Shown here: piece after piece, positions 1 through 64,000 of the stretch
Position numbering within the stretch: position 1 is the stretch's first letter
How the letters are laid out: the number at the start of each line of letters is the position of its first letter
IMG/VR virus record: IMGVR_UViG_3300005337_000001
Coordinates: 131,581-195,580 of that record
Source of the DNA: a virus
DNA length: 64,000 nt
Reading direction: 5' to 3' (one strand)
Position numbers and translations under genes: made by a program
The notes under the pieces: generated by a model
What the model saw: the letters and a program-made list of their open reading frames with translations, nothing else
Databases searched by the model: none
What the model was told of the DNA's origin: nothing

Positions 1-333
1 AAGTACCTGCGACGGGTCAGCCGGGCCTTTGTCGAAATGAACCACCCGGTGATTGGCTTCCTTGCGGAACTCACGCAGGTAAGCGTCGCCGTTCGTGAAC
101 TCGACCACTCGCTTTACCTGCTCGGGGGAGAGCCGCTCGCCGCGGACTACATCCACGATGGCGTCATGAAGCGACGCTACTTTGCCCTCGCACCAGTTGG
201 CTGCCGCTTGTTTTCCGAGCACTTCGAGATGCTCCCCAGAAACCGGGCGCGCATCGCGCTGTTGAAGAACCGTCTGGATGGGGGAGTCGCCGCTCATGAC
301 AGAGCCCTTTCTTCAGTACATTCTAAGAAGTAG
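1..333 (+). CDS. hypothetical protein, probably 5'-partial
   Basis: Frame 1 is open from base 1 to TAG at 331-333; first ATG at 37. Confidence 0.5.
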   Translation, partial: KYLRRVSRAFVEMNHPVIGFLAELTQVSVAVRELDHSLYLLGGEPLAADYIHDGVMKRRYFALAPVGCRLFSEHFEMLPRNRARIALLKNRLDGGVAAHDRALSSVHSKK

Positions 334-1063
334 CATGACGTTTCACTCCATGGGAAGGAACGAGGACCTGCTGACCTTCGCTGCCGTCGCCGAGCGGCTG
401 GACGTAACACGTCGCCATCTAGGCCACATGATACGACAAGGCTTCATTCGCCCGGTGAAAGCGGCCCGCCACCTGCGCGAGCTACGCTTCAGGCCAGAGG
501 ACGTGAACGCGGTGCTGTCGCTGCGCCAGCACGGTACCGATCTCCCCAAGTTGGCCGTCATGGCCGCCCAGGCGCGCAGCCTCAGCCTGAGCAACGCGGC
601 CAAGTTGGACAAGTTGTGCTCGTTCCTAGGGCTAGAAAATAACCGCCTGCGCATCGACGAGGACTCCGTCTTCATGCTGCACATGAAGACGCACGACACG
701 ATTGAGCTCCCGCTGTCCGACCTGCGAGCGGGCGCCGTCATGGAGTGGGCATCAACCTTTAACGCCTTCGACGAGGGCTACCTGCAGATCATCGAAGAGT
801 TCACGAACGACCCGCAGCCCTGGGTCGCGTACCTCGCCTTGGCCAACAAGATGATGGAGCAGCAGAACACGCGGTCCGAAACGAACCTGCGCTTTGCCTA
901 CGCCTGCCTCGACAGCTCACGTCGACACCTGCGCCACGTCAGCTACTTCTACGTCATGAACAAGTCCGGTGAGCGGCTCGCCAACGACCTGTTCATCCGC
1001 GAAGCGGTCGACGATGAGATCATCGCACAGCTTCACCCTACGCTAGACGAAACGACGCACTAG
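296..1063 (+). CDS. MerR/excisionase-type HTH DNA-binding protein
   Basis: LLTFAAVAERLDVTRRHLGHMIRQGFIRP...RFRPEDV resembles an HTH_17/MerR HTH; GGGGAG lies 9 nt before ATG 296 (alternative starts 278, 335). Confidence 0.65.
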   Translation: MTEPFLQYILRSSMTFHSMGRNEDLLTFAAVAERLDVTRRHLGHMIRQGFIRPVKAARHLRELRFRPEDVNAVLSLRQHGTDLPKLAVMAAQARSLSLSNAAKLDKLCSFLGLENNRLRIDEDSVFMLHMKTHDTIELPLSDLRAGAVMEWASTFNAFDEGYLQIIEEFTNDPQPWVAYLALANKMMEQQNTRSETNLRFAYACLDSSRRHLRHVSYFYVMNKSGERLANDLFIREAVDDEIIAQLHPTLDETTH

Positions 1064-2868
1064 CCTTGGTACGTCGGGCCTGAGTAGCCAGACCAGATGG
1101 AGCCCTGGTGGTCAGCCTCTTTGTTCGGGGCGATGACGTCTGGGCGCGGCTTCGTGACCATCGAAGCGAGGAAGCAATAGAGCAGCGAGTGCAGCGTGTC
1201 GTCGGTCTTGCCTGCGGTGTGCCCATACTGAATCATGCGAATCTTTTCGTTGTACTCGCTGTAGATGTTGAGCATGTCCTGCCCGTACGGCTCTTGGAAC
1301 TCCACCCAGCGCGGGAACTCGAACACGGTGCCGCGCTTGATCGCGTTGAAGATGGCGCTCATGATTTCCGTGCGATGAACCATCCAGCGCTGGAGCTTGG
1401 CTTCCCAGCGCACCTTGGCCGAGAGCCGGGCCACGTATTGGTACTTCATCACGCGCTCCTTGCCGAAACGTCGGACTAGAAAGTCGTTCGGGTAGTGACC
1501 GCCGCCGTAGTCGACGCCAATAATGCGGACGTTGAACGCACGAAGAATGCGTTCGATCTTCTCGAGCTGGCGATCCGGCTCCGTGTCCTCGCCCGTGAAG
1601 CGGTGCACGTAGAAGACGCGAAACTTATTGCCGATGTACGTGGCCAGCGTGAGCACCGTGTAGCTGTGCTCGCCCGTGCCCCAGTCTATGCCAGCGTAGA
1701 TCTCCTGGCCGAAGCCCAGCCGCTGGTACTTGTCGACCGCGGACATCTTCACTTTCTCGTTACAACACGCACGGACCTGCGCCATCGTGAGCGGGCGGAG
1801 ACCAGTGTCGAACGAGACGCCGAGGACTTCGTTGTAGAACTTGTTGCGAGGGTAGTGCTCGTAGTTGTAGAGCAGCTCGTTCCAGTCGAGCCACGGCACC
1901 ATGAGCTGCGGGATGCGGAACGCTTCGAACGGCGTGTGCACCGGGTCCCACTCGATGGCAGAGGCCCACTGCGCATCGTCGCTCATTGGATTGAGCCGCT
2001 TGCCGCAGTGCTCGCAGATGAGGAACTTCTTGCCGATGTTCTTCTCGCCGAGAATGTTCCAGAAGCGGCCGCCCTCACCGCCCTTGCAATCGCAGGGCGC
2101 CATCCACTGGTTCTGCGTCGAGCGGTTCGCCCAGTAATCTTCGATGACGTTGTCGAGCGTCTTCGGCGTGCCGGAGTACAGGTAGCGCTTGAGCTCTTCC
2201 GGAGAGTGGGAAAGACACTGCTCGATGACGGGGATGTTGTCCGAGTAGATGTCCTGAATCTCGTCGATGCACAGGCTGTGCGCCGGGATGCCGCGCGCGC
2301 GGTCGGCGTTCAAGAAGGCGTAGCGCAGCGTGATCTTCGAACGATTGACGAACTGCTTCTCGAGAACGTTCTGCGAGAGCATGCTGTTCGTGTACGTGCG
2401 TAAGATCGGCGAGGTCTCGATAGGCTCCTTGATGCGGTCGTTCGAGAACGTCTTCGTCTGCGTCATCGACGGCGAGACGTAGAGCGACTTGTACGCAGGG
2501 ATGAGGCAGGAGAAGCTCAGCATGCGGTTGCCGAGCAACGTCGACTTCTCGACCTGACGTCCGCACATCAGGAGCACACGCTTCATCGGCGTGTCGTAGA
2601 TTTGGTTGAGGTGCCGACGGCCGGCGAAGGAGAAGTTCTCCCAGCCCTGCGTCGTTGGCATCCGGAACGCAAACTGCGTGAACGCAGAAGGAAGTACTTC
2701 CGGGGCTGGCTCCGGCGCTGGGAAGCCAGGGGAATCGTCTGTGGTCAGGTCCAGGTACTCGAGCTGCTCCGGAACCCAAGCCTGGCCGCGCTCGATTAGC
2801 CGTAGCTCTTCATCAGAAAGCGGTGCACCATCTGGGTCATCCGAGTAGTAAACCTCAGCAGCTGCCAT
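1060..2868 (-). CDS. terL: terminase large subunit
   Basis: Walker A-like CGRQVEKST, Walker B IDEIQD, SGTP coupling motif, CxC..CxxC Zn site, nuclease GIDWG and terminal DDTLHS; start set at MAAAEV after a G-rich RBS (ORF open to 2970). Confidence 0.9.
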   Translation of the reverse strand: MAAAEVYYSDDPDGAPLSDEELRLIERGQAWVPEQLEYLDLTTDDSPGFPAPEPAPEVLPSAFTQFAFRMPTTQGWENFSFAGRRHLNQIYDTPMKRVLLMCGRQVEKSTLLGNRMLSFSCLIPAYKSLYVSPSMTQTKTFSNDRIKEPIETSPILRTYTNSMLSQNVLEKQFVNRSKITLRYAFLNADRARGIPAHSLCIDEIQDIYSDNIPVIEQCLSHSPEELKRYLYSGTPKTLDNVIEDYWANRSTQNQWMAPCDCKGGEGGRFWNILGEKNIGKKFLICEHCGKRLNPMSDDAQWASAIEWDPVHTPFEAFRIPQLMVPWLDWNELLYNYEHYPRNKFYNEVLGVSFDTGLRPLTMAQVRACCNEKVKMSAVDKYQRLGFGQEIYAGIDWGTGEHSYTVLTLATYIGNKFRVFYVHRFTGEDTEPDRQLEKIERILRAFNVRIIGVDYGGGHYPNDFLVRRFGKERVMKYQYVARLSAKVRWEAKLQRWMVHRTEIMSAIFNAIKRGTVFEFPRWVEFQEPYGQDMLNIYSEYNEKIRMIQYGHTAGKTDDTLHSLLYCFLASMVTKPRPDVIAPNKEADHQGSIWSGYSGPTYQG

Positions 2869-3208
2869 GTACCCCCCTGAACCTACCAAGGATCCGTACC
2901 AGCTGCTCACCAACCTGTGGTCGTCGCTTCGGCGCGCCTGCGAAGACCACTGGGGAAGCGAGTGCACCATCGACCCGGCTGAAGGAGGCGGCTACAAGCT
3001 CACGCTCCGCTTCGCCGAAGCAATGACTGAGCGCGGCTGGGAGCTCGCGTCCAGGTACGTGCGCAGCTACTCGAAAGCCTCGCACTGGGCGGTCGACAAG
3101 CTCACTCGACGCCAGACGCACATGGAATTGATCGTGGAGCACTCTCCGCCTAAGCCAAAAAAGAAATGGCGTCGAGAGCCTGATCCAGCTCCTCAAAAAA
3201 CTTCATGA
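2867..3208 (+). CDS. hypothetical protein, opposite strand within the packaging block
   Basis: 113-aa ORF fills the 280-nt gap between two minus-strand genes; globular-looking with a basic tail; no clear RBS. Confidence 0.5.
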   Translation: MYPPEPTKDPYQLLTNLWSSLRRACEDHWGSECTIDPAEGGGYKLTLRFAEAMTERGWELASRYVRSYSKASHWAVDKLTRRQTHMELIVEHSPPKPKKKWRREPDPAPQKTS

Positions 3209-3623
3209 TGTAGGTGTCGGGGTCAAGACGCTCCGCGAAGCCAGCGGCTTTGAACCACCAACTGAACATCTCGGCGGTGTACGCCGCCTGCAGTCGTGGC
3301 TGCGTCGCGCGGAAGTAGCGCTCAGCAGCCGGGCTCAGCACGCTGGGGAAAGTGCGCTGCCACTTCACCAGGAACTCACCGTGCACCTGCATCTTGCCCT
3401 GACCGGCTGGCACGTAGCGCTCGCGCGGCGGAAAGAAGTGCACGATGTACGAGCCGTCCTGCACCGCGTACTCGGCGAGGAACGTCGTGAAACCTTTGAC
3501 CTCCGTGAACCTGATCACAGCATCCTTCACGTTGCCGATGAGAACCGGGGCGTCTCCACCAGCCTGCCGTCGTTCGTTGTCGAAAACTTCATCGGTCTGC
3601 TTGGCTGTGTAGTTACTTGGCAT
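3150..3623 (-). CDS. hypothetical protein
   Basis: MPSNYTAK start after GGGGG overlaps the stop of the upstream gene; about 157 aa. Confidence 0.65.
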   Translation of the reverse strand: MPSNYTAKQTDEVFDNERRQAGGDAPVLIGNVKDAVIRFTEVKGFTTFLAEYAVQDGSYIVHFFPPRERYVPAGQGKMQVHGEFLVKWQRTFPSVLSPAAERYFRATQPRLQAAYTAEMFSWWFKAAGFAERLDPDTYIMKFFEELDQALDAISFLA

Positions 3624-4572
3624 CGCCCCCATCATCCACATCTTCGGCGGTGGTTTCAACCTCAACGGGGTCAGGGTGCACGTTGGTAGTGTGATTCCCG
3701 CTCGTAAGCTGAGCAAGGGTCGGTACTTTGTTCGGGGTTGTAGCGACCGAAATCCGCTTCAAGTCCTCGCGCAGCTTGTCCTCGGGGTTCACGAGCGTCT
3801 GCTTGAGGCGCCCCATGATGTCGGCGATCACGGCATAGCCCTGACCCATCTGCGCGTTCAGGGGGCCGCCGGTCTGCACCGACGCGAAGGTACGCAGTAG
3901 CGCTGCCTCCATGGTGCGCTCGGCCACCTCACCCATGTCGATCTTGCGTGGCATCACACCGAGCTCCATCTGCGCCACGAGGCCCGCCAGGGGTGAGCTC
4001 GGTAGCCGCGCCGCTACGACACGTGGATCAGTGTGCCTGAACGCACGCAGCGCTACGTGCTGTTTCTGCGTAGCCGTATCGTCGGACGCCAACAGTCCGG
4101 AGTGCCGTAGTTCTAGCAGCGCTCGCATCTCCATACTCTCGAGCAACTCGATGTTCCAGAAGTAGTAGCGGTAGGTCTTGATACCGTCATCCGTCACCTT
4201 GCCTTGCATACGAACGCGCACCGCATGTGCGATCACTTCATTGGGAGCGCCAGCGAGGGCCATGGATTCGACCAGCTCACGCCAACGCGGCTTGCTCAGG
4301 ATACGCAGCGCCTCGTTGTACGCCCGCGTCGGGTTGAACGCGGACAGCAAGCCCTCACGTAACAGAAAACGGTACGACGGCTTGTGCGTCTCCTCTTCCG
4401 GGCGAAATGGCTTCGGCGGCACCACTCGGTCACGCAGCCACTGGATGTACCAGTCGCCGAGGTAGTCAAGCTTGAGCTCCGCGGAGATGTCCTGGATGTA
4501 CTTGTTCTCGTAACACGCAGGGTGCGCGACCAAGTACCGGTAGTAATTCTCCGCGGGGCTCCGCCGAATCAT
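3613..4572 (-). CDS. hypothetical protein, candidate terminase small subunit
   Basis: 319 aa, helical, HTH-like segment, two genes upstream of terL; function inferred from position only. Confidence 0.45.
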   Translation of the reverse strand: MIRRSPAENYYRYLVAHPACYENKYIQDISAELKLDYLGDWYIQWLRDRVVPPKPFRPEEETHKPSYRFLLREGLLSAFNPTRAYNEALRILSKPRWRELVESMALAGAPNEVIAHAVRVRMQGKVTDDGIKTYRYYFWNIELLESMEMRALLELRHSGLLASDDTATQKQHVALRAFRHTDPRVVAARLPSSPLAGLVAQMELGVMPRKIDMGEVAERTMEAALLRTFASVQTGGPLNAQMGQGYAVIADIMGRLKQTLVNPEDKLREDLKRISVATTPNKVPTLAQLTSGNHTTNVHPDPVEVETTAEDVDDGGDAK

Positions 4573-6806
4573 CCCTGGAAAGCTATCACCTTCAAGCCCT
4601 CGATTACATCTTCGAGGGCGCGGATGGCGCGCTCGATGGCGCCTTCCGACAGCTCACGCATGCCCAAACGGGCGCCGATCAGCAGCTCGCACAGCCGGCG
4701 CTGCGCCTCGTCCAAGGTGGGGAGGTAGCCGATGTAAGTGGCCAGATTCTCGGGGTTGATGAAGCCGAGGCTGAGCACCGAGTCGACGGCAATCGGGTCC
4801 GTGATGGCCGCCGCTTCCTTCCAAAGCCGGTGCCGGAACGTCGGCATCGAGCTCAAGAACTTCTCGGCCTCCACGTAGCTCTCGCCGCGGGCTTCGGCCG
4901 CCGTCTTCAACATGTTGCTGATCCGCACCAGCTGGGGCGTGCCGCCGACGGCGTGCGCCATCTTCTCCAGCGCGTAGCTCGGGTTGGCGCCGAGCCCAGT
5001 CAGCAAGAAGAGACAGGCATCCTGGTTCAAGAACTGCCGCTCCTCCATGGCCAGCTTCTCTACGGAGAAGCCGCGCACGCTAAAGCTGTCCAGGCCGCCG
5101 GCGACTACTTCCACCGACGCAAGCTTCCGCTTCAACGACGCCGTCTTGTTCACATCGGCCGCACTCTCGGCCAGATCGATCTCCGCAGCCGAGTCGAGCG
5201 GCATCCACATCCAACCCTGCGGCACGATCATCAGACCGTCGATGCTGACGATCTGCTGTGCGTACGGCTGCACGCTCACCTGCACTGGCCGGCCATCGAA
5301 CGTCTCACCGTCGAACTTCGGCATCTCGTCGACACCGTTGCCAGCCAGCGTGGCGCCGAGCTGCAGCGGCAGCGTGGCGCACGGGATGCCACCGTACTCA
5401 GTGTAGAAGCAGCCGTGACCCTGCGCCTGCTCCGCTGGCACCGTCGCCGGTGCCGAGAACTCGCCGGCGGGGACGCCGGAGATGTCTGACTGCACCGCCG
5501 CGTGCTGGCCGTCCGTGAATAGCGAGATGGGCAGCGCCGAGCCGTCGATGTCGACCAGGTTCGGAATCACCACACCGGTGAGATCTTCGCCGGCAGTCGA
5601 CTTGACCATGTACATGCCAGGCGCTGAGATGGGACCAGCAGCCACGTGGGATTCACCGGCTTCTTCCTGCACACCTTCGTCGGCGCCCAGCGTCACAGCG
5701 CCGGCCGTGTCTGCAGCCAACGCGATCTTCACGCCAACGCGGCGCACGAGCTCGCCACGGTCCACGCGCTCAGACATTGGCTCCCACATTCTGTGGCTGG
5801 CCGTCTTGATCTCGTAGCCACCCGGCAGCTTCACCACCTGCAGCACGCTGGGCTTCACGTAGTTCAGCATCGCCGACGCACGCTTCTCGACCGTTGACGG
5901 CTGCGCTTCTGCTAGCAACAAGACGGAGTCATACGTCGCCACGTTGTTCGCGTAAGCCAGCTTCGTGGCTGGGTCGATCATCGAATCGCGAAAGTCTTGT
6001 AGGTCGCTGACGTTCGCCGTCGGCAGCACGGCCTCCAAGATGGAGCCCATCTTCATCCCCGCACCACAGGAGTCTTTCTCTTCCTTGACGGCGTAGCTTT
6101 CGAGCTTGGGAACTTTTGCGCCTCTGACGACCACTTCCTTGCCGACCTTCAACGCGCTGGCCAGTTTCAACGCATCGGCTGGTAGCTCGATCGTACGAGC
6201 TGCTTCCTTCTCCGCTTCGAATTCATCGCCAAGATGTGTGAGGTAGTCCTCGAGCGAAGCAATCTTCTTGGACGCGGTCTTGCCACCCATACCGGCGCTC
6301 ATCTGCGCGCCACCGCCACCGAAGCCGTAGCTCTGACGATACGGAGGATAGAGCTGACCGATCATCGACTGGTCACCCGGCGTCTTGCTGGTGACGTCGA
6401 ACGCTTGCGGGCGGAACATCGCCTGGCGCATACGGCTCTCGGTAAGCGGCATCGCCTTGGAGTCGTCCGTGATCACCACGTCGAACGGCATGAGCTTACC
6501 GTCCTTGATGATGACCGGGATGCGCGCCTTGCGAATGCCAGCGGCGTCTTGCTGCTCCTGCGGCGACGTCATCGGAGCCTCGGACTTGCTCGTCACTTCG
6601 ACGTGGCCAAGGCCGTAGCCGCGCTCGCCGTCGACCGTCTCCATCACCACCTCGAGGCTGAAGTCGGCGAGGTAGGGCACCTGCTTGTAGACTTCCTGCA
6701 GCACCTCGTCTTGCCATTGGTTTGGGTCCTCGGGCAGCGTGGTCTCGGCCGCGATCTTGACGAAAACGTGCTTGGGTTCGTGGAAGAGAGGCATCTGCTG
6801 CGTCAT
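4569..6806 (-). CDS. putative virion/internal head protein rich in K-x-A motifs
   Basis: 745 aa; AGGAGA RBS; at least 15 K-x-A triplets; coupled to its neighbours. Confidence 0.6.
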   Translation of the reverse strand: MTQQMPLFHEPKHVFVKIAAETTLPEDPNQWQDEVLQEVYKQVPYLADFSLEVVMETVDGERGYGLGHVEVTSKSEAPMTSPQEQQDAAGIRKARIPVIIKDGKLMPFDVVITDDSKAMPLTESRMRQAMFRPQAFDVTSKTPGDQSMIGQLYPPYRQSYGFGGGGAQMSAGMGGKTASKKIASLEDYLTHLGDEFEAEKEAARTIELPADALKLASALKVGKEVVVRGAKVPKLESYAVKEEKDSCGAGMKMGSILEAVLPTANVSDLQDFRDSMIDPATKLAYANNVATYDSVLLLAEAQPSTVEKRASAMLNYVKPSVLQVVKLPGGYEIKTASHRMWEPMSERVDRGELVRRVGVKIALAADTAGAVTLGADEGVQEEAGESHVAAGPISAPGMYMVKSTAGEDLTGVVIPNLVDIDGSALPISLFTDGQHAAVQSDISGVPAGEFSAPATVPAEQAQGHGCFYTEYGGIPCATLPLQLGATLAGNGVDEMPKFDGETFDGRPVQVSVQPYAQQIVSIDGLMIVPQGWMWMPLDSAAEIDLAESAADVNKTASLKRKLASVEVVAGGLDSFSVRGFSVEKLAMEERQFLNQDACLFLLTGLGANPSYALEKMAHAVGGTPQLVRISNMLKTAAEARGESYVEAEKFLSSMPTFRHRLWKEAAAITDPIAVDSVLSLGFINPENLATYIGYLPTLDEAQRRLCELLIGARLGMRELSEGAIERAIRALEDVIEGLKVIAFQG

Positions 6807-6814
6807 AGAGTCTC

Positions 6815-7459
6815 CTAGCTGGTCTTCAGGATAGCGCCGAGAGCAGCGAAAACGGCAGGGTCTTTCGTAACGATGAGAATACCGCTCACCAGCTCGGCCG
6901 GATTGATGGGAGCAGAGGGACCTAGCCCACTTCCAAATTGAGCTGCAATCTGGGCACCAGTGACACCAAGAGAATCCCCAGTGAACGAGAGCAGATGAAC
7001 CGGCCCGGCCGACAAAGCCGCCGCGGTCTTCGCTACGAATTGTAGTGCCGGGATTTTCACGGCCAGGCCTGCAGCAAGTAGCGCCTTGATGCCACCAATC
7101 TTGAGAGCGAGCGTCGCACTCAGCGAAGCGATGGCAGCAATCTGAGCTGTAGCTTGAAGCGAGATGTTCGGCAGAGGAAGTGCCAGCGCCACAGCCAGCG
7201 AGGCCTGCACCTGGATGAGTGCGGCCAGGAGCGCCTGCAGCGCAGCCAAGGGGTTGCTCACGCCGATGCCGATCTGCAACGCCGCCGAGATAGCGGCGTT
7301 GAACTGCACTTGGATGTCAGCCAAGAACGGACCGAGTCCGAACTGCCCGGTGAGGAACAAATCGAGCTGTAGCAGCAGCGGGTTCATGAGCCCGATGCCT
7401 ACGGCGAGTCCGATGTTGACTTCGCCTAAGGTGTAGCTGCCGAGATCAGTGAGGGCCAT
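6815..7459 (-). CDS. very hydrophobic Ala/Leu/Ile/Gly-rich virion-associated protein
   Basis: 214 aa with almost no charged residues; TAATG coupling to the spike gene. Confidence 0.7.
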   Translation of the reverse strand: MALTDLGSYTLGEVNIGLAVGIGLMNPLLLQLDLFLTGQFGLGPFLADIQVQFNAAISAALQIGIGVSNPLAALQALLAALIQVQASLAVALALPLPNISLQATAQIAAIASLSATLALKIGGIKALLAAGLAVKIPALQFVAKTAAALSAGPVHLLSFTGDSLGVTGAQIAAQFGSGLGPSAPINPAELVSGILIVTKDPAVFAALGAILKTS

Positions 7460-8727
7460 TAAACCAGAATGGTGGAGTTACCGTCGGTTATTACGCCGGT
7501 GCAAGTCAGGCCAACACCTGCGCCGATAAGTGGAGCAAAGCCCGCTGGGTTAGGAGCCACCGCCAAGAGCGTGGGGGGCAACGTCACCGTGACCAAGGAG
7601 CCAACGTGTGCCACGGGGTTGCTGCCGCCGTTGAGCTTCAGAACGGCCGCTGTGATCTCGAAGGTACCGCCTACGGTCATCTTCGCGTCGCTCTTCACGT
7701 TCATGTTGAACGTGTTGTCCGCGAAGATCTCCATCTCGTCCTTCACGCGCAGGCGCAGCTTCTTCTTACAGAGCACGCCGACGTTGCCGTCGAAGCGCGC
7801 GAAGGTGTTGCCGGCGCGATCGAACACGAAGCGCATCTTCACCAGGTTGCCGGTGCCTGGTAGCAGGGAGCCGTCCTCTGCCTTGAAGGCGTTCTTGGCC
7901 AGGGTGAGCTCGTACACGATGGGCTCGGTCTTGCCGAGCTCGACGCTCTGCTCGTCGACGATGGCGTCGCTGTCCGTCTCTGGTACGGGGTCGTGCACGC
8001 GGCCTACTGCGCAACGGATGTCGGCGTACTGGTCGTTGGCGTAGACGCGGAAGGTCTGCTTGAACTCCGTCGGGTTGGTGGTGTCGCCTTCGGATTCTTG
8101 GATGCCCCAGTTGATGGAGCCGCCAGCGTTGTGCAGCGCGTAGTTCTCCGCAAAATCCATGACGAGGTTGTTGAGCGGCACGTACACGCGCTGCGCGAGC
8201 TCGTTCGCCCCAATCTGCAGAACACCACCGCGGTGCAGCACGATGAAGTTCCCGTCACGCCCTCGGATGAACATGTCGCCGGGCTTGCCTCGTGGCCTAC
8301 CGCCAGCGAAGCTGGCAGCCGTTGGCGCCTGATTGTCGCTGGCCCGTCCCTCCGTACCGGCCGGAGCTTCCGATGAATCACCAGCCAGCGGAATGGTCTC
8401 GTGCGGCATCACGAAGGCCAGAACGAACGGCGGCGAGCTGTCGCCCGGCCAGCACACGGCGCACTTCGAGCCCACCTCCGGCACCGCCGTCCAACCGTCA
8501 CCACGGTTCGGGTGTGAGTACGGCGAGCCCACCGGGATGTTGAGCAGACGCATCTGGTCGAACTGACTGAAGACATCGACTGTATAGTTCACAAGGTCGA
8601 CGTTCACCACACGGCCCATGAAGACGTGGGTAGCTCCAAGACCTTCAGGCGCAGTGAAGCTCGAACGGTACTCAGTGCGCGGCTTGACCGCGCCTCGTGC
8701 CGCCTTCATACCTTGGTGAAGGGCCAT
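7459..8727 (-). CDS. baseplate central spike (gp5/gpV-like) with a C-terminal apex/PAAR-like motif
   Basis: N-terminal OB-fold signature GRVVNVD...AVPEVGSKCAV; beta-rich C-terminal half; ends PVAHVGSLV...GVITDGNSTILV. Confidence 0.8.
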   Translation of the reverse strand: MALHQGMKAARGAVKPRTEYRSSFTAPEGLGATHVFMGRVVNVDLVNYTVDVFSQFDQMRLLNIPVGSPYSHPNRGDGWTAVPEVGSKCAVCWPGDSSPPFVLAFVMPHETIPLAGDSSEAPAGTEGRASDNQAPTAASFAGGRPRGKPGDMFIRGRDGNFIVLHRGGVLQIGANELAQRVYVPLNNLVMDFAENYALHNAGGSINWGIQESEGDTTNPTEFKQTFRVYANDQYADIRCAVGRVHDPVPETDSDAIVDEQSVELGKTEPIVYELTLAKNAFKAEDGSLLPGTGNLVKMRFVFDRAGNTFARFDGNVGVLCKKKLRLRVKDEMEIFADNTFNMNVKSDAKMTVGGTFEITAAVLKLNGGSNPVAHVGSLVTVTLPPTLLAVAPNPAGFAPLIGAGVGLTCTGVITDGNSTILV

Positions 8728-11700
8728 CAGTACTTGTGACCTGCCACGTCGTGTAGGTGCTGAAGAGACGGGCGACCTTTGATCGTGTCCTTGTTGAGAC
8801 CGAACTCAGCGCCGTACGCCATACCTGGCACAGGATGCAGGCCGTGGATGTTGGAGCGACCCATCGTGGAAGCGGCTTCGAGGATCGTCTGGCCAAGTCG
8901 CTGATGCTGCAGCTTCGCCATCCAATCTTCTTGCAGCGACAATGGCATCATGTCGACACCCTTGAGCACCGGCTTGTGCTCGATGGGACGCAACCCCTTG
9001 CTCACGAGATCCCGGTTGATAGCGTGAATCTTCGACGTGGGATGAAATTCCCCACGCAGCACGCCTTCATAGTCACCCGGTTCATCGATTTTGGTGAGGT
9101 TGCTCATCGCCTTCACCACAGTCTCTACGTGCTGGCGCTTGATGCCTTCATCTTTGTACAGGCCGTAGACTTCATCCGCCAGGTAATTCTGCACGGACTC
9201 GATGCTATTGGTCGCCTTGTACAGGTCGTGCGGATTCACGAGCGTACGCAACGGGTCGCTCAAGAGCTGCCCGCGCTCCACTTTCATGCCCTGCTTGGGC
9301 GGCACCCAAGAGCTGAGCTCGCCCTTCTCTGTGCTCCAAAGCGGCGCGCCGCCCTCATCCTTGCCGACGTGGTGCTTCTTGCCACCGATGGTGATGGTCA
9401 CGCCCGTCGGGTTCTTTTCAACCTTCTCGATCACGCCCGAGCGCATGGCCAGGGTAGCGGAGTCCGGGATGGTCTTCGGCAGCGTCATGAGCTGGTTGAA
9501 GCGGTCGAAGCCGCCCAGCACCTTGGAGCCGCCGCTGGTGTCCACGGTACCGCCGGTGTGGAAGACGCGCAGCGTGAGCTGCACCGCTCGCTCGCCAAGA
9601 CTTTGAGCCGACGTGACACCCAGGTTCTCGCCGATTTGGTGGACGTGGCCATCCGCTGCCAAGCCGGCGCATTTCTGACAGATGCCCTTGGCGTGCTCGC
9701 ACTTGAGCGGTGAGCGCACCAGTACCTGCGCGTTCTTGTCCGCTGCGCGCATCTTCGAGACGATGCTCGGCGTGAGCATCGTGCCTGCCGGCACGCTCAT
9801 CCCCTTGGCACTGAAGTCCTTCTGCAGAATGCGGTCGTGGACGTCGCGGTCCGTAATGGGCATCGCGATGCCGCGGGTCGTACCGCAGTCGTCGCCGGTC
9901 ACCACGAGATCCATCGTGTTGGCCATCAGCAACTTCGACAGGTAGCCAGGGTCGCGTACCTGCTGCACCTTGAGCACAGAGCCTCGGCGCGCGCCGTGCA
10001 TCTGGGTCCAGTACTCGCCGGTGTCGAGGCCTTCTGCGTAGCTCTTGGTGATGGGCGTGGGGATGACGCGGCCGGCCGCGTCCTCGACAAGCATCGGCGC
10101 CAAGGTCATCTGCTTGTACTGACCCCAGCCTGGCTTCACGCCGGCGAGATGCATCGTCATCAGGTTGTTCGGGTCTTCGGTGTGCGTCTTGAGATGCTCG
10201 GTCTTCATCTGACGGTCGGCTTCCGACCAGATGCGTACAAGCTCACGGTCTTCCGAGGCGCCCGTGAGGTGCGGGTTCTTCTTCACCGCAGCAGCGTCGC
10301 GGCGAGCACCAGTCAGCACGCGCTCGCGCGTCTTGATGTCGGGCGTGAAATCGGAAAGCCCCAACGTGTGCACGCCGATGGGCACGTGAATATGCTGGCC
10401 AGGGTCGAGACGGTTGGCGCCGGCGAATTGGCTGTGCTCCACCGTGACCACACCACTCGCTGCGCCGTTGCCGATGTCCTTGAGCTTGTCGGCCACGCTG
10501 CCGTAGTCGCCGGTGTGATCGCTGGCTACCGTGGTGAGCAGCTTGTCGAGGCCCTTCTTATCGAGGTGGAAGTCCAAGTCCTCGAGCATCTTCTTCTGCA
10601 TCGACTGCGGCAGCGCTGCGGCGATGAGGATGCGGCCGGTGGTCGTGACCTGCCCGTCGATGTTCACCTTGTCGTTGATATGAAGCTTCCCCTTCTGAAC
10701 CGCCGTAATGGCGTCGGCGGGGTGCTTCATGGCAACAGCCTTCTTGTCGTTCGAGCGCGTGAGCTTGTAGAGCCCGAGCGCCGACTCAAGAGTCGGCTGG
10801 TACATCACCCGGCCCGACGCCTCGCTGAAGAGATTGTTCGAGGGGAACATCTTGCGAGCTTCATGAACCGCCTCATCCGAGATGGGCACGAACACGCTCA
10901 TGGTATCGCCGTCGAAGTCGGCGTTGTAGCCGCCGGTGACGAGCGGGTGAATCTTGATGGCGCTGCCCTCGACCACCTTCGGCTTGAAGGCCTGCACGCT
11001 GTACTTGTGCAGCGACGGATCGCGCTTGAGCATGACGGGGCGCTCTTCCATGACGCGCTGTAGCGCACGCTGAGCCTGCAGCCCGCCCTTCGCCACCATC
11101 TTTTGAGCCTCGGCCACGTTCTCCGCAACGCCGCTCTTCTTGAGCTGGTTCACGACGAACGGGGCGAAGAGCTTCATCGCGTGCTCTTTGGGCAAGCCCA
11201 CCTCATCCAAGCTGAGTGAGGGCTCAGGCACGATGGTCGACCGCATACTCATGTCCTGCTTGCGGCTGATGAGCGTACTCTGAAAGTAGCCGGTCTTCGG
11301 CGTGGCGCCACTGATCTGATGGAGCAATCCCTTGTGCGCTGCGTCCTTGTACGGAACGCCGACGCCCATGATGGCCTTCACGCCGTCGTACAAGTTCTTG
11401 CGCAGGTCCGACTTGTTCAGGTCGGTGAGGTTAGTCATCAGCGTCGGATCGCGCATCTGGTCGTTGTTCTGCGCGAACTGTGAGTAGAGCTGGTTGATGT
11501 CGGCAAAGTTGAAGTTGCCGTCTTGCATCACCGTCACGGGGCGCAGCGCCGGCGGCAGCACCGGGATGCTGTGCAGCACGTAGGCCTCGTCTGGCTTCAT
11601 GTGACTCTCTTGCAAAGCCTGCAAGCGCTTCACCTTCTTCAACACCTTGTCGACCTTGGACGACGCCGTGGTCGAAAGCTCCTTGCGCGCCGCCGACAGC

Positions 11701-14700
11701 TCGCGGTCCACGTCGATGTGCGAGAGCAGCTGCTTCACCGCCGCACCGCCGGTCACACCCTTGCCAAGCTCCACGATCTTACCGTGCTTGTCGACGGCGT
11801 GCGTACCGTTCACTAGGCCGGTGTAGTCGTTGTCGGTGAGCCCCGTCAGCATGCGAATGCTGTCCTCGAACACAGGGTTCGGGATGGGCTCGGCCAGCTC
11901 GATGCGGCTCCACTTGCGACCGCCATGGCCACCCGTGAGCTTCTCGTCGAAGAGCCCGCCAGGCTTGGGGCGCGGGTCGCCCGTCTTCGGATCGACCTTG
12001 GCGTAGAGGAGCTCGGCAGGCTTGGGCAGCACACGATCGCCGGTCAGGTCCTTGATGTGCTTGTCGGTGAGCGGGGAGAGGATGAACTCGTGCCCCTTCT
12101 TCTCCATGTTGATGCCCATGCCCTGCAGCATGTCGGTGAACTTCTTGAAGGCGAACGTCGGCTTCGGCGTCGGCAACGGATCGCCGTGCTGAATCGCGTC
12201 CCACACATCGTGGTGCTGGCTTTGCCACTGCTTCTGCGGGCTCACGCTCGGGTCCGGGCCCTCGCTCTTCCACGTCTGCATCTCGCGGATGTTGGCGCGC
12301 GCGCCGTGCGCCAGTAGGGCGTAAAGTCCCAAGGGGTCCATGGACTGACCACCGGCGTGGCCGCCGCCCGAGGGCTGCAAGTTGATGTCGTACTTCTCGA
12401 CGTCGCCGCCAGGCAGGTTCAAGCCCGACCGCACCGACACCTTCTTGTCGACCTGGTGGTGCAGCTTGATCATGTGCTGGAAGCCGACCAAGGCGTCGCC
12501 GAGCTTCTGCTTGTTCGACGGGTCGTACAGCGACTCCACGTCACTAATGCCGTGCTTCTTCAACTCGGACTGCACGTTGGCGAGCTGGTTCTCACCGTCG
12601 AAGTTCTGCACGAGGTACGGCTTGCCGGTCTTCTTAGCAATCTTGCTGGCCGCCGTCTCTAACACCTGGCCGATGTTCATGCGGCCCGGAACGCCAGACG
12701 GATTGAGCGCCACCTCGATGTGCTTGCCATCCGGCGTGTGCGGCATCTCGTGGTCCGGCACGATCTTGGTGACGATGCCTTTGTTGCCGTAACGGCCAGC
12801 GAGTTTGTCGCCCACCTGCATCGGCTCGATGGCTTTCACGTGCACAACGACTTCACCATCGCGCTTGAACGCACCTACCACCTCGCCTGCGCCCTCGCCC
12901 TCCCACGTGAGAGAACGGTCGGCGTACTGCTCACCCAAGCTCTTGCGAATAGCCGACAGTCCCACACGATCTTGGACGTTCGACTTCTTCATCGACAGCA
13001 CAAGAGGGTCACCAGGCACGACGCGGGTGCCTTTCTTGATGAGCCCATCATCGCCGATGTTCTCCAGCTGGTTCCGCAAGTACAAGCCAGGGTGCTGCGC
13101 CAGGTAGCGCTTCTTGGCCAGGATGGTCTCGTCGTCGACCGGGAGATTGTGCTTGTAGAGATGAACGCTCGACAGCTTGTCGGCGGCGCTCTGGCTGATG
13201 ACGATGCCGTCTTCGAAGTTGTAGCCCTTATAGGGGATGTAACCGACACGCAGGTTGGTGCCGAGAGCGATAGCACCGTTCTTCGAAAAGTTCGTGTCGG
13301 CAATGGTCTGACCGGACTTCACCTTGTCGCCGACACTGACGAGCGCCGTAGAGTCGAGCACGGACTTGGCATCGTTGAGTGGGTAGTTCCTGTAGATCTG
13401 CACCTCGTGGTTCCTGCCGTCCTTGCCGGCAATCACGATGGCGTCGTTCTTCACCGCATGGACCACACCGTCCACTGGTGATTGGTGCGAGGCCTGCGTG
13501 CCGATAATTTCCTCAAACGTCTGACGCCCTTCTCTGCCGACACCGGTGCCGACCTGCACCAGCGGCGCCTCACGGTGCACGAGCGAGATGGCCTGCTCCA
13601 TGTGCCGGGTGGCCATGGAGGCGCGCCCGCCGGAGGTGTTGTTGATGAACGGGATGAGGTTCGACGTGATATTGAAGAACTGCGAGGGGTGCCTCATCAC
13701 GTAGTCGGCGTCCTTGATGTGGCCCTCGCCGATGTCGTTGCCGGCGTTCGACCACTTCACCACGCCACTCTTCGCCGTGGGCTTGTCCTTCTCCCAGGTG
13801 ACCTGGTCGGGAAGTACAACCTTCGACTGCAAGAACTTGGTCGGCCCCACGTACTCCATCTTGTTCGTGTGCAGGTTGAAGAGCGGCACCTGCGGCTCAT
13901 TGCCGTGCTTGCGCACGCCGAGCGGCATGCGTAACGTCACGCCCGTCTTCGAACCCTCAGGCGTGTGGATAGGGTCGAGGAACGCCATGTGCGACGGGTT
14001 GACGAACTTCACCTCATCGAGAATCTGCTGCTCGCTCTGAATGCCGCCAGGGCCCATCACCGTCGTCTGTTGCGCGGTCGACACCATCTCGACAGGGTTC
14101 ACCTGCTTGGCTACCTGCGCCGCGCTGTTCTTGTGGAACGTCTCGCGGATGGGCTTGTCGAACACCTCGAAGCGCAGCGCGTCGCGCGGGTTTTCAGCCG
14201 TGTTGATCTTGCGCTGCATCTTGGCGCGGATGGACGAGCTCGCCGCCATGATCTTGTCGTGCGCGAAGTCACCCACGCTGCGCAGGTCCTTGAAGACCAG
14301 TGAGTCGCGGTCGTCAGGCTCGGCGCCATTCTGCACCGCCAGCATCTTCTTCGTGGCGCGCGTGAGCGCGTCGCCGTTCACGTGATCGAACGCCTTGCCA
14401 AGCGTGATCTGCGTAGCCTCCGGGCGCATGTCCGTGTTCTTGAACACCTGCACCATATGCTTGGCAGCGTCCGCTTCATTGGGTGGCGGCATACGCTTCG
14501 TCGTGCGGTAGAACTGGTCAACCGTGCTGCCAGCCTTGCGAGCTACCTGGTTGGCTTTGAGGATGTCCTTGCCCCAAGTCTTCTCGAGCTCGCTATCGGA
14601 AACGCCGAGCGTCTGCAGGATCGGGTAGAGCGGCAACTTGGCCTTGCCGTACTCGACACGGAACTCCTTAGACTCATCGTCGAACGTGACGTCGAACGAC

Positions 14701-15116
14701 GGCGCTTGCGAGCTCTGGAAGCGCGTCTCCAGCTGACCAGTCTTGCGGCGGCGCACGTACGCACCAGGCTTGAGCTGCCATTGGTTGTCGACCTGGTATT
14801 CCTGGCCGCCAACAATCTGGCTGTGGCGCCGCGTGATCTTCGGGAGCTCGGCGATGCGCGTCTTCGCACGCACTTCCCTGCCCGTCAGCTTATCGCGAAG
14901 CACCAGATGAGCCACGACCGGCACGCCCCACGTCTCACCGCTCACCTTGGCTTGGTGCTGACCTCGCAAGTCGTCTGGGCTCTTGTCGTCATGAACTTCC
15001 AGCTTCTCGAGCTCGAGCATCTGCGTGCGCCCGTCGATCGGAAACTGCTTCTTGATGCCCTCCAGCGTCCGGTCGCGGAAGTTGTCGAAGGCTTCGTTGG
15101 GGTCCAGGTACGCCAT
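8727..15116 (-). CDS. rpoBC: single-chain DNA-directed RNA polymerase, fused beta + beta-prime
   Basis: beta motifs PIHTPEG, GYNFED, GDKLAGRYGNKG, LNPSGVPGRMNIGQ, KLHHQVD; beta-prime motifs PVLPPALRP, KRDPSLH, NADFDGD (10905-10925), bridge helix HGARRG..GYL, Zn site DCGT..RSPLKC..GICQKC, trigger loop QLTLRVFHTGG; one uninterrupted frame. Confidence 0.97.
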   Translation of the reverse strand: MAYLDPNEAFDNFRDRTLEGIKKQFPIDGRTQMLELEKLEVHDDKSPDDLRGQHQAKVSGETWGVPVVAHLVLRDKLTGREVRAKTRIAELPKITRRHSQIVGGQEYQVDNQWQLKPGAYVRRRKTGQLETRFQSSQAPSFDVTFDDESKEFRVEYGKAKLPLYPILQTLGVSDSELEKTWGKDILKANQVARKAGSTVDQFYRTTKRMPPPNEADAAKHMVQVFKNTDMRPEATQITLGKAFDHVNGDALTRATKKMLAVQNGAEPDDRDSLVFKDLRSVGDFAHDKIMAASSSIRAKMQRKINTAENPRDALRFEVFDKPIRETFHKNSAAQVAKQVNPVEMVSTAQQTTVMGPGGIQSEQQILDEVKFVNPSHMAFLDPIHTPEGSKTGVTLRMPLGVRKHGNEPQVPLFNLHTNKMEYVGPTKFLQSKVVLPDQVTWEKDKPTAKSGVVKWSNAGNDIGEGHIKDADYVMRHPSQFFNITSNLIPFINNTSGGRASMATRHMEQAISLVHREAPLVQVGTGVGREGRQTFEEIIGTQASHQSPVDGVVHAVKNDAIVIAGKDGRNHEVQIYRNYPLNDAKSVLDSTALVSVGDKVKSGQTIADTNFSKNGAIALGTNLRVGYIPYKGYNFEDGIVISQSAADKLSSVHLYKHNLPVDDETILAKKRYLAQHPGLYLRNQLENIGDDGLIKKGTRVVPGDPLVLSMKKSNVQDRVGLSAIRKSLGEQYADRSLTWEGEGAGEVVGAFKRDGEVVVHVKAIEPMQVGDKLAGRYGNKGIVTKIVPDHEMPHTPDGKHIEVALNPSGVPGRMNIGQVLETAASKIAKKTGKPYLVQNFDGENQLANVQSELKKHGISDVESLYDPSNKQKLGDALVGFQHMIKLHHQVDKKVSVRSGLNLPGGDVEKYDINLQPSGGGHAGGQSMDPLGLYALLAHGARANIREMQTWKSEGPDPSVSPQKQWQSQHHDVWDAIQHGDPLPTPKPTFAFKKFTDMLQGMGINMEKKGHEFILSPLTDKHIKDLTGDRVLPKPAELLYAKVDPKTGDPRPKPGGLFDEKLTGGHGGRKWSRIELAEPIPNPVFEDSIRMLTGLTDNDYTGLVNGTHAVDKHGKIVELGKGVTGGAAVKQLLSHIDVDRELSAARKELSTTASSKVDKVLKKVKRLQALQESHMKPDEAYVLHSIPVLPPALRPVTVMQDGNFNFADINQLYSQFAQNNDQMRDPTLMTNLTDLNKSDLRKNLYDGVKAIMGVGVPYKDAAHKGLLHQISGATPKTGYFQSTLISRKQDMSMRSTIVPEPSLSLDEVGLPKEHAMKLFAPFVVNQLKKSGVAENVAEAQKMVAKGGLQAQRALQRVMEERPVMLKRDPSLHKYSVQAFKPKVVEGSAIKIHPLVTGGYNADFDGDTMSVFVPISDEAVHEARKMFPSNNLFSEASGRVMYQPTLESALGLYKLTRSNDKKAVAMKHPADAITAVQKGKLHINDKVNIDGQVTTTGRILIAAALPQSMQKKMLEDLDFHLDKKGLDKLLTTVASDHTGDYGSVADKLKDIGNGAASGVVTVEHSQFAGANRLDPGQHIHVPIGVHTLGLSDFTPDIKTRERVLTGARRDAAAVKKNPHLTGASEDRELVRIWSEADRQMKTEHLKTHTEDPNNLMTMHLAGVKPGWGQYKQMTLAPMLVEDAAGRVIPTPITKSYAEGLDTGEYWTQMHGARRGSVLKVQQVRDPGYLSKLLMANTMDLVVTGDDCGTTRGIAMPITDRDVHDRILQKDFSAKGMSVPAGTMLTPSIVSKMRAADKNAQVLVRSPLKCEHAKGICQKCAGLAADGHVHQIGENLGVTSAQSLGERAVQLTLRVFHTGGTVDTSGGSKVLGGFDRFNQLMTLPKTIPDSATLAMRSGVIEKVEKNPTGVTITIGGKKHHVGKDEGGAPLWSTEKGELSSWVPPKQGMKVERGQLLSDPLRTLVNPHDLYKATNSIESVQNYLADEVYGLYKDEGIKRQHVETVVKAMSNLTKIDEPGDYEGVLRGEFHPTSKIHAINRDLVSKGLRPIEHKPVLKGVDMMPLSLQEDWMAKLQHQRLGQTILEAASTMGRSNIHGLHPVPGMAYGAEFGLNKDTIKGRPSLQHLHDVAGHKY

Positions 15117-15127
15117 GCTCAGCCCAA

Positions 15128-15133
15128 AGTATA
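15128..15133 (-). promoter_or_regulatory. -10-like TATACT upstream of the RNAP gene
   Basis: TATACT 11 nt before the ATG; adjacent 8-bp inverted repeat at 15144-15167. Confidence 0.45.
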
Positions 15134-15217
15134 CCCAGTACCCGCAGAGAATGGCTCGCTTCTCTGCAAGGCCCGCAACTACCCCGAGATAAGAGAGCTG
15201 TATGAAGGGAGCTCTGC

Positions 15218-15367
15218 ATGAGTGCTACCGACCCTAGGGCGAAGGACAAGCAGGAAAACAAACGCCCGGCGAGCACAGGCAAAGTCTATGAGCAGTTGGT
15301 CGAAGACCTGTTCATGGGCGACTCGACCGAGGAGGACGAGGAAGAAGAAACCAACGATACGGAATAA
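15218..15367 (+). CDS. small acidic protein (49 aa)
   Basis: GAAGGGAG RBS; MSATDPRAKDKQENKRPASTGKVYEQLVEDLFMGDSTEEDEEEETNDTE; below the ORF-track cutoff. Confidence 0.65.
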   Translation: MSATDPRAKDKQENKRPASTGKVYEQLVEDLFMGDSTEEDEEEETNDTE

Positions 15368-15375
15368 GTACTGAA

Positions 15376-15477
15376 GTGACAGCTCTCATCATCTGGGCCT
15401 TCGTGGCCGGTTTGCTGAACGGTTTGTTGATGGCAATCCAGGATTTCATTCTGGAGCAAGAAAGGAGGCAAGCGTGA
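15376..15477 (+). CDS. small membrane peptide (33 aa)
   Basis: GTG start; TALIIWAFVAGLLNGLLMAI hydrophobic segment; GTGA overlap with the next gene. Confidence 0.45.
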   Translation: MTALIIWAFVAGLLNGLLMAIQDFILEQERRQA

Positions 15478-16088
15478 TCGTCAACCCCTACACGCCAGAG
15501 GGACAGGCACTCCTGGCGCCCATACCGGGGACGCATATCGTCGAAGATTCGCTTGGACTCGTAGGCTCTACATTCAACGACCCGACTAACTTGGTCCGTC
15601 GATGGACCATCCGAGCGCTCTACACGCCGGTGCGAGGGCGCTCTCTTGGTGGGCTGCGCGCCAAGCTGGAGGACCAGAAGGGCTTCATCACTTTCTGCAA
15701 CCAACGAGACCTAGAAGTGCTGCTGGACATAGCCAGCCCCGGCGGCTACTGCGCCTGGCTCGACGACGAGTACGTTGAGCCAGGCGAGCGCGGGTGGTAC
15801 GGGCTGTGCGTTGATGAGCTGGACCTGCTGGACGACTTGTACGACCGTGAGCTGGAGGCACGGGCCCAATACCCGAACGACGTTGTGCTGCCTCAAGGAT
15901 TGAGCTTCGAGCGCCGCGTACACAACGGCGTGCGCAACGACTTCATCGAGCTCATGTCGTTGCTGTGGGACATCGATCCGGATACCGGCATGGGGCCGGA
16001 CACCAGGATGGTTACTGTCGATCGGCGTTGGACAAGCGTCGAGCGCACCGCCGGATCAGAAAGGCCGAAGCTTTGGCTGCGAGTCTGA
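15474..16088 (+). CDS. hypothetical protein
   Basis: AAGGAGG RBS, GTG start, 204 aa. Confidence 0.7.
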   Translation: MIVNPYTPEGQALLAPIPGTHIVEDSLGLVGSTFNDPTNLVRRWTIRALYTPVRGRSLGGLRAKLEDQKGFITFCNQRDLEVLLDIASPGGYCAWLDDEYVEPGERGWYGLCVDELDLLDDLYDRELEARAQYPNDVVLPQGLSFERRVHNGVRNDFIELMSLLWDIDPDTGMGPDTRMVTVDRRWTSVERTAGSERPKLWLRV

Positions 16089-16681
16089 TCGAGGAAGAGG
16101 AAGTTGAAGAGGAAGAAGAGTCCGAGCTCATGGCATCCGGGTGCGGCTGCGCAATCTGCGCGAACGACATCAAGCTCACCGACGAAGTCTTCCTACTCAG
16201 AATCGTGCACCCGTTCATCGTCGACGGGACGCTGACTTATTACGACATCGTGGAAGCCAACGGGGACTACAAGTACCCGCCGGCGTTCTTCGACTTCGAA
16301 TGCTGGGAGGACGAAGAAGAAGAAATCCGAACCATTCAGGAGGACGTGCCGCCAGTACAGCACTACAACGGCATCATCCTCTGCGACATCTGCGAGAGCG
16401 ACATTTGCCAAGGTGAAGCGATGGGGCTCGCGCAGTTTGGTGAAATTCGACTGTCGGAGCGGTCGCCTAACAACATACTGTCGGCGTCTTTCGTCGGCAT
16501 GGCAGAGCCGCAGCACCTCTGCATCGCGTGCCTCACGCACATGGAAGAGAACCAACAGGACCCAATCTGGCCTGGAGAGATAGAACCAGTACCGAACCAC
16601 GAGGTGTGCGTCGAAGGACTCTTCGAACGCTGCTGGCGTGAAGGGCAGTGCTACTGCCCAAAACGAATCTGTGAGAGCTGA
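15965..16681 (+). CDS. Cys-rich multi-Zn-finger protein with an acidic linker
   Basis: CxCxxC, CxxC, CxxC and CxC clusters; start uncertain (15965, a TTG near 16028, or 16129). Confidence 0.65.
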   Translation: MGHRSGYRHGAGHQDGYCRSALDKRRAHRRIRKAEALAASLIEEEEVEEEEESELMASGCGCAICANDIKLTDEVFLLRIVHPFIVDGTLTYYDIVEANGDYKYPPAFFDFECWEDEEEEIRTIQEDVPPVQHYNGIILCDICESDICQGEAMGLAQFGEIRLSERSPNNILSASFVGMAEPQHLCIACLTHMEENQQDPIWPGEIEPVPNHEVCVEGLFERCWREGQCYCPKRICES

Positions 16682-16705
16682 CCCAAGAAGAGGAAGAGAA
16701 GTTAC

Positions 16706-18007
16706 ATGGCAAGTAAGAAGACCACCGCTGCAGCAACCAGTACCGCCGTCGACCCGAACGATTCCGACGCAGCAAAAACCGTCGCTCAGTCCCTGACCGC
16801 AAACGAAGTCAACGAAGTCGTAGAGGTATGCCTGGCCACGCCCATGGAAGGCTACCCGTCGAAGAAGAACGATGACTGCCTGTGGGGTCTGCCGCTGTGC
16901 GTCGAAGGCGAACCTGGTATCGCCAAGACGGCTCGCATGAAACAGCTGGGCCGCGTGCTGTCGATCAAGGTGAGGTCTCTTTTCGCGGCGCAGCACCCAC
17001 CGGAGGACTTCTCCGGCGCGCTCATCCCCGACGGTAAGGGCGACGCCACTCAAATCTGCCCGCTCTCGCAAGTGCGGGAGCTCATCAAAGAGAAGCGAGG
17101 CCTCATCCACCTCGACGAGCTCAACGGAGCGCCGCCTGCCACACAGGGTGCGCTGCAGAGCTTCATCCACGAACGCGTCGCCGGCGACCAGCCTATCCCG
17201 GGAAAGATCCGCATCGTCGCGTCGCAGAACCCAGCAGAGATTGCGACGGGCGGCTTCGCACTGTCAGCGCCGCTCGCCAACCGCTTCGTGCATCTAGTCG
17301 ATCCAGGACCAACCGCACGCGACTGGATCTCCTGGCTCATGGGCAACACCACATCGCGGCTCAACGCCTCGATGGAACAAATCGAAGACCAAATATGCGA
17401 CGACTGGCCGCAGCTCTTTCCGGAGAGCCAGGCGCTGTTCGCTGGTTTCATGGAGGCCAACGGTGAGGAGCTGCTCCACAAACGACCTGACAGCGGCGAC
17501 CCAGCGGCGAGCAAAGCGTGGCCGTCGCACCGCACGTGGGACTATGCCATCCGAGCTTGGACTACAGCACGCATCCTCGAGAAGAACGACAGTATCCGCG
17601 ACGCCATCATCGAATGTTGCGTAGGGCCAGGCGCCGCTGCAGTCTTCCTCGAGTACATGAACGAGCACGACATCCCCAAGCCCATGGAGGTGCTCAAAGG
17701 CACGTGGAAGCCAGACCAGAACCGCATCGACATCGTGATGGCAGCCTACGTCGGCGCCATCGCGTACGTGAGGCAGCGTCCGACGATGAAAGACAAGATG
17801 GAGCTTGGCGTCCTGGCTTGGGGGAGCATGAAGCAGCTCTTCCCACTCGGACTCGCCGACATCGCAGTGCCAGCCTCAGAAGGCCTGGTGCTAGAGAAGC
17901 TGGGGCGCGCGTCGGGTGACCCAGACCTGAAGAAAGCTGCCAGCGAAATCCTGACCCTGCTGGCCAGGAGCGGTGTGCAGTCATACGTCGAGGAGCGCGA
18001 CACGTGA
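16706..18007 (+). CDS. MoxR-like AAA+ ATPase
   Basis: Walker A GEPGIAKT, Walker B IHLDELN, ASQNP sensor, APLANRF arginine finger, PSHRTW. Confidence 0.88.
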   Translation: MASKKTTAAATSTAVDPNDSDAAKTVAQSLTANEVNEVVEVCLATPMEGYPSKKNDDCLWGLPLCVEGEPGIAKTARMKQLGRVLSIKVRSLFAAQHPPEDFSGALIPDGKGDATQICPLSQVRELIKEKRGLIHLDELNGAPPATQGALQSFIHERVAGDQPIPGKIRIVASQNPAEIATGGFALSAPLANRFVHLVDPGPTARDWISWLMGNTTSRLNASMEQIEDQICDDWPQLFPESQALFAGFMEANGEELLHKRPDSGDPAASKAWPSHRTWDYAIRAWTTARILEKNDSIRDAIIECCVGPGAAAVFLEYMNEHDIPKPMEVLKGTWKPDQNRIDIVMAAYVGAIAYVRQRPTMKDKMELGVLAWGSMKQLFPLGLADIAVPASEGLVLEKLGRASGDPDLKKAASEILTLLARSGVQSYVEERDT

Positions 18008-19383
18008 CAGCACGCGGCTGGGCCGCGCAACACAGGGCTTCAAACCTGGTGATTGCGCGGCTGTACGTGAAACTGCACGCACCTTACCTCTCGCCGACGT
18101 TGTTCGGTCTCATCCCAGTCCCCATGGCGGACCTGCGTAAGATCGCAGGCGGCCCGCTTGCTGTGACCGAGCGGCTCGTCATGTACTACGACCCGGTATG
18201 GGTCGAAGAAGTATCTGTCGAAGTACTGGCGACTGGTCTCGGCCACGAGTGTATGCACTGCCAGCTCAGACACGTCACTCGCGGCATGAAGTACCCAGAC
18301 AAGAAACGCTGGAACATTGCTGGTGATCTCTTCATCAACGGCGCTATGCGCGACGTCAAACGCCAGAAGAAGGTCAGCGGCAAGGCGGTGGGTATGGAGA
18401 CACCGCTCTGGAACTTCCCAGAGTGGGCGCACATGCCCGAGGACTACGGCTTCGAGAAAGGGCTCACCGCCGACGCCTACTACCGACTGCTGGAGCAGTT
18501 CGAAGGCCCTGCCCCAGAGAAGAAAGAGGGCAGCAAGGGCGATCCGGGCGGTGAGTCACACATCATGCGTGGCTGCTGCGGCGGTGCAGCTGGAAACCCG
18601 CTGGGCGCCGAGCTCGAAGGCAACCTGAACGAAACCAGAGGCAGGTCCGAGTCCAACGTGCACGCTATCGCCAAAGCGACAGCCAAGGCGATCAAGGCGC
18701 ACATGGAATCGACAGAGGGCCGAGGCAACCTGCCAGGTATGTGGTCGGAACTCATCAACGTCAGCGACAAGGTATTCAACGTACCGTGGCGCACAAAGCT
18801 CGCCAACGTGCTGCGCTACAGCATCGGCAAGGCGCGCGTGGGAGGCCTCGACTACAGCATGCACCGCGCGTCGAAGAGGTCGTACCTGCGCGGCATCAGG
18901 CTACCCAGCCTGGTGAGCTACGACCCGGAGGTCTGGTTCATCGTCGACAGCTCAGGATCGATGGGAAAGGGGCAGCTCTCCGACACGTCGCGCGTCTGCA
19001 TGGACGTGCTGAAGCAGACTGGCATCACGCAAGCCTGGTGGATGGAGGCTGACGTCGAGAACAAACGAGAGCCGTTGAAAATCAACGTGCGCGACCTGAT
19101 GCACATGGAGATCCGTGGTCGTGGCGGAACCGACTTCCGTCCGGCCGTGAAATTCGCGGCGTCCAGGCGGCCGAAGCCACACATCGTCATCTACATCACC
19201 GACGGTGACGGACCAGCACCGCGCAGACCTCCACAAGGCATCCACTTCATTTGGGTAGTCGTACCATCGCCGTTCCGACGCAGACCTGCCAATTGGGGTG
19301 ACCTGGTTGTGCTCGAAGACGGCTCCAACTTGAAGCCGCTCGGCGCACCCTACGATTGGCCTGACGACGAAGACGCAGCGTGA
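18004..19383 (+). CDS. HExxH metallopeptidase-like + VWA domain protein (DUF2201-like)
   Basis: GHECMHCQLRH, MIDAS VDSSGSM, GRGGTDFRP, IYITDGDG; GTGA-coupled to the AAA gene. Confidence 0.85.
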   Translation: MTARGWAAQHRASNLVIARLYVKLHAPYLSPTLFGLIPVPMADLRKIAGGPLAVTERLVMYYDPVWVEEVSVEVLATGLGHECMHCQLRHVTRGMKYPDKKRWNIAGDLFINGAMRDVKRQKKVSGKAVGMETPLWNFPEWAHMPEDYGFEKGLTADAYYRLLEQFEGPAPEKKEGSKGDPGGESHIMRGCCGGAAGNPLGAELEGNLNETRGRSESNVHAIAKATAKAIKAHMESTEGRGNLPGMWSELINVSDKVFNVPWRTKLANVLRYSIGKARVGGLDYSMHRASKRSYLRGIRLPSLVSYDPEVWFIVDSSGSMGKGQLSDTSRVCMDVLKQTGITQAWWMEADVENKREPLKINVRDLMHMEIRGRGGTDFRPAVKFAASRRPKPHIVIYITDGDGPAPRRPPQGIHFIWVVVPSPFRRRPANWGDLVVLEDGSNLKPLGAPYDWPDDEDAA

Positions 19384-19462
19384 AGTGAAAATACCCCCGA
19401 CAATCAGGGATAAGAAAGATGAAGAGGAACAGCTACACGCTGTCCAAGAAGGAGACTACAAC

Positions 19463-19639
19463 ATGAACCGCATTCTCAAGATTTCGCTCATCTCAGCCGG
19501 CGGCGCTGTCGCAACCGCTCTCGTCAGTGGCCTCAGCTACATCAAAGGCAAGAAGGACGGCATCATGCTGGCCTCCAAGAAGTACGAGTCGCTCAACGCC
19601 TCCCCCGAGCGCGCGACGTCGACTCAGCCGCAAGCGTGA
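19463..19639 (+). CDS. small protein with an N-terminal hydrophobic segment
   Basis: AAGGAG RBS; MNRILKISLISAGGAVATALVSGLSY. Confidence 0.55.
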   Translation: MNRILKISLISAGGAVATALVSGLSYIKGKKDGIMLASKKYESLNASPERATSTQPQA

Positions 19640-19646
19640 GCAGAAG

Positions 19647-19724
19647 GTGCCGCCTCGAATTGGGCACGTCGCATGTTAGGCTTTCCCCCCGGCCGACTGT
19701 GACGTGCCCACTTCGGGGCGGCAC
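19647..19724 (+). other. long imperfect inverted repeat (78-nt hairpin)
   Basis: GTGCCGCCTCGAA-T-TGGGCACGTCGCA pairs with TGTGACGTGCCCA-C-TTCGGGGCGGCAC, with further inner pairing. Confidence 0.8.
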
Positions 19725-19728
19725 GCTG

Positions 19729-19752
19729 GAACGGGGACCTGTCCCGTTCTTT
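19729..19752 (+). terminator. intrinsic terminator between convergent genes
   Basis: GAACGGG/CCCGTTC stem followed by TTT. Confidence 0.6.
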
Positions 19753-19758
19753 AGCCCT

Positions 19759-21840
19759 TCAAACAGCGCCGGCTGCGCGGCGCGGCGGCAGCTTGTCGGG
19801 CATCGGCTTCATGTTGATGCTGACAGCCGCGTTGCCGTTGGCGCCCAAGCCAGAGTCGCCGCCCGCTGCTGGTTGCTGCTGCGGCTGACCAGGCGGGGCC
19901 ATCCCTCCACCCGGGGCCATCGACTGCAAGAACTGCAACACGAGGTCGGCGAACTCTGGCGACTGCGCGCGCAGCTGCTTGATCTCGAGGAGCTGACTTG
20001 CCGGATCCTTCTGCGACAGCTGCAGCGCTGTTGCCTGAGCCACGGCGGTCAGACTCGAGCCGCCCAGCGAAGGTTGCCCGCCGGCGGCTGGGCTGGTGCC
20101 CATGCCCATGTTCTGGCCAGCGTTGAGCGGGCTGGACATGGCCGCCATAGGACCTGCTGCCGCGCCGGCCTGCGCCGGCATTCCCTCGCTGCCAGCCTGC
20201 CCGCCGGGCGGCGCTGCGCCGGTCTCGGGGCCACCGGGCTCGCCAGGAGCGACCGGAGCGTTGGCTGCAGTCGCCATCTCCTGCTGCGCCTTGGCCTGCA
20301 TCTTCATCATGATGACCTGCTGCTCGCCCTGCATCTCAGCCATCGCCAGCTGCTGCTTCTTGGTGGCCTGCAAGCGATTCGAGGTCTCGCGCTCCATGAT
20401 CTGGTTCTCCTTCTCTTGGTCGAGATCGGAGTCAGCCAGCAGCGTCGTGTCGGAGACTTTGTTGGCCTGGTTCAGCTGGAACATGAAGGCCTTGCGCTGA
20501 ATATCGTCGGCCATTTTGAACGGCTTGAAGCGAATGTTCGCCAGCGGCCAGTCCAGGTAATCGGCGACGTGCTTCATCGTCCACTTCGCCATGCGCACGT
20601 GACGAGACAGGTACGTGATGAACTGATTCTCGAGCATGCGCATCGACACGTTCGTGCCGGCGTAGCTCATGCCGCCCTTGATGAATTCGAGCGGCACCTG
20701 CATGCCGTTGATGAGCTGCTCGCTCATCGTCTGCATTTCCTGCACCATCAATAGAGCGCGGCCGTCGCCGCCAATGGTCTGGTTGCCGATGGGCAGTGGC
20801 AAGATCGGGATGTAGTTCGGGTCCATACGCCAGCGCGCGATCTCGGCGGCGACGTGGTCACGCCAGTCGACCAGGTTGATGGTCGTGTACGGATCGCTGG
20901 TACCCGAGCCGGCCTGCGGGAAGAGCACGCGCAAGGGCACAATGTGCTCGAGCAGGATGGCCTCCTGCGCCTTCTTCATGATCTGCAGGTAGAACGTGTC
21001 CTTCAAGCAGGCCAGGAGCAGCGGGATGCCCCAACCCCGGTCTTGATCGGCGAGCGTCGGGCGGCGCAGGTGGAAGAACAAGTCCTTCGAGAACGTCACA
21101 CCCTTCTGCTGACGCAGCGCCTGGATGAAGATGTCCGGCACCTGCTCGATGGCGTCCTTCTTACCGACGATGATGTCGTTACGCACGCCCGGCGGTATGT
21201 TGTAGAAGTACGTGTGCTCGCCCGAGAGATCCGAGTACGTGACCTCGACGTCCTCCGGGCTCCAGCGCATCATGCGGATGCCACTCTCGTTCTTGAAGTA
21301 CAAGTCCTTCGATCGCGCCGTGCCGAGGTTGCCGCAGTGTGGGCAGCTGAGTCTGAACTCGTAGTTCGTGAACACCCAGTGCGGCCGGATGCGCGAAGCC
21401 TCCATCTGCTTCTTGCAGCCAGCGCAAGTGAGGAACTTCTTGAACGGGAAGCTCAGGCTCGTGAGACAGTTGCCGTACGTGTTGTAGTCGAGGCCGCACT
21501 CGATTTGAAACGCCTTGTAGTTCAGGTGATCTATGAAGTACTCCTTCCACCGGTCAGCGACACGGCGGTCGGGGTGGTCGATCATAATCTCGGTGATAGG
21601 GTATTCACTGAGCTTGAAGACCGTGGCGTTGATGATGGGATTCGTGAGGAAGTAGTAGCGGCACCACCTGAACATCGACTTGATCGTCGTCGGCAGGTAC
21701 GTGTGTGCGATGTCGAAGAACGGCGAGGGGTAGTTCACCCCCTGCGCGGCACCATTGCCCATGCGCGCGCGCGTCTGCGCGAAGCGCAATCCGCCGCCAG
21801 GACCGCCGCCAATGCCCAACGCGCCGGGGATGCCGCTCAT
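19759..21840 (-). CDS. portal protein with a Zn-ribbon insertion and a low-complexity C-tail
   Basis: Portal-like layout (CRYYFLTNPIIN.., FFHLRRP..WGIP, QEAILLEHIVPLRV, GGDGRAL); CAGC...CPHC insert; Gln/Pro/Gly tail. Confidence 0.75.
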   Translation of the reverse strand: MSGIPGALGIGGGPGGGLRFAQTRARMGNGAAQGVNYPSPFFDIAHTYLPTTIKSMFRWCRYYFLTNPIINATVFKLSEYPITEIMIDHPDRRVADRWKEYFIDHLNYKAFQIECGLDYNTYGNCLTSLSFPFKKFLTCAGCKKQMEASRIRPHWVFTNYEFRLSCPHCGNLGTARSKDLYFKNESGIRMMRWSPEDVEVTYSDLSGEHTYFYNIPPGVRNDIIVGKKDAIEQVPDIFIQALRQQKGVTFSKDLFFHLRRPTLADQDRGWGIPLLLACLKDTFYLQIMKKAQEAILLEHIVPLRVLFPQAGSGTSDPYTTINLVDWRDHVAAEIARWRMDPNYIPILPLPIGNQTIGGDGRALLMVQEMQTMSEQLINGMQVPLEFIKGGMSYAGTNVSMRMLENQFITYLSRHVRMAKWTMKHVADYLDWPLANIRFKPFKMADDIQRKAFMFQLNQANKVSDTTLLADSDLDQEKENQIMERETSNRLQATKKQQLAMAEMQGEQQVIMMKMQAKAQQEMATAANAPVAPGEPGGPETGAAPPGGQAGSEGMPAQAGAAAGPMAAMSSPLNAGQNMGMGTSPAAGGQPSLGGSSLTAVAQATALQLSQKDPASQLLEIKQLRAQSPEFADLVLQFLQSMAPGGGMAPPGQPQQQPAAGGDSGLGANGNAAVSINMKPMPDKLPPRRAAGAV

Positions 21841-21843
21841 GAA

Positions 21844-22929
21844 TTACTCCAGGCCTCCACTATTGAAGCCCCTACCATACACGTGCTCAACGGTATGCTG
21901 ACCAGTATCCCCAGGCTCGCTCGCCGGTGGGCGTGAGGCCTCTTGCGGAACCTGCGGTTGTTGAACCGGCCGCTTGCCGCGCAGCTTGTCGACGCCCTTG
22001 CCTGCCGCGCCGCCGGCGCGCTCGAGCGCCGTGGACAACGCCGCGCTGCCCGCCAGCGACAGCGGCGCCGCCAGGCCGCCCACGGTACCGCCGACCACAC
22101 GGCCGAGGCGTTCGGCGCGCCCTGGCTTCCCGTCGCCCTCCGGCGCGCGCGCGGCGTTCACCGCTGCCAGCGCTGGCAGACCCACCATCATCGCCTTGCC
22201 CTTCACACCGGCCGAGTCCCACTGCGATTTCACGCCGGCGGAGAGCGTCGGCAGCACGCCGTTGTTTTTCAGGGATTTCGCGTAGCCCGGTAGGCTGGTG
22301 AGCCCCATTTCCTGTGCCTTATCGGCGGAAGCCAGCGATTTAGCGGCCTGCTGCAGCTTGCCGGACGGCACGCCCGCGCCTGAGCTCAGATCCTTGCCGA
22401 GCGCGGCGAGCTCGCGGCGCGCGGGGGCGGCGCCGGCGCCGATGCGCTCCACAGAGCTCGCTGCGCCGCCTGGTTTCCAGCCCGTGACGCTGTGGACCTG
22501 CCGCTGTCCGAAATTGCTCAGGGATCCCAGCGAGTTATCCATCTTCGACAGCGATTTCGTCGCGGAAAGCACCTTGGTAGGGCTGGCAGCACCCAGCGCA
22601 AGCCCGGATCCCGCGCCAATTAAGGCCCCTTTGCCCGCGCCGCGCACCGCACCACCCAACCCGCCGCCGAGTGCTGCCAGCGCCGCCCCCGCTCGGCTCG
22701 AGCCGCGCTCGCGCGCCGTGTCGTACGCGTCTTTGCCCCCGCGCGCGCCGCCGACCAGCGCGCCGGCGCCGAGACCGAGACCTAGCCCGCTGCCAAGGCC
22801 TGCACCCATGGCTTTGCGCACCCCTGAGCGACTCAAATGCGCAAGAAGCTCCTGCGGAACACCCGACGTCTTGTCGAGCTCTGCATGAAACCCCTTCATC
22901 AGGGCCGGTGAAAGGGTAACTTCAAACAT
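21844..22929 (-). CDS. Gly/Ala-rich glycine-zipper protein, candidate ejection protein
   Basis: GLGSGLGLGLGAGALVGG, LGGGLGGAVRGAGKGALIGAGSGLALG, VVGGTVGGLAAP; directly upstream of portal. Confidence 0.6.
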   Translation of the reverse strand: MFEVTLSPALMKGFHAELDKTSGVPQELLAHLSRSGVRKAMGAGLGSGLGLGLGAGALVGGARGGKDAYDTARERGSSRAGAALAALGGGLGGAVRGAGKGALIGAGSGLALGAASPTKVLSATKSLSKMDNSLGSLSNFGQRQVHSVTGWKPGGAASSVERIGAGAAPARRELAALGKDLSSGAGVPSGKLQQAAKSLASADKAQEMGLTSLPGYAKSLKNNGVLPTLSAGVKSQWDSAGVKGKAMMVGLPALAAVNAARAPEGDGKPGRAERLGRVVGGTVGGLAAPLSLAGSAALSTALERAGGAAGKGVDKLRGKRPVQQPQVPQEASRPPASEPGDTGQHTVEHVYGRGFNSGGLE

Positions 22930-23719
22930 GCTTCAAAATGTCGAGCTGCAAACGGAGCCGACGGCGTGTCGACTCGAGGTACGCCCACGATCCTAGCAGC
23001 CGCCGAAGCTGCTCGTCCTCTACCGAGTCGCCAGATGGGGCGCGCCCGCTTGCGCGCACCTCTGGCCAGCGCTCGTTCACTTCTTTGCAGTCGACGGGAA
23101 GACCTTCCACGTCGATCTTCACAAAATCCAGGGGCGGCTGCGGGCACAGCACGCCGTCGTGCCGGTGCACAGCGGCCAGGTAGGTCTTCACCTCGTCGCT
23201 GAAGTTCACGTCGTCACGAATTCGGTTGGCAATGTCGACGGCCACCATGCACTCGGCGACGGTGGGCACCTGCATGCGCTGGAAGTCAGCGAACGCGCCG
23301 TTGAATGGCGCACAGCAGTGAATGAACACCTCCCACTTGAGCCAAAAATCGTCGACGAGGTGCAACGCCTTGCAAGCCTGAAGCTTCTCGATATTGATGT
23401 CGGCGATGGAGGGCGTTTTGAAGTCCTCCTGCACGCGCTGCACGATGGTCTCTAGCTCCCAGCCGAGCCAGACCAGGTCGTACTTGCGCAGCAGCATCAA
23501 ATCGAGGATGAGCGGGTGCGCGTCGGGGCTGCGAAAGACGTTGCCCACCGAGACGTTCGACGTCTTGGTGATGCTCTCCACCGTCCCGTGAACGGTGGGG
23601 TTCTCGCTCTCGTCGCCCTGCGTGGTCTCGATGACCGTCGTGGGCTCCTCCTCTTGCAAGTGGTGCGGCAGCCGCTGCACGCTCGAGAGGACCTGCTCGA
23701 AGATGCCCTCAGGCGACAT
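22922..23719 (-). CDS. hypothetical protein (head block)
   Basis: Start MSPEG overlaps the upstream stop; about 265 aa. Confidence 0.7.
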   Translation of the reverse strand: MSPEGIFEQVLSSVQRLPHHLQEEEPTTVIETTQGDESENPTVHGTVESITKTSNVSVGNVFRSPDAHPLILDLMLLRKYDLVWLGWELETIVQRVQEDFKTPSIADINIEKLQACKALHLVDDFWLKWEVFIHCCAPFNGAFADFQRMQVPTVAECMVAVDIANRIRDDVNFSDEVKTYLAAVHRHDGVLCPQPPLDFVKIDVEGLPVDCKEVNERWPEVRASGRAPSGDSVEDEQLRRLLGSWAYLESTRRRLRLQLDILKHV

Positions 23720-25049
23720 CGTGCAAGCCCGTTGCGCTGTTGTCACCGGCAGCACGCGCTAGGCGGCGCTTCTGGTCGACGGGCAACGAGCTGAAGATAC
23801 CCCATGGGTCCTTCTTGAATTCCTTGGCCATCTCTTCGCCGTAATCGATCTTCAGCGAATGGTAGCCCGTGACCGCGTAATTTTCGATTTGCTTCTTGGT
23901 GATGTAGTCGTTGCCGTTGATCCAGCTGTCACCTTCGTCGGATGCCGTCTTCTGCACGCCGTAGGTCGAGGCGTACGGGTCCATGACCGACTGGTCGTAG
24001 CGCCAATCGAGTTGGGCGAGCTTGTCGAACTCCTCGAGCGCACTACAGAACTGCTCGGGGCCGAGGGCAGCACGGTGCTCGAAGAGCTGATCTAGCACGG
24101 CGGCCTGCTTCTCCGTGAGGTGCGGCCGGCGCGTGTCGAACGCCACCTTGATCTGCTCGACGGGAGCAAAGGTCGTAGAGCCGTACGCCGCTGCGACGTC
24201 GTTCACTTCGATGCCGAGCGCGGAAGCGCGCTTTACCATGTTCGTTGCAAATTCATGGCGCATCTCCGGCGGCATACGGCGGAGATTGTCATCAAAGTAC
24301 TGGGTAGCTGCCTGCACCTGGGTGTAGCTATCGAGCGGGTACAAGCCCTGGTAGGCGCTATACTCGTACGGCGCCGCCGCTTCTTTCACCGTGGCGTGCT
24401 TGCCGGTCACGTCCACGTACGGTCGCAGCCCAGCCGACTTAGCCACGCTGGTGTTGCTAGAGCCTGGCTTACCGGGCGCCACCGCGGCAGACAGATCTCC
24501 GGGATCTTGGCTCGGCATCGTGCTGGTGCCCGAGAGCTCGGCGCTCTTCATCAACGCGCTCATCTGGTGCTGCTGATGCGGCGGCATCACGGTACCGCCG
24601 GACATGCGGGTCGCCTGCAGGTTGTCTTTGATTTGACCGCCCGTGCCCTTCACAATGGAGGGAATCATCGCTGCGTTCATCACAGTGCTGAGGCCGAGAG
24701 CGATCTTTTCGAGCTCGTCCGGCACCTCGATGTTGTACCAGGCGCAGGCCACCTTCAGGTTCTCGGCTGCCGTCTTCTGCGCCTCCGCCGGGAGCTTGTG
24801 CCCATGGAGAAAGAAATAGCTCACATTCAAGAGCGTGTTGCCCTCGTCGACGCAAGCGAACTTTCGGAGGCGGTCGCCATCGTCGAGGAGTACCAGGGCG
24901 AAGGCGTCGTCGGGCAGCGCAGCCAGCTCATCCGAAGAGAGGCGGTGCGCAATCTTCACAGATTCGGGAATTACATCTACGGAGGGGAAGATCGCCCGGA
25001 GGTCGTGCGGGTTGTCGTAGAGGTCCAAGACGATACCTGCCGTTTGCAT
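23709..25049 (-). CDS. putative head/scaffold-associated protein with two related repeats
   Basis: LAALPDDAFAL..RKFAC and YPLDSYTQVQAATQYF..NMVKRASALGI resemble DUF6582-type motifs (from memory); 14 K-x-A triplets. Confidence 0.6.
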   Translation of the reverse strand: MQTAGIVLDLYDNPHDLRAIFPSVDVIPESVKIAHRLSSDELAALPDDAFALVLLDDGDRLRKFACVDEGNTLLNVSYFFLHGHKLPAEAQKTAAENLKVACAWYNIEVPDELEKIALGLSTVMNAAMIPSIVKGTGGQIKDNLQATRMSGGTVMPPHQQHQMSALMKSAELSGTSTMPSQDPGDLSAAVAPGKPGSSNTSVAKSAGLRPYVDVTGKHATVKEAAAPYEYSAYQGLYPLDSYTQVQAATQYFDDNLRRMPPEMRHEFATNMVKRASALGIEVNDVAAAYGSTTFAPVEQIKVAFDTRRPHLTEKQAAVLDQLFEHRAALGPEQFCSALEEFDKLAQLDWRYDQSVMDPYASTYGVQKTASDEGDSWINGNDYITKKQIENYAVTGYHSLKIDYGEEMAKEFKKDPWGIFSSLPVDQKRRLARAAGDNSATGLHDVA

Positions 25050-25056
25050 GCTCGCA

Positions 25057-25062
25057 ATAATA
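25057..25062 (-). promoter_or_regulatory. -10-like TATTAT, possible leaderless start
   Basis: 7 nt upstream of ATG 25049 in an AT-rich divergent gap. Confidence 0.4.
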
Positions 25063-25124
25063 GACGGTTAGCCGAGAAAAGAAAACAGAGCACTGAATGG
25101 ACCGGATAGCTCCAAGGAGGAACG

Positions 25125-25661
25125 TTGCTGAAGCAAAACCATGAAGTCGATACGCCGCCCAGCTGCTTTGGGAAGCACTTCGACGCCACCTCACCAGAAT
25201 GCAAGGGCGGGCACGACCCGTCGTTCCGCAACGATGACGAGCAAAGTCGCAACTACAACACGCAGATCCGCGACACCTGCGACTGGGTGCAGAGCTGCTC
25301 GAGTCGCATGCAGGCCGGCAGGAACTTCATACCAGCCAGCAGCTTGGTGAGGCCAACGCAGCCGCCACCAAGCCCGTACCAAACGAGGTTCAACACACCA
25401 ACACAACCGCAGCCGCAACCCTGGAGGCCACCAGCATATGCGCCCCAGCAGCCGGGCGCGCACCTGATGTCGATGCAGTTCGGCATTCCGCAGTATCTCT
25501 CCGTGCGAGAGCCGCAGACCTTTGGCGCTAGCTTCGGCAAACGGCTGGCTCGTGAGTCGCTGCGGTCGGTGCTGAAATCAATCGGGCATACGATTGCCCA
25601 CTTCTTCGATGTCGAAATTCTTGGTCCTCCACCCGGAGGAGGCAACCCGCCAGAACAGTGA
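25125..25661 (+). CDS. Cys-cluster + Pro/Gln-rich protein
   Basis: AAGGAGG RBS, TTG start; SCFG..EC..TCDWVQSC. Confidence 0.7.
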   Translation: MLKQNHEVDTPPSCFGKHFDATSPECKGGHDPSFRNDDEQSRNYNTQIRDTCDWVQSCSSRMQAGRNFIPASSLVRPTQPPPSPYQTRFNTPTQPQPQPWRPPAYAPQQPGAHLMSMQFGIPQYLSVREPQTFGASFGKRLARESLRSVLKSIGHTIAHFFDVEILGPPPGGGNPPEQ

Positions 25662-25673
25662 TAGGAGATCGGC

Positions 25674-27470
25674 ATGAAGCTCATCAAGAGGAACCCCGAC
25701 CTCGGGTACTTGGACACGATGCTGTGGGTTCCGAAGAAGCTCCTCAACGTCGAAGGCGTAAAGAGGGCGCTGGAGTTTGAGCTTACCGACCGCGACTCGA
25801 TCAGGTGCCTCCGTCTCTGGGAAGAGGCGGAGCACCATCTGATCGTCCCCCGCGCGTTCTGGAAGCCAGGTGACTTGCCTTTCGACTGCGTCGACTGCAG
25901 GCCTACAAGCTTCGCGCGCACCGGCGTGAAGAGCAAGATTCGCCTCGACTACAAACCCCTCAAAGGAAAGCTGCTCCCGACAGGAGAAACCGTACAGTCA
26001 GACGCCATCCAAGCCTTGCTCGAGGCCATGGGTGGCGTGCTGCAGCTGGCGTGCGGCAAAGGGAAAACCGTCGTGGCTCTTCATCTAGCCTCCCTTTTGC
26101 AAGTGCCCATGCTCATCGTCGTCGACAACACGACGTTGATGGTGCAATGGCAAGACGAGATCGCACGGCACCTCGACGTACCAGGCGGCGTCGGGCTCAT
26201 CAAGGGTCAGGTCAAAGACTGGAAGAAGGGCATCGTGCTGGCGACGTACCACACGCTAGCCAACTGGGCTTCAACGATACCCGAGGAGGTTCGTCGTTGG
26301 TTCGGACTCATCGTCTGGGACGAAGGGCACCACATCAGCGCACCCACGTTCAGCAAGAGCGCGCCTCTTTTTTACGGCTATCGTCTGGCGTTGACCGCCA
26401 CGCCGACCAGGCCGGACGGCACGCACGTTATCTGCCAGCACCACATCGGCGACATCATCTTCAAGGACCTGATCCAGGACATGCCGCCGAAGATCTACTT
26501 CAAATGGACCGGCTTCGAGCTCGACTTCGAGAGCTCGCAAACTCGGGATGCCGTCTGTGACAAGAACGGTGAGATGCACCTTGGCAAGGTAGCGGGTCAC
26601 TTTGGGGCCAGCCGGAAGCGCATGACGGAAGTTGTGTTGCCTGAGGTACGCAAGCTGCTGAGCGGGGGACACAAGGTCATCGTGCTGTCGCACTCGGTCG
26701 ACGAGGTCATCAATCTCCACGCGCTCTGGACTGGCAGCGCCTTAGGCCAAAAGGACGAGGACATCGAGCTCTACACCGACATCCCATACCCAACGTCCGA
26801 GGACGTCGGCGAGACCCTGCCTGGCGCTGAATTGAAGAAGGACCAGGTAGCACGTGCCGTCCGCACCGTCACCGACATCAAAAACAACCTGAAGGCCAAC
26901 CCCAACATGGCCAAGGCGAAGCGCGAGATGGCGGAGGAGCGGCTCAAGAAGTACGCAGAGCTGCTGGAACAGTACGCTGTGTGGAAGAAGACCGAGAAGG
27001 AGATGCGCCGGCGCCAGCGCGCTTACTTGAAAGAGCTGCTGGCGAAGAAGAGCACCAGCGGGATCTTCACCGAAGCCGTCGAACCCGAGGAGCGCTTCAA
27101 GATGCTGAAGGAGCGTCAGGTCATCTTCGCCATCATGAAGTACGGCAAGGAAGGCCTCGACGACAAGAACTTGTCGGCCATCCTGGTCAGCGAGCCCATC
27201 TCGGACCGGAACACCCTTCAGCAGATCATGGGCAGACCCAGGGACAAGAACAACTCGGTACTCATCTTCCTCGAAGACAACATCGGCCCGCTCATCGGGC
27301 AATGCCGCAAGCTGCGGCACCACCTTCGCGATTGGCCTATCGACGAGGGCGGTCCTTTCAAGTACGAACAGATCGGCCACCCCTCAACACACCGACGACA
27401 AGGAAGCACATGGAACGCACAGACACGCCAGAACTTGAGAAGACCGGGCCTGCAGGCACCTGGCTCGTAA
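25674..27470 (+). CDS. superfamily-2 helicase (UvsW / type III Res-like)
   Basis: LACGKGKT, IVWDEGHH, LTATPTRPDG, YGKEGLD, QQIMGRP. Confidence 0.88.
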   Translation: MKLIKRNPDLGYLDTMLWVPKKLLNVEGVKRALEFELTDRDSIRCLRLWEEAEHHLIVPRAFWKPGDLPFDCVDCRPTSFARTGVKSKIRLDYKPLKGKLLPTGETVQSDAIQALLEAMGGVLQLACGKGKTVVALHLASLLQVPMLIVVDNTTLMVQWQDEIARHLDVPGGVGLIKGQVKDWKKGIVLATYHTLANWASTIPEEVRRWFGLIVWDEGHHISAPTFSKSAPLFYGYRLALTATPTRPDGTHVICQHHIGDIIFKDLIQDMPPKIYFKWTGFELDFESSQTRDAVCDKNGEMHLGKVAGHFGASRKRMTEVVLPEVRKLLSGGHKVIVLSHSVDEVINLHALWTGSALGQKDEDIELYTDIPYPTSEDVGETLPGAELKKDQVARAVRTVTDIKNNLKANPNMAKAKREMAEERLKKYAELLEQYAVWKKTEKEMRRRQRAYLKELLAKKSTSGIFTEAVEPEERFKMLKERQVIFAIMKYGKEGLDDKNLSAILVSEPISDRNTLQQIMGRPRDKNNSVLIFLEDNIGPLIGQCRKLRHHLRDWPIDEGGPFKYEQIGHPSTHRRQGSTWNAQTRQNLRRPGLQAPGS

Positions 27471-27898
27471 TCATTGGGGTCACCGGCAAGTACATCGTAC
27501 GCACGCTCAAGACGATGGAGGAAGTGCGCGAGATTCACGACCGTAACGGTCGGCTCGACACCGAGGATTGCTTCGAGTTCATCTCGAACCTGCAGGTGCG
27601 TCCGGCCATGGACCCGCGTACGCAGCAGCCACTGGGCTTGAGCTTCAGCAAGCAGACCATAGCGTGCCGCATCGACGCTACCCTCTTCCCGATGCCGCTG
27701 GCGCTGTCGCTGTTTGGAGCTGCGTTGTATTTCCTCGACGACCTGAAGGAAGGCGACGCCATGGCCTACAAGGACATCATCCGCGACGCCGTGCGCATGG
27801 GCGACGACATGCACAAGCAGCGCGTCGAAGCACTAACGGGCATCAAGGCAGCGCAGGCTAGCGCTATTCCTCAGGTCGGGCTGCCGTTTGTCCGCTGA
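27410..27898 (+). CDS. hypothetical protein
   Basis: AGGA RBS; MERTDTPE start; ordered-looking 162 aa. Confidence 0.65.
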   Translation: MERTDTPELEKTGPAGTWLVIIGVTGKYIVRTLKTMEEVREIHDRNGRLDTEDCFEFISNLQVRPAMDPRTQQPLGLSFSKQTIACRIDATLFPMPLALSLFGAALYFLDDLKEGDAMAYKDIIRDAVRMGDDMHKQRVEALTGIKAAQASAIPQVGLPFVR

Positions 27899-28763
27899 CG
27901 CACGCAAAACACTTCCGATGCTATGCGACGAGTGGATGGGTTGCACCAAGTGCAGCCTGTCCACCCACCGTGAGGCCAATCAAGGGCACATGGTATTTGG
28001 TGAAGGACGCCAGCGTGGCATCCTCTTCCTGGGAGAGGGCCCCGGCGCCACCGAAGAAAACTACGGCAGACCGTTCATCGGAAAGTCGGGCGACCTGCTG
28101 CACAGGTTCTTGGACCACTACAAAATCAAGAACTTCTACATCACTAACGTCGTGGCCTGCCGCTCTTGCATACCCATGACAGACGCGCTCGGCAACCCCG
28201 TCTTCTCACGAGGTCGAGGGAACATGCCTGGCGCGCCGCGCTACAAAGACCAGCCTCCCACCAAGGACCAGATGGAGGCCTGCGCTCCTCGAGTCTACGA
28301 GGAAATCTACATGGCGGACCCAGTGCTCATCGTGGCATTGGGTCAGAACGCAGCTTCGTTCTTGCGCAGGTCCAGCGTGAAGATCACACAGGAGCGCGGC
28401 GTTGCTCAAGAGATAGCGATACCTGGCGCCGGCTTCAAAGCAAACCTGTCCGCGAAGAAGCGCGAGTGGGCTCGCAAGGTGAAGGGCCAGCTCGTCGCCC
28501 CGGTCGAGCAGAGCACAGTACGCTACCTCATGTTGCCGACCTTTCACCCATCCTTCGTGCTGCGCAACAAGCACGACGAAAAACCAAACAATCCCTTCCA
28601 GTTGTTCGCCAGAGACCTCGAGATGGCGAAGATGCTGTACAACAGGTACTACGTCGAAGTCAGCGGCATTGCACCAGACGACTACGAAGATGAAACGCCG
28701 GACGCCGACGTACCCTACAGCATCCTGGAAGACATCGAGAGAGCAGAAGGAGCAGAGGACTGA
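27888..28763 (+). CDS. udg: family-4 uracil-DNA glycosylase
   Basis: CTKCSL Fe-S cysteines, FLGEGPG..E...GRPFIGKSG, YITNVVAC, PP..MEAC, IVALG, TFHPSFVLR. Confidence 0.9.
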   Translation: MSADARKTLPMLCDEWMGCTKCSLSTHREANQGHMVFGEGRQRGILFLGEGPGATEENYGRPFIGKSGDLLHRFLDHYKIKNFYITNVVACRSCIPMTDALGNPVFSRGRGNMPGAPRYKDQPPTKDQMEACAPRVYEEIYMADPVLIVALGQNAASFLRRSSVKITQERGVAQEIAIPGAGFKANLSAKKREWARKVKGQLVAPVEQSTVRYLMLPTFHPSFVLRNKHDEKPNNPFQLFARDLEMAKMLYNRYYVEVSGIAPDDYEDETPDADVPYSILEDIERAEGAED

Positions 28764-28765
28764 CC

Positions 28766-29203
28766 ATGAAGAGCACCGCAAAAGGCAAACGTGTCCCCAT
28801 CGCCGAAATCGATTCCGTCCAGAAGCTGGCGGACTTGAAGATGGAGATCGACGGCCTGAAAGCAGAGCACCCCGAGGTGTTCATGAAGTACGCCGACCTC
28901 GTCGACCGCTACAACACCGTCCTCGAAGAGGCCGAGAAAGAAGTGCGGGCGCGGGGCGTAAGCTGCGGCGATTTCGACAACTACTCGACGTCGGTGAAGT
29001 TCGACGCCGTCAAGATGTTCGAAGAGCTGGGCGAAGATATGTTCATCGCCGCCGGCGGCATCATGAACAAGAAGACGGTGTACGAGGTCGACCCGAAGAA
29101 GGTCGAAGCAGCCATCGCCAACGGCACCGTTCCGGAAGACTGCGTCGACAACTTCCGTGAAGTGCGCCGCAACTACCGCAAGCCCGACAAACTCAGTGCA
29201 TAG
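28766..29203 (+). CDS. hypothetical coiled-coil protein
   Basis: 145-aa ORF tightly packed in the operon. Confidence 0.7.
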   Translation: MKSTAKGKRVPIAEIDSVQKLADLKMEIDGLKAEHPEVFMKYADLVDRYNTVLEEAEKEVRARGVSCGDFDNYSTSVKFDAVKMFEELGEDMFIAAGGIMNKKTVYEVDPKKVEAAIANGTVPEDCVDNFREVRRNYRKPDKLSA

Positions 29204-29219
29204 CAACTGGTCCCGCGAA

Positions 29220-29486
29220 ATGAAAAGTCCAAAGAAGGGCCAGACGTCTGAGGCCGGCCAGATCGTCGAAGACAAATTCGCAGCGCTCTGGACAGACCGC
29301 AGCGTCGACCCGGCCCGCGTTGCGGTCGGCACAGCAGAGGGCATGGACTTCGGGCAACTGAAAGTCTCGGTCACCGTGTCGGTGGCCTGTGATCAAACCG
29401 AAGCTGCCATCAACAAGGCGGGCGAGCTTGCCTTCTACAAAGCCGTCGAGCTAATGCGTGATGGCTGGAGCGAGCTCAACAAGTAG
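29220..29486 (+). CDS. hypothetical protein
   Basis: In-operon ORF; start uncertain. Confidence 0.6.
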   Translation: MKSPKKGQTSEAGQIVEDKFAALWTDRSVDPARVAVGTAEGMDFGQLKVSVTVSVACDQTEAAINKAGELAFYKAVELMRDGWSELNK

Positions 29487-29495
29487 GATTGAAAC

Positions 29496-29819
29496 ATGCC
29501 CGTCATTGGAACCCCTGCCTTCAACGCCGTAGCCATTCTGAAGATCGACGCCATCCACTTCCACCACAACAGCATCGCGCTAGTAGCGCACGGAGCCTTC
29601 GTGAGCACCGAGACCGGCAGCACGTACGGAAGTACAACGTGCCGCCAGTGGTCGAAGCTCACGCTCGATAAGCTGGCTGAGCTCCGTGCGCTGATGGAAG
29701 AAGACCTAGCAGCTCTCGTGTTCAACCGACAGCCCATGGCAGCAGCTGTCTCGCAGCAGACAGAACCTGGTGGTATCGGTGAGGCTTTGCGAAACGCTAA
29801 CGACGCGCCACAAGTCTAA
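29496..29819 (+). CDS. hypothetical protein
   Basis: AGGA RBS; 107 aa. Confidence 0.65.
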   Translation: MPVIGTPAFNAVAILKIDAIHFHHNSIALVAHGAFVSTETGSTYGSTTCRQWSKLTLDKLAELRALMEEDLAALVFNRQPMAAAVSQQTEPGGIGEALRNANDAPQV

Positions 29820-29966
29820 CCACAAGAGCTTGGTGCACTACATGCGTTGCCGCACGACATCTTGGGGTCGTGCAGGAGCAGGTTGACGAACGTGAAGAGG
29901 GACTCCAGCATGAGTCCCTTTCTCCGGCACCCTGCGTGACGCATCAACAACAAAAATGGAGGCAGC

Positions 29967-31397
29967 TTGGCTAACCCCGAGATGGGATTGCTCAGCAAGA
30001 TTGTTCGGCACGATGCGCTCAAGCAGGCCATCGAATGGGGTCTACGCGAAGAAGACTTCCTGACCGACGAGGGCCGCGCCATCTACCAGCACATGCTGAT
30101 GATGATCCGCGACCCGAGGTTCAACGGATCAACGCCCGGCGTGAACGTCATGGCGAAGCTCTACCCGAACTTCGACATGTGCGACGACGAGGGCATGTCG
30201 CTCGAGGCGTACTGCACCATGGTGCGGGAGGAGAAGCTAGCCGTAGAGCTTCAGGGAGCCACGCGCGAAGCCCTGGTCTCAAGTGAAAATGCCGTACAAC
30301 GCACCACGAAGCTCATGGACAGACTGCAGCGCAACGTCCTCTCTGTAGCGTATGGTCAGCGCGACGACGTGAACTTCGCAGACGCGCTCACCAGGATCGT
30401 GGCTGACTACGATTTGCGTGAATCGGGCGTGGACCTGTCTGTCGGCAAGTGGCCGTGGAAACCGTTCAACGATACGTCTGGTGGACTTCAGAGCGACGAC
30501 TACATCGTTCTCTACGGCAGGCCGAAGAGCAAGAAGTCCTGGGTCCTGGCCGCGTTCATCGCCAGCTTGTACCTACAGGACAAGACGGTGCTCATCTACA
30601 CGAAGGAGATGACGGCGGACAACATCCTCACGCGCGTAGCTGCATGCATCATCGGCGTGCCCTACCAAGAGCTGCGTACAGGTAGGATGAGCCGGGAGAT
30701 GCGCCAGAGGCTTGGCATGCTGCAGCAAGTAGTGGCGGAGATGCAAGCCACCCAGCGCATGATTTGCTTGAACGGCAAAGACTCGGGCGGCAATGACACA
30801 GTCGAATGGCTCGAAGCCAAGGCGAAGAAGTACAAACCGGACGTCATCTTCATCGACGGCCTCTACCTGATGAACGACAGCCGTGGCAGCAAAAACCAGA
30901 AGGACAACTTCCGAGTGCAGAACATTTCACGCGCGTGTCGCCAGATGGTGCTCTCGCTTGGCATCCCGCTGATAGCCACCCTTCAAGCTACTCGCGCTGC
31001 GTCGGCGCACAAGAGCGCCAACCTGGACGAGATTGCGTTCTCCGACGCCATCGGGCAGGACGTGACGTGCGCCATTCGTGTCATCAGCGACGACGACCTA
31101 GACACCATCACCCTAGTAGTAGGCGGCTCGCGCGAGTACAAGTTCAGCGGCTGCCTCATCAACGGCAAGTGCGCCGAGGACTTCAACTGGGTGAAGAACC
31201 TCAACCAGCGCGAGATCGACAGCATCAAGCAGAGGGACGAACGTGGCGACGAGAAAGCCTCTGGCGTCCTACCAAACGGAAAGCCGAACCCAGGCAGGCA
31301 GGACCATAAGAAGGGCCTACCTACGGAGAGGCAGCAAATAAATCGGCAATTCAAGAGCCTCAACAGCAGGCCTAGACCAGGCATGAGGGCGCCATGA
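29967..31397 (+). CDS. dnaB: replicative DnaB-family helicase
   Basis: GGAGG RBS, TTG start; variant Walker A GRPKSKKS, VIFIDGLYLM, LQATR, AFSDAIGQD. Confidence 0.85.
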   Translation: MANPEMGLLSKIVRHDALKQAIEWGLREEDFLTDEGRAIYQHMLMMIRDPRFNGSTPGVNVMAKLYPNFDMCDDEGMSLEAYCTMVREEKLAVELQGATREALVSSENAVQRTTKLMDRLQRNVLSVAYGQRDDVNFADALTRIVADYDLRESGVDLSVGKWPWKPFNDTSGGLQSDDYIVLYGRPKSKKSWVLAAFIASLYLQDKTVLIYTKEMTADNILTRVAACIIGVPYQELRTGRMSREMRQRLGMLQQVVAEMQATQRMICLNGKDSGGNDTVEWLEAKAKKYKPDVIFIDGLYLMNDSRGSKNQKDNFRVQNISRACRQMVLSLGIPLIATLQATRAASAHKSANLDEIAFSDAIGQDVTCAIRVISDDDLDTITLVVGGSREYKFSGCLINGKCAEDFNWVKNLNQREIDSIKQRDERGDEKASGVLPNGKPNPGRQDHKKGLPTERQQINRQFKSLNSRPRPGMRAP

Positions 31398-32377
31398 ACG
31401 ACATCCCCGACGACCCGCTGATGCGGAAGGTCCGAGACACCATCGACAAGCACCTGCGGAAAGTGCGCCCGTCAGGTTCGAACAACATCGTAGCTCTATG
31501 CCCTTTCCACGACGATCACTCGCCGTCGTTTTCGATGAGCGTCGTGAACGGGCTCTTCATTTGCTTCTCGTGTGGCGAGACGGGCAACTTCAGGAAGTTT
31601 TTGACACAAGTCGGAATGTCACCCGACGAGATCAAATACCACTACGGACGCACGCTCGAAGAGCTGAAGAAGAACGCACCGCCTCCGCCAGATCCGACGA
31701 AGCCCGGCGTCGTGATGGAGTCGAACAGGCATTTGCCGGAAGAGCTCTTGGGCATCTTCCACCACTGCCCACTCGACCTGATCGAAGAAGGCTTCGATGA
31801 AGCGACGCTCGAAGAGTTCGGGGTCGGCGTCGACGAGAAACACCAACGCATCACGTACCCTATGCGCGACCTGCACGGAAACCTGGTGGGCATCAGCGGC
31901 CGCGCAATGCACGAAGACCAGGAGCCCAGGTACAAGGTCTACGACAAGGAGTACCTGGCCTGGGAGCTCCCGCCCTACGACACAGACAAGAGCCTCTGCC
32001 TCTGGAATGCGCACAACGTCTACGCCGCTACCAGGACCAGCGTGACCAACGAGCCCATCGTGATCGTGGAGGGATTCAAAGCAGCCATGTGGTTGAAACA
32101 AGCCGGCGTCAAGTACATCACGGCCCTGATGACGGCCTCGATGAGCTGGGCGCAGAAGTGGATGCTAGAACGCATGGGCAAACGCTTCATCGTCATGCTG
32201 GACAACAACGACGCGGGCATAAAAGGGACAATCAACGTCACACGGGAGCTTGCAAAAATCTCCTCAAATGTGCGAGTAGTGGAGTACGAAGAAGAGCAAC
32301 CTTCAGATGTTCCTCGTGAGGACGTGCTGGAGGTGGTGTACAACGCAACGCCTTACGACTTGATGCTTCATGATTAG
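31394..32377 (+). CDS. dnaG: DnaG-type primase
   Basis: CHC2 Zn finger CPFHDDHSPSF..CFSCG; TOPRIM IVEGFKAA, LDNNDAG. Confidence 0.92.
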   Translation: MNDIPDDPLMRKVRDTIDKHLRKVRPSGSNNIVALCPFHDDHSPSFSMSVVNGLFICFSCGETGNFRKFLTQVGMSPDEIKYHYGRTLEELKKNAPPPPDPTKPGVVMESNRHLPEELLGIFHHCPLDLIEEGFDEATLEEFGVGVDEKHQRITYPMRDLHGNLVGISGRAMHEDQEPRYKVYDKEYLAWELPPYDTDKSLCLWNAHNVYAATRTSVTNEPIVIVEGFKAAMWLKQAGVKYITALMTASMSWAQKWMLERMGKRFIVMLDNNDAGIKGTINVTRELAKISSNVRVVEYEEEQPSDVPREDVLEVVYNATPYDLMLHD

Positions 32378-32378
32378 C

Positions 32379-32436
32379 CCCGTACGGGCATGAACCGACC
32401 CCATGGGGTCACGACACGAAACGGTCCCATGGGACC
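32379..32436. promoter_or_regulatory. three tandem palindromes upstream of the SSB gene
   Basis: CCCGTACGGG, GACCCCATGGGGTC and GGTCCCATGGGACC are perfect palindromes. Confidence 0.7.
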
Positions 32437-32448
32437 AAAGGAGAACAG

Positions 32449-33651
32449 ATGGCATTCGGAAAAGATCGCGGCAAGGTGGGGAACATGAATCTGCGCCAGC
32501 AGATGCGGCGCGGGTCGAAGAGACCGCCTAAAGGGAGCGGTGGCGGTGGAGGTGGCGCGCCGTACTTCGTCAACAAGTACCAGCCACCAGATGCAGGCCC
32601 CGCTGACGTCATCCGCGTGATCCCTGGCAACTACCCGACGCCGCGCGTGGACTTCGACGCGAAGGACTACGTGCGAGATGAAGCGGGCAACGTGGTCATG
32701 GACCCGTATGCGTACATGAAGTACATCGAGTACTACCACGGCACGCGCAACCGTAGCTGCATCGGCTCGGAAGGTCCGCTCGGCAACTTCAAAGGCAAGG
32801 GCGAGCCCTGCGTCGCCATGGACTGGTACTGGTGGGAGTGGCGTGAGCGGCAGCGCACGGGCAACAAGGCGCACCCGAAGTCGATGAGCCAACGCGAGAA
32901 GTTCGCATTCACCGTGCTCGTACAAGCCCCGTTCTACAAGGTCCCGCGCGTCGTCGACGGGCAGATCAAGATGAACGAGACTACCAACGAGCCGTACTAC
33001 GACTGGCTCAAAGGTTCGAAGCGCCCCAACAACGAGTACGACCAGGCCGGCTACGAGCGCAAGGAAGGCCACCTGCAGCACTGGTCGATGGGCACGGCGC
33101 ACTGGAACACGCTCACCGAGTACACCGACAGCCTGGCCAAGCACTGCCGGCATTGCTCGGGGCACGACTGCATCGAAGAAGTCGCGCTCATCTGCCAGCA
33201 CTGCGGCGACGCAGTGGTGGAGTTTGCCACCACGTCGCTGTCCGACGAGGACATCGAACGGGTGCGCAGCGAGGAAGCCAAGTGCGGTAGTTGCGGTGCC
33301 ATCGACTACCTCGAAGAAATGATCACGTGCACCCAGTGCAACAGCGCCGAGCAGGCCACGCTGTTCGATTTCGACCTCAGCGTGAAACGCGTGAAGACCG
33401 CCGGTCAGGAAGGCAACCAAACGACGCTCCAAATCTTGAGCGCCGTGGGTCCGCGCCCCATCGACCCAATCTACGGTGACGACTTGCGAAAGCCGCTGCC
33501 TCTCGACAAGATCTTCGCGCCCACGCCGATTGCTAAACAGATCGAATTGTTCGGAGAAGTTCCGGCAGCCGGTCAAGACCAGGGCCAGCAGCAAGGCCAA
33601 GGGACTCAGCGCCAACCGAGCACCAAAGGCGCGCGCTCGTACGGCGGCTAG
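32449..33651 (+). CDS. gp32-like single-stranded DNA-binding protein with Zn-finger insert
   Basis: AAAGGAG RBS; VIRVIPG, aromatic-rich core, TLFDFDLSVKR..G..TTLQI; four CxxC; lies between primase and polymerase. Confidence 0.6.
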   Translation: MAFGKDRGKVGNMNLRQQMRRGSKRPPKGSGGGGGGAPYFVNKYQPPDAGPADVIRVIPGNYPTPRVDFDAKDYVRDEAGNVVMDPYAYMKYIEYYHGTRNRSCIGSEGPLGNFKGKGEPCVAMDWYWWEWRERQRTGNKAHPKSMSQREKFAFTVLVQAPFYKVPRVVDGQIKMNETTNEPYYDWLKGSKRPNNEYDQAGYERKEGHLQHWSMGTAHWNTLTEYTDSLAKHCRHCSGHDCIEEVALICQHCGDAVVEFATTSLSDEDIERVRSEEAKCGSCGAIDYLEEMITCTQCNSAEQATLFDFDLSVKRVKTAGQEGNQTTLQILSAVGPRPIDPIYGDDLRKPLPLDKIFAPTPIAKQIELFGEVPAAGQDQGQQQGQGTQRQPSTKGARSYGG

Positions 33652-33666
33652 TCGACGAAACGTGGG

Positions 33667-33702
33667 AGAGGCTCTTCCCGCTGGGAGGGGCCTCTTTCTT
33701 TT
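33667..33702 (+). terminator. intrinsic terminator
   Basis: 13-bp stem (AGAGGCTCTTCCC/GGGAGGGGCCTCT, two G-U pairs) followed by TTCTTTT. Confidence 0.8.
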
Positions 33703-33717
33703 ACCCTGAGGAGCGCT

Positions 33718-35778
33718 ATGGGCTGGAACATCAAGATGCCCGATGCCGAGTACGTCACGCTCGGCAGTCGCGAGCTAGATGGTCTCGTACGCGAGGTCGT
33801 CGACAAGAAGAAAGTAGCCATCGACACGGAGACCGATGGGCTCATCCTGCACAAGTGCCGGCCCTACTACTGGTCTATGTGCTTCAAGAGCGAGATGGGC
33901 CGCGAGCGCCGCATCACGCTGCCAGCCGACACCTTGGGTGCTTTCAAGCCGGCCTTCAACGACTATGAAAAGAAGTGGGTCTTCGCCAACGCCAAGTTCG
34001 ATATGCACATGCTCTCGAACCTGGACATCAACATCAAGGGCTTGTTGGTCGACGTGCAGGTGATGCACGCCCTACTCTACGAAGAGCAGCCGCACGGTCT
34101 CAAAGACATAGCCAGCACTCTCCTCGGTTGGAAGTGGACGGACTTCACGGACACCTTCGGATCGATGCGCGCCGGCATCTGCGTGTGCGGCGGCTCCAAG
34201 GCTTCCCACTTCAACAAGGACGGCATCTGCAAGAAGACGGGTTGCGCTGAGTTCAGACAAGTCGGCCCATTGGACCTACTTCGCCGCGCTGAAGCGACGA
34301 ACATGAACTTGCTCATCGACTACGCAGCCAACGACGCCTTCGGGACGTGGAAGGTCTTCGAGAAGCTCGACGAGGACCTGGCGAAAGAAGACACCTGGAG
34401 CCTCTACGACACACAGTGGCCGCACATCAAAACGATGTGGGACTACTACTACAAAACGGAGATGCCGTTCACGCGCGTGCTCTTCGCCTGCGAGCGCAAC
34501 GGCTTGCGCGTCAACAAGAAGTACTTACAGGACATCTCGCCCGGCATCCTGCGCGACATGGCCACGCTTAGGTCAAAGATCAACGAGCTCACCGGCACGA
34601 TGATGAAGACCAACGGCCCGATGTTGGCCGAGTACTTCATCGGCAAGTGCGGCCTGCGCCCGCACAAGATGACCAAAGGCGGTAAGAGCGGCGTTCAGAA
34701 GCCATCGGTCGACGAGAAGTTCCTGGATTGGGTAGCTACCGAGCACCGGGACAAAGTCTATGGCGAGGTGGCGCGGCTCCTCTGCGAACACAACAAGATC
34801 GAGAAACAGTACGGCACGTACATCGAGAAGATGCCTGGCCGCTTGGACGCGCAGGACCGCGTGCACCCGAGGCTAAACCAGGACGTTGCCCGTACCGGCC
34901 GCCTGAGCTCGAGCGACCCGAATCTGCAGAACGTGACCGGCGGCGAGAAGGACCTCTACAAGCTACGCAACTCGTTCATCGCCAAGAAGCACCACAAGCT
35001 CATCGTTGCCGACTACTCCCAGCTCGAGATGCGTCTCCTGGCCGCTGCTTCGCAAGAGCCGGCGATGATGGAGATCTTCCACAAGAACTGGGACATTCAC
35101 ATGGGCAACGTCTCCATCGTCTACGGCATCCCGTACGAAGACATGGTGGAGGCCAAGAAGATCGACAAGGCTGTGGGCAAGAAGGACCTACCCGAGTCCG
35201 CCCTCACCGACTACGTAAAGCGCTGCCTAAGCCTACGCGGAAGCATCAAACAGATCGGCTTCGGTCTGAACTACGGCATGAAGGAGAAAGCCATGGCGGC
35301 CCGTATCGGCTGCAGTGTGGAAGAAGCCATCGACACCATCGACAAGTACATGGCGACGTACCCAGCGGTGCGCGCCTTCTTTGCCTCCGCAGCTGAAGAC
35401 GCCCGACGCACAGGCTACGCCTTCACACTCATGGGGCGCCGGCGCTACTTGCCGGACATCATCGCCCGCGACGACTACACCCGATTCCGCGCTGAGCGCC
35501 AGGCCTCGAACATGCCCATCCAGGGCACGGCCGCCGAGGTCTGCAAGATGGCGATGATCAACATCTACGAAGACGTCGAGCTTCGCGAGAAGTACGGCTA
35601 CGAGATGTGCCTGCAGGTGCACGACGAAATCGTAGGCGAATGCCCTGACGAGCACGTCGATATAGTGGTGCCGCGCGTACGTGAGTGGATGGAGCACCCG
35701 TTCCCCACGGACATCGGCGTGCCGCTCACCGCCGAGATTGGCTACGGTGACGAATGGGGCAACGCCAAGAAAGGTTGA
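33718..35778 (+). CDS. family-A DNA polymerase (3'-5' exo + pol)
   Basis: Exo I AIDTET, ANAKFDMH, YAANDA; RTGRLSSSDPNLQN; motif A DYSQLEMR; motif B KQIGFGLNYG; motif C QVHDEI. Confidence 0.95.
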   Translation: MGWNIKMPDAEYVTLGSRELDGLVREVVDKKKVAIDTETDGLILHKCRPYYWSMCFKSEMGRERRITLPADTLGAFKPAFNDYEKKWVFANAKFDMHMLSNLDINIKGLLVDVQVMHALLYEEQPHGLKDIASTLLGWKWTDFTDTFGSMRAGICVCGGSKASHFNKDGICKKTGCAEFRQVGPLDLLRRAEATNMNLLIDYAANDAFGTWKVFEKLDEDLAKEDTWSLYDTQWPHIKTMWDYYYKTEMPFTRVLFACERNGLRVNKKYLQDISPGILRDMATLRSKINELTGTMMKTNGPMLAEYFIGKCGLRPHKMTKGGKSGVQKPSVDEKFLDWVATEHRDKVYGEVARLLCEHNKIEKQYGTYIEKMPGRLDAQDRVHPRLNQDVARTGRLSSSDPNLQNVTGGEKDLYKLRNSFIAKKHHKLIVADYSQLEMRLLAAASQEPAMMEIFHKNWDIHMGNVSIVYGIPYEDMVEAKKIDKAVGKKDLPESALTDYVKRCLSLRGSIKQIGFGLNYGMKEKAMAARIGCSVEEAIDTIDKYMATYPAVRAFFASAAEDARRTGYAFTLMGRRRYLPDIIARDDYTRFRAERQASNMPIQGTAAEVCKMAMINIYEDVELREKYGYEMCLQVHDEIVGECPDEHVDIVVPRVREWMEHPFPTDIGVPLTAEIGYGDEWGNAKKG

Positions 35779-35779
35779 G

Positions 35780-36115
35780 ATGCGCAAGCACGAGCTGGAC
35801 TTGGACGTAGCGCTAGAGACCGGGCTCTCACAGAAGAAGGTGAAGCTCGTCACGCAGATCTTCTTGCACAAGACGATGCAGGCACTCATCGAGGGCAGCG
35901 AGGTGACCCTGGACGGATTCGGGCGGTTCCGCCTGGTGGAACAGGGCGGCGCACCGCCCCCGCATGCCCGCTTCGGAACAGGGGAAAAGAACACGGAAGC
36001 GACAGGCGTAAGGCTTCGGGTACACTTCAAGAAGTCGGCGCCCTTCACCAAAGCGGTGAAGCGCCACCAACAGGAGAAGTTACATGGAGAAGTACGCCGT
36101 AGACGAAACCGTTGA
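35780..36115 (+). CDS. HU/IHF-family DNA-binding protein
   Basis: MRKHEL..VALETGLSQKKV..VTLDGFGRF..VHFKKS. Confidence 0.85.
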   Translation: MRKHELDLDVALETGLSQKKVKLVTQIFLHKTMQALIEGSEVTLDGFGRFRLVEQGGAPPPHARFGTGEKNTEATGVRLRVHFKKSAPFTKAVKRHQQEKLHGEVRRRRNR

Positions 36116-36251
36116 CCAAGATGTGATGGAGAAGGCAGCTGCTGACGGCTGCCCCGAATGTGGCGCCAAGTGCGAACGGCATGGCAACACGATGAAGTGC
36201 CCGGTGCATGGCACCGAGCCCTTTGAAAGAAAGAGGAGCGATGGCGGCTAA
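36084..36251 (+). CDS. 55-aa Zn-finger microprotein
   Basis: AGGAG RBS; MEKYAV..EKAAADGCPECG..CPVHG; absent from the ORF track. Confidence 0.65.
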   Translation: MEKYAVDETVDQDVMEKAAADGCPECGAKCERHGNTMKCPVHGTEPFERKRSDGG

Positions 36252-37635
36252 AAAGGTTGCGAAGAAGAAGGGCTCGAAGCGCGCAGAAGCCCTGATCGTA
36301 CGAACGCCGAAAAGCATGCGTGATGCAGCTAGGCGAGAGCCTACGACGAAGGGGGCGGCTCAGTCCGCCCCAGTGTCGCCGGCAAAGCAGGCTGTGATGA
36401 CCAAGGCGGGTCGCCTGGCGGGCGTGCCCGACATGAGCCCGAAGGAGCGCTTGGCCGCAGCCAAGGCCGGTGCCGACAAGATCAACAAGGAGTTCAAGGG
36501 CGAGATTGTAGTGTCGGCAGAGGACGCCCACGGCAAATCCTTTCTGCGGCGGCCGTGCGGCATCATGCAGCTCGACATCGACACTGGCGGTGGACTTCCC
36601 GCGGGCAGCTTCAACACCATCAGCGGCCCGAACAACGCCGGCAAGTCGACCATCCTGTACTACTACTTCGCCGAGCATCAGCGGCTGTACGGCGACGCAG
36701 CCTACTGCGCACTGGTGCTGTCCGAAGGCCACGTCGACTACGACCAGGCGCGGCGCTGCGGTTGGATCATCCCCTACCCGAAGGAAGTCATCGCGGGCAA
36801 ACGCCAGGCTCGGCTCGAGCTCGGTGAGCCAGACTTCACGGAAGAGGAGCTCGCTGACATGCGCCGCAGCATCGGCGTGAACAACATCGTCTACGGGCTA
36901 TCGACAGCCGAGGAGATGCTGGACGTCACCGGCAAGCTGCTCGAGTCCAACCTCTACGGCCTCGTCGGGCTCGATTCGTACGAAGGGCTCATGCCGAACG
37001 CCGAAGCGCAGCTCGAGTCCCTGGAGGACTTCCCGCAGCAAGCAGCGCGCGCCACAGCCATCGGCCGCTTCCTGCAGCACTACGGCCCCATCAAGCGCTC
37101 CCCGGACCACTTCACGACCTTCATCATGACCTGCCAGATCCGCTTCAACCGAAAGAAGCAGGAGGCGCAGTCGTTCATGCAGAAGTACTTGAAGGACTGG
37201 GCAGAGGTCGTCCCCGACGTCGTCAAACACTGGCGCACCAACGCCATAGTGCTGTGGGCCTCCGGCAAGCAGAAAGAGAAGGGGGACAAGGACGACAAGG
37301 GTCCGAAGGAAGTCGTCGGCAAGGACGTGAACTGGGAGATCACCAAAGGCAAGGACGGTACCCACGACAACATCATGGGCTCCACCGTCTACTGGTACGA
37401 CCCGCGCTGCTTCGACATTCAGCGCACGGTGATACACGCTGGCATGCGCTACGGCGTGCTGCGTGAAATCAACGGGCAGCTCACGCTCTTCAAGAACGGC
37501 GAGCCGCACGAGTACCTGCGGAACATCGACGGGCCCGACATGTTCGTACAGGCCATGTTGGAAGAGCCAGACTCGGAGTGGGACGCGCGCCACGTCATCC
37601 TCCACGCCCTCGGCAAGGACTGCTTGTACCGATGA
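36241..37635 (+). CDS. recA: RecA/UvsX-family recombinase
   Basis: LDIDTGGGLP, Walker A GPNNAGKST, VGLDSY, TCQIR, KDVNWEITKGK; AGGAG RBS. Confidence 0.88.
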   Translation: MAAKKVAKKKGSKRAEALIVRTPKSMRDAARREPTTKGAAQSAPVSPAKQAVMTKAGRLAGVPDMSPKERLAAAKAGADKINKEFKGEIVVSAEDAHGKSFLRRPCGIMQLDIDTGGGLPAGSFNTISGPNNAGKSTILYYYFAEHQRLYGDAAYCALVLSEGHVDYDQARRCGWIIPYPKEVIAGKRQARLELGEPDFTEEELADMRRSIGVNNIVYGLSTAEEMLDVTGKLLESNLYGLVGLDSYEGLMPNAEAQLESLEDFPQQAARATAIGRFLQHYGPIKRSPDHFTTFIMTCQIRFNRKKQEAQSFMQKYLKDWAEVVPDVVKHWRTNAIVLWASGKQKEKGDKDDKGPKEVVGKDVNWEITKGKDGTHDNIMGSTVYWYDPRCFDIQRTVIHAGMRYGVLREINGQLTLFKNGEPHEYLRNIDGPDMFVQAMLEEPDSEWDARHVILHALGKDCLYR

Positions 37636-37883
37636 AAGACACCAGGTACAGGTGGGTCCAAGACTCGCCGCGCCGGTACTCAGCAAGGATTGGTCCGCTT
37701 AGTATCGGCATCGTACGCATCGCGATGGGTCCACTGAACGGGCTGTGGCGTATCGAACATATCTTCGGGGATCAAGTAGTAGGTCCGAAGGACGGCACGG
37801 TGCTGCAGGTGGCCATGCTTAGTGCCGAAGACGTGGCGATGAACCTGCTCATCAAAACCTTCACCTTCATGGCGCGTCGATGA
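37632..37883 (+). CDS. hypothetical protein
   Basis: ATGA-coupled at both ends. Confidence 0.6.
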   Translation: MKDTRYRWVQDSPRRYSARIGPLSIGIVRIAMGPLNGLWRIEHIFGDQVVGPKDGTVLQVAMLSAEDVAMNLLIKTFTFMARR

Positions 37884-38227
37884 CCTACGGCGGGCGGCGA
37901 CCTTCGGCCAAGGCAATCAGGCGTAGATCGCGGAGACAAGAGCAAGAGCTGGCAGAAGGGACAGGAGCTAGGGTCCAAAAGGGCTCCGGCTCCATCCCTC
38001 ACCTGAAGGGCGACGTGCACTTCAAAGGCAAGTTCAGAGCCGAGTGCAAACAGACCCGACAGAAGAGCTTCTCAGTGACGCGCGCCATCCTGGACAAGAT
38101 TCGCAGCGAATGTTCATTCGATGAAGTCCCCGTGCTCGACGTCGAGTTCCTGAACCCTGTCGGTCGCACCGAAGAACGCTTCATCGTCATCCCCTACAAC
38201 GTGTGGCTCGAGCTACAGAAAGACTAA
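37880..38227 (+). CDS. Hjc-like PD-(D/E)xK nuclease / Holliday junction resolvase
   Basis: QEQELA..GSG..KGDV..AECKQT. Confidence 0.7.
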   Translation: MTYGGRRPSAKAIRRRSRRQEQELAEGTGARVQKGSGSIPHLKGDVHFKGKFRAECKQTRQKSFSVTRAILDKIRSECSFDEVPVLDVEFLNPVGRTEERFIVIPYNVWLELQKD

Positions 38228-38229
38228 GC

Positions 38230-39144
38230 ATGGGCCTCGTCTCCATCAACGATTTGTTCACTGAGCCTCCCGACAGACTAGCCTGGTACCGCGTCTGGGC
38301 TCAGGACCTAGGCGAGATGTACAACGCCTTCATCGAGAAGGACGACGAAAACGTTTCGTTCGAAGTGGGCTGGCATGGTGCGAAAGCCCGCAGCGCTGGC
38401 GTCCATGCCTCTGAGCTGTCGGGCTCATGCCAGCGCCCGGTCTGGTACTCACTCACCGGCGCGCAGCGCAGCGACGCCGCGCTCGACCCGTTCTGGAAGA
38501 AGAAGTTCCGGGTCGGACACGTTTACCACGCCATGGTGCAAGAGGACTGGCGGCGCATGTGCGAAAAGAGTCACGGCATGCTCACCTTCGAGAAGGAAGT
38601 GCGCATCGACCCTTCGCTGCAGCTGATTGCCAAGCAGTACGACATCCAATCGAGCTGCGACGGCGTCATCAACTTCCACGACAAGCCCGGTGAGCCGCCG
38701 ATCATGAGAGTGGGGCTCGAGATCAAAACCGAGTCCCCCGACCAGTTCAAGGACCTGAAGAAGCCCAAGGACCAACACCTCCGCCAGACGTGCGTCTACA
38801 TGAAGTGCCTCGACGTGCCCCTGCTTTGGACGATGTACATCAACAAGGGCACACAGAACAACGTCCCTTCGAAGCCACCCTGGATCTTCGACTTCGACCA
38901 CAACTTGTGGAACACCATCGAGGAAGAGACCAAACAGATCATCCACCTCGCCACCGTCAACGAGATACCGGACCGCGCCGAGGGCATCTGGTGCGAGTTC
39001 TGCGGCTACGGCGCCATCTGCAAGCCGGACTACTTGGCGAAGAAAGCCAGGAGCGTCGCTGGTAAGAAAGCCAGGGCTGTTCAGCAGAAGCGCTTCCGTA
39101 CGGTCGGCATCGGAGGCATACGCACACCGAAAGGAACCCTATGA
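38230..39144 (+). CDS. Cas4-like PD-(D/E)xK exonuclease
   Basis: ASELSGSCQR, SCDG, LEIKT, QTCVYM, CEFCGY..IC Fe-S cysteines. Confidence 0.85.
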   Translation: MGLVSINDLFTEPPDRLAWYRVWAQDLGEMYNAFIEKDDENVSFEVGWHGAKARSAGVHASELSGSCQRPVWYSLTGAQRSDAALDPFWKKKFRVGHVYHAMVQEDWRRMCEKSHGMLTFEKEVRIDPSLQLIAKQYDIQSSCDGVINFHDKPGEPPIMRVGLEIKTESPDQFKDLKKPKDQHLRQTCVYMKCLDVPLLWTMYINKGTQNNVPSKPPWIFDFDHNLWNTIEEETKQIIHLATVNEIPDRAEGIWCEFCGYGAICKPDYLAKKARSVAGKKARAVQQKRFRTVGIGGIRTPKGTL

Positions 39145-39782
39145 ACGAACCCCATGGAGGACTTAGGCTTCAAGGCCCCGTCGCCGGTGTCGGAGAGACG
39201 GAAGCAGAAGACATTCACCGCGAATGGTCGCTGTACCCCGCGGTGCAGGAATACCTGACGACACACCTGGCGTTGGCGATGCCGAAGGAGCCTGAGTTCG
39301 CATGCCCTCCTCTTCGAGTGGAAGACCTGACGACAAACGACAACAAGGTGTACACCGAGACGTACGCCCAGCGGGTCGCATGGTTCGGCTTCTATTCAGA
39401 GCGCAAGGCAGAACACGATGCCATCGTGCTCGAGGTCGAAGCGGAGATGAGCGTGATCGAGACACGCATCCGCAACCACATGCGCAGGAACAGCAAGAAG
39501 CTGACAGCCTCCGGTGACTCGAAGGCCCCGCCAGCGCAGGCCATGGAAGACGCGATCAACAGCGACACCCGCTACCTCGAGCTCAAGCAGAAGGTGGTCT
39601 TCCACAAGCAAATCCTGAAGCGCGTCAACGCCAGAGTGGAGACCTTGGACCGCGAGATTCGCCTGACGTCGCGCCAGGTAGAGATTCGCAGGCAGGAGTT
39701 CGACAACGCCGGCCGTGGCAGCGGCAGCGTGCGACAGCCAGGCCCTGGTATGAGACCGCCGGGGAGCTACGGCCGCGGATGA
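39141..39782 (+). CDS. UvsY-like coiled-coil recombination mediator
   Basis: AINSDTRYLEL..VETLDREIRLTSRQVEIR pattern; context. Confidence 0.5.
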   Translation: MNEPHGGLRLQGPVAGVGETEAEDIHREWSLYPAVQEYLTTHLALAMPKEPEFACPPLRVEDLTTNDNKVYTETYAQRVAWFGFYSERKAEHDAIVLEVEAEMSVIETRIRNHMRRNSKKLTASGDSKAPPAQAMEDAINSDTRYLELKQKVVFHKQILKRVNARVETLDREIRLTSRQVEIRRQEFDNAGRGSGSVRQPGPGMRPPGSYGRG

Positions 39783-40255
39783 TTCACCTCCAGTTCCCTT
39801 GGCTACCGCCGTCGATCAACAACCTGTACCACGACCAAGCGGTGCACGTTGGCGGCAAGGGCAGGTTCAAGAAGATCATCATCAAGCGCGTGCTTACTGA
39901 CGAGGGCAAGCTCTTCAAGAAGGAAACGCTCTCGTACTTAGTGAAGGGCTACCAGCCACAGCTCCGCTTCTTCAAGAAGAATGTGCCCTACCTCTTCTAC
40001 TACCGCTTCATCACGCCAGACCTATTCAACAAGACCTGGCCAAAAGAGGCAGAGAGCAGGTACAAGAGGTTTGACGCAAGCAACTTGGTCAAGGTACTGG
40101 AAGATGTCGTAGTCGAAGCGTGCGGTGTCGACGACTCGAACTACCTGACCGTAGTGAGCGAGAAGCGAAAGGGGACGAGCGAAGAGACGCACATCTGGGT
40201 CTGGAATCTTGAAGAGGAGGGATGTCCCTTCCATGCAGCAGCACTCTCCATTTGA
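39779..40255 (+). CDS. rusA: RusA-family Holliday junction resolvase
   Basis: PWLPPSINNLY, DASNLVKVLEDVV..GVDDS. Confidence 0.85.
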   Translation: MIHLQFPWLPPSINNLYHDQAVHVGGKGRFKKIIIKRVLTDEGKLFKKETLSYLVKGYQPQLRFFKKNVPYLFYYRFITPDLFNKTWPKEAESRYKRFDASNLVKVLEDVVVEACGVDDSNYLTVVSEKRKGTSEETHIWVWNLEEEGCPFHAAALSI

Positions 40256-40622
40256 GGCATACAACCACACGGAACTCTACCAATCGTGCATCAGCGCGAA
40301 CATCATGGTGCGCCCTAACGAGGCGCGGGAAGAGATGATCGCGTACCTCGAAGGGCTCAAGGAGCCACCACCGCTCGCCGAGGCCGACCAGGTGTTCAAC
40401 AGCTGGCGGAACGGCTTCATCAACTTCTTCAACGAGTACTGGCGCAAGCTGGAGACCCAGCTCGTCTGCCCCGCTCGAATGATGAAGCACCCAACGCACC
40501 CCAACCCAAAACCCTGCTTTGGATGTCTTGACGCCCAAGTCGTCCACTGCCTAGTAAGTAATCCCGAGAACGCTTCATTGATCGAAGCACATCGGCTAGT
40601 GAGGAGACCGCGAACCAAATGA
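40233..40622 (+). CDS. HeH-like N-terminus + Cys/His cluster protein
   Basis: FEAYNHTELYQSC..REEMIAYL; CPA..CFGC..HC. Confidence 0.6.
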   Translation: MQQHSPFEAYNHTELYQSCISANIMVRPNEAREEMIAYLEGLKEPPPLAEADQVFNSWRNGFINFFNEYWRKLETQLVCPARMMKHPTHPNPKPCFGCLDAQVVHCLVSNPENASLIEAHRLVRRPRTK

Positions 40623-41278
40623 CCACCACTCAAATTTCCGTAGCAACCGCTCCCCGTGACATCGCCGGCCTGAAGAACCTCGGCCGGTTCAACATGCGCA
40701 TCCTGGCTCAAGAGCTGGGTGCCTTCGAACAGGAGGAGACCAAGACTGCTTTCATGCAGCAGTCGACCGACGAGCAGGTTGCCTTCGTGCACAAGCTGCT
40801 GCTCGAGAAGGACGGCGGCGGCAAAGCCAGTAAGGGAGCTGGTGGTGCTTCGCCACGGCAGCCGTCGACGAAGGGCGCCGCCAAAGGCGGTGGCGTAGTC
40901 GGCAAACCCGCCGGCGAGGCCGCGAAAGGTACGGGAGGCGGTGGTACCGCAACGGCTGGTCCTGCCGTCGGCGCCGGCGCGGAGAAGTTGCTCGCGGCCA
41001 TCGGCGAGCTGAACGAGAAGATCGACGGGTTCAACGAGACCCTAGGCAATCTGCAGACCGCAGTCGAGCAGCTGCAGGGCATCAGCGCTGGCACGAACCG
41101 TTTCGTTGCGCTGGCGATTGGCCTCTCTGGCAAGCTCGCCGAGCAGGTGATGGGCGCGTCGCTGGCCCAGATCATCGACGTCGTACTCGAAGACATGCCG
41201 GCAGTAGAGGAAGCCATGAAACGGATGGCGCCGGCAGCCGAAGAGGACGAGGAGCCAGAAGCGGGAAACGAAGAGTAG
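40619..41278 (+). CDS. HeH (Rho-N-like) + Gly/Lys linker + coiled-coil protein, short form
   Basis: LKNLGRFNMRILAQELG; acidic C-terminus; 219 aa. Confidence 0.75.
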   Translation: MTTTQISVATAPRDIAGLKNLGRFNMRILAQELGAFEQEETKTAFMQQSTDEQVAFVHKLLLEKDGGGKASKGAGGASPRQPSTKGAAKGGGVVGKPAGEAAKGTGGGGTATAGPAVGAGAEKLLAAIGELNEKIDGFNETLGNLQTAVEQLQGISAGTNRFVALAIGLSGKLAEQVMGASLAQIIDVVLEDMPAVEEAMKRMAPAAEEDEEPEAGNEE

Positions 41279-41313
41279 TAGCCGTCAAGACGTGGCCAGG
41301 CTGCAGACGGCTA
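41249..41313 (+). other. candidate programmed -1 ribosomal frameshift cassette
   Basis: GAGGAG 41249-54; in-frame G_GGA_AAC 41263-69; stem TAGCCGTC/GACGGCTA 41279-86/41306-13. Confidence 0.7.
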
Positions 41314-41469
41314 GCGGCGCACGATGTCGTTGAAGTGAACGCCGGGTATCTCAGTTCCCTGCGTTACCACGACCTCCGCGTCCTGGCCGTCAGCCTGGGC
41401 GTCCTAGTACAGGACGATCCAAGCGTCGACGTGCTACGCCAACGAATTCGTCAGTGTCGCCTTGTGTGA
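41263..41469 (+). CDS. -1-frame extension encoding a HeH-like domain
   Basis: Open frame with no ATG; YLSSLRYHDLRVLAVSLGV..SVDVLRQRI. Confidence 0.6.
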   Translation, partial: GKRRVVAVKTWPGCRRLAAHDVVEVNAGYLSSLRYHDLRVLAVSLGVLVQDDPSVDVLRQRIRQCRLV

Positions 41470-41517
41470 AGGGCGGCACTGTTCGATGGGGCGTGCTCAC
41501 TGTGCAGAAAGGTTACG

Positions 41518-41718
41518 ATGGGCGCGTCATGTAACGGGGAAGTGCGGCAGGACGGACATCAGTGGTTCTGCCTCGATTGCGGTCATGTGAGCTCTTCCTG
41601 GAGCACACAGCACAAGCCACTGCAGTCCAGACGGGCGCTCTTCCTCACAAGTCTGCTGGAGCTACTGCGCGAAGCCGAAGCAGAGGAAAACGTGGGAGCT
41701 GCGCAAGCAGCGACATGA
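41518..41718 (+). CDS. small Zn-ribbon protein
   Basis: SCNG..WFCLDCG. Confidence 0.55.
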   Translation: MGASCNGEVRQDGHQWFCLDCGHVSSSWSTQHKPLQSRRALFLTSLLELLREAEAEENVGAAQAAT

Positions 41719-41731
41719 CCACGGAGGGATC

Positions 41732-41760
41732 AGCGCCGTGCCAAACGACGCTTTTTCCTT
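41732..41760 (+). terminator. probable terminator between convergent blocks
   Basis: AGCGCCGT/ACGACGCT stem (one mismatch) followed by a T-run. Confidence 0.5.
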
Positions 41761-41764
41761 AGCC

Positions 41765-42241
41765 CTACTTCGCCTTTGCAGCCACCACAGTGACGGCCAC
41801 AGTGGTCAAGACGCCGACGGCGAACCAGAGCCCTGGCTCCTTGAAGAACGACGGGTTCCTGAGATTCTCCTCGGCCTCAAGCCGAGCCTTGTCGGCAGCT
41901 AGAAGGCGGTCTCGCAGGTCCTTCTCGCTCTTGGTGTTGCGCTCCTGCTCAATGACTCGGTACGAGTCTTCATGCGCCACCAAGACCTTGCAGCTGTCCT
42001 GCGCCGCCTTCAAGTCCGTGCCGTAGCGAAGCTCGTATTGCTTCAGCCACATAGCCCAGCGCAGGGACGTGTTCTCGTCGAAGAGCTGCCCGTCATACGG
42101 GGCAGGATAGCCCTTCTTCACCGCCGTGATGTTGTCGTCACCAGCTGGCAGGGTGACGAGGTGGGGAGACGGCAGCGGCTCTTCCGCCAGGGCCAGCGCG
42201 GGTATGAGAAACGCAGCAACGGAGGCTCGGTACTTCATCAC
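41765..42241 (-). CDS. signal-peptide + coiled-coil + C-terminal TM protein, spanin-like
   Basis: N-terminal hydrophobic leader; C-terminal GLWFAVGVLTTVAVTVVAAK; lysis cluster context. Confidence 0.5.
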   Translation of the reverse strand: MMKYRASVAAFLIPALALAEEPLPSPHLVTLPAGDDNITAVKKGYPAPYDGQLFDENTSLRWAMWLKQYELRYGTDLKAAQDSCKVLVAHEDSYRVIEQERNTKSEKDLRDRLLAADKARLEAEENLRNPSFFKEPGLWFAVGVLTTVAVTVVAAKAK

Positions 42242-42255
42242 TCAAGAGTACAGCT

Positions 42256-42825
42256 TCACGCCATCTTCTGACCAGCCAATACCTTGGCCACAGCCGCGTC
42301 GTACCAGCGCTCCATGTGCGCGCGGAACGGCCACATCCAGAAGTAGCCAGGTCCGGTGAAGTTCTCGATCATCTGCGTCCTGGCGTCAGGCCGTAGCACC
42401 AGCTGGGCTCCGTTCGGATAGAGCTCGACGGTGGCTTTGATCGTCTCTTCGAAAGCCTCCATCTCGAACTTGGCGCGGAAGTAAGCCAGGCCGCCCGGTA
42501 GTGGAAACAGCAGGTACAGAAACGAGAAGAGCAGCATGCTGTACTTGCGACGCTGCCGCATGTGCACGCGCTCGTGACGCAACGTGATGATGCGCGAGAT
42601 GTCTCTGGTCAACCGCCAACCCTCCGGCACATACACCGAGCAACCGATGGTCGTGATGTACGCCGTCTGGAACGTGCGCTGCCGACCGAACGTGATGAGG
42701 AACAAAAAGCCGGCGATGAACTTCATCAGCAAGCTGTCTTCCTTCCACACCAGCTTGAAAGCAGGAAATTCGGCGCGGATGTCGGAGAGCGTGTCCTCGT
42801 AGTTGCAGCCGACGCAGTCGTTCAT
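42256..42825 (-). CDS. HExxH zinc metallopeptidase-like protein
   Basis: TLRHERVHMRQ...FEMEAF; hydrophobic segments. Confidence 0.7.
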   Translation of the reverse strand: MNDCVGCNYEDTLSDIRAEFPAFKLVWKEDSLLMKFIAGFLFLITFGRQRTFQTAYITTIGCSVYVPEGWRLTRDISRIITLRHERVHMRQRRKYSMLLFSFLYLLFPLPGGLAYFRAKFEMEAFEETIKATVELYPNGAQLVLRPDARTQMIENFTGPGYFWMWPFRAHMERWYDAAVAKVLAGQKMA

Positions 42826-43193
42826 TTGGACCTGATGTCTTTGCCGATTTGCTTGAGCAGATCGGTGACCTTTTGCGGGTCGCCCTGCACAGCTTCGATT
42901 TCAGCCACCTGCTGCTTGGTCTCCGCGTCGACGACCTGTGCGCGCTGCACCTCAATTGCGGAGAGCTCCTGAGAAGCGACGACGTCGGCTTGCTGCTTCT
43001 TGGCGGCAGCCTCATCGTCCAGCTTGGCCTTGACCTCTTCATGCCCCTCGAGTGAAGGGCTAACGACGTTCGTGGTCGTCTTTGCCGACGCACGCCCCAG
43101 GACGTAGGCCAGCACGCCGATAGGGAAGAGCAGCCACTTCCAGTACTTCTTCAGCCACTCCCACGTGGCCTTGAGCCAGAGCGGGGCGGTCAT
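42822..43193 (-). CDS. Rz/i-spanin-like protein
   Basis: N-terminal TM WKWLLFPIGVLAYVLG followed by a coiled coil; follows the holin-like gene. Confidence 0.55.
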   Translation of the reverse strand: MTAPLWLKATWEWLKKYWKWLLFPIGVLAYVLGRASAKTTTNVVSPSLEGHEEVKAKLDDEAAAKKQQADVVASQELSAIEVQRAQVVDAETKQQVAEIEAVQGDPQKVTDLLKQIGKDIRSK

Positions 43194-43618
43194 TCGTCGT
43201 CCGTGTCGCCGCCAGGGTTGATGTCGATGCCCATCTTCTGTTTGAAGGCTCGCTTCAACGCCTGGTAGATGAAGCCAGCGAACCAGCCCACGCAGCCGCC
43301 GAACGCAATGCGTCCACCCTTGTCGCCGATGCCATCGAAAAAGAAGTCGCTACGCAGGAGCGTGGAGAGCGCGCCGAACGCGACGGGCAGAGCAGGTAGC
43401 AGAACGGTGTTCCACCAACGCGACATCGCCGTGAGGTAGGTGATCTTCGGTGAGTTTTCGTCGTGCTGCTTCTTGAGCGTCGGCCAGACGTTCTCGAAGC
43501 TGCGACGCACGAACAGTGTGGCGACGAAGATGATGACCGCCAGCACGTACGTGCCCGGCCTCGTAAGGAGCGCGACGATGTCGAGATCTTGCACAGGCGG
43601 TACTTGCGGCTGGTCCAT
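43190..43618 (-). CDS. holin-like membrane protein
   Basis: Three hydrophobic segments, charged C-tail, AGGAG RBS. Confidence 0.6.
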   Translation of the reverse strand: MDQPQVPPVQDLDIVALLTRPGTYVLAVIIFVATLFVRRSFENVWPTLKKQHDENSPKITYLTAMSRWWNTVLLPALPVAFGALSTLLRSDFFFDGIGDKGGRIAFGGCVGWFAGFIYQALKRAFKQKMGIDINPGGDTDDE

Positions 43619-43630
43619 GAAGTGCTCCTA

Positions 43631-45748
43631 TCAGACGGTGTAGTCAGTGCGCTTCGCCAACCAAACGCTGGCGGTGATCGGCGAAGTGATCGACATCAAG
43701 TGGAAATGGTAGCTGACGTAGACGGTTTCCGAGAACTCGTCGCCGGTGCTGAGCGGCAACACGTTGTCGGTCTCGGAGAAGACAAAGTTGGCAGGCCAGG
43801 TGATGCTCACGTGCGGCGTGCCAGTGGGGATGGCGATGTCGAGCGTGAACTCGTCGCCGTCCTCGGGGACGTAGCCCTTTGACGTGTCGATCGAAAACAC
43901 GATGGGAGACGGGTCCGTGCTCCAGTTCGTGGCTGGCTGGATGACGACTTGACCGCCAGCCATTGGGTTCCAAGCAACTGCACCACCGCCGTTGGGTACG
44001 CTGAAGCGCTGCTGCAGCTTGCTGATCATGCTGAAGCGCTGCTTGCCGCCAGCTACTAGAACGCTGCCGTCGCCGTACAAAAATCCGTTGTAGACCAGCG
44101 TACCGTCGAGGTCGAAGCCGCCCCATGCCAATGACTGCAGCACGCTCGGCGATGTGATGCCTATGTCGGCTCGACAGAGCGACGACATGAAAGCGGCGTA
44201 GGGCACTAACCCGTTGATGTTGTACGAGCTGTGCAGAACACCAGGAGACGCCACCATGAAGTGCGGCGTGCCTTGCGAGCCGTTCGCAGCACGATGGGTA
44301 CCGCCAATGGACACAGTAGGCTGCAGCCAACGCAGACGCACAGACGCAGAAGCTCCTGATGGTCCTATGGGTGGATTTGCACCAGTAAGCGCCTTCACCG
44401 TAATGCGCGTGGTGCTCAGAATCGAATCGACGCGGTATGTGCCAACCACCTGCCCCGTGGCGTTGTTGGTGACTTCGATGAGGTCGGTCTTGCGCAAGCC
44501 CGTTCGATTCGAGCCGTCCTTGACGAAGTCAGATCCTCCGACCTGCAAAGTACGACGACTGGTCGTATCGGTCAGCGCATCCGGATTCACCGTAGCCACT
44601 GTGGCTGGGTTGATGCGCGTGAGAACCGCTGCGCCTGTGAGAGTGCTAGCGAGAATCGCACGCGGGATAGCATCAAGAAGTAGAGGCCCGGTTACATGAC
44701 CGCTGGCCACTTCATTGGCGTCGTTGGTGTTGTGGTAGGGCGATTCTTGCGTCAGGCCAACATCACCGCCACGCGTCAGATCGTAGCCAGTAGTTGTAGT
44801 GGTGGTCGTACGCTTGAGCCGCAGCATCGCGAACAACGGGTCCGGGTACTTGTCGACGCCGACGGTGCCGACGGTATCGAGCAAGTAAGTAGGAGCTCGT
44901 AGCTCAACACCAGGGCCGTCTCGGGTGATGAAGCCGCCATTGCCAGGCGTGTCCATCGTCGTGCCAACACCAGGGTCGGCGATAGAGGACAAGCGGTAGC
45001 GACCATCCAAGCCAGTGCGCGCCAGGGAATTGATAGTAGCCAACCACGGGTCGTTCCACGTGGCGCCGATGGCCGCATGCAGATCACGCAGCACACGTTC
45101 GACCTCACCTGAAACCTCTTGCGCGCTACGAATCTTGATGTTCGTGAACGCATCCTTGGGCATCGTCGCCAAGTTGGTGCGAACGCCGTAGAGCACATGG
45201 TAGGTCGTACCTGCCGGAATCGGGACGTTCAGATTGACGGTGGGGGTGTTGAAGAATCCCGACGTCTGCGTACCAACGACGTTGGCGCTAGCGCCGTCGT
45301 GAATGAGCAGCGCCTTCACCGTGACGCCAGCCGCCGTGATGATCTCGTTGTCGTTGAGGTCGAGCACGCTGACTAGCAGATCGCGCGTTGCCTGGTTGTT
45401 AGGCACGCCGAATTCGCCCACGAAGACCTGCGCAGCAATGACGATAGAGCTCACTGGCGAGCCCGCAAGCACATTTGCCGTCTGCTCCGTGATCGCGAGG
45501 TCGCGACGCATCAGGTTGTCGAGGATGTCGGTGTTCTCCGCCAACGCCGCCAACCCACGATTGGTAAAGGTAGAGGTGGCATCCTCTCCAAACGCAACGA
45601 GGTAAGTACCTTGGTTAGGACCGGATGACTTCTTGCCGTCTGTGAAAGAGGCAACGCCCGGGTCGCCGTTCAGCGGCGGGTTGTTGATGTAGTCGTAGCC
45701 CCCGGGGAGGCCGCCAAAGTAGGTGGGTACTGCTAGACGATGAAACAT
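43631..45748 (-). CDS. tail fibre / baseplate-associated protein
   Basis: 705 aa, Thr/Gly/Val-rich; coupled downstream of baseplate genes. Confidence 0.6.
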   Translation of the reverse strand: MFHRLAVPTYFGGLPGGYDYINNPPLNGDPGVASFTDGKKSSGPNQGTYLVAFGEDATSTFTNRGLAALAENTDILDNLMRRDLAITEQTANVLAGSPVSSIVIAAQVFVGEFGVPNNQATRDLLVSVLDLNDNEIITAAGVTVKALLIHDGASANVVGTQTSGFFNTPTVNLNVPIPAGTTYHVLYGVRTNLATMPKDAFTNIKIRSAQEVSGEVERVLRDLHAAIGATWNDPWLATINSLARTGLDGRYRLSSIADPGVGTTMDTPGNGGFITRDGPGVELRAPTYLLDTVGTVGVDKYPDPLFAMLRLKRTTTTTTTGYDLTRGGDVGLTQESPYHNTNDANEVASGHVTGPLLLDAIPRAILASTLTGAAVLTRINPATVATVNPDALTDTTSRRTLQVGGSDFVKDGSNRTGLRKTDLIEVTNNATGQVVGTYRVDSILSTTRITVKALTGANPPIGPSGASASVRLRWLQPTVSIGGTHRAANGSQGTPHFMVASPGVLHSSYNINGLVPYAAFMSSLCRADIGITSPSVLQSLAWGGFDLDGTLVYNGFLYGDGSVLVAGGKQRFSMISKLQQRFSVPNGGGAVAWNPMAGGQVVIQPATNWSTDPSPIVFSIDTSKGYVPEDGDEFTLDIAIPTGTPHVSITWPANFVFSETDNVLPLSTGDEFSETVYVSYHFHLMSITSPITASVWLAKRTDYTV

Positions 45749-46377
45749 CAGAACCTAACCGTCCATTCGACCTCGAGCTCCAAGGCTCCGGTCTTTGAAA
45801 TCGTGTCGAACGTGTCGTAGGCAACGCCTGTGTTGAAAGGCTGACCGATAGGATTTGCGGCGGAGGTGAAGAGCATCACCTCACTGAGCGGCACCGTGAG
45901 GAACGAGGAGTAGCTGATCTCCAGCTGCGTGAACAGGCGACGGAAGGTCACCTGCGTCGCCGTGTTATGGATGGGCGGCGCTTGAATGGTGCCGAGCCAC
46001 ACGTCACCTGAGTCGTACGGGTCGCTCGGAGTCGTCGTAGTGCCAGAGACACGTACCGGGCGCTCGAGCGTCGTGACCGTCGGGTCGAGGTCTGTCTGCG
46101 CGTTGAGGCCAGGATACGCCGTGGACATGGGCGGGCTATTGGCCACGCTGGGCGCTACTTGTCGCGTGCCACCGATCCCGAAGCCCATGTACTTGATGCG
46201 GTCGTTGCGCTCCGGCGTATCGGGGCCGTACGAAACCAAAGCGATGAGGCTGGCCAAGTACTCGCGCCCGAGGTCGACCCAGATGTTGTGGCCTTCCCTG
46301 CGCTGGACAATCTTCCCGCGCTCACGCGCGATGAGCTTGAGGTTGTTCTTGACCTCGACTGTCTCTTGGAACCTCAT
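45748..46377 (-). CDS. baseplate / fibre-attachment protein
   Basis: NIWVDLGREYLA..YMGFGIGG motif typical of myovirus baseplate genes; context. Confidence 0.55.
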   Translation of the reverse strand: MRFQETVEVKNNLKLIARERGKIVQRREGHNIWVDLGREYLASLIALVSYGPDTPERNDRIKYMGFGIGGTRQVAPSVANSPPMSTAYPGLNAQTDLDPTVTTLERPVRVSGTTTTPSDPYDSGDVWLGTIQAPPIHNTATQVTFRRLFTQLEISYSSFLTVPLSEVMLFTSAANPIGQPFNTGVAYDTFDTISKTGALELEVEWTVRF

Positions 46378-46405
46378 CGTACTTCTCGTGATTCTAACAT
46401 GAAGG

Positions 46406-49400
46406 TCACGCTACTCTGACGAAGCAATAGTCGCCAGCTGGGAGGCCTGTGTCGAAGGCAAAAGCGATGGGCGTCTGCATCAAAGTGACCGAAAGGTAGG
46501 ACCAGACAGGTGCTCGCGCGCCGCCGGTGGCCGGACGTATGCGGACCTGCAGGGTGTTGGTAGCCGCCACCGCCAAGGTGATGGGTACCTGCAAAATCAC
46601 ACCCGATGGAGTGACCGTAACCGGAACGACCAGCGCGTCCACGCCGTTCTTCCTGATGACAATCTCGTAGTTGCCAGGATCTGGCCCGAGCGTGCCGCTA
46701 ATTACCAGCCGCAGCTGCTCCAGAGTGCCCGTAACCGTCACGGTCGATGTACCGGGCAGCGCTAGCCCAGTCGGGCCTGCAGCCACCGACGTCACTGCAG
46801 TCGTAGTGAAGTGGTGAGAGGGCGCGTTGCTAACGTCGAACTGGAAGCCACCGTCGAACGGCACAACGCCACCAGGGTGCGTGAGGCAGTACGAGAACGT
46901 GATCTCGTCTTCCGGGCAGAGGTAGTTCTTGTCGAAGCCCCAGGTGACTGGCTCCGACGTCGGAAAGGTGGGCGGCGGATTCGTGGGGTCGAAGTCCGAG
47001 TCAAATTGGTTGCGCACGCCGCCGCCGCCGGCGCGGAAGTCGTCGAACATCGTCGTCTCGCCCATCAGCCCGTTGAAGCAGGCTCCATCGTTCAAGATGA
47101 GCGTGGCTGCGTACGTCACTTCATCGGTCACGTTTACTTCCGTGTCGCCTACCTTCGCCCGCACGATGAAGAGCGGAAAGACGTAGGTCGGTTTCACACG
47201 GAGGATGAAGTTCCGAACGAACATCATCGAGCTCAGGTTGAACACGGCGCTGTCGACACGCACCATGAACTTGTGGAACTTTTCCACCTCGAAGAAGATG
47301 CCCTGGTTCAAGATACCCTGAAACCAGGACGGGTCTTTGATGTAGTCGACGACCTCCGCACCTTGCACAAGAGGAGCGAATTGCGTCACCGAGTCGCCGA
47401 CAGCATAGGTCACACCCGTGTCCGGGTTGATCTCCAGCGTCAGCGAGCTCGGAAAGGAGTACGAGCGCACGACAGCCGTATTGGCTGCGTCGCGCATCAG
47501 GATGCGGCCCTGCGTCGGCGAGAAGTCCGTCCGAATCTCTTCGATGGTGCCCGGCTCTTCAGCGTACGGCAGGCCTAGCAGGATCTGCGTGCCTACGCGC
47601 AGGTTGAACATCGTCGGCCCGTTGATGAACGAGTACCAAAGACCGCGCACAGCCGACAAGTAGTCGAGGTCCGAATCGAGCTCGGAGAATTGGTCGAGTG
47701 TGAGCTCCGCCGGGATGCCGAAGTTGGCCTCGATCGTCGGTCTGTTGTCGAGGTATGTGACCTCAGCCCAAAGCCGATCCGGAGGTACTTCCCCTTGCCA
47801 CACGTCGCCGAGGTCGCCAGCATTGCCAGCGACAAAGCGCAGGGAGCTCCGGCCGCGGAATTCTTCGATGAAGTAGTCGATGTTCCGACGGAGCAGCGCG
47901 GAGTCGTCCGTCTCCTTGATGTTCTCCTGCAGCCCAGGAATGTCCTGCACCAGCGCGCCGATGGGCAAGTGCGAACGGCGGATCACGTAGGCCAAGCACA
48001 CCGAAGTGGGGTCTGCTGCCATCGCTCCCAAGAGCGGCGCAGTGTAGAAAACACCAAGGCGGCCAGGGTCCTGCTGGCAGGCACCGGCCACCGTGGTGCT
48101 GGTCAAAATAACGGCGGTACCATTGGTCACTTCGAACACCGCGGTGTCGCCGGCGCTCACCATGCCGTTGTAGAAGTCGAGCAGGCGGCTCGCAACCTGA
48201 CCAGGAATGCTCCAGGTCGTGCCGGGAAGTAGCGGTAGGTCTGTCTGCAGGACGATGCGCTGGAAGCGGACGTCGTCGATCGGGTCGTCTGCGAGACGCG
48301 AAATCTTGTAGGCCTCACCACCAATAACCAAGAGGTCGCCTTCGGTGATGCCCAAGCCATCGATCGAGAAGTCCACCTTGTACGTACGCGAGGTGAGACG
48401 CTGGCCAGACGTACCTGCAGGGGCTCCGTTGAGAGTACCAGCCGTGAAGTGCGTCAGAGAGTTCGTACCTTCACCGATGGCAAAGATGAAAGGCGCGTAG
48501 ATGCGAATTCGCACGAAGCCGCTGGGCTGTACGACTATGGTCGCCGAGTACCCAGGATTCTTCGCCCTCAGCACCATCTGAATTCTGGCTGCGATGTCTT
48601 CCGGCGTGTACGGGTCTGGCAGCGGAAAGGTGACCCTGATTGGGTCATGTAGCGGCGAAGTGATCTCGAGAATTGAGCCGAAGAAGCCGCCGTTGACTTG
48701 GCCGGTAACGAGGTCGGTGGAAGTGATGCCAGCAAAGATGGCGCGCGTCGTCGTGAGCGTCGGCAGTGGCTCCGGCAGCTTCAAGTCGTAGTGCAGCCAG
48801 CGACGCTGAAACGTACGTTGAATGTCGCGCAGGCTCTTCGAATAATCGATTTGCCAGAGCGTCATGAGCTCGGCAGCCGCCACTTGAGCCATGCCCTCCC
48901 ACAACGTCTGGATGCGCTCGCGGTCCTCGACGAGCTTCCAGAAGTCGCTCAAGTGCTGCCACACGAAACCGAGGTCGGGGACCACGCCTTTCGGCACAGA
49001 GCTCTCGAGCACGTTGACGATGGTCACCGACGGCAAGCTCAAATATTGACCGTCGAAGACAACCAGATCGAAGCGCCAAATACCAGGTACGTCCGGGAAG
49101 AACGAAGGCTTGGCAGAAGTGGGGTTCGACAGCACGCGTTGCCGTAGCAACTTGAAGAAGATGTTGACGAGGTTGTCCGCCAACAAATTGTCGGAGAGCT
49201 CGACGTAGAAGCCCGTACCGTCGATACCGCTAGAAACAATCGAGTAGGGAGTGCCGGCGAACAGCAGCACGTCACCTACCGCGAGTGGGTCGATCAAATC
49301 CTCGTTGCCGAGCTGCACGGAGTAGAACTTGAACGCAGTACCATCTGGGATGGCCTGAGGCACGGTGAAGCCGTCGCTGCCTTCGAACGAAAACGCGCTG

Positions 49401-50287
49401 TCGAGCGGCGCGTCGATCATGCGCCAGCTGTACGTGATATTGCCACCTTCAGGATCGAAGCTGGCGGTGCCATCGAGCAAGCCCAATGTGCAGGTGCGCA
49501 TCGACTGGTCTCGACCAGCGTCGGCGCGCGGCGGCAGGTTGGGCATGATCAAACCAGTGCCCATGCAAATCTGGTCGAACAGAGCCGAGACGAGACTGAC
49601 AGCCGTTCCACGCACGCTCAGCTGCGCGCCATCGCCGGCGAACCCGCCGGTGGGTATGGCCGGCAGGATGGCGATGAGCTGGTGCCCAATGTAGGGAACG
49701 TCGACGGTCTTCGTTGCGAAGAGGTAGGTGGTTGAAGTCGCTGCATCGACCGCGATGCGAAACGTGTACGAGACGTTCTCTTGAATGAGGCCAGCCGTAC
49801 CCGGAATTACTTGAAGCGGGCCGTCCAAGACGAGACCAGCAGCCAGGTGCACGGCACCTGAGTAGCCGATGCCTGCTTGCGTGATGAAGAGCCCGCCAGC
49901 AAAGCCGGTGGCGTTCTGACCACCGAAGTACGTGTGCGAGTGCGTGATGTCGCTGAAATCAGACGGCAGATCCGTGAACATCGCCACGACCTGCAAGGTC
50001 CATGAAGAAGGAACCCCTACAGAGATGGTGAGGAAAGCGTCGTCCGTCGACGACGTAGGCCCGCCACTGCTCACCCGAAGATCGTCGCCTTCGATGCTGA
50101 ACTGCCCACCGGCGTCGACTACCGAAACATCGGGAGAGACCAGGATCTCCCCCATCGACGTCGGGTCGTCGAAGAAGCAAAACAGATCGAAGCCGTCCGG
50201 AGGCTCGGGCGGCGGCGCGCTCGGCAGGAAGAAGCCGCCCCACGGCGTTAGACCCCAGCCAAAACCCCAGCCTCCGCTTCCACTCAC
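46406..50287 (-). CDS. large baseplate wedge protein with a PKD-like domain
   Basis: PPRADAGRDQ..LDGTASFDPEG..YSWR; later wedge-like segment MFVRNFILRVKPTY. Confidence 0.65.
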   Translation of the reverse strand: MSGSGGWGFGWGLTPWGGFFLPSAPPPEPPDGFDLFCFFDDPTSMGEILVSPDVSVVDAGGQFSIEGDDLRVSSGGPTSSTDDAFLTISVGVPSSWTLQVVAMFTDLPSDFSDITHSHTYFGGQNATGFAGGLFITQAGIGYSGAVHLAAGLVLDGPLQVIPGTAGLIQENVSYTFRIAVDAATSTTYLFATKTVDVPYIGHQLIAILPAIPTGGFAGDGAQLSVRGTAVSLVSALFDQICMGTGLIMPNLPPRADAGRDQSMRTCTLGLLDGTASFDPEGGNITYSWRMIDAPLDSAFSFEGSDGFTVPQAIPDGTAFKFYSVQLGNEDLIDPLAVGDVLLFAGTPYSIVSSGIDGTGFYVELSDNLLADNLVNIFFKLLRQRVLSNPTSAKPSFFPDVPGIWRFDLVVFDGQYLSLPSVTIVNVLESSVPKGVVPDLGFVWQHLSDFWKLVEDRERIQTLWEGMAQVAAAELMTLWQIDYSKSLRDIQRTFQRRWLHYDLKLPEPLPTLTTTRAIFAGITSTDLVTGQVNGGFFGSILEITSPLHDPIRVTFPLPDPYTPEDIAARIQMVLRAKNPGYSATIVVQPSGFVRIRIYAPFIFAIGEGTNSLTHFTAGTLNGAPAGTSGQRLTSRTYKVDFSIDGLGITEGDLLVIGGEAYKISRLADDPIDDVRFQRIVLQTDLPLLPGTTWSIPGQVASRLLDFYNGMVSAGDTAVFEVTNGTAVILTSTTVAGACQQDPGRLGVFYTAPLLGAMAADPTSVCLAYVIRRSHLPIGALVQDIPGLQENIKETDDSALLRRNIDYFIEEFRGRSSLRFVAGNAGDLGDVWQGEVPPDRLWAEVTYLDNRPTIEANFGIPAELTLDQFSELDSDLDYLSAVRGLWYSFINGPTMFNLRVGTQILLGLPYAEEPGTIEEIRTDFSPTQGRILMRDAANTAVVRSYSFPSSLTLEINPDTGVTYAVGDSVTQFAPLVQGAEVVDYIKDPSWFQGILNQGIFFEVEKFHKFMVRVDSAVFNLSSMMFVRNFILRVKPTYVFPLFIVRAKVGDTEVNVTDEVTYAATLILNDGACFNGLMGETTMFDDFRAGGGGVRNQFDSDFDPTNPPPTFPTSEPVTWGFDKNYLCPEDEITFSYCLTHPGGVVPFDGGFQFDVSNAPSHHFTTTAVTSVAAGPTGLALPGTSTVTVTGTLEQLRLVISGTLGPDPGNYEIVIRKNGVDALVVPVTVTPSGVILQVPITLAVAATNTLQVRIRPATGGARAPVWSYLSVTLMQTPIAFAFDTGLPAGDYCFVRVA

Positions 50288-50401
50288 GGCACACCTAGCT
50301 GAAAGTTGTACGGCGTTGCGCAGCGCATGGTCGTGGAGACCCTATTATAGGCTGTGGCCGTAGCACAACCATCTCGACCAAAAGCCGAGCAAGTACACCC
50401 C

Positions 50402-52474
50402 CTACTTGTAGCGCAGAGACTGGTGCAGCTCGACGTGGCCCCAAGTGAACAATTTCGACGGGACGTAGCGTGTGTCGTCGAAGGTGATCAAATACTGGTA
50501 CTTGCCCAACGGCACGATCGACGGGTGCGGAAAAGTGTTCACGCTCACCATGTCCGCGTCCAGATTGGCCACGAAGGCGCCTGTCACTAGGTTGTAGATG
50601 CGGGAGAAGGCGTTGCCGCCGGCGAGCATCCAGTACGTCCTGTCCGACTTGAGGATCTTCGTACCCTCGAACGGCGTGTGCGAGCTGTCCTCCATGACGT
50701 TGGTCCACGTCGTCAGGTTCGTCGACGAGTCGATGCAGGCATGGAAGTCGACGCCCAAGTTCGGCGACTTGGTGTACGCCATGTAGTACGTGCTGCCAAT
50801 CTTCACCACGTACGGGTCGTAGTACCCGTTGTTGGACAGACTGATCGTAATTAGCGCCATGCTCGCAACGATGTGCGTACCAACCAGGAGATCGACGCCG
50901 GTCTCGAGCTTGTGCAAAATCTTTGGAACAGTGGTGAGCGAATCCCCCCAGCTGCTGATGAACATGCGGCTGTCGCTACCTATCTTGATGAGCTGACCGG
51001 CATGATCGTTCTGAATCTTGCCAGAACGGTTGACCATGATGCAGCCAAGCTGCACGAGCTCGAACGTCGTCACGTCCAAGCTGAAGGTCGCTTGGTACGT
51101 ACCTCCGTGCGGAACCTGCTCCTGCGTGTCGCTCGCGCTGCCCATGAAGTAGACGAGATTGCCGGACACGTACGGCGTGCCGTCCTCATTGCTCACGATC
51201 GTCTCGTCGCGAATCGAGATACCGCCAAAGCGCCCGAAGATCAAGTTGTCGAACGTAGTGGTGGCGCTGCCGTTGCTCGTCATCGCCAGAGCAGCCTTGT
51301 AGCCACCGCCGGCGACGAGGATCGTCTTCAAGTCGAAGGTCGCTTCAACGTCTGCGCCAGTGATGCGCTCCCAGCCGTTACCTTGGTCAACCCAGCAGGC
51401 GCACGAGTTACCAACCACTGAAAAACCAAGCCGGAATGGCGTCGTAAAACTAATGGTTACGCCGCTGTTGACGTTGTTGGTCCCGTCGCTGATACGTACG
51501 ACCAGGTTGCCATCGAGTGTCGAGTATCGACAAAGAACGAAGTGGGTTGCGTCCTTGACCACGCCCACGCTGAGCCGGCTGCCAGAGCCCGTCATGCTCA
51601 AGATGTCGAGCGACCCAAAGAACTGTGGCAACTGAACTTCCGCGCCTATGACCTCGAACGTGCTCGTGTCCGCCACACCGTGAACGATCTGACCGTGGCC
51701 TCCAGTAAACGAGAAAGTGCCAGGGTTGCCGGCGGTGAACTGCGTGAACTGCCCGGTGTTCGTGGTGAAGGGCTCATTGACGGTGATGAGCGAAGGCGGC
51801 TGCACATCGAAGTAGGCGATTCGTCGCTGGGCGATGAAGTCGTCAAAACTAGTGGTCGCCGTCGCACTTCCAGAGTCGAACACTCCGAAGCCGCAGCGCC
51901 ACAAGGACAGGTCGGTCGCCGTGAGGTCGATGAGCGGCGTCAGGTCGTACGTGATCTTCTGCGTCCAACCCTCTGATGAGCCCGTATCCACGTAGCCCGT
52001 GAGGCGATTCTTGAAGATAGAGATCGCAATCTTGTAGCTCGTGTTGATGAGCGACACGCCAGAGATTTCAGCCTTGATCGACAGGACACCCGCGATACGG
52101 AGGGCGAAATGCATCTTCGCCGAGATCCTGTCGTACTCGAACAGGAGCAGGTTGTTCACGTCTTTGATGATGCCGATGGCGACGGCATCGTTAGCGCTCG
52201 GTGAGCCAGACCTGGCAGCAATCGTCGCCTGAATGAACGTCGTTAGCGACGGCGCTGTACCCGTCTTGACGTAGCAGTCGCGGGCGGAGCCAGAGGCATT
52301 GGTAATGACGCCTTGGCCGCCCGTCACCGCAAAAGAACCAGCGGTGCCGACGTTCAAGACGGTGAACTGACCAACATCTGCGGTGAAGTTCTCGTTGGCG
52401 TAGAACTTCTTTGCGAAGTGCAGCTTGGCAGCACTTCTCTCAGGTTGTACCTGCGACCAAGCAGCTGCGGTCAT
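50402..52474 (-). CDS. receptor-binding protein: two lectin-like repeats + glycosidase-like beta-propeller
   Basis: Internal duplication (F(T)..GQFT...TT(S/T)FD); YYDPYVVKIGSTYYMAY, FEGTKILK and FPHPSIV blades. Confidence 0.6.
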   Translation of the reverse strand: MTAAAWSQVQPERSAAKLHFAKKFYANENFTADVGQFTVLNVGTAGSFAVTGGQGVITNASGSARDCYVKTGTAPSLTTFIQATIAARSGSPSANDAVAIGIIKDVNNLLLFEYDRISAKMHFALRIAGVLSIKAEISGVSLINTSYKIAISIFKNRLTGYVDTGSSEGWTQKITYDLTPLIDLTATDLSLWRCGFGVFDSGSATATTSFDDFIAQRRIAYFDVQPPSLITVNEPFTTNTGQFTQFTAGNPGTFSFTGGHGQIVHGVADTSTFEVIGAEVQLPQFFGSLDILSMTGSGSRLSVGVVKDATHFVLCRYSTLDGNLVVRISDGTNNVNSGVTISFTTPFRLGFSVVGNSCACWVDQGNGWERITGADVEATFDLKTILVAGGGYKAALAMTSNGSATTTFDNLIFGRFGGISIRDETIVSNEDGTPYVSGNLVYFMGSASDTQEQVPHGGTYQATFSLDVTTFELVQLGCIMVNRSGKIQNDHAGQLIKIGSDSRMFISSWGDSLTTVPKILHKLETGVDLLVGTHIVASMALITISLSNNGYYDPYVVKIGSTYYMAYTKSPNLGVDFHACIDSSTNLTTWTNVMEDSSHTPFEGTKILKSDRTYWMLAGGNAFSRIYNLVTGAFVANLDADMVSVNTFPHPSIVPLGKYQYLITFDDTRYVPSKLFTWGHVELHQSLRYK

Positions 52475-54051
52475 GGGCTAACCGTCAAGTCTCCGAGAAG
52501 CCACCAAACGTCTGTGGCCTGCTGCCAGAGCTCGGCTGGGCTTCCCTGCTCACGCAAGGTGAGGGCTAGCGACGTTGCTTTCTTCACGGTCACCGCACCG
52601 CTGAAAGGAACTACCGTGACTTGCGCAAGACCCGCTACATCCGCCAACAGCGGGATACGAATACCGACTGGAAGAGCCACGGTTGCGTTTAGAGGCACCG
52701 TGATGGTGAGCGCCGCCGTGCACCGAATCTTTTTGTACAGGTCGGTAAGCGCGAGGGTGAAGCTGGCGCCCTTCGCTAGGTCAGTCTCCATGAACGGATT
52801 GTGATCAGCCGACGTCTGAGCGTTGTTAGCAGAAGTCTGTGCCGCGGACGCAGCCGAGGCGGCCGCATTGGCTGTGGACTGCGCCGTTGAAGTTGCCGCA
52901 GCAAGAGCGCTAACTGTCGTTCCGCTACTCTTAACGAATCTGCCGGAGGTCTGGTCGTAGACAACGATCTCGTTATCGCCTACGGCGCTACCGGCCCCTA
53001 CTATATCGCCATCGGTGATGACAAACCCGCCAGGAAGGGGCTCCGTGCCCGTACCGTTGGCTAGGAAATCACGCATGTCGCTGGCGCTGATGTAAATCAG
53101 ACACAGCGCTATGCTGAACGTCGCCGCGTAGAAATTGTCCCAATAAAAATCGGCGGCAGCAGTGATGTCAGCGCAGGCGATGTTGTGAAACTCCGTCCAG
53201 AAATTGCCGGACTCGGAGCCGTTATTGACGACGATGTTGTTGAACGTCACCATCGGATCGCCATTGTTATGCGGACGAGAGCCACCCAGCCCGATGATCA
53301 CGCAGCTGTTAGGACCGCCTAGCTCTGGCGCCGTGATGGTAAGGTTCTGCGCGGTGTAATCACCGTACGCGCAAATGACAGTGAACTTCCGAATCGGCAG
53401 CGTGATGCCGAAGTCCACGGCAGCTTGAGCTGTCTTGAATGGCTGCGAAGAGCTGCCGTCCTCCGTCGATGTAGTTCTGCCTGGGTCTACATAAAACACA
53501 GCGGTGAGTGGAACGCTGCTACCTCCCGACGGCGTGAAGTGACGCAAGAAGTCGTTCAGCAGACCGTCTGAATCGTTGCCCGACCAACCCAGGTCTTCGC
53601 GCCCTCCGAGATTGACTTCATTCGGTTTGGCACCAGCAAAACCAGACGAGAGCGACGGGAGAGGTAGCGGGAAGATTTGCGGAGGCGGGATGTGAAAGCC
53701 AGCGGCTGTCTTCGCCAGCACGTTTCTGATGTCGATGTCCGTCGGCGCACCAGTCCTGTTGGCGCCGCTCCACACCTTGAGCATGAACCGCCAAGAACCT
53801 GGAATGTTGATAGGTACCGTGAGATTCAGAGGAGACGAGCCGTCGTCGGCGAAAGCCAACTCGAGCGTCGCCGGCGTCGTCGCACCGGGCGGGGAGTACA
53901 ACAAGTCGAGTTGCCATGAACCGACGCCGGTGTCGTCGGAGTTTTTGACGACTACATCCTTCGGCAAGTCGGAGAAGACGAGCTCGGCAGCCTGACCATC
54001 CGGTCCGTCTACGGAGTCAATCGCAAACTTCAAGAGCGCAGTTGCAGGCAT
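52471..54051 (-). CDS. tail fibre / adhesin-like protein
   Basis: GAGGAG RBS before MPATALL; beta-helix-like middle, Ala-rich coil, C-terminal beta domain. Confidence 0.6.
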   Translation of the reverse strand: MPATALLKFAIDSVDGPDGQAAELVFSDLPKDVVVKNSDDTGVGSWQLDLLYSPPGATTPATLELAFADDGSSPLNLTVPINIPGSWRFMLKVWSGANRTGAPTDIDIRNVLAKTAAGFHIPPPQIFPLPLPSLSSGFAGAKPNEVNLGGREDLGWSGNDSDGLLNDFLRHFTPSGGSSVPLTAVFYVDPGRTTSTEDGSSSQPFKTAQAAVDFGITLPIRKFTVICAYGDYTAQNLTITAPELGGPNSCVIIGLGGSRPHNNGDPMVTFNNIVVNNGSESGNFWTEFHNIACADITAAADFYWDNFYAATFSIALCLIYISASDMRDFLANGTGTEPLPGGFVITDGDIVGAGSAVGDNEIVVYDQTSGRFVKSSGTTVSALAAATSTAQSTANAAASAASAAQTSANNAQTSADHNPFMETDLAKGASFTLALTDLYKKIRCTAALTITVPLNATVALPVGIRIPLLADVAGLAQVTVVPFSGAVTVKKATSLALTLREQGSPAELWQQATDVWWLLGDLTVSP

Positions 54052-54142
54052 ATTTCTCCTCTCCGAAGTATACCAACCTGTCGCGAGCACCCCCAAGCTG
54101 CCGTCATTGCACCGCGGGCGGGCCGCGCGTACGCTCGAGCGC

Positions 54143-54493
54143 GTGAGCGACGGCATCCCTCTCCACTTCCAACTGCTCGACCCGGAAGTTGCGCGTAAGG
54201 CCGTGGAAGGCGTGCCCGACGTGCTCAGCGGACAGTCCAAGATGGCGGAGGCCATCTACCGCCAGCACTTGGTCTGCCCAAACGGCTGCGGTCAGACCAT
54301 GGAGAAGAGCTTCGGGGGCACGGCCTTCGCCTTCGCCGACAGCGAGTGGCTCATCCCACGCTGCCTCATGAAGTGCCACGCTTGCGGCTGCTGCATCAAC
54401 CCGTTCGACGGGATGCTGGTGGAGCCAGGAAACAAAGACGTGGCCAAGATTGGCCACATCCCGATCATCAACCCGAACGACGATTCACGTTGA
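54143..54493 (+). CDS. Zn-finger protein on the opposite strand within the tail block
   Basis: CPNGC..CHACGCC; GTG start (ORF open from 54107). Confidence 0.6.
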   Translation: MSDGIPLHFQLLDPEVARKAVEGVPDVLSGQSKMAEAIYRQHLVCPNGCGQTMEKSFGGTAFAFADSEWLIPRCLMKCHACGCCINPFDGMLVEPGNKDVAKIGHIPIINPNDDSR

Positions 54494-57400
54494 TCCTGTC
54501 GGCCACGAAAGCGGCGAGCCGCCCCGTGTTGAGCGCGTTCTGCGAGCGCTGCGCCTGTACCGTGCGATCGTAGTTGTGCACGAGAGCGATGAGGTCGACA
54601 GGGTTCTGCACACTCGTCGCACCACGCTGGTACGCGATGTCGTTCAAGTCACTCACTTCCAAGAAGTCCGACGGGAAGAGGCTGCGGACGTAGGTCTCCA
54701 TGTCCGTGGTCACCAACTGCACAGCGGAGCCTCCCACGTACTCGAAGTCGAAGCGTACGAAGTGGGGGATGAGATGCCTCGACAGCGGATTGGCACAAAC
54801 CACGCGCTCAGTCTCGCTGAGCGCGAAGTTCTGCACATCGGCAACCAGCGTGGCGCGCTCGTACGTCACCTCGATGTTCTGGCCAGTGATCTGCGTCGCG
54901 TTGGCAGGACTGTCCGACACACCCACTTCCAAGATGGAGCGCGAGATGTGCAGCGTCGGCTCTTCAGTCATCGAGAACGTAAGGTTCGAATTCTTCGTCG
55001 ACAAGAAATAACCGTCGCTTCGGAAGCCTTCAGCGGTGAGCTGCTGATCGCTGGCGATATTGAAGAGATCGCCAGTACCCTCGCTGACGAGCTCGACGTC
55101 GAAGAAGAAGAGCCCGGCCTCGGCCGTGTTAGCGTTCATCGCAGTGGAACTGATGCGCTGCGTGCCAGGCCGGCGGATCTCGTAGCCCTCACGGGACTCG
55201 AGCACAGCGGCACCGGGGAAGGTGCCCGAGATGAGTAGCGACGTCGGATTGACGAAAAAGATCTGGTAGGTGCCAGCGTGTGCGGCACTGTTCTGCGACG
55301 ACACGAGACTGAAGCCCAGAATACTGTTGGCCGAACCACCACCGCGGATGATGATGGAAACGTCGCCTTCGAACTCGAGCTTGTTGGCACCGTTGATCCT
55401 TGCGACAGTGCGCCCCACAGCACTGTTGATCTGAGCCGCCACACCGGCGCGACTCACATCGTTGGGGAAGCCAGCCACGTCGTTGGACAGAATGACGGTC
55501 TGGTCCGCGCCACCGGCGAGCGAAATGATGATGGAGGTAAGCGCCACCGACGGCACTGGATCCGCCAGCACGTTGGCGCCGATGATGGGCACGTACTTGA
55601 TTACTAGCTCGTCGCCAGGAACGATACCACTCAGCACGAAGTCTTGCGCACTGGACGTGAAGACATTGCTGCCGCCAGTGCTCTGGCCATCCTTGGGCAG
55701 TGACGTCGAAGGCGCCGCCGGGATGCGCGTCGAATCCAGTGTGGGGTCGGGGAAGTAGCGAATGACCGAGCCGTCGTCGAGCGTCGCCGAGAAGAACGAC
55801 TTGCGGTTCACCTCGAAGCTGGTCGGGTCGATGAAGAAGCAGCGAGCGCTGCCGATGGAGCGCGCGCCGACCTGCAGATGCCGACTAATCTCGGGCGAGA
55901 AGGAAGCCAGCGTATCGACGAACGTCGGGTTGCCAGCAAGCAGCGCATTGTTAGTGGGGTCGGCGAAGACCAGAGCTCCGAAGCGCAGACTGCCGTAGAA
56001 CCCAATCTGATTGCCGTCGAGGACCTGCGAAACGTCCAGATCATCTTGGTTGACGGCAGGAGAAACGCTCTGCCAACCACCCAGACTGTCGATGGTGGCG
56101 CTGCGGATGTCCGAGCTCGTGCGCGCCTGCGCATCCCCGAAGAGTCCAACCATAGCCGTACCCGTCGTGATCCGCGTGTCTGGGTCAAGCGGCACAACAC
56201 CAACCCGGTCTCCAGCCGGGTCCGGCACAACGATGGCCAAGACCGTGTTCGCGCCGATGGCCGAAGCCGCAGCTGCGTTCATCTCATCGACTACTTGCTG
56301 AGCTGTCTTGCTACCAGCAGTGAAGGCGAAGGAGATAGTGGAGTAGCCGGTGACGCCGCTGTTGAACGTGATGTTCAGGTTGAAACCGCCAACGAAGAAG
56401 CCGCCTAGGGGTGTCGGCTGCGAAACGATGCCGAGGATGGCGTCGGTCACATCGACCTTCACGCCACGGCCAGGGTTCTCGAACGCTCGGCTCTGAATGT
56501 CGACAGGGTTCGCGTACGGGATGACCGAGCCGACGGGCTGCCCGGAGGTGTCGAGGAGCTCGACCTTGGTGACGCGCACCAGCGGACGCTGAATACCGCC
56601 GGCGTTGTTGGCTTTGAAAATGGTGTAGTTGAGCGATCCCGACGACGCTGTCATGTCGCGGTCGACCTGCACTGAGTTGAAAGCGGGCAAGGACTTGACC
56701 GTGAAATCACCCTTGTCGAGGCCTTCGAATATACGCAGGGTGTCGCCGACGCTCACACCGAGCGCCATGAAGTCGACGCTGCCCGCCGTAGAAAGTACAT
56801 CGGTGTGCTGGATCGACTGCAGGTCGCTGCCTGAGACGCGTGTGTCCTTGGGCTCGACCAAATCAACCTCGAGCACGTCGACCAGGCGCCAGCGGAAGCT
56901 GCCGACAACCACGGGGATCGCCGTGTCGAGCGTGAGGATGGGCGACGAGCCCGTCACCTGAATGACGTCGAGCACGCGGTAGTTGCCAGCGTTCGGGCCG
57001 TCCTGCACCTGCAGCGTGAACCCGAACTGCTTGGCCTCGCCGAGGGCTACGTACGTGGCGTCGTCGATGGCGTAGGTCGTACCGAGAACCAGGTCGTGCA
57101 GTACCACCTGGCCCGCTCCGCTGTGCTCGAGATTGACCCCGGCAGCAGCCGGCTGCGCGTCGGTGAGGTTTTCGATGACCAAGGACGACTCGTCGAAATC
57201 GGAGCCGCGCACGCTGACGTCGAAGAGCCCACCGACGTGCACCTCATTGTCGGGGATCGTGACCGTCCCCTCGGCCGAATCGGGGAAGAGAATGCCGCCC
57301 GGAATCTCGCTGAGGGTGAGCTCTTCCTTGCGCACTGACCACGGCCGGCCGCTGAAGAAGGGCGCCATGACCTGGTCCTCCACTTCCACGGTGTCCGGCG

Positions 57401-58466
57401 CCAGCACGCGCAGGATGCGCAGGTCGCGGATCAAGGGCGGACCAGCGAAGGCATGGAAAACAGTCAGGATAAAACCGCTGGGGTTGGAAGCGTCGACCAG
57501 CGCGCTGAAATCGACGCCAGCGTCCAGTGACGTGAAGCGGCGGGTCACAGGCCGGCCAGTGCCGTCCACAGGCGTGGTGCCGAGCACGCCACCGGCGATG
57601 ACCGCGCCCAGGCCGCCGCCGCGCAGCACGTCACGCTGCATCTCTGGGTCGCCGAAGCCCACGACAGCCAGACGGGTGACCTCCGGAAACGCCTTGGGGA
57701 TGCGCGCGCCGATGCCCCGCAGCGTCACCATAGAGCGCTCGGTGAGCTCCTGCTCCGTGCGGTCGATGAAGTCGCTGGCCGTCTCCTCGTCCTGCCCCGT
57801 ACGGAAGCGCCGCAGGTTGGCAACCCGAGCTGTGCCCTCCAGATTGGCGATGGTGAGGATCTCGTTCGGGCCGATGTTGTAGGAGACGCCGGGGTTCTCG
57901 GCGATGCAGTTCACGTCGAAGTAGTAGAGGCTGCCGTCTACGTTGAGCAGCATCTCCTCAACGGTGATGTCCTGCTTGCCATCGGGGAAGTAGTGCAAGC
58001 CCGTCTTCGAGGTGAAGAAATTCGCCGGCGTGACGGTCACCGTACGCGGCTGCGCAAAGAAGATGCGGGCTATGCCGCGTGCAAAGTCGCCGCGCTCCCT
58101 GTTGCTGAACAAATTGGCGCCAAGAGCCTCGGCTTCTTCCGTCGTCAGCGTCACCGCGTCTTTGAATGAAAGGCTGCTCTTCACGCGGAAGATTTCACGC
58201 ACCACGGGGTCCCAGAGCAGCGTCGCAGGCTTGATGAGCAGGTCGGTGATGGCGTCGCCTTCATCAGTGGCGAGCTCCGGGAAAGCCTGCTTCACGCGGT
58301 CGTTCAGAAACACGGCCAAGTCGACCGAGAACGGGTCGGTGCCCAGCCTACGCAAAATAGGCTGAATCACCTGCACGTCGGCAGGCGAGCCCGACGAGAT
58401 GTCCATGGACTCGTCGAAGGCGCGAAAACGCTCCTGAATGAAAACCTGAAGGTCACGTACGGCCAT
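54468..58466 (-). CDS. baseplate J-like wedge protein, greatly extended
   Basis: N-terminal DLLIKP..ARGIARIFF..NIGPNEI..GQDEET..GFGDPEMQRD J-like motifs; 1332 aa. Confidence 0.8.
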   Translation of the reverse strand: MAVRDLQVFIQERFRAFDESMDISSGSPADVQVIQPILRRLGTDPFSVDLAVFLNDRVKQAFPELATDEGDAITDLLIKPATLLWDPVVREIFRVKSSLSFKDAVTLTTEEAEALGANLFSNRERGDFARGIARIFFAQPRTVTVTPANFFTSKTGLHYFPDGKQDITVEEMLLNVDGSLYYFDVNCIAENPGVSYNIGPNEILTIANLEGTARVANLRRFRTGQDEETASDFIDRTEQELTERSMVTLRGIGARIPKAFPEVTRLAVVGFGDPEMQRDVLRGGGLGAVIAGGVLGTTPVDGTGRPVTRRFTSLDAGVDFSALVDASNPSGFILTVFHAFAGPPLIRDLRILRVLAPDTVEVEDQVMAPFFSGRPWSVRKEELTLSEIPGGILFPDSAEGTVTIPDNEVHVGGLFDVSVRGSDFDESSLVIENLTDAQPAAAGVNLEHSGAGQVVLHDLVLGTTYAIDDATYVALGEAKQFGFTLQVQDGPNAGNYRVLDVIQVTGSSPILTLDTAIPVVVGSFRWRLVDVLEVDLVEPKDTRVSGSDLQSIQHTDVLSTAGSVDFMALGVSVGDTLRIFEGLDKGDFTVKSLPAFNSVQVDRDMTASSGSLNYTIFKANNAGGIQRPLVRVTKVELLDTSGQPVGSVIPYANPVDIQSRAFENPGRGVKVDVTDAILGIVSQPTPLGGFFVGGFNLNITFNSGVTGYSTISFAFTAGSKTAQQVVDEMNAAAASAIGANTVLAIVVPDPAGDRVGVVPLDPDTRITTGTAMVGLFGDAQARTSSDIRSATIDSLGGWQSVSPAVNQDDLDVSQVLDGNQIGFYGSLRFGALVFADPTNNALLAGNPTFVDTLASFSPEISRHLQVGARSIGSARCFFIDPTSFEVNRKSFFSATLDDGSVIRYFPDPTLDSTRIPAAPSTSLPKDGQSTGGSNVFTSSAQDFVLSGIVPGDELVIKYVPIIGANVLADPVPSVALTSIIISLAGGADQTVILSNDVAGFPNDVSRAGVAAQINSAVGRTVARINGANKLEFEGDVSIIIRGGGSANSILGFSLVSSQNSAAHAGTYQIFFVNPTSLLISGTFPGAAVLESREGYEIRRPGTQRISSTAMNANTAEAGLFFFDVELVSEGTGDLFNIASDQQLTAEGFRSDGYFLSTKNSNLTFSMTEEPTLHISRSILEVGVSDSPANATQITGQNIEVTYERATLVADVQNFALSETERVVCANPLSRHLIPHFVRFDFEYVGGSAVQLVTTDMETYVRSLFPSDFLEVSDLNDIAYQRGATSVQNPVDLIALVHNYDRTVQAQRSQNALNTGRLAAFVADRINVNRRSG

Positions 58467-58470
58467 TTGC

Positions 58471-59127
58471 CTAAACCTCGAGCCTTGCTACTGCGGCACG
58501 CCCCGCCTGTGAAAGCACTTCAACAGACGCGATGATCGCGGTCTCGTTCTTGTTGAAACCAGCTGAGAGGACCTTTGCGGTCAGCAGCCTCTCGTCAGGT
58601 GGGATGGCCTGATTGCGGCTCTGAATCTGGATGACCTGTCGCGTGGTGTTGTCCACGCTCACGATGAAGTCGCCCACCAGATCGGTGCCATTCTCCACGC
58701 TCACGCTCTGACCGATATGTACCAGAGCTCCGCCGCCAAGCTTGGGGCTGAAGATGTCGGTGCCCGGCGTCTGAAAGAGCAAGCGCAGGTAGACCTGCAT
58801 GAGACGGAGAATTCCACGTGTCTTGCTTGGCACCCGACCGATGCGAAAGCGGATGAAGCTGCGCGGCGTGATGGTGAGCCTCTTGCTCAAAACCGAGATT
58901 GACGAGATCGTCGAGCTCTTGAGCGCGTCCGGCACCTCCGCCAAGAGGCGGTTCTTGGTCAGCACAACGAACGAAGGCGAGGGGACTTCATTCATCAGCA
59001 CTTCATCGGCCGACCGGAAATCATCCCCCAGAATTTCCAGCGTGCGTATCGGCAGGCCAGGCACAGTGCGCACCAGGCTGACCTTCACGGTCTCCTGCGG
59101 GAACGCGATCTGGAAGTCGACTGCCAC
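58471..59127 (-). CDS. baseplate wedge protein (Ig-like + gp25/W-like)
   Basis: LLFQTPGTDIFSPKLGGG..ERLL; immediately upstream of the J-like gene; GTG start (ORF open from 59142). Confidence 0.65.
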   Translation of the reverse strand: MAVDFQIAFPQETVKVSLVRTVPGLPIRTLEILGDDFRSADEVLMNEVPSPSFVVLTKNRLLAEVPDALKSSTISSISVLSKRLTITPRSFIRFRIGRVPSKTRGILRLMQVYLRLLFQTPGTDIFSPKLGGGALVHIGQSVSVENGTDLVGDFIVSVDNTTRQVIQIQSRNQAIPPDERLLTAKVLSAGFNKNETAIIASVEVLSQAGRAAVARLEV

Positions 59128-59152
59128 AGCCCATCGTACCATCGATAGGGCT

Positions 59153-59193
59153 AAAAAAGATGAGGGGCCCCTGGTGTGTGAAGAGGCCCCTCA
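59153..59193 (-). terminator. intrinsic terminator after the endolysin gene
   Basis: TGAGGGGCC/GGCCCCTCA stem followed by TCTTTTTT on the minus strand. Confidence 0.75.
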
Positions 59194-59264
59194 AACGGAG
59201 TCGCGTGGCTTTTAGGGGAACGTGTCGGTGCGCGAGCTTATACTTGCGCACGACACGTCCTACG

Positions 59265-60380
59265 TCAAGCCGGCAGCGAAAGCCCCTTTGCCTGCAGCGC
59301 AGCGATGAGGGCCGGATAGGTCCACACGTCGACGACACCATCCTGATTGGCCAGCGGCACGAGCCCGCCCGACTGCTGCTCCAGGGTCAGCACAGCCTCG
59401 GTGGTCTTCTTGCCGTACTTGCCGTCGTCCTTGTAGGGGCCAAGGTCGAAGCCCAGCGCCAGCAGTCCGCGCTGCAGCCGCGCCGTCGTGAGGTCCGCGG
59501 GAATTCCCGTGCTGGCCGACCAGGCCTGGAGTTCACTTGAGAAGTCCGGCAGCTGCATGTTGTACAACCGCTCGAGCACCGGGCGAATGGCTTCGTAGCG
59601 CCGCGGGTAGATGGCGACCTTCGGTCCGAACGTCATCTCCTTGAGAATGGCGATGACCCAATCCAAGCTCCATGCCTGCAGCTGTGGGTTGGCCTTGATG
59701 GCATTCGTGAGCGACGTGTTCGCCCACGTCGGATTGTTTGCAGCGAACGACAGGTAGGCCGCATACAAGCCGCTCGCAACGTTGGTACTAGGCATCGCAG
59801 AGAACACGCTCTTCGCGTACGACAACAAGAAGCCGGCGAGGCGCTTGGACGTGTACGTCACCTGCACGACGCGCGCCTCCGGGTTCTCCCAGACGCTCGA
59901 GATCGTCGCCGCCCAGCGCTTGGCGTACAACGTGTTCTCCGTGTTCCAGGAGCCCTGCGTGCCGTCGCCGTCGATGTAGAAGAGCTGCTGCTGTTCTTGC
60001 TGTGAGTCAACCTCACCGCGCGCGTCGAGGAACGAGAAGCGGTAGCGCTGCTTTTCGTTCTTCTCGAACTTCAGACCATTGTCCTTGGCCAGCTGGTCAA
60101 CGCCATAGATCAGGTCTTCGTCCTTCTCGCACACGGCACCGAGCATGTCGCTCACGGAGTACTGGTTGCGCTCGCACCACTGTATGAGGCCACTCGTCCA
60201 CCCGCACACGTCGTAGCCGTTCCAGGCGTCGAAGTGCCCGCCTTCCGTGGCGGTGATGACAGCCATCTGCATGTCCTCGGGACTAGGGTTCGCCGGCAGC
60301 GTGTAGCCGAACTTGCCCTTGTAGAACGGTCCTTCGTACTGACGGTATTTTCCCCATCCGATTTCGTTGACGGCTACCAT
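59265..60380 (-). CDS. endolysin: lysozyme-like domain + PG-binding domain
   Basis: ATEGGHFDAWNGYD..GLIQW; C-terminal LQRGLLALGFDLG..DGKYGKKTTEAV. Confidence 0.8.
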   Translation of the reverse strand: MVAVNEIGWGKYRQYEGPFYKGKFGYTLPANPSPEDMQMAVITATEGGHFDAWNGYDVCGWTSGLIQWCERNQYSVSDMLGAVCEKDEDLIYGVDQLAKDNGLKFEKNEKQRYRFSFLDARGEVDSQQEQQQLFYIDGDGTQGSWNTENTLYAKRWAATISSVWENPEARVVQVTYTSKRLAGFLLSYAKSVFSAMPSTNVASGLYAAYLSFAANNPTWANTSLTNAIKANPQLQAWSLDWVIAILKEMTFGPKVAIYPRRYEAIRPVLERLYNMQLPDFSSELQAWSASTGIPADLTTARLQRGLLALGFDLGPYKDDGKYGKKTTEAVLTLEQQSGGLVPLANQDGVVDVWTYPALIAALQAKGLSLPA

Positions 60381-60814
60381 TTGCGATTCTCCATTTTGTG
60401 CTCGAAGTTGTCGACCGTGTTCTTGAAGTAGTTCTGCCCATTGGGCTTTGGCTCTTCACTGTACTGAGGATCTTCGTGCCAATCACGTAGCAACGAAAGC
60501 GCCTCCGCCTTGGAGAGCAGGCACCAAAAAAGATCTTCCTTGTCGTCGTTGAACCGCCGAGGCTCAACAAACGAACCAACCCGACATGGCGTCCAATCCA
60601 CACCAGGGTGTAGTTCCAATATTGTTGGGCCCAGCAGCGTGATGTTATTTGGATCGCTGACAGCTACAAACTTCAACAACTTGAGAAGTAGCATGTGCCC
60701 CATCCCCGTCACCAGGAAATGGAGCTTGAAGCCTTCGTTCAAATTAGCCCGCAGAAGGTACCCTCGCAGCGGTTGCGGTTTTGCTGCGTTCTGCAGCCGG
60801 TCGGTCTTTGTCAT
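60374..60814 (-). CDS. hypothetical protein
   Basis: 146-aa ORF in a visibly more AT-rich patch. Confidence 0.5.
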   Translation of the reverse strand: MTKTDRLQNAAKPQPLRGYLLRANLNEGFKLHFLVTGMGHMLLLKLLKFVAVSDPNNITLLGPTILELHPGVDWTPCRVGSFVEPRRFNDDKEDLFWCLLSKAEALSLLRDWHEDPQYSEEPKPNGQNYFKNTVDNFEHKMENRKW

Positions 60815-61532
60815 ACGTGCACCTGAAGTTCTGTGGAAGCGCGTAGCTGCTGTTCTTGAGCCCAGCGACCATCCTGGTCACAAGGTCGCAGCGTTCCTTC
60901 GCTTCATAGTCGATGTAGTACTTGTCGGTCTTGTAGTGAAACGGGCAGCGCCCGTAGCGGTAGGCCGTGAACCAGACGCCGGCGGGCGCCGGGCCGTCTT
61001 TGCCTTGGCACTCTTGCTTCCAATGCGCGAGCACGCCGTACGAGAGCTTGATGTTCGTCGCGGGGTCGCGTAGCTGCTCCTCGGTGAGCTTGTCGATCTT
61101 GCGACCTTCCGGCGACCGCCACGACCGCTCAGGGAACAGCGCTTGAATCTCCGGCCAGGGCGGCAGGTGCATCGTGTTGCCGCGGTTCAATTGCTGAGGG
61201 CCCACGGCGTTGCAGCGCATCTTCAGCACCGGCACGTAGCCAGAGGGCCAGAGCCCTGCGGGTACGTTAGCCAAGCGGTGTGTGGTTCGACAGTCGCCGT
61301 CCACCGGCGGCAGGCGGAACCTGGACTCACGGTACGTGATGGAAGCTAGCAGCAGTACATCGGTCTGCTGGTCGAAGAGACGGCCGTCGGAGATCCGTTC
61401 CTCCATGGCGAGCGTCGTCGCGATGTCCTGGTTGAACTTCTGCTTCAGCTCCTCGTTCCGCTGCACGTTCGGTGCCTCTCGCAAAATGAATCCCAAGATA
61501 GTGACGGTAAGTACTTCCAAAAAAGTCATCAT
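60744..61532 (-). CDS. lytic transglycosylase (SLT-like)
   Basis: ITYRESRF..AVGPQQL..LRDPATNIKLS; ATGA-coupled start. Confidence 0.65.
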   Translation of the reverse strand: MMTFLEVLTVTILGFILREAPNVQRNEELKQKFNQDIATTLAMEERISDGRLFDQQTDVLLLASITYRESRFRLPPVDGDCRTTHRLANVPAGLWPSGYVPVLKMRCNAVGPQQLNRGNTMHLPPWPEIQALFPERSWRSPEGRKIDKLTEEQLRDPATNIKLSYGVLAHWKQECQGKDGPAPAGVWFTAYRYGRCPFHYKTDKYYIDYEAKERCDLVTRMVAGLKNSSYALPQNFRCTYDKDRPAAERSKTATAARVPSAG

Positions 61533-62197
61533 TCCTCCATGTCCTTGCAGCAGCGAAACCCAGTCTCGTAGTAGTGCCAATCGGGGACGTGCTTCGTGAT
61601 CACGTACGAGCACGACGAGCGGCTGTCCGCCCAGTAGCCTCCAACCAAGCACCAACCTTCCACGCCGGCGTCGCAGCGAACCCACTCCTCGGCGTTGCCG
61701 ACCATGTCGTAAGCGCCGGCAGCACTCACGCACTCAGGGAAAGAGCCAGAGGGCTCGCTTTGATCCAGGCGTGCAAGCTCCTTCGTGTTGCGGATCTCGA
61801 CCTTGCGTTGGTCTACGTAGCGCCATTGCTTGTCGGTGTTGCACTTGCCAGCCTGCGGCTTCTTTCCGCCGTAGGGCAGGTTTGAACCTTCAGACCCGCG
61901 GCAAGCCGACATCCACTCGCGCCTCGTACAGGTGCGCTTGCCCTGTACCGCACAGAGAGTCCAGGCGTCGTAGACAGGTCCGTTCTCTTCCACGAGAGCA
62001 TCCATAGCCACACGAGGCCGCGTGCCCGCCTGGTTGGGGTACTCGTACTTGTCGATGCACACGCCAACTCGAGCAACGACCATGTCGTCGGGGCACGCAG
62101 CATTCGGCGATGTGACTGGAGCCGCAGCGGTCGTCAGACCAGCGCAAATCAGTAACAATACTTTTCGCAAAACTCCTCCACGGAAGGGGAGGTTCAT
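61529..62197 (-). CDS. secreted FGE/SUMF1 (C-type lectin fold) domain protein
   Basis: Signal-like leader; CPDDMV, CIDKYEYPN, GKRTCT..EW..AC, YDMVGNAEEWV, GFRCC. Confidence 0.88.
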   Translation of the reverse strand: MNLPFRGGVLRKVLLLICAGLTTAAAPVTSPNAACPDDMVVARVGVCIDKYEYPNQAGTRPRVAMDALVEENGPVYDAWTLCAVQGKRTCTRREWMSACRGSEGSNLPYGGKKPQAGKCNTDKQWRYVDQRKVEIRNTKELARLDQSEPSGSFPECVSAAGAYDMVGNAEEWVRCDAGVEGWCLVGGYWADSRSSCSYVITKHVPDWHYYETGFRCCKDMEE

Positions 62198-62207
62198 CCC
62201 GACGGCG

Positions 62208-62558
62208 TTACTGCTGTGCCGTAGGAGAACTTCCGTTGTACGAGCGCTCGAGCTCGCTCGTACGCTCTTCGACGTCGGTGTATCCCTCGTCGAGCTTGTC
62301 GATCTTGTCCCCCAAATCACGCTGCGTTTGGTCTAACGCCTTCTGCAACTTGGCGAAGCCATCGTTGATGTTTTGCTGCAACGTCGAGAGACGCTCCGAC
62401 AAGTCGAACTGACGATTCGAGATATGCGCGAGGATGCGCACCTTCGGGTCTTCGTGATTTGCAAGCTGCTGCGCAAGACTCTTGTGCGCCCTGTCGAGGT
62501 CGCTTTCCGCTGGAGTAGGCGGTGGCGGGGTCAGCGTTGCAGCTTCACGGTCGACCAT
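62208..62558 (-). CDS. coiled-coil protein
   Basis: Heptad-rich; CATACT 6 nt upstream of the ATG. Confidence 0.6.
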   Translation of the reverse strand: MVDREAATLTPPPPTPAESDLDRAHKSLAQQLANHEDPKVRILAHISNRQFDLSERLSTLQQNINDGFAKLQKALDQTQRDLGDKIDKLDEGYTDVEERTSELERSYNGSSPTAQQ

Positions 62559-62591
62559 CACCCAAGTATGCCCGAGCACCCCATAGGGTCG

Positions 62592-62939
62592 TCAATCTGC
62601 AGGCGGTTCAACCGGCGTATTCACGTCGCGAGAAGGGTCGGCCAGCAAAAAGTTCTCGGGTGGGATGGTCCTGATCTGAGAGACCGCGTTCAAGAGGTCG
62701 CTCTCGATTTTGTTCACCCGCTCGAGCTCGTTGGGCCGCGTGTCAGTACCAGGTCCTTCGATACGCTCGATCTGCTGGTCAGCCAGCTCTTCGTACGTCA
62801 CCGCGTAGAAGCTCTCAGTCGTTTGCCGACCCTGCACAGCCCCGATGGACTGATTCAGAACACGCCGGAGCTCTTCATTTACGTCGAGCGCCGGCGCTTC
62901 TTTGTTCGCTTGCTGAGACGGGGCGTCTACGGAAGGCAC
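62592..62939 (-). CDS. hypothetical protein
   Basis: 115-aa ORF in the operon. Confidence 0.6.
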   Translation of the reverse strand: MPSVDAPSQQANKEAPALDVNEELRRVLNQSIGAVQGRQTTESFYAVTYEELADQQIERIEGPGTDTRPNELERVNKIESDLLNAVSQIRTIPPENFLLADPSRDVNTPVEPPAD

Positions 62940-62940
62940 T

Positions 62941-63147
62941 TCATGAGCCTATCAGATTTACTTTCCCGTACGCAGGCACATTTCGCACACGAACGTCAGT
63001 CTCGAGCGTCACACCTTCTTCCAACCACTTCTCGTAGTAGGCCTCCACGTCGGCTCGTTCTACCGACATACGGCGTCCGGTCTTGTCTACGGCGTAGTAT
63101 GTCACCGTACGCTCCAGGACAATTTCTGTAGCCGTCGGCACTTTCAT
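62941..63147 (-). CDS. hypothetical protein
   Basis: ATGA-coupled to dcd. Confidence 0.55.
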   Translation of the reverse strand: MKVPTATEIVLERTVTYYAVDKTGRRMSVERADVEAYYEKWLEEGVTLETDVRVRNVPAYGKVNLIGS

Positions 63148-63836
63148 CTCTGCTGCTCCTCGAATTGCTTCCACGACATGGATGGTACCGGACCTTCGGC
63201 GGCAGCGCCAACGTAGTGCCCGGTCTGCTCGTAGTGCAGGTGCTTGCCTACGTACGTATGGAAGCGCATCTGACAGAAGCGCATACCCGGGTAGACGATA
63301 ACCGGCTGGGTCACGACCACCTCAAGAGTGTACTGACCGTTGAAACCAGGGTCGCCGTAGCCCGCAGTGACGTGCGCCGTCATGAAAAGCCGACCGAGCG
63401 AGCTCTTACCGTCGAGAACTGGGACGTACTTCGTCGTCCAAACACGCTCGGCGGTGTGCATGAGGTACCCGATCCCTGGTTTGAGCAACCAGCCACGCTC
63501 GGCGTTCATCTCGAACGTGGCTACCTCGTGCTTCCTCTTGGAGCTAAGGATGCAGGCGGGGCTCGGGTACATCCAATCGCTCTTGAGACTGTCACTCAAT
63601 TCCAAGACGCTACCGTCGTGCGCACGGTAGGTGCCGTCCAGTGGCTCGAGCTCGTAGGACATGCCGGCGTAGACGAAGTACACCGCTTCTTTGTACACAG
63701 CCACCTTCGAACCCAACGTCAAGTCGTACGACGCTGGGTTGACGCACCGAGGATCAAACCCCGGCTCGATGAGGATGTTGCCTTCTTCAACCTCCGACGC
63801 AATCGTCGGACCGGAGATGATTCCACCTTCGATCAT
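63144..63836 (-). CDS. dcd: dCTP deaminase
   Basis: VNPASYDLTLG, LDGKSSLGRLF, GYGDPGFNGQYTLE, GMRFCQMRF, Y..TGHY. Confidence 0.93.
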   Translation of the reverse strand: MIEGGIISGPTIASEVEEGNILIEPGFDPRCVNPASYDLTLGSKVAVYKEAVYFVYAGMSYELEPLDGTYRAHDGSVLELSDSLKSDWMYPSPACILSSKRKHEVATFEMNAERGWLLKPGIGYLMHTAERVWTTKYVPVLDGKSSLGRLFMTAHVTAGYGDPGFNGQYTLEVVVTQPVIVYPGMRFCQMRFHTYVGKHLHYEQTGHYVGAAAEGPVPSMSWKQFEEQQR

Positions 63837-64000
63837 GGATCGACGCTCTTCGCCAGCAGCGCGGCGGGCTGCTGCTCAGCAACCTCATGCGCGTTCGCCT
63901 TGTTCTTAGTCCAGTCGCGTTTCCGCACCTTGCTCCAAACCCCGTCGAGAATTTCCAGGAAGTCCTTGTTCAGGTATTTACTGATGAGCTCGAGGTGGGC
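63833..64000 (-). CDS. C-terminus of a MazG-like NTP pyrophosphohydrolase (partial)
   Basis: Translates ..DFLEILDGVWSKVRKRDWTKNK..; ATGA-coupled to dcd. Confidence 0.5.
   Translation of the reverse strand, partial: AHLELISKYLNKDFLEILDGVWSKVRKRDWTKNKANAHEVAEQQPAALLAKSVDP

Follow-up and report, generated by a model that had tools for sequence, protein, structure and literature searches.

A phage-borne, streamlined single-chain beta-beta' RNA polymerase of bacterial type, supported by comparative sequence analysis

Results

One reading frame for beta and beta'

Our analysis supports a real phage-borne, streamlined, single-chain beta-beta' RNA polymerase (RNAP) of bacterial type, as read from its sequence. 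The window analysed is the final 64 kb of an IMG/VR virus record that is 195,580 bp long, carries terminal repeats of 100 bp and has a CheckV completeness of 100%. It encodes beta and then beta' in one uninterrupted 2129-aa frame with no internal stops (8727..15116, minus strand); this fused core is a single ORF, and complete relatives carry the same frame. A sequence-only reading of this DNA had described such a frame with the core motifs in order, and both the order of Pfam domains along the ORF (Rpb2_3 at aa 334-395, Rpb2_6 at 548-897, Rpb1_1 at 1135-1223, Rpb1_2 at 1343-1423 and Rpb1_5 at 1696-2013; best E-value 2.6e-56) and an intact NADFDGD motif agree with it. It had also put the chain about 600 aa below E. 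coli beta plus beta', which is correct because these subunits total 2749 aa, a computed shortfall of 620 aa. GC3 is 0.85 throughout the ORF. The complete genome holds one RNAP gene, and one set only. Across that genome, PF01000, PF01193 and PF01192 found no alpha or omega gene, with every control positive, and a PF00940 search for a T7-type polymerase was without a match, its control being uninformative.

The beta module (aa 1-1005; 12102..15116, minus strand) was defined by alignment map, structure model and fold match. Alignment with E. coli located regions D, H and I, the flap and a flap-tip-like helix, and the alignment map showed SI1 and SI2 to be missing. The lysine motif of region H (GDKxAGRxGNKG type) reads GDKLAGRYGNKG at aa 769-780, and the GPGG...HTPEG segment lies at aa 355-388; both are conserved among 43 sequences. 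The rifampicin pocket carries the substitutions D516K, H526T and S531T (E. coli numbering). The AlphaFold model of this half has a pLDDT of 80.4, and its best fold match is 9dvs_C (Z 33.4, 847 residues aligned, rmsd 3.8).

At the beta/beta' junction (aa about 1000-1012; 12081..12119, minus strand), located by translation, alignment map and inspection of the DNA, the C-terminus of beta (GMGINME) is joined through KKGHE to the N-terminus of beta' (FILSPLTD), and a linker domain is absent. The final 4 residues of beta and the initial 14 of beta' have been lost, in E. coli numbering, and the DNA spanning the junction (12060-12180) is ordinary coding sequence.

The beta' module (aa 1006-2129; 8730..12101, minus strand), defined by the same three approaches, contains the lid, clamp helices, F-loop, bridge helix and trigger loop when aligned with E. 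coli; it lacks SI3, and its rudder is 6 residues shorter than that of E. coli. Its AlphaFold model (pLDDT 80.1) best matches 8i23_D (Z 31.3, 1014 residues aligned, rmsd 4.4), and the top fold matches of both halves are exclusively bacterial or plastid chains. The catalytic Mg-binding motif NADFDGD, identified from translation and alignment, occupies aa 1398-1404 (10905..10925, minus strand); among 43 family sequences D-F-D-G-D (aa 1400-1404) is invariant and N1398 is kept in at least 90%. The alignment map places the deleted N-terminal zinc ribbon site of beta' (E. coli C70-C88) at 11913..11933 (minus strand), where a 32-residue gap without cysteines is spanned by TGGHGGRKW. The second zinc site is kept in the alignment (Cys 1744, 1806, 1813 and 1816; 9669..9887, minus strand; counterparts of E. 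coli C814, C888, C895 and C898), with three of its cysteines invariant in the 43 sequences and the fourth kept in at least 90%. To the concern that the protein might be inactive, the reply at sequence level is that all catalytic motifs are intact.

The fused chain recurs throughout a very large family of phages

Comparison of predicted proteins shows the same fused architecture throughout a very large family of tailed phages with genomes of roughly 150-200 kb. The same single frame was present in all complete relatives fetched (70 IMG/VR loci, 39-88% identity), at least 120 clusters at 90% identity contain a fused protein of about 2120-2160 aa, and every one of the best 150 representatives at 50% identity is a member of the fused family (at least 150 clusters). 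By this comparison the enzyme is a member of a huge family and not an orphan oddity. The junction recurs in hundreds of independent assemblies, reaching down to 35-39% identity, which refutes, to the extent that sequence data allow, the possibility that it is an assembly artefact. A literature search, whose scope took in few subscription journals, found no paper describing this fused family.

Five copies from the family have been placed in bacterial MAG bins. Two MAG contigs carrying such copies measure 157 and 162 kb, within the 148-191 kb of the large family records searched, and on this ground these two are probably mis-binned phage.

A lineage separate from bacteria and mReC

In our trees, the fused family forms its own lineage outside both bacteria and mReC. 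Together with three split relatives (Salmonella phage Arash, Vibrio phage D69 and one metagenomic contig) and one distant fused form, it makes up a clade apart from both bacteria and genuine mReC; support was 99-100 for the fused family, 100 for the wider clade, 100 for bacteria and 99 for mReC a+b, in quick searches under LG+G4 with SH-aLRT support only, uneven bacterial sampling and some long branches. Bacterial beta' proteins are at most about 33% identical to the fused phage enzyme. The proposal that its halves might nest inside a bacterial clade, as a recent capture, is refuted by a tree that sets the clade apart with support of 100.

The sequence-only reading had mentioned mReC, the multisubunit-RNAP-encoding Caudovirales, as a reported clade. 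The fused family lies outside the mReC clade in the quick tree (mReC a+b 99, the other clade 100), and among the family contigs fetched none corresponds to an mReC contig in sample and length. The two groups do share features, as both are uncultured tailed phages of similar size with bacterial-type beta and beta' seen with ordinary profiles and deep branching (PMC7481178). Nevertheless, in every mReC row consulted in the published table beta and beta' are separate proteins (PMC7481178), whereas those of our phage are fused. The mReC-type loci that we fetched, two of them on contigs identified as mReC, have the gene order beta' then beta, and three contigs carry two paralogous sets. Carin-5 was dropped as a stand-in for mReC, and scanning with its beta alone turned up no relatives.

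The nearest isolated relatives, already deposited in GenBank, are Arash (OQ632216) and Vibrio phages D69, D148 and D181, which align over about 90% of the protein at about 32% identity. In the Arash/D69 type the beta/beta' junction is fused alike, the RNAP gene adjoins the portal gene, the sigma factor is orthologous and the tree clade is the same. However, the Arash/D69 enzyme is split past the catalytic barrel, near residue 1495 of our protein, leaving one piece of about 1525 aa and another of 606-609 aa (Gp206 and Gp216 in Arash), with other genes lying between the two, whereas our enzyme is one chain with a continuous frame and no such split. The Arash paper labels the pieces beta and beta' and leaves the fusion undiscussed; in Arash virions Gp206 gave the most spectra (3516), and Gp216 and the sigma factor Gp10 were also detected (PMC10585845).

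Gene neighbourhood

As the sequence-only reading had noted, the RNAP gene is flanked by phage genes. They include a large terminase, an Arash portal homolog and a replication module (window 25-38 kb). The next gene (422 aa; 7459..8727, minus strand) is a candidate gp5/Phage_base_V tail-spike-like gene, judged from a weak match to baseplate phrog_9992 (E 9e-4) and Atlas feature scores of 0.93-0.95; its ATG overlaps the RNAP stop codon (TGATG), and it is retained downstream of RNAP in 60 of 70 loci. A co-oriented block (1060..7459, minus strand) follows, with genes of 214, 745, 319 and 188 aa and then the large terminase (1060..2970, minus strand). Upstream lies the portal gene (19759..21840, minus strand), homologous to Arash gp204 and D69 0259, and in more divergent relatives it is directly upstream of the RNAP gene. 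Here an inverted 4.4-kb block (15218..19639, plus strand) sits between the two. It holds genes of 49, 204 and 84 aa as well as those for an ATPase (phrog_1297) and a 459-aa protein (phrog_1314), and is limited to a subclade in which the RNAP shares at least about 48% identity with ours. The order portal, RNAP, spike-like gene, terminase holds in 60-70 loci. Most neighbouring genes had no match in Pfam and PHROGs, and tblastn of the downstream 422- and 745-aa genes against isolated phages returned none.

Promoter-like elements and sigma factors

A bipartite promoter-like element, TGCAAG-N17-GATAAGAG (15165..15195, plus strand), was recognised from its conservation in orthologous loci and a PWM, in which it scores 27.5. 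It faces away from the RNAP gene, toward the plus-strand genes at 15218-19639; GAAGGG comes next, and then an ATG at 15218. Its two blocks are conserved in 17 orthologous loci, with a spacer fixed at 17 nt and free in sequence. At 14 bits or more the PWM finds 15 sites of the motif, GCAA-N14-GGGnATAAGAG, in the genome against 0.4 in shuffles, and a pattern search gives 8 against 0. Closer family genomes contain the pattern 4-13 times each, with a reversed control of 0 except for 3 in one genome (G004), and GGG recurs ahead of nATAAGA in closer relatives even when left unspecified in the pattern. The sites precede replication, early or middle genes, as well as the sigma operon, at a distance of 16-49 nt. 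Arash, D69 and the most divergent family members show no enrichment of the motif. The motif became clear only on comparison of orthologous upstream regions: exact k-mer enrichment in upstream regions gave ATAAGAG as its sole weak lead, and the strict pattern GCAAG-N-ATAAG has 2 sites only, so that the PWM was needed. A sigma70-consensus scan of window 8-22 kb found no sites. For the RNAP operon itself, TATACT (15128..15133, minus strand) is a candidate -10-like element, 11 nt ahead of the RNAP start codon, as part of a GGnTAnnCT block conserved upstream in relatives.

Outside the window, at genome positions 70058..70819 (minus strand), Pfam, PHROGs and profile searches identified a 253-aa sigma70-family gene (Sigma70_r3, 38.5 bits; phrog_351, E 7.7e-13). 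Its profile matches solved sigma factors (best E 1.3e-14), at full length for group-3 sigmas, and it is homologous to the virion protein Arash gp10 (E 2.9e-18). An ortholog was found in 17 of 19 related records; PF04542 was found in 8 of the 19. A second, host-like sigma factor of 185 aa is 56-61% identical to Polyangiaceae sigmas, a hint at a host among the Myxococcota, and a single-protein search gave weak matches (29-33% identity) in the records of 2 of 19 relatives. As a host-like capture matched in only those 2, it was rejected as the family's partner sigma, although it could redirect the host enzyme.

The sequence-only reading had also proposed a possibly alpha-independent enzyme with a matching promoter system. 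The matching system is plausible, since both a family-conserved sigma factor and a conserved, enriched promoter-like motif were found. We infer alpha-independence solely from the absence of the genes, and the phage enzyme could still recruit subunits of the host.

Discussion

We consider it probable that the protein is a functional catalytic core of a bacterial-type phage RNAP, with beta and beta' joined head to tail, and that it works within the following scheme. The fused core would act without phage-encoded alpha or omega and would partner the phage's own 253-aa sigma factor, the ortholog of Arash gp10, to form a holoenzyme that initiates at GCAA-N14-GGGnATAAGAG phage promoters. The polymerase would be produced late, alongside the virion genes and translationally coupled to the spike-like gene, and would then be packaged, injected and able to begin transcription independently of the host enzyme. 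Since the three main pocket residues are replaced, it is predicted to be insensitive to rifampicin. Given that the RNAP gene always lies between portal and large terminase, and by analogy with Arash, packaging of the polymerase in the virion is likely. The evidence for packaging comes from a single mass-spectrometry study, made on Arash, a relative with 32% identity (PMC10585845).

More tentatively, the family may be a third independent lineage of bacterial-type phage polymerases with a self-contained orthogonal transcription system, comprising a one-polypeptide core that needs no alpha or omega, a group-3-like sigma factor and the GCAA-N14-GGGnATAAGAG promoter class. Such a system would travel in the capsid and enter with the DNA; complete fusion would then be ancestral, and the split of Arash and D69 secondary.

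A different account, which we hold to be rather unlikely, is that the fused chain supplies beta and beta' only, its assembly and activity depending on the alpha dimer of the host and perhaps on omega. The missing alpha and omega genes of the phage would fit this, and both halves are fully bacterial in fold across the regions that bear alpha contacts. Cellular beta-beta' fusions keep alpha, and the fused enzyme of Helicobacter still uses it. Against this, the non-virion polymerases of phiKZ and AR9 function without alpha or omega, the covalent link between beta and beta' would lessen the need for alpha as an assembly platform, and a packaged enzyme would need host alpha to be brought into the capsid.

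It is also conceivable, but to our minds improbable, that the polymerase is not a virion protein: the host RNAP, perhaps redirected by the 185-aa sigma factor, would handle the early genes, and the fused enzyme would transcribe middle and late genes only, and a host core bearing a host or captured sigma would recognise the GCAA...ATAAGAG sites. The 185-aa sigma, close as it is to cellular Polyangiaceae sigmas, may still fit a host core, and the layout of the motif resembles sigma28-type promoters, the FliA consensus being TAAA-N15-GCCGATAA. Furthermore, the motif is confined to closer relatives, which may have a group of hosts in common, so that recognition by a host sigma is conceivable. The authors of the Arash study themselves allow for contamination of particles by abundant intracellular proteins (PMC10585845). 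Nevertheless, the motif is conserved in relatives in whose records the 185-aa sigma search gave weak matches in just 2 of 19, the 253-aa sigma is near-universal in the family, the RNAP gene lies within the portal-to-terminase block in every member, and the Arash RNAP piece Gp206 yielded 3516 spectra against 1333 for the major capsid protein (PMC10585845).

It is very improbable that the fusion arose artefactually, from mis-assembly or an overlooked frameshift, or that the gene is decaying or was recently captured from a cellular rpoBC operon. Nothing speaks for this beyond five MAG-binned copies that could be misread as cellular, and against it stand the recurrent junction, the GC3 of 0.85 along the ORF, the near-invariant catalytic residues, the low identity to bacterial beta' in a strongly supported separate clade, the position between portal and terminase, and the probable mis-binning of the two MAG contigs.

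If the fused core is active alone with its sigma factor, it would be the smallest natural bacterial-type RNAP that is still clearly cellular-looking: encoded by one gene, without alpha or omega, and free of lineage-specific insertions and of the zinc ribbon. It would allow the roles of the alpha dimer, omega and the zinc ribbon to be tested directly and would be a compact target for structural work, and the one-gene core with its sigma and promoter might serve for orthogonal expression. A very widespread group of roughly 190-kb phages would then bring its own sigma-dependent polymerase, unlike the solutions of phiKZ, N4, crAss and mReC. Since relatives of the family are available in culture (Arash, on Salmonella Typhimurium ATCC 14028, and the Vibrio phages), these predictions are testable now.

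The fusion has counterparts in cells. In Helicobacter, Wolbachia and the Paceibacterota MAG L088 the C-terminus of beta is likewise joined to the N-terminus of beta', but these are ordinary enzymes with alpha and omega, encoded in ribosomal-protein operons, and L088 falls inside the bacterial clade, whereas the phage enzyme belongs to a separate lineage and lacks SI1, SI2, SI3 and the zinc ribbon. Among phages, phiKZ and AR9 also have two-barrel polymerases without alpha or omega, one set of which is packaged in the virion (PMC7598289, PMC7824862). However, their enzymes consist of 4-5 polypeptides in two sets, are far more divergent and occur in phages without a sigma factor (PMC7824862), while ours is one chain and one set with a gene for a probable sigma70-family partner. 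The crAss-like gp66 is similarly a single-chain, two-barrel enzyme, and is itself packaged, but it has no profile-detectable similarity to beta or beta' (PMC7481178), whereas the fused polymerase described here has strong Pfam matches.

Fusion of beta and beta' in a complete phage genome

The RNAP is encoded on the minus strand by a stop-free ORF of 2129 aa (window 8727..15116), whose N-terminal half matches the Pfam domains Rpb2_3 and Rpb2_6 and whose C-terminal half matches Rpb1_1, Rpb1_2 and Rpb1_5; NADFDGD starts at aa 1398. The sequence-only reading of a single frame carrying beta and then beta' motifs is therefore upheld, as is its placement of the gene among phage genes. These include the large terminase (1060..2970), a portal homolog (19759..21840), a replication module (25-38 kb) and tail or baseplate genes (43-62 kb). 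The 195,580-bp IMG/VR virus record, of which the window is the final 64 kb, has 100-bp terminal repeats, is 100% complete according to CheckV and contains one RNAP gene; its GC content is 60%, and the GC3 of the RNAP ORF is 0.85.

At the junction, GMGINME-KKGHE-FILSPLTD, the C-terminus of beta passes directly into approximately residue 15 of beta' (E. coli numbering). Among 5.8 billion proteins searched, at least 120 clusters match the fused RNAP at 55-92% identity. Nearly all are 2120-2160 aa long, their contigs reach 200 kb, and the longer members contain intein or LAGLIDADG domains. Every complete copy among 70 IMG/VR loci (39-88% identity) is one open frame, mostly of 2060-2220 aa, or of 2517-3008 aa with in-frame inserts. 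When the beta' half was searched against 1.84 billion representatives (50% identity), each of the 150 best matches was a member of the fused family, and in the full-length insert-free matches the beta' part begins near residue 985-1030. An assembly artefact at the junction, raised earlier as a possible objection, fails against one frame recurring in these loci and clusters, and from the sequences we consider the fusion to be real and old.

In-frame inserts carrying intein or LAGLIDADG domains lengthen many family polymerases to 2400-4739 aa (for example, P0007, P0010, P0011, P0017, P0021, P0211, L042, L045, L057, L058, L065 and L074). Matches to such polymerases break at recurring positions, one immediately after NADFDGD (~aa 1403) and others around aa 1553-1584 and aa 1854; the window copy has no inserts of this kind. 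Five family copies (L079-L083) lie within MAG bins labelled Deltaproteobacteria, Dehalococcoidia (a 157-kb contig), Leptolyngbyaceae (a 162-kb contig) and uncultured bacteria, and are probably phage contigs mis-binned with bacteria.

Relationship to bacterial, mReC and split phage polymerases

Our tree (50 rows, 1961 columns; IQ-TREE quick, LG+G4, SH-aLRT, root assumed) supports the fused family (99), bacteria (100), mReC a+b (99) and a clade (100) that unites the fused family with the split relatives Arash, D69 and L264 and the distant fused L210 (2329 aa); the deeper branches are weak (75). Recent capture from a bacterium fails as an explanation, since the fused clade stands apart from bacteria and the best genuine bacterial loci are just 26-33% identical to the phage RNAP; solved beta' chains of bacteria in many different phyla score about the same against it (E 1e-98 to 1e-110). 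Membership of mReC does not hold either. The metagenomic rows examined in the mReC supplementary table all give beta and beta' as separate proteins (PMC7481178), and the mReC-type loci that we fetched, which include L193 (149,482 bp) and L213 (152,423 bp), recognised as mReC contigs because their sample number and exact length agree, encode beta' then beta in separate ORFs, whereas the fused family encodes beta then beta' in one. Given this gene order and the tree, the sequences place the fused family neither within mReC nor among bacterial captures.

The nearest isolates, at ~32% identity, are the Vibrio phages D69, D148 and D181 and the Salmonella phage Arash. As in the fused family, their beta continues into the N-terminal portion of beta'; a break near residue 1495, however, divides their protein, whereas the window RNAP is one uncut chain. 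With a fused protein in the outermost member, L210 (IMGVR_UViG_3300031722_000008), and no resolved order of the split forms beside the fused family, the simpler reading is that the Arash/D69-type split is secondary, although L210, at the clade's base, is very divergent and sits on a long branch, and the rooting is an assumption.

Several other arrangements were seen. L264 (IMGVR_UViG_3300035698_022190), a 210-kb contig, has an Arash-like split RNAP of 1257 + 576 aa (stop-to-stop frames). Three mReC-type contigs (L193/L275; L222; L190/L276) carry two paralogous RNAP sets, beta' of ~900 aa with beta of ~1005 aa and beta' of ~1005 aa with beta of ~1365 aa, in the order beta' then beta; in some rows of the published mReC table, the beta and beta' labels seem swapped relative to the sequences (PMC7481178). 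In L088, a Candidatus Paceibacterota MAG (DATMBM010000004.1), cellular rpoB and rpoC share one open frame of 2313 aa. As L088 falls within the Patescibacteria branch, it is possibly a further natural cellular beta-beta' fusion, or else a sequencing frameshift artefact.

Anatomy of the enzyme

The protein is 620 residues shorter than E. coli beta plus beta', which bears out the earlier estimate of about 600 aa. In a 47-sequence alignment on E. coli numbering, ~400 of the missing residues come from three lineage-specific insertions: beta SI1 (11 residues where E. coli has 119), beta SI2 (0 of 103) and beta' SI3 (3 of 188). Also missing are the zinc ribbon at the N-terminus of beta' (a 32-residue gap without Cys) and parts of the beta lobes, and the rudder is six residues short. 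Retained are beta regions D, H and I and the flap with a flap-tip-like helix, together with the beta' lid, clamp helices, F-loop, bridge helix, both trigger-loop arms and the second zinc site with its four Cys. Because the rifampicin-pocket residues D516, H526 and S531 are replaced by K, T and T, we infer that the enzyme would be insensitive to rifampicin. AlphaFold models of the beta and beta' halves (pLDDT 80.4 and 80.1) match bacterial beta 9dvs_C at Z 33.4 over 847 aligned residues (rmsd 3.8) and beta' 8i23_D at Z 31.3 over 1014 (rmsd 4.4), with which dozens of bacterial structure entries tie.

Sigma factors and a promoter-like motif

No alpha or omega gene was found in the complete phage genome. 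It does encode two sigma factors, each from a gene lying beyond the window. The first, of 253 aa (genome 70058..70819, minus strand; Pfam Sigma70_r3, 38.5 bits; phrog_351, E 7.7e-13), occurs in 17 of 19 related records; its ortholog in Arash, gp10 (E 2.9e-18), was detected in virions (PMC10585845). The family profile of the 253-aa sigma matches solved sigma factors with E-values as low as 1.3e-14, those of group 3 along their whole length, and hhalign gives 87.5% probability against FliA-type sigmas. The second, of 185 aa (genome 9314..9871, plus strand; L003:1495-2052), has regions 2 and 4 and is 56-61% identical to ~280-aa sigmas of Polyangiaceae MAGs, annotated as FliA-type. This sigma appears to have been captured recently from the host lineage, and its identity hints at a Myxococcota host; one family RNAP copy (L079) lies in the 'Deltaproteobacteria' bin.

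Across 17 relatives, the sequence preceding the RNAP gene contains two conserved blocks separated by a spacer of exactly 17 nt of free sequence, reading TGCAAG-N17-GATAAGAG on the plus strand. This promoter-like element (window 15165-15195) is directed at the divergent plus-strand genes. A PWM built from the 17 orthologous loci finds 15 sites of at least 14 bits in this genome against 0.4 in shuffles. At 10 of the 18 sites of at least 10 bits, a called start codon lies at most 49 nt downstream (3-49 nt, mostly 16-23 nt), usually with a GAAGGA-type ribosome site directly downstream of the motif. Sites of the form GCAA-N14-GGGnATAAGAG lie at window 15195, 19416, 25083 and 35991 (plus strand) and at genome 6897, 12629, 28416, 37285, 61017, 72335, 87891 and others. 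They precede replication genes (window 25083, 35991), the operon of the 253-aa sigma (genome 72335) and other non-structural genes; the two long virion-gene blocks contain no PWM sites.

The simpler pattern GCAA-N17-19-ATAAGA occurs 8 times in this genome against 0 in shuffles, and 4-13 times per genome in ten closer family genomes, in nine of which the reversed control pattern is absent (3 in the tenth, G004). GGG recurs before nATAAGA in these matches though absent from the search pattern. Neither Arash, D69 and Carin-5 nor the family's two most divergent genomes are enriched for the pattern. Genome-wide, ATAAGA is rarer than expected (22 observed, 37 expected), and GGn precedes 14 of the 22 copies, so most are part of the motif. 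A second conserved block, GGnTAnnCT (here TATACT), lies 11 nt upstream of the RNAP start codon.

Gene neighbourhood and proposed mode of action

The family gene order is a 446-aa gene, a 277-aa gene, portal, RNAP, a 422-aa gene, a 745-aa gene, a 319-aa gene and terminase. Only the subclade with RNAP identity of at least 48%, including this phage, has an inverted 4.4-kb block between portal and RNAP (window 15218-19639, plus strand), which is headed by the conserved promoter-like element and encodes proteins of 49 aa and 204 aa, an ATPase (phrog_1297), a 459-aa protein (phrog_1314, labelled HNH endonuclease) and an 84-aa protein. The start codon of the 422-aa gene shares bases with the RNAP stop codon (TGATG). 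On weak evidence, the product of the 422-aa gene may be a spike protein of the gp5 or gpV kind. The RNAP piece Gp206 gives the most spectra of all proteins in Arash virions (PMC10585845). On the strength of the portal-terminase gene order, this overlap and the Arash spectra, we give an even chance to a model in which the fused RNAP would be made together with the virion proteins, packaged and then injected.

We found no description of the fused family in the literature searched, and the Arash paper annotates the RNAP pieces without comment on fusion (PMC10585845). New here are the comparison against true mReC sequences, the domain map with its zinc ribbon loss, the distinction between the conserved and the apparently captured sigma, and the promoter-like motif.

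Two minor features of the genome were also observed. Its only tRNA genes are Phe (GAA) and Val (AAC), at genome 11993-12189 (minus strand). The palindrome CGAGCTCG occurs 164 times over both strands of the whole genome, or at ~82 sites, ~15 times more often than base composition predicts; this excess may stem from a Glu-Leu codon effect or from selection for the site.

Follow-up and report, generated by a model that had tools for sequence, protein, structure and literature searches.

The window analysed here, a stretch of 64,000 nucleotides, is the final 64 kb of a complete virus record of 195,580 bp with direct terminal repeats. The phage DNA polymerase that it encodes shares less than 30% identity with any sequence of the phage collection, which places the virus in a poorly sampled clade, and the contigs of its relatives span 186-203 kb. 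A block of plus-strand genes begins with a SNF2/ResIII helicase, a UDG-like gene, a DnaB-like helicase, a DnaG-like primase and a family A polymerase, continues through a UvsX-like recombinase, a Holliday junction resolvase and a Cas4-like exonuclease, and finishes with an unknown gene, a RusA-like gene, another unknown gene, the 219-aa gene that is the subject of this analysis and a small Cys-rich ORF. With the 219-aa gene at its end, the block converges on a minus-strand block. The features at this end of the block are as follows:

40619..41278, plus strand: 0-frame gene of 219 aa (from ORF reading, an AlphaFold (AF2) model and 23 homologues of 210-230 aa)
40655..40819, plus strand: predicted HeH / Rho_N-like N-terminal three-helix domain, residues ~13-67 (pLDDT 85-89)
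41249..41254, plus strand: SD-like GAGGAG, a possible stimulator, 9 nt 5' of the P-site codon GGA and 8 nt 5' of the heptamer
41263..41269, plus strand: slippery heptamer G_GGA_AAC, the putative shift site (0-frame codons GGA and AAC; conserved in relatives)
41269..41469, plus strand: -1 frame extension of 66 codons plus TGA (41467-41469) (from the open frame, pN/pS and alignment)
41279..41313, plus strand: 8-bp stem-loop with the perfect arms TAGCCGTC (41279-41286) and GACGGCTA (41306-41313)
41293..41304, plus strand: W-P-G-C motif, extension residues 9-12 (conserved; third codon positions differ among relatives)
41335..41466, plus strand: predicted HeH/SAP-like core of the extension, residues 23-66 (from the AF2 model and structure matches)

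The ATG of the 219-aa gene overlaps the TGA of the gene upstream (ATGA, 40619-40622), and the 3' end of the gene reads GCG GGA AAC GAA GAG TAG TAG, which puts the heptamer two codons 5' of tandem TAG stops. The 8-bp stem begins 9 nt 3' of the heptamer, and the -1 frame of the window is devoid of ATG, with GTG only at codons 22, 54 and 65. All the elements on which the original prediction was built, that is the in-frame G_GGA_AAC, the tandem TAG, the GAGGAG, the 8-bp stem and the 66-codon ATG-free -1 frame, can be read in the sequence. The intergenic gap that the -1 frame was thought to fill alone is not otherwise empty: it also holds a conserved Cys-rich ORF of 66 aa at 41518-41718. No terminator or sigma-70 promoter pattern was found in 40400-42000, and there are no tRNA genes within the 64-kb window.

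The order of a RusA-like gene, one or two small ORFs and then the 219-aa gene is found again in every one of the 12 relatives whose upstream sequence is long enough to show it, the most distant included. The gene closes a recombination block (UvsX-like, resolvase, Cas4-like exonuclease and RusA-like genes), in keeping with its earlier description as a non-tail gene. We also considered, and rejected, an identity as a tail assembly chaperone of the G/GT kind: the neighbours are recombination genes, and no tape measure or tail gene adjoins it.

Taken from a single genome, the arrangement is not beyond chance. The 195,580-bp genome contains 590 ORFs of at least 100 aa. An X_XXY_YYZ that is in frame and lies 0-3 codons 5' of the stop occurs in seven, and in three of the seven the -1 frame extends for 60 codons or more. 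The hairpin region folds no better than its shuffles (z 0.15 and z -0.40 in two computations). We estimate p ~0.1 for an open frame of 66 codons at 60% G+C. The extension might on these grounds be without function: it could be an ORF that is open by chance at this G+C content, a remnant in decay or the product of an indel in the assembly. It is the comparison with related phages that makes this explanation very improbable.

We compared 19 related loci, found via contigs encoding homologues of the protein and by scans of metagenome and viral collections. An alignment query was required to find relatives in IMG/VR, where a scan with the single protein returned nothing, and the region had no match in the INPHARED phage collection at either the DNA or the protein level. 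As the original prediction would have it, both the heptamer and the -1 frame are kept in these relatives. Although main-protein identity drops to ~23% among them, GGA_AAN stands in phase 0-3 codons 5' of the 0-frame stop in 19/19 loci, and forms a perfect G_GGA_AAC or G_GGA_AAA in the 0 frame in 18/19, the remaining locus having A_GGA_AAA. The same arrangement has thus been assembled independently 19 times, which is hard to reconcile with an assembly indel or a chance ORF, and its conservation across the 19 loci is beyond chance. The homologues are all 210-310 aa long and terminate at the heptamer, and five further distant homologues likewise end in G-K-x(0-2) (5/5).

In the family alignment just four columns are invariant, and the Gly specified by GGA is one of them. 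GGA is used less than any other Gly codon in the window phage (6.6% of 1099), and AAA makes up 14% of its Lys codons. That a codon so rare is kept at this position places the constraint on nucleotides rather than on amino acids, as a slippery site requires. The tail around the heptamer is otherwise variable, being acidic in most loci and non-acidic in L011, L028, L030 and L031; the 0-frame stop may be TAG, TAA or TGA, and the 3-nt indels that occur between heptamer and stop preserve both frames. In one relative (L004) a -1-frame stop abuts the heptamer on its 5' side and the 0-frame stop follows two codons later, so that any change of frame is confined to 13 nt containing the heptamer.

The -1 frame itself has the signature of a coding sequence. 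The extension is 62-68 codons long in every complete locus, with W-P-x-C at extension codons 5-9 followed by a conserved core, and it carries a conserved C-terminal Cys in addition to this leader. pN/pS in the -1 frame is 0.37, against 0.92 in the 0 frame and 1.81 in the third frame. When the frame is divided at the GTG of the window, pooled Nei-Gojobori pN/pS is 0.43 before and 0.34 after this codon, with values of 0.89-2.07 in the other two frames. The differences within TWPGCRR among the window and its relatives L001-L003 are synonymous (ACG/ACC, CCA/CCT, GGC/GGT, TGC/TGT, AGA/CGA and CGG/CGA/CGT). Mean column identity is higher in the extension (71%, alignment A2) than in the main protein (63%) and this, together with the low pN/pS, further speaks against a non-functional or decaying extension, whatever the frequency of similar patterns among the 590 ORFs of the genome. 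Reassignment of the stop codon was considered as another way of reading past the end of the gene, and was rejected: relatives have TAG, TAA or TGA as the stop, and the 0 frame beyond it has no coding signature.

An in-frame fused form of the protein was sought with an exhaustive HMMER profile search using the extension against 1.84 billion cluster representatives; no such form was present, and the search returned only ORF calls of 45-80 aa. A word-indexed search of longer proteins, which is weak evidence by comparison, did not find one either. A broad alignment of the extension (A5) was too divergent to be used in scanning for loci. Since no fused version appears among homologues or representatives, the two-frame arrangement seems to have been maintained rather than resolved.

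The 45-80-aa ORFs that gene callers place at the locus raise the alternative that the downstream frame is a separate gene, encoding a WPGC/HeH protein of 44-66 aa that is made either from a start of its own, at the GTG of 41335 or at some non-canonical codon, or by ribosomes that terminate at the TAG and then reinitiate, with the heptamer being incidental. Some distant relatives lend themselves to such a reading. In L011, L028, L029 and L030 a GTG or ATG occurs 1-8 codons after the heptamer, overlapping the upstream stop as GTGA in L029 and L030 and lying directly 5' of WPGC in L028 (ATG) and L011 (GTG); the heptamer is still in phase in all four, where separate initiation may coexist with the shift. 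In the other 15 of the 19 loci, however, there is no start codon 5' of WPxC, so that both the motif and the purifying selection on it lie upstream of any start, and three loci (L010, L016 and L023) offer no ATG, GTG or TTG until codons 33-38, inside the domain. The window's GTG at 41335 is not preceded by an SD, and it is replaced by ATT, GTA, GTC or ATC in 5 of 13 relatives. An independent start at a GTG near 41333, named in the original prediction as an outcome that would count against a frameshift, is refuted as a conserved mechanism by these replacements and by conservation that reaches upstream of the codon. A separate gene would also leave the invariant rare GGA codon and the phase of the heptamer unexplained, and we regard it as improbable.

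We therefore consider it highly likely, on the comparative sequence evidence, that a conserved programmed ribosomal -1 frameshift at G_GGA_AAC gives some copies of the protein a C-terminal extension. Ribosomes translating the 219-aa gene would meet the heptamer (41263-41269) two codons short of the stop, and on some passes the tRNA-Gly in the P site (GGA to GGG) and the tRNA-Asn in the A site (AAC to AAA) would slip back by one base, after which the -1 frame would be translated for 66 further codons. The unshifted product would be a protein of 219 aa with the C-terminus ...EPEAGNEE. In the shifted product, of 283 aa, EE would give way to a linker with the conserved WPGC motif and a second HeH/SAP-like domain. 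Conservation of the heptamer, its phase and the -1 coding frame throughout the family supports the two predicted products of 219 and 283 aa (217 + 66). What the shift would exchange is less than the acidic tail envisaged at the outset: the shift site is 3' of the acidic tract, which both isoforms would therefore carry, only the final EE being replaced. The two forms would also share the HeH-like domain at the N-terminus, the basic and disordered linker and the heptad-repeat helix.

The same fusion could in principle arise by another recoding route, either transcriptional slippage at GGGAAA or a slip of the P-site tRNA alone with an empty A site, AAA then being read as Lys. The heptamer does permit a single-tRNA slip (GGA to GGG), no stimulatory RNA structure is conserved, and sequence data do not distinguish between routes. 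The products would differ at the junction, a tandem slip giving the tryptic peptide MAPAAEEDEEPEAGNR and a P-site-only slip giving ...EAGK. Transcriptional slippage needs homopolymer runs longer than G3A3, and the G3A3 runs here are too short for it; moreover the strict X_XXY_YYZ phase found in 18/19 loci is required by tandem slippage but not by slippage of the transcript. We accordingly give this family of alternatives only a small chance, slightly below that of a separate gene.

If the ribosomal frameshift takes place as proposed, it probably does not require the 8-bp stem of the window as a stimulator. The original prediction treated the stem as a frameshift element, and it turns out not to be conserved: RNAalifold found no consensus for a conserved downstream structure free of pseudoknots, only four weak pairs, the 60-nt downstream folds have a mean z of -0.2 over 14 loci, no better than shuffles, and there was no match to an Rfam family in the region. 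A GAGG, AGGA or GGAG is found 6-13 nt upstream in 15/19 loci, including the non-acidic L031, a count that is confounded by GAG and GAA codons for Glu, to which the SD-like motif in acidic tails can be ascribed; at this distance it is missing in L011, L022, L028 and L030. The architecture of SD, slippery site and stem known from dnaX and IS911, to which the locus had been likened, thus finds no support across the family, the stem being unconserved and the SD-like element inseparable from Glu coding and missing in four loci. The shift may be helped by the closeness of the 0-frame stop and by the GAGG often present upstream. A downstream stem-loop or pseudoknot is not obligatory at phage sites of the G/GT type, and judged by sequence the present site looks more like this stimulator-poor class.

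Structure prediction for the 219-aa protein (AlphaFold, mean pLDDT 65) gave a domain of three helices, modelled with confidence, at the N-terminus (residues 15-65), then disorder in a Gly/Ala/Lys linker (residues 67-116), a 60-residue helix with two short helices behind it and, last, the disordered acidic tail. Residues 128-152 have a clean 3-4 spacing of hydrophobic side chains (I, L, I, F, L, L, V, L), the pattern that is needed by a coiled coil, and the heptad-repeat helix is predicted to form one. The model of the extension (mean pLDDT 71) consists of a helix (H33-42), an extended loop of 10 residues and a second helix (H53-65). In a VIA structure search, which is independent of Foldseek, its best match was the N-terminal domain of Rho (1a62_A, Z 5.3, rmsd 1.6 over 44), with further matches to SAP and LEM domains (MKL1, Hcc-1, emerin, Ku70, SLX4, FAN1 and PIAS1). 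The N-terminal domain had the same best match (1a62_A residues 1-48, Z 6.1, rmsd 1.7 over 48) and its structure also resembled Rho_N clusters in the ESM Atlas (TM 0.59-0.64). In BFVD, rows with the names HeH/LEM and Rho_N recurred at weak E-values, and a VIA search with the full 219-aa model returned a list made up mostly of non-specific coiled-coil rows.

At the level of sequence these assignments are less well anchored. Neither part matched any Pfam family at E up to 1, SAP, HeH, LEM and Rho_N included; PHROG and PDB sequence matches of both parts were noise only, and Foldseek against PDB gave no match at E <=0.001 for either model. The N-terminal domain and the extension resemble each other weakly in hhalign (25 columns, E 1.3e-3, probability 18%). 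Of the proposed HeH modules on a shared coiled coil, then, the overall plan stands as a prediction, in that the N-terminal domain and the extension have 1a62_A as their best match and a heptad-repeat helix lies between them. Two HeH-like modules are a reasonable prediction at the level of the fold, not of family membership, coming as they do from models of moderate confidence and from Z scores that are low, as for small helical domains. Like the HeH, SAP, LEM and Rho_N families, in which a helix, an extended loop and a helix span about 35-45 residues, the extension is predicted to have this arrangement; unlike them, it adds the conserved WPxC leader and C-terminal Cys, and to our knowledge neither is a feature of those families.

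What the protein does can be approached through these predicted modules and the genes around it. We infer that it may bind DNA, oligomerise via its helix and act in the recombination/replication block of the phage, a reading whose chances we put at roughly even. If it does bind DNA, the rate of shifting would set the proportion of molecules having two DNA-binding modules to those having one. No annotated homologue points to a function, and the ratio-tuned bridging of DNA put forward in the original prediction is a hypothesis at about the same even odds. A more far-reaching version, which we offer as tentative and on present evidence rather unlikely, is that an ancient, family-wide -1 shift sets the one-HeH to two-HeH stoichiometry of a coiled-coil DNA-binding protein that organises or bridges DNA in the recombination-dependent replication of an undescribed clade of ~190-200-kb phages, with WPxC and the C-terminal Cys forming a further site, for example for metal or redox chemistry.

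The shift site itself has precedents. A shift at G_GGA_AAC is documented for g-t of HCTV-1 (PMC5009743), and for Burkholderia phage KL1 a GGGAAAC shift has been predicted in its tail chaperone (PMC3483164). In E. coli, AAC in the A site is less shift-prone than AAG (PMC5009743), and the efficiency of the shift in the window may be low for this reason. The addition of a C-terminal domain by phage frameshifting is likewise known, from G/GT, from gene 10A/10B and from Ig-like domains (PMC5009743). Annotated phage frameshifts lie mostly in tail chaperone genes, others being in capsid, cro, lysin and polymerase genes (PMC5009743; PMC10885494), so that cases outside tail chaperones have already been listed (PMC10885494).

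The nearest likeness is to frameshifts of the lambda gpG/gpGT type (G_GGA_AAG in lambda; KL1 and HCTV-1), which also make a long form with an extra C-terminal domain, are deeply conserved at low protein similarity and need no strong RNA stimulator (PMC5009743, PMC3483164). Unlike these, the 219-aa gene is found in a recombination/replication block rather than beside a tape measure, the protein has no similarity to the chaperones and the added domain is predicted to be HeH-like. Gene 10A/10B of T3/T7, Lactobacillus phage A2 and the Listeria phages, with their Ig-like domains, similarly place a C-terminal module on a fraction of molecules by a shift near the stop (PMC5009743); there, however, capsid or tail proteins gain Ig-like or surface domains, whereas the 219-aa gene is non-structural in context and would gain a module of a predicted nucleic-acid-binding type. 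E. coli dnaX (tau/gamma) and the IS911/IS3 elements share with the locus a -1 shift on X_XXY_YYZ and a context in DNA metabolism, and the window has a GAGGAG upstream as well. The shift in dnaX truncates the protein, whereas that in the 219-aa gene would extend it; dnaX and IS911 rely on a stem-loop or pseudoknot 3' of the site, whereas no stem-loop is conserved at the present site, where the A-site codon is moreover AAC or AAA and not AAG.

A literature search found no paper describing a frameshift that adds an HeH extension. What is new here is thus very probably a domain-adding -1 frameshift in an unusual gene context and in an uncharacterised phage clade, the trick itself being known. Gene callers consistently miss the extension, calling either nothing or a truncated ORF of 45-80 aa, so that the annotation of a whole protein family would be corrected by taking the shift into account. 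The loci also provide a natural test of shifting at G_GGA_AAC and G_GGA_AAA in bacteria without an obvious RNA stimulator. For the phages themselves, the relative amounts of two isoforms, one with a module of a DNA-binding type that the other lacks, are probably what the function of the protein turns on and, if the far-reaching version set out above is true, the protein would be a recoding-controlled factor in DNA metabolism that works without a conserved RNA stimulator.

The ATG of the main gene overlaps the TGA of an upstream ORF of 129-137 aa, forming an ATGA at window positions 40619-40622, and gene calls in relatives (2115-2504 / 2501-...) show the same overlap between the two; this shared arrangement suggests that the upstream ORF and the main gene are translationally coupled inside an operon. 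Elsewhere in the plus-strand block, a 2.5-kb stretch holds two distinct genes of Holliday-junction-resolvase type, one on each side of a Cas4-like exonuclease:

37880-38227 (window), plus strand, Holliday-junction-resolvase-type gene (phrog_2002, E 7e-27)
39779-40255 (window), plus strand, Holliday-junction-resolvase-type gene, RusA-like (match E 1.5e-4)

The N-terminal module of the main gene (GRFNLR.LA..LG...E.K..FM) also occurs in a second, unrelated small gene in the same phage genomes (loci L017-L020), and matches weakly (E 1.7e-5) within a 591-aa frame of this phage's own genome, G000:C1. Besides the main gene, a second ORF of that genome has an in-frame G_GGA_AAT at its end:

L018 1887-2198, 103-aa ORF, example of the second gene
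G000:C1:27133-27207, minus strand, weak module match, outside the window
G000:C1:96312-98362, minus strand, heptamer-ending ORF, outside the window

In this last ORF the heptamer lies one codon upstream of the stop, and no stop interrupts the -1 frame for 140 codons. This may simply be the next gene, because the stop is overlapped by an ATG in a different frame (ATGGCTAG).

Downstream of the extension, after 49 nt, lies a small ORF preceded by GAAAGG:

41518-41718 (window), plus strand, conserved 66-aa ORF, C-x(14)-C-x2-C pattern

It had no match in PHROG. The related loci L001-L003 carry this ORF too, with an existing gene call in L001. The plus-strand block in fact ends with it.
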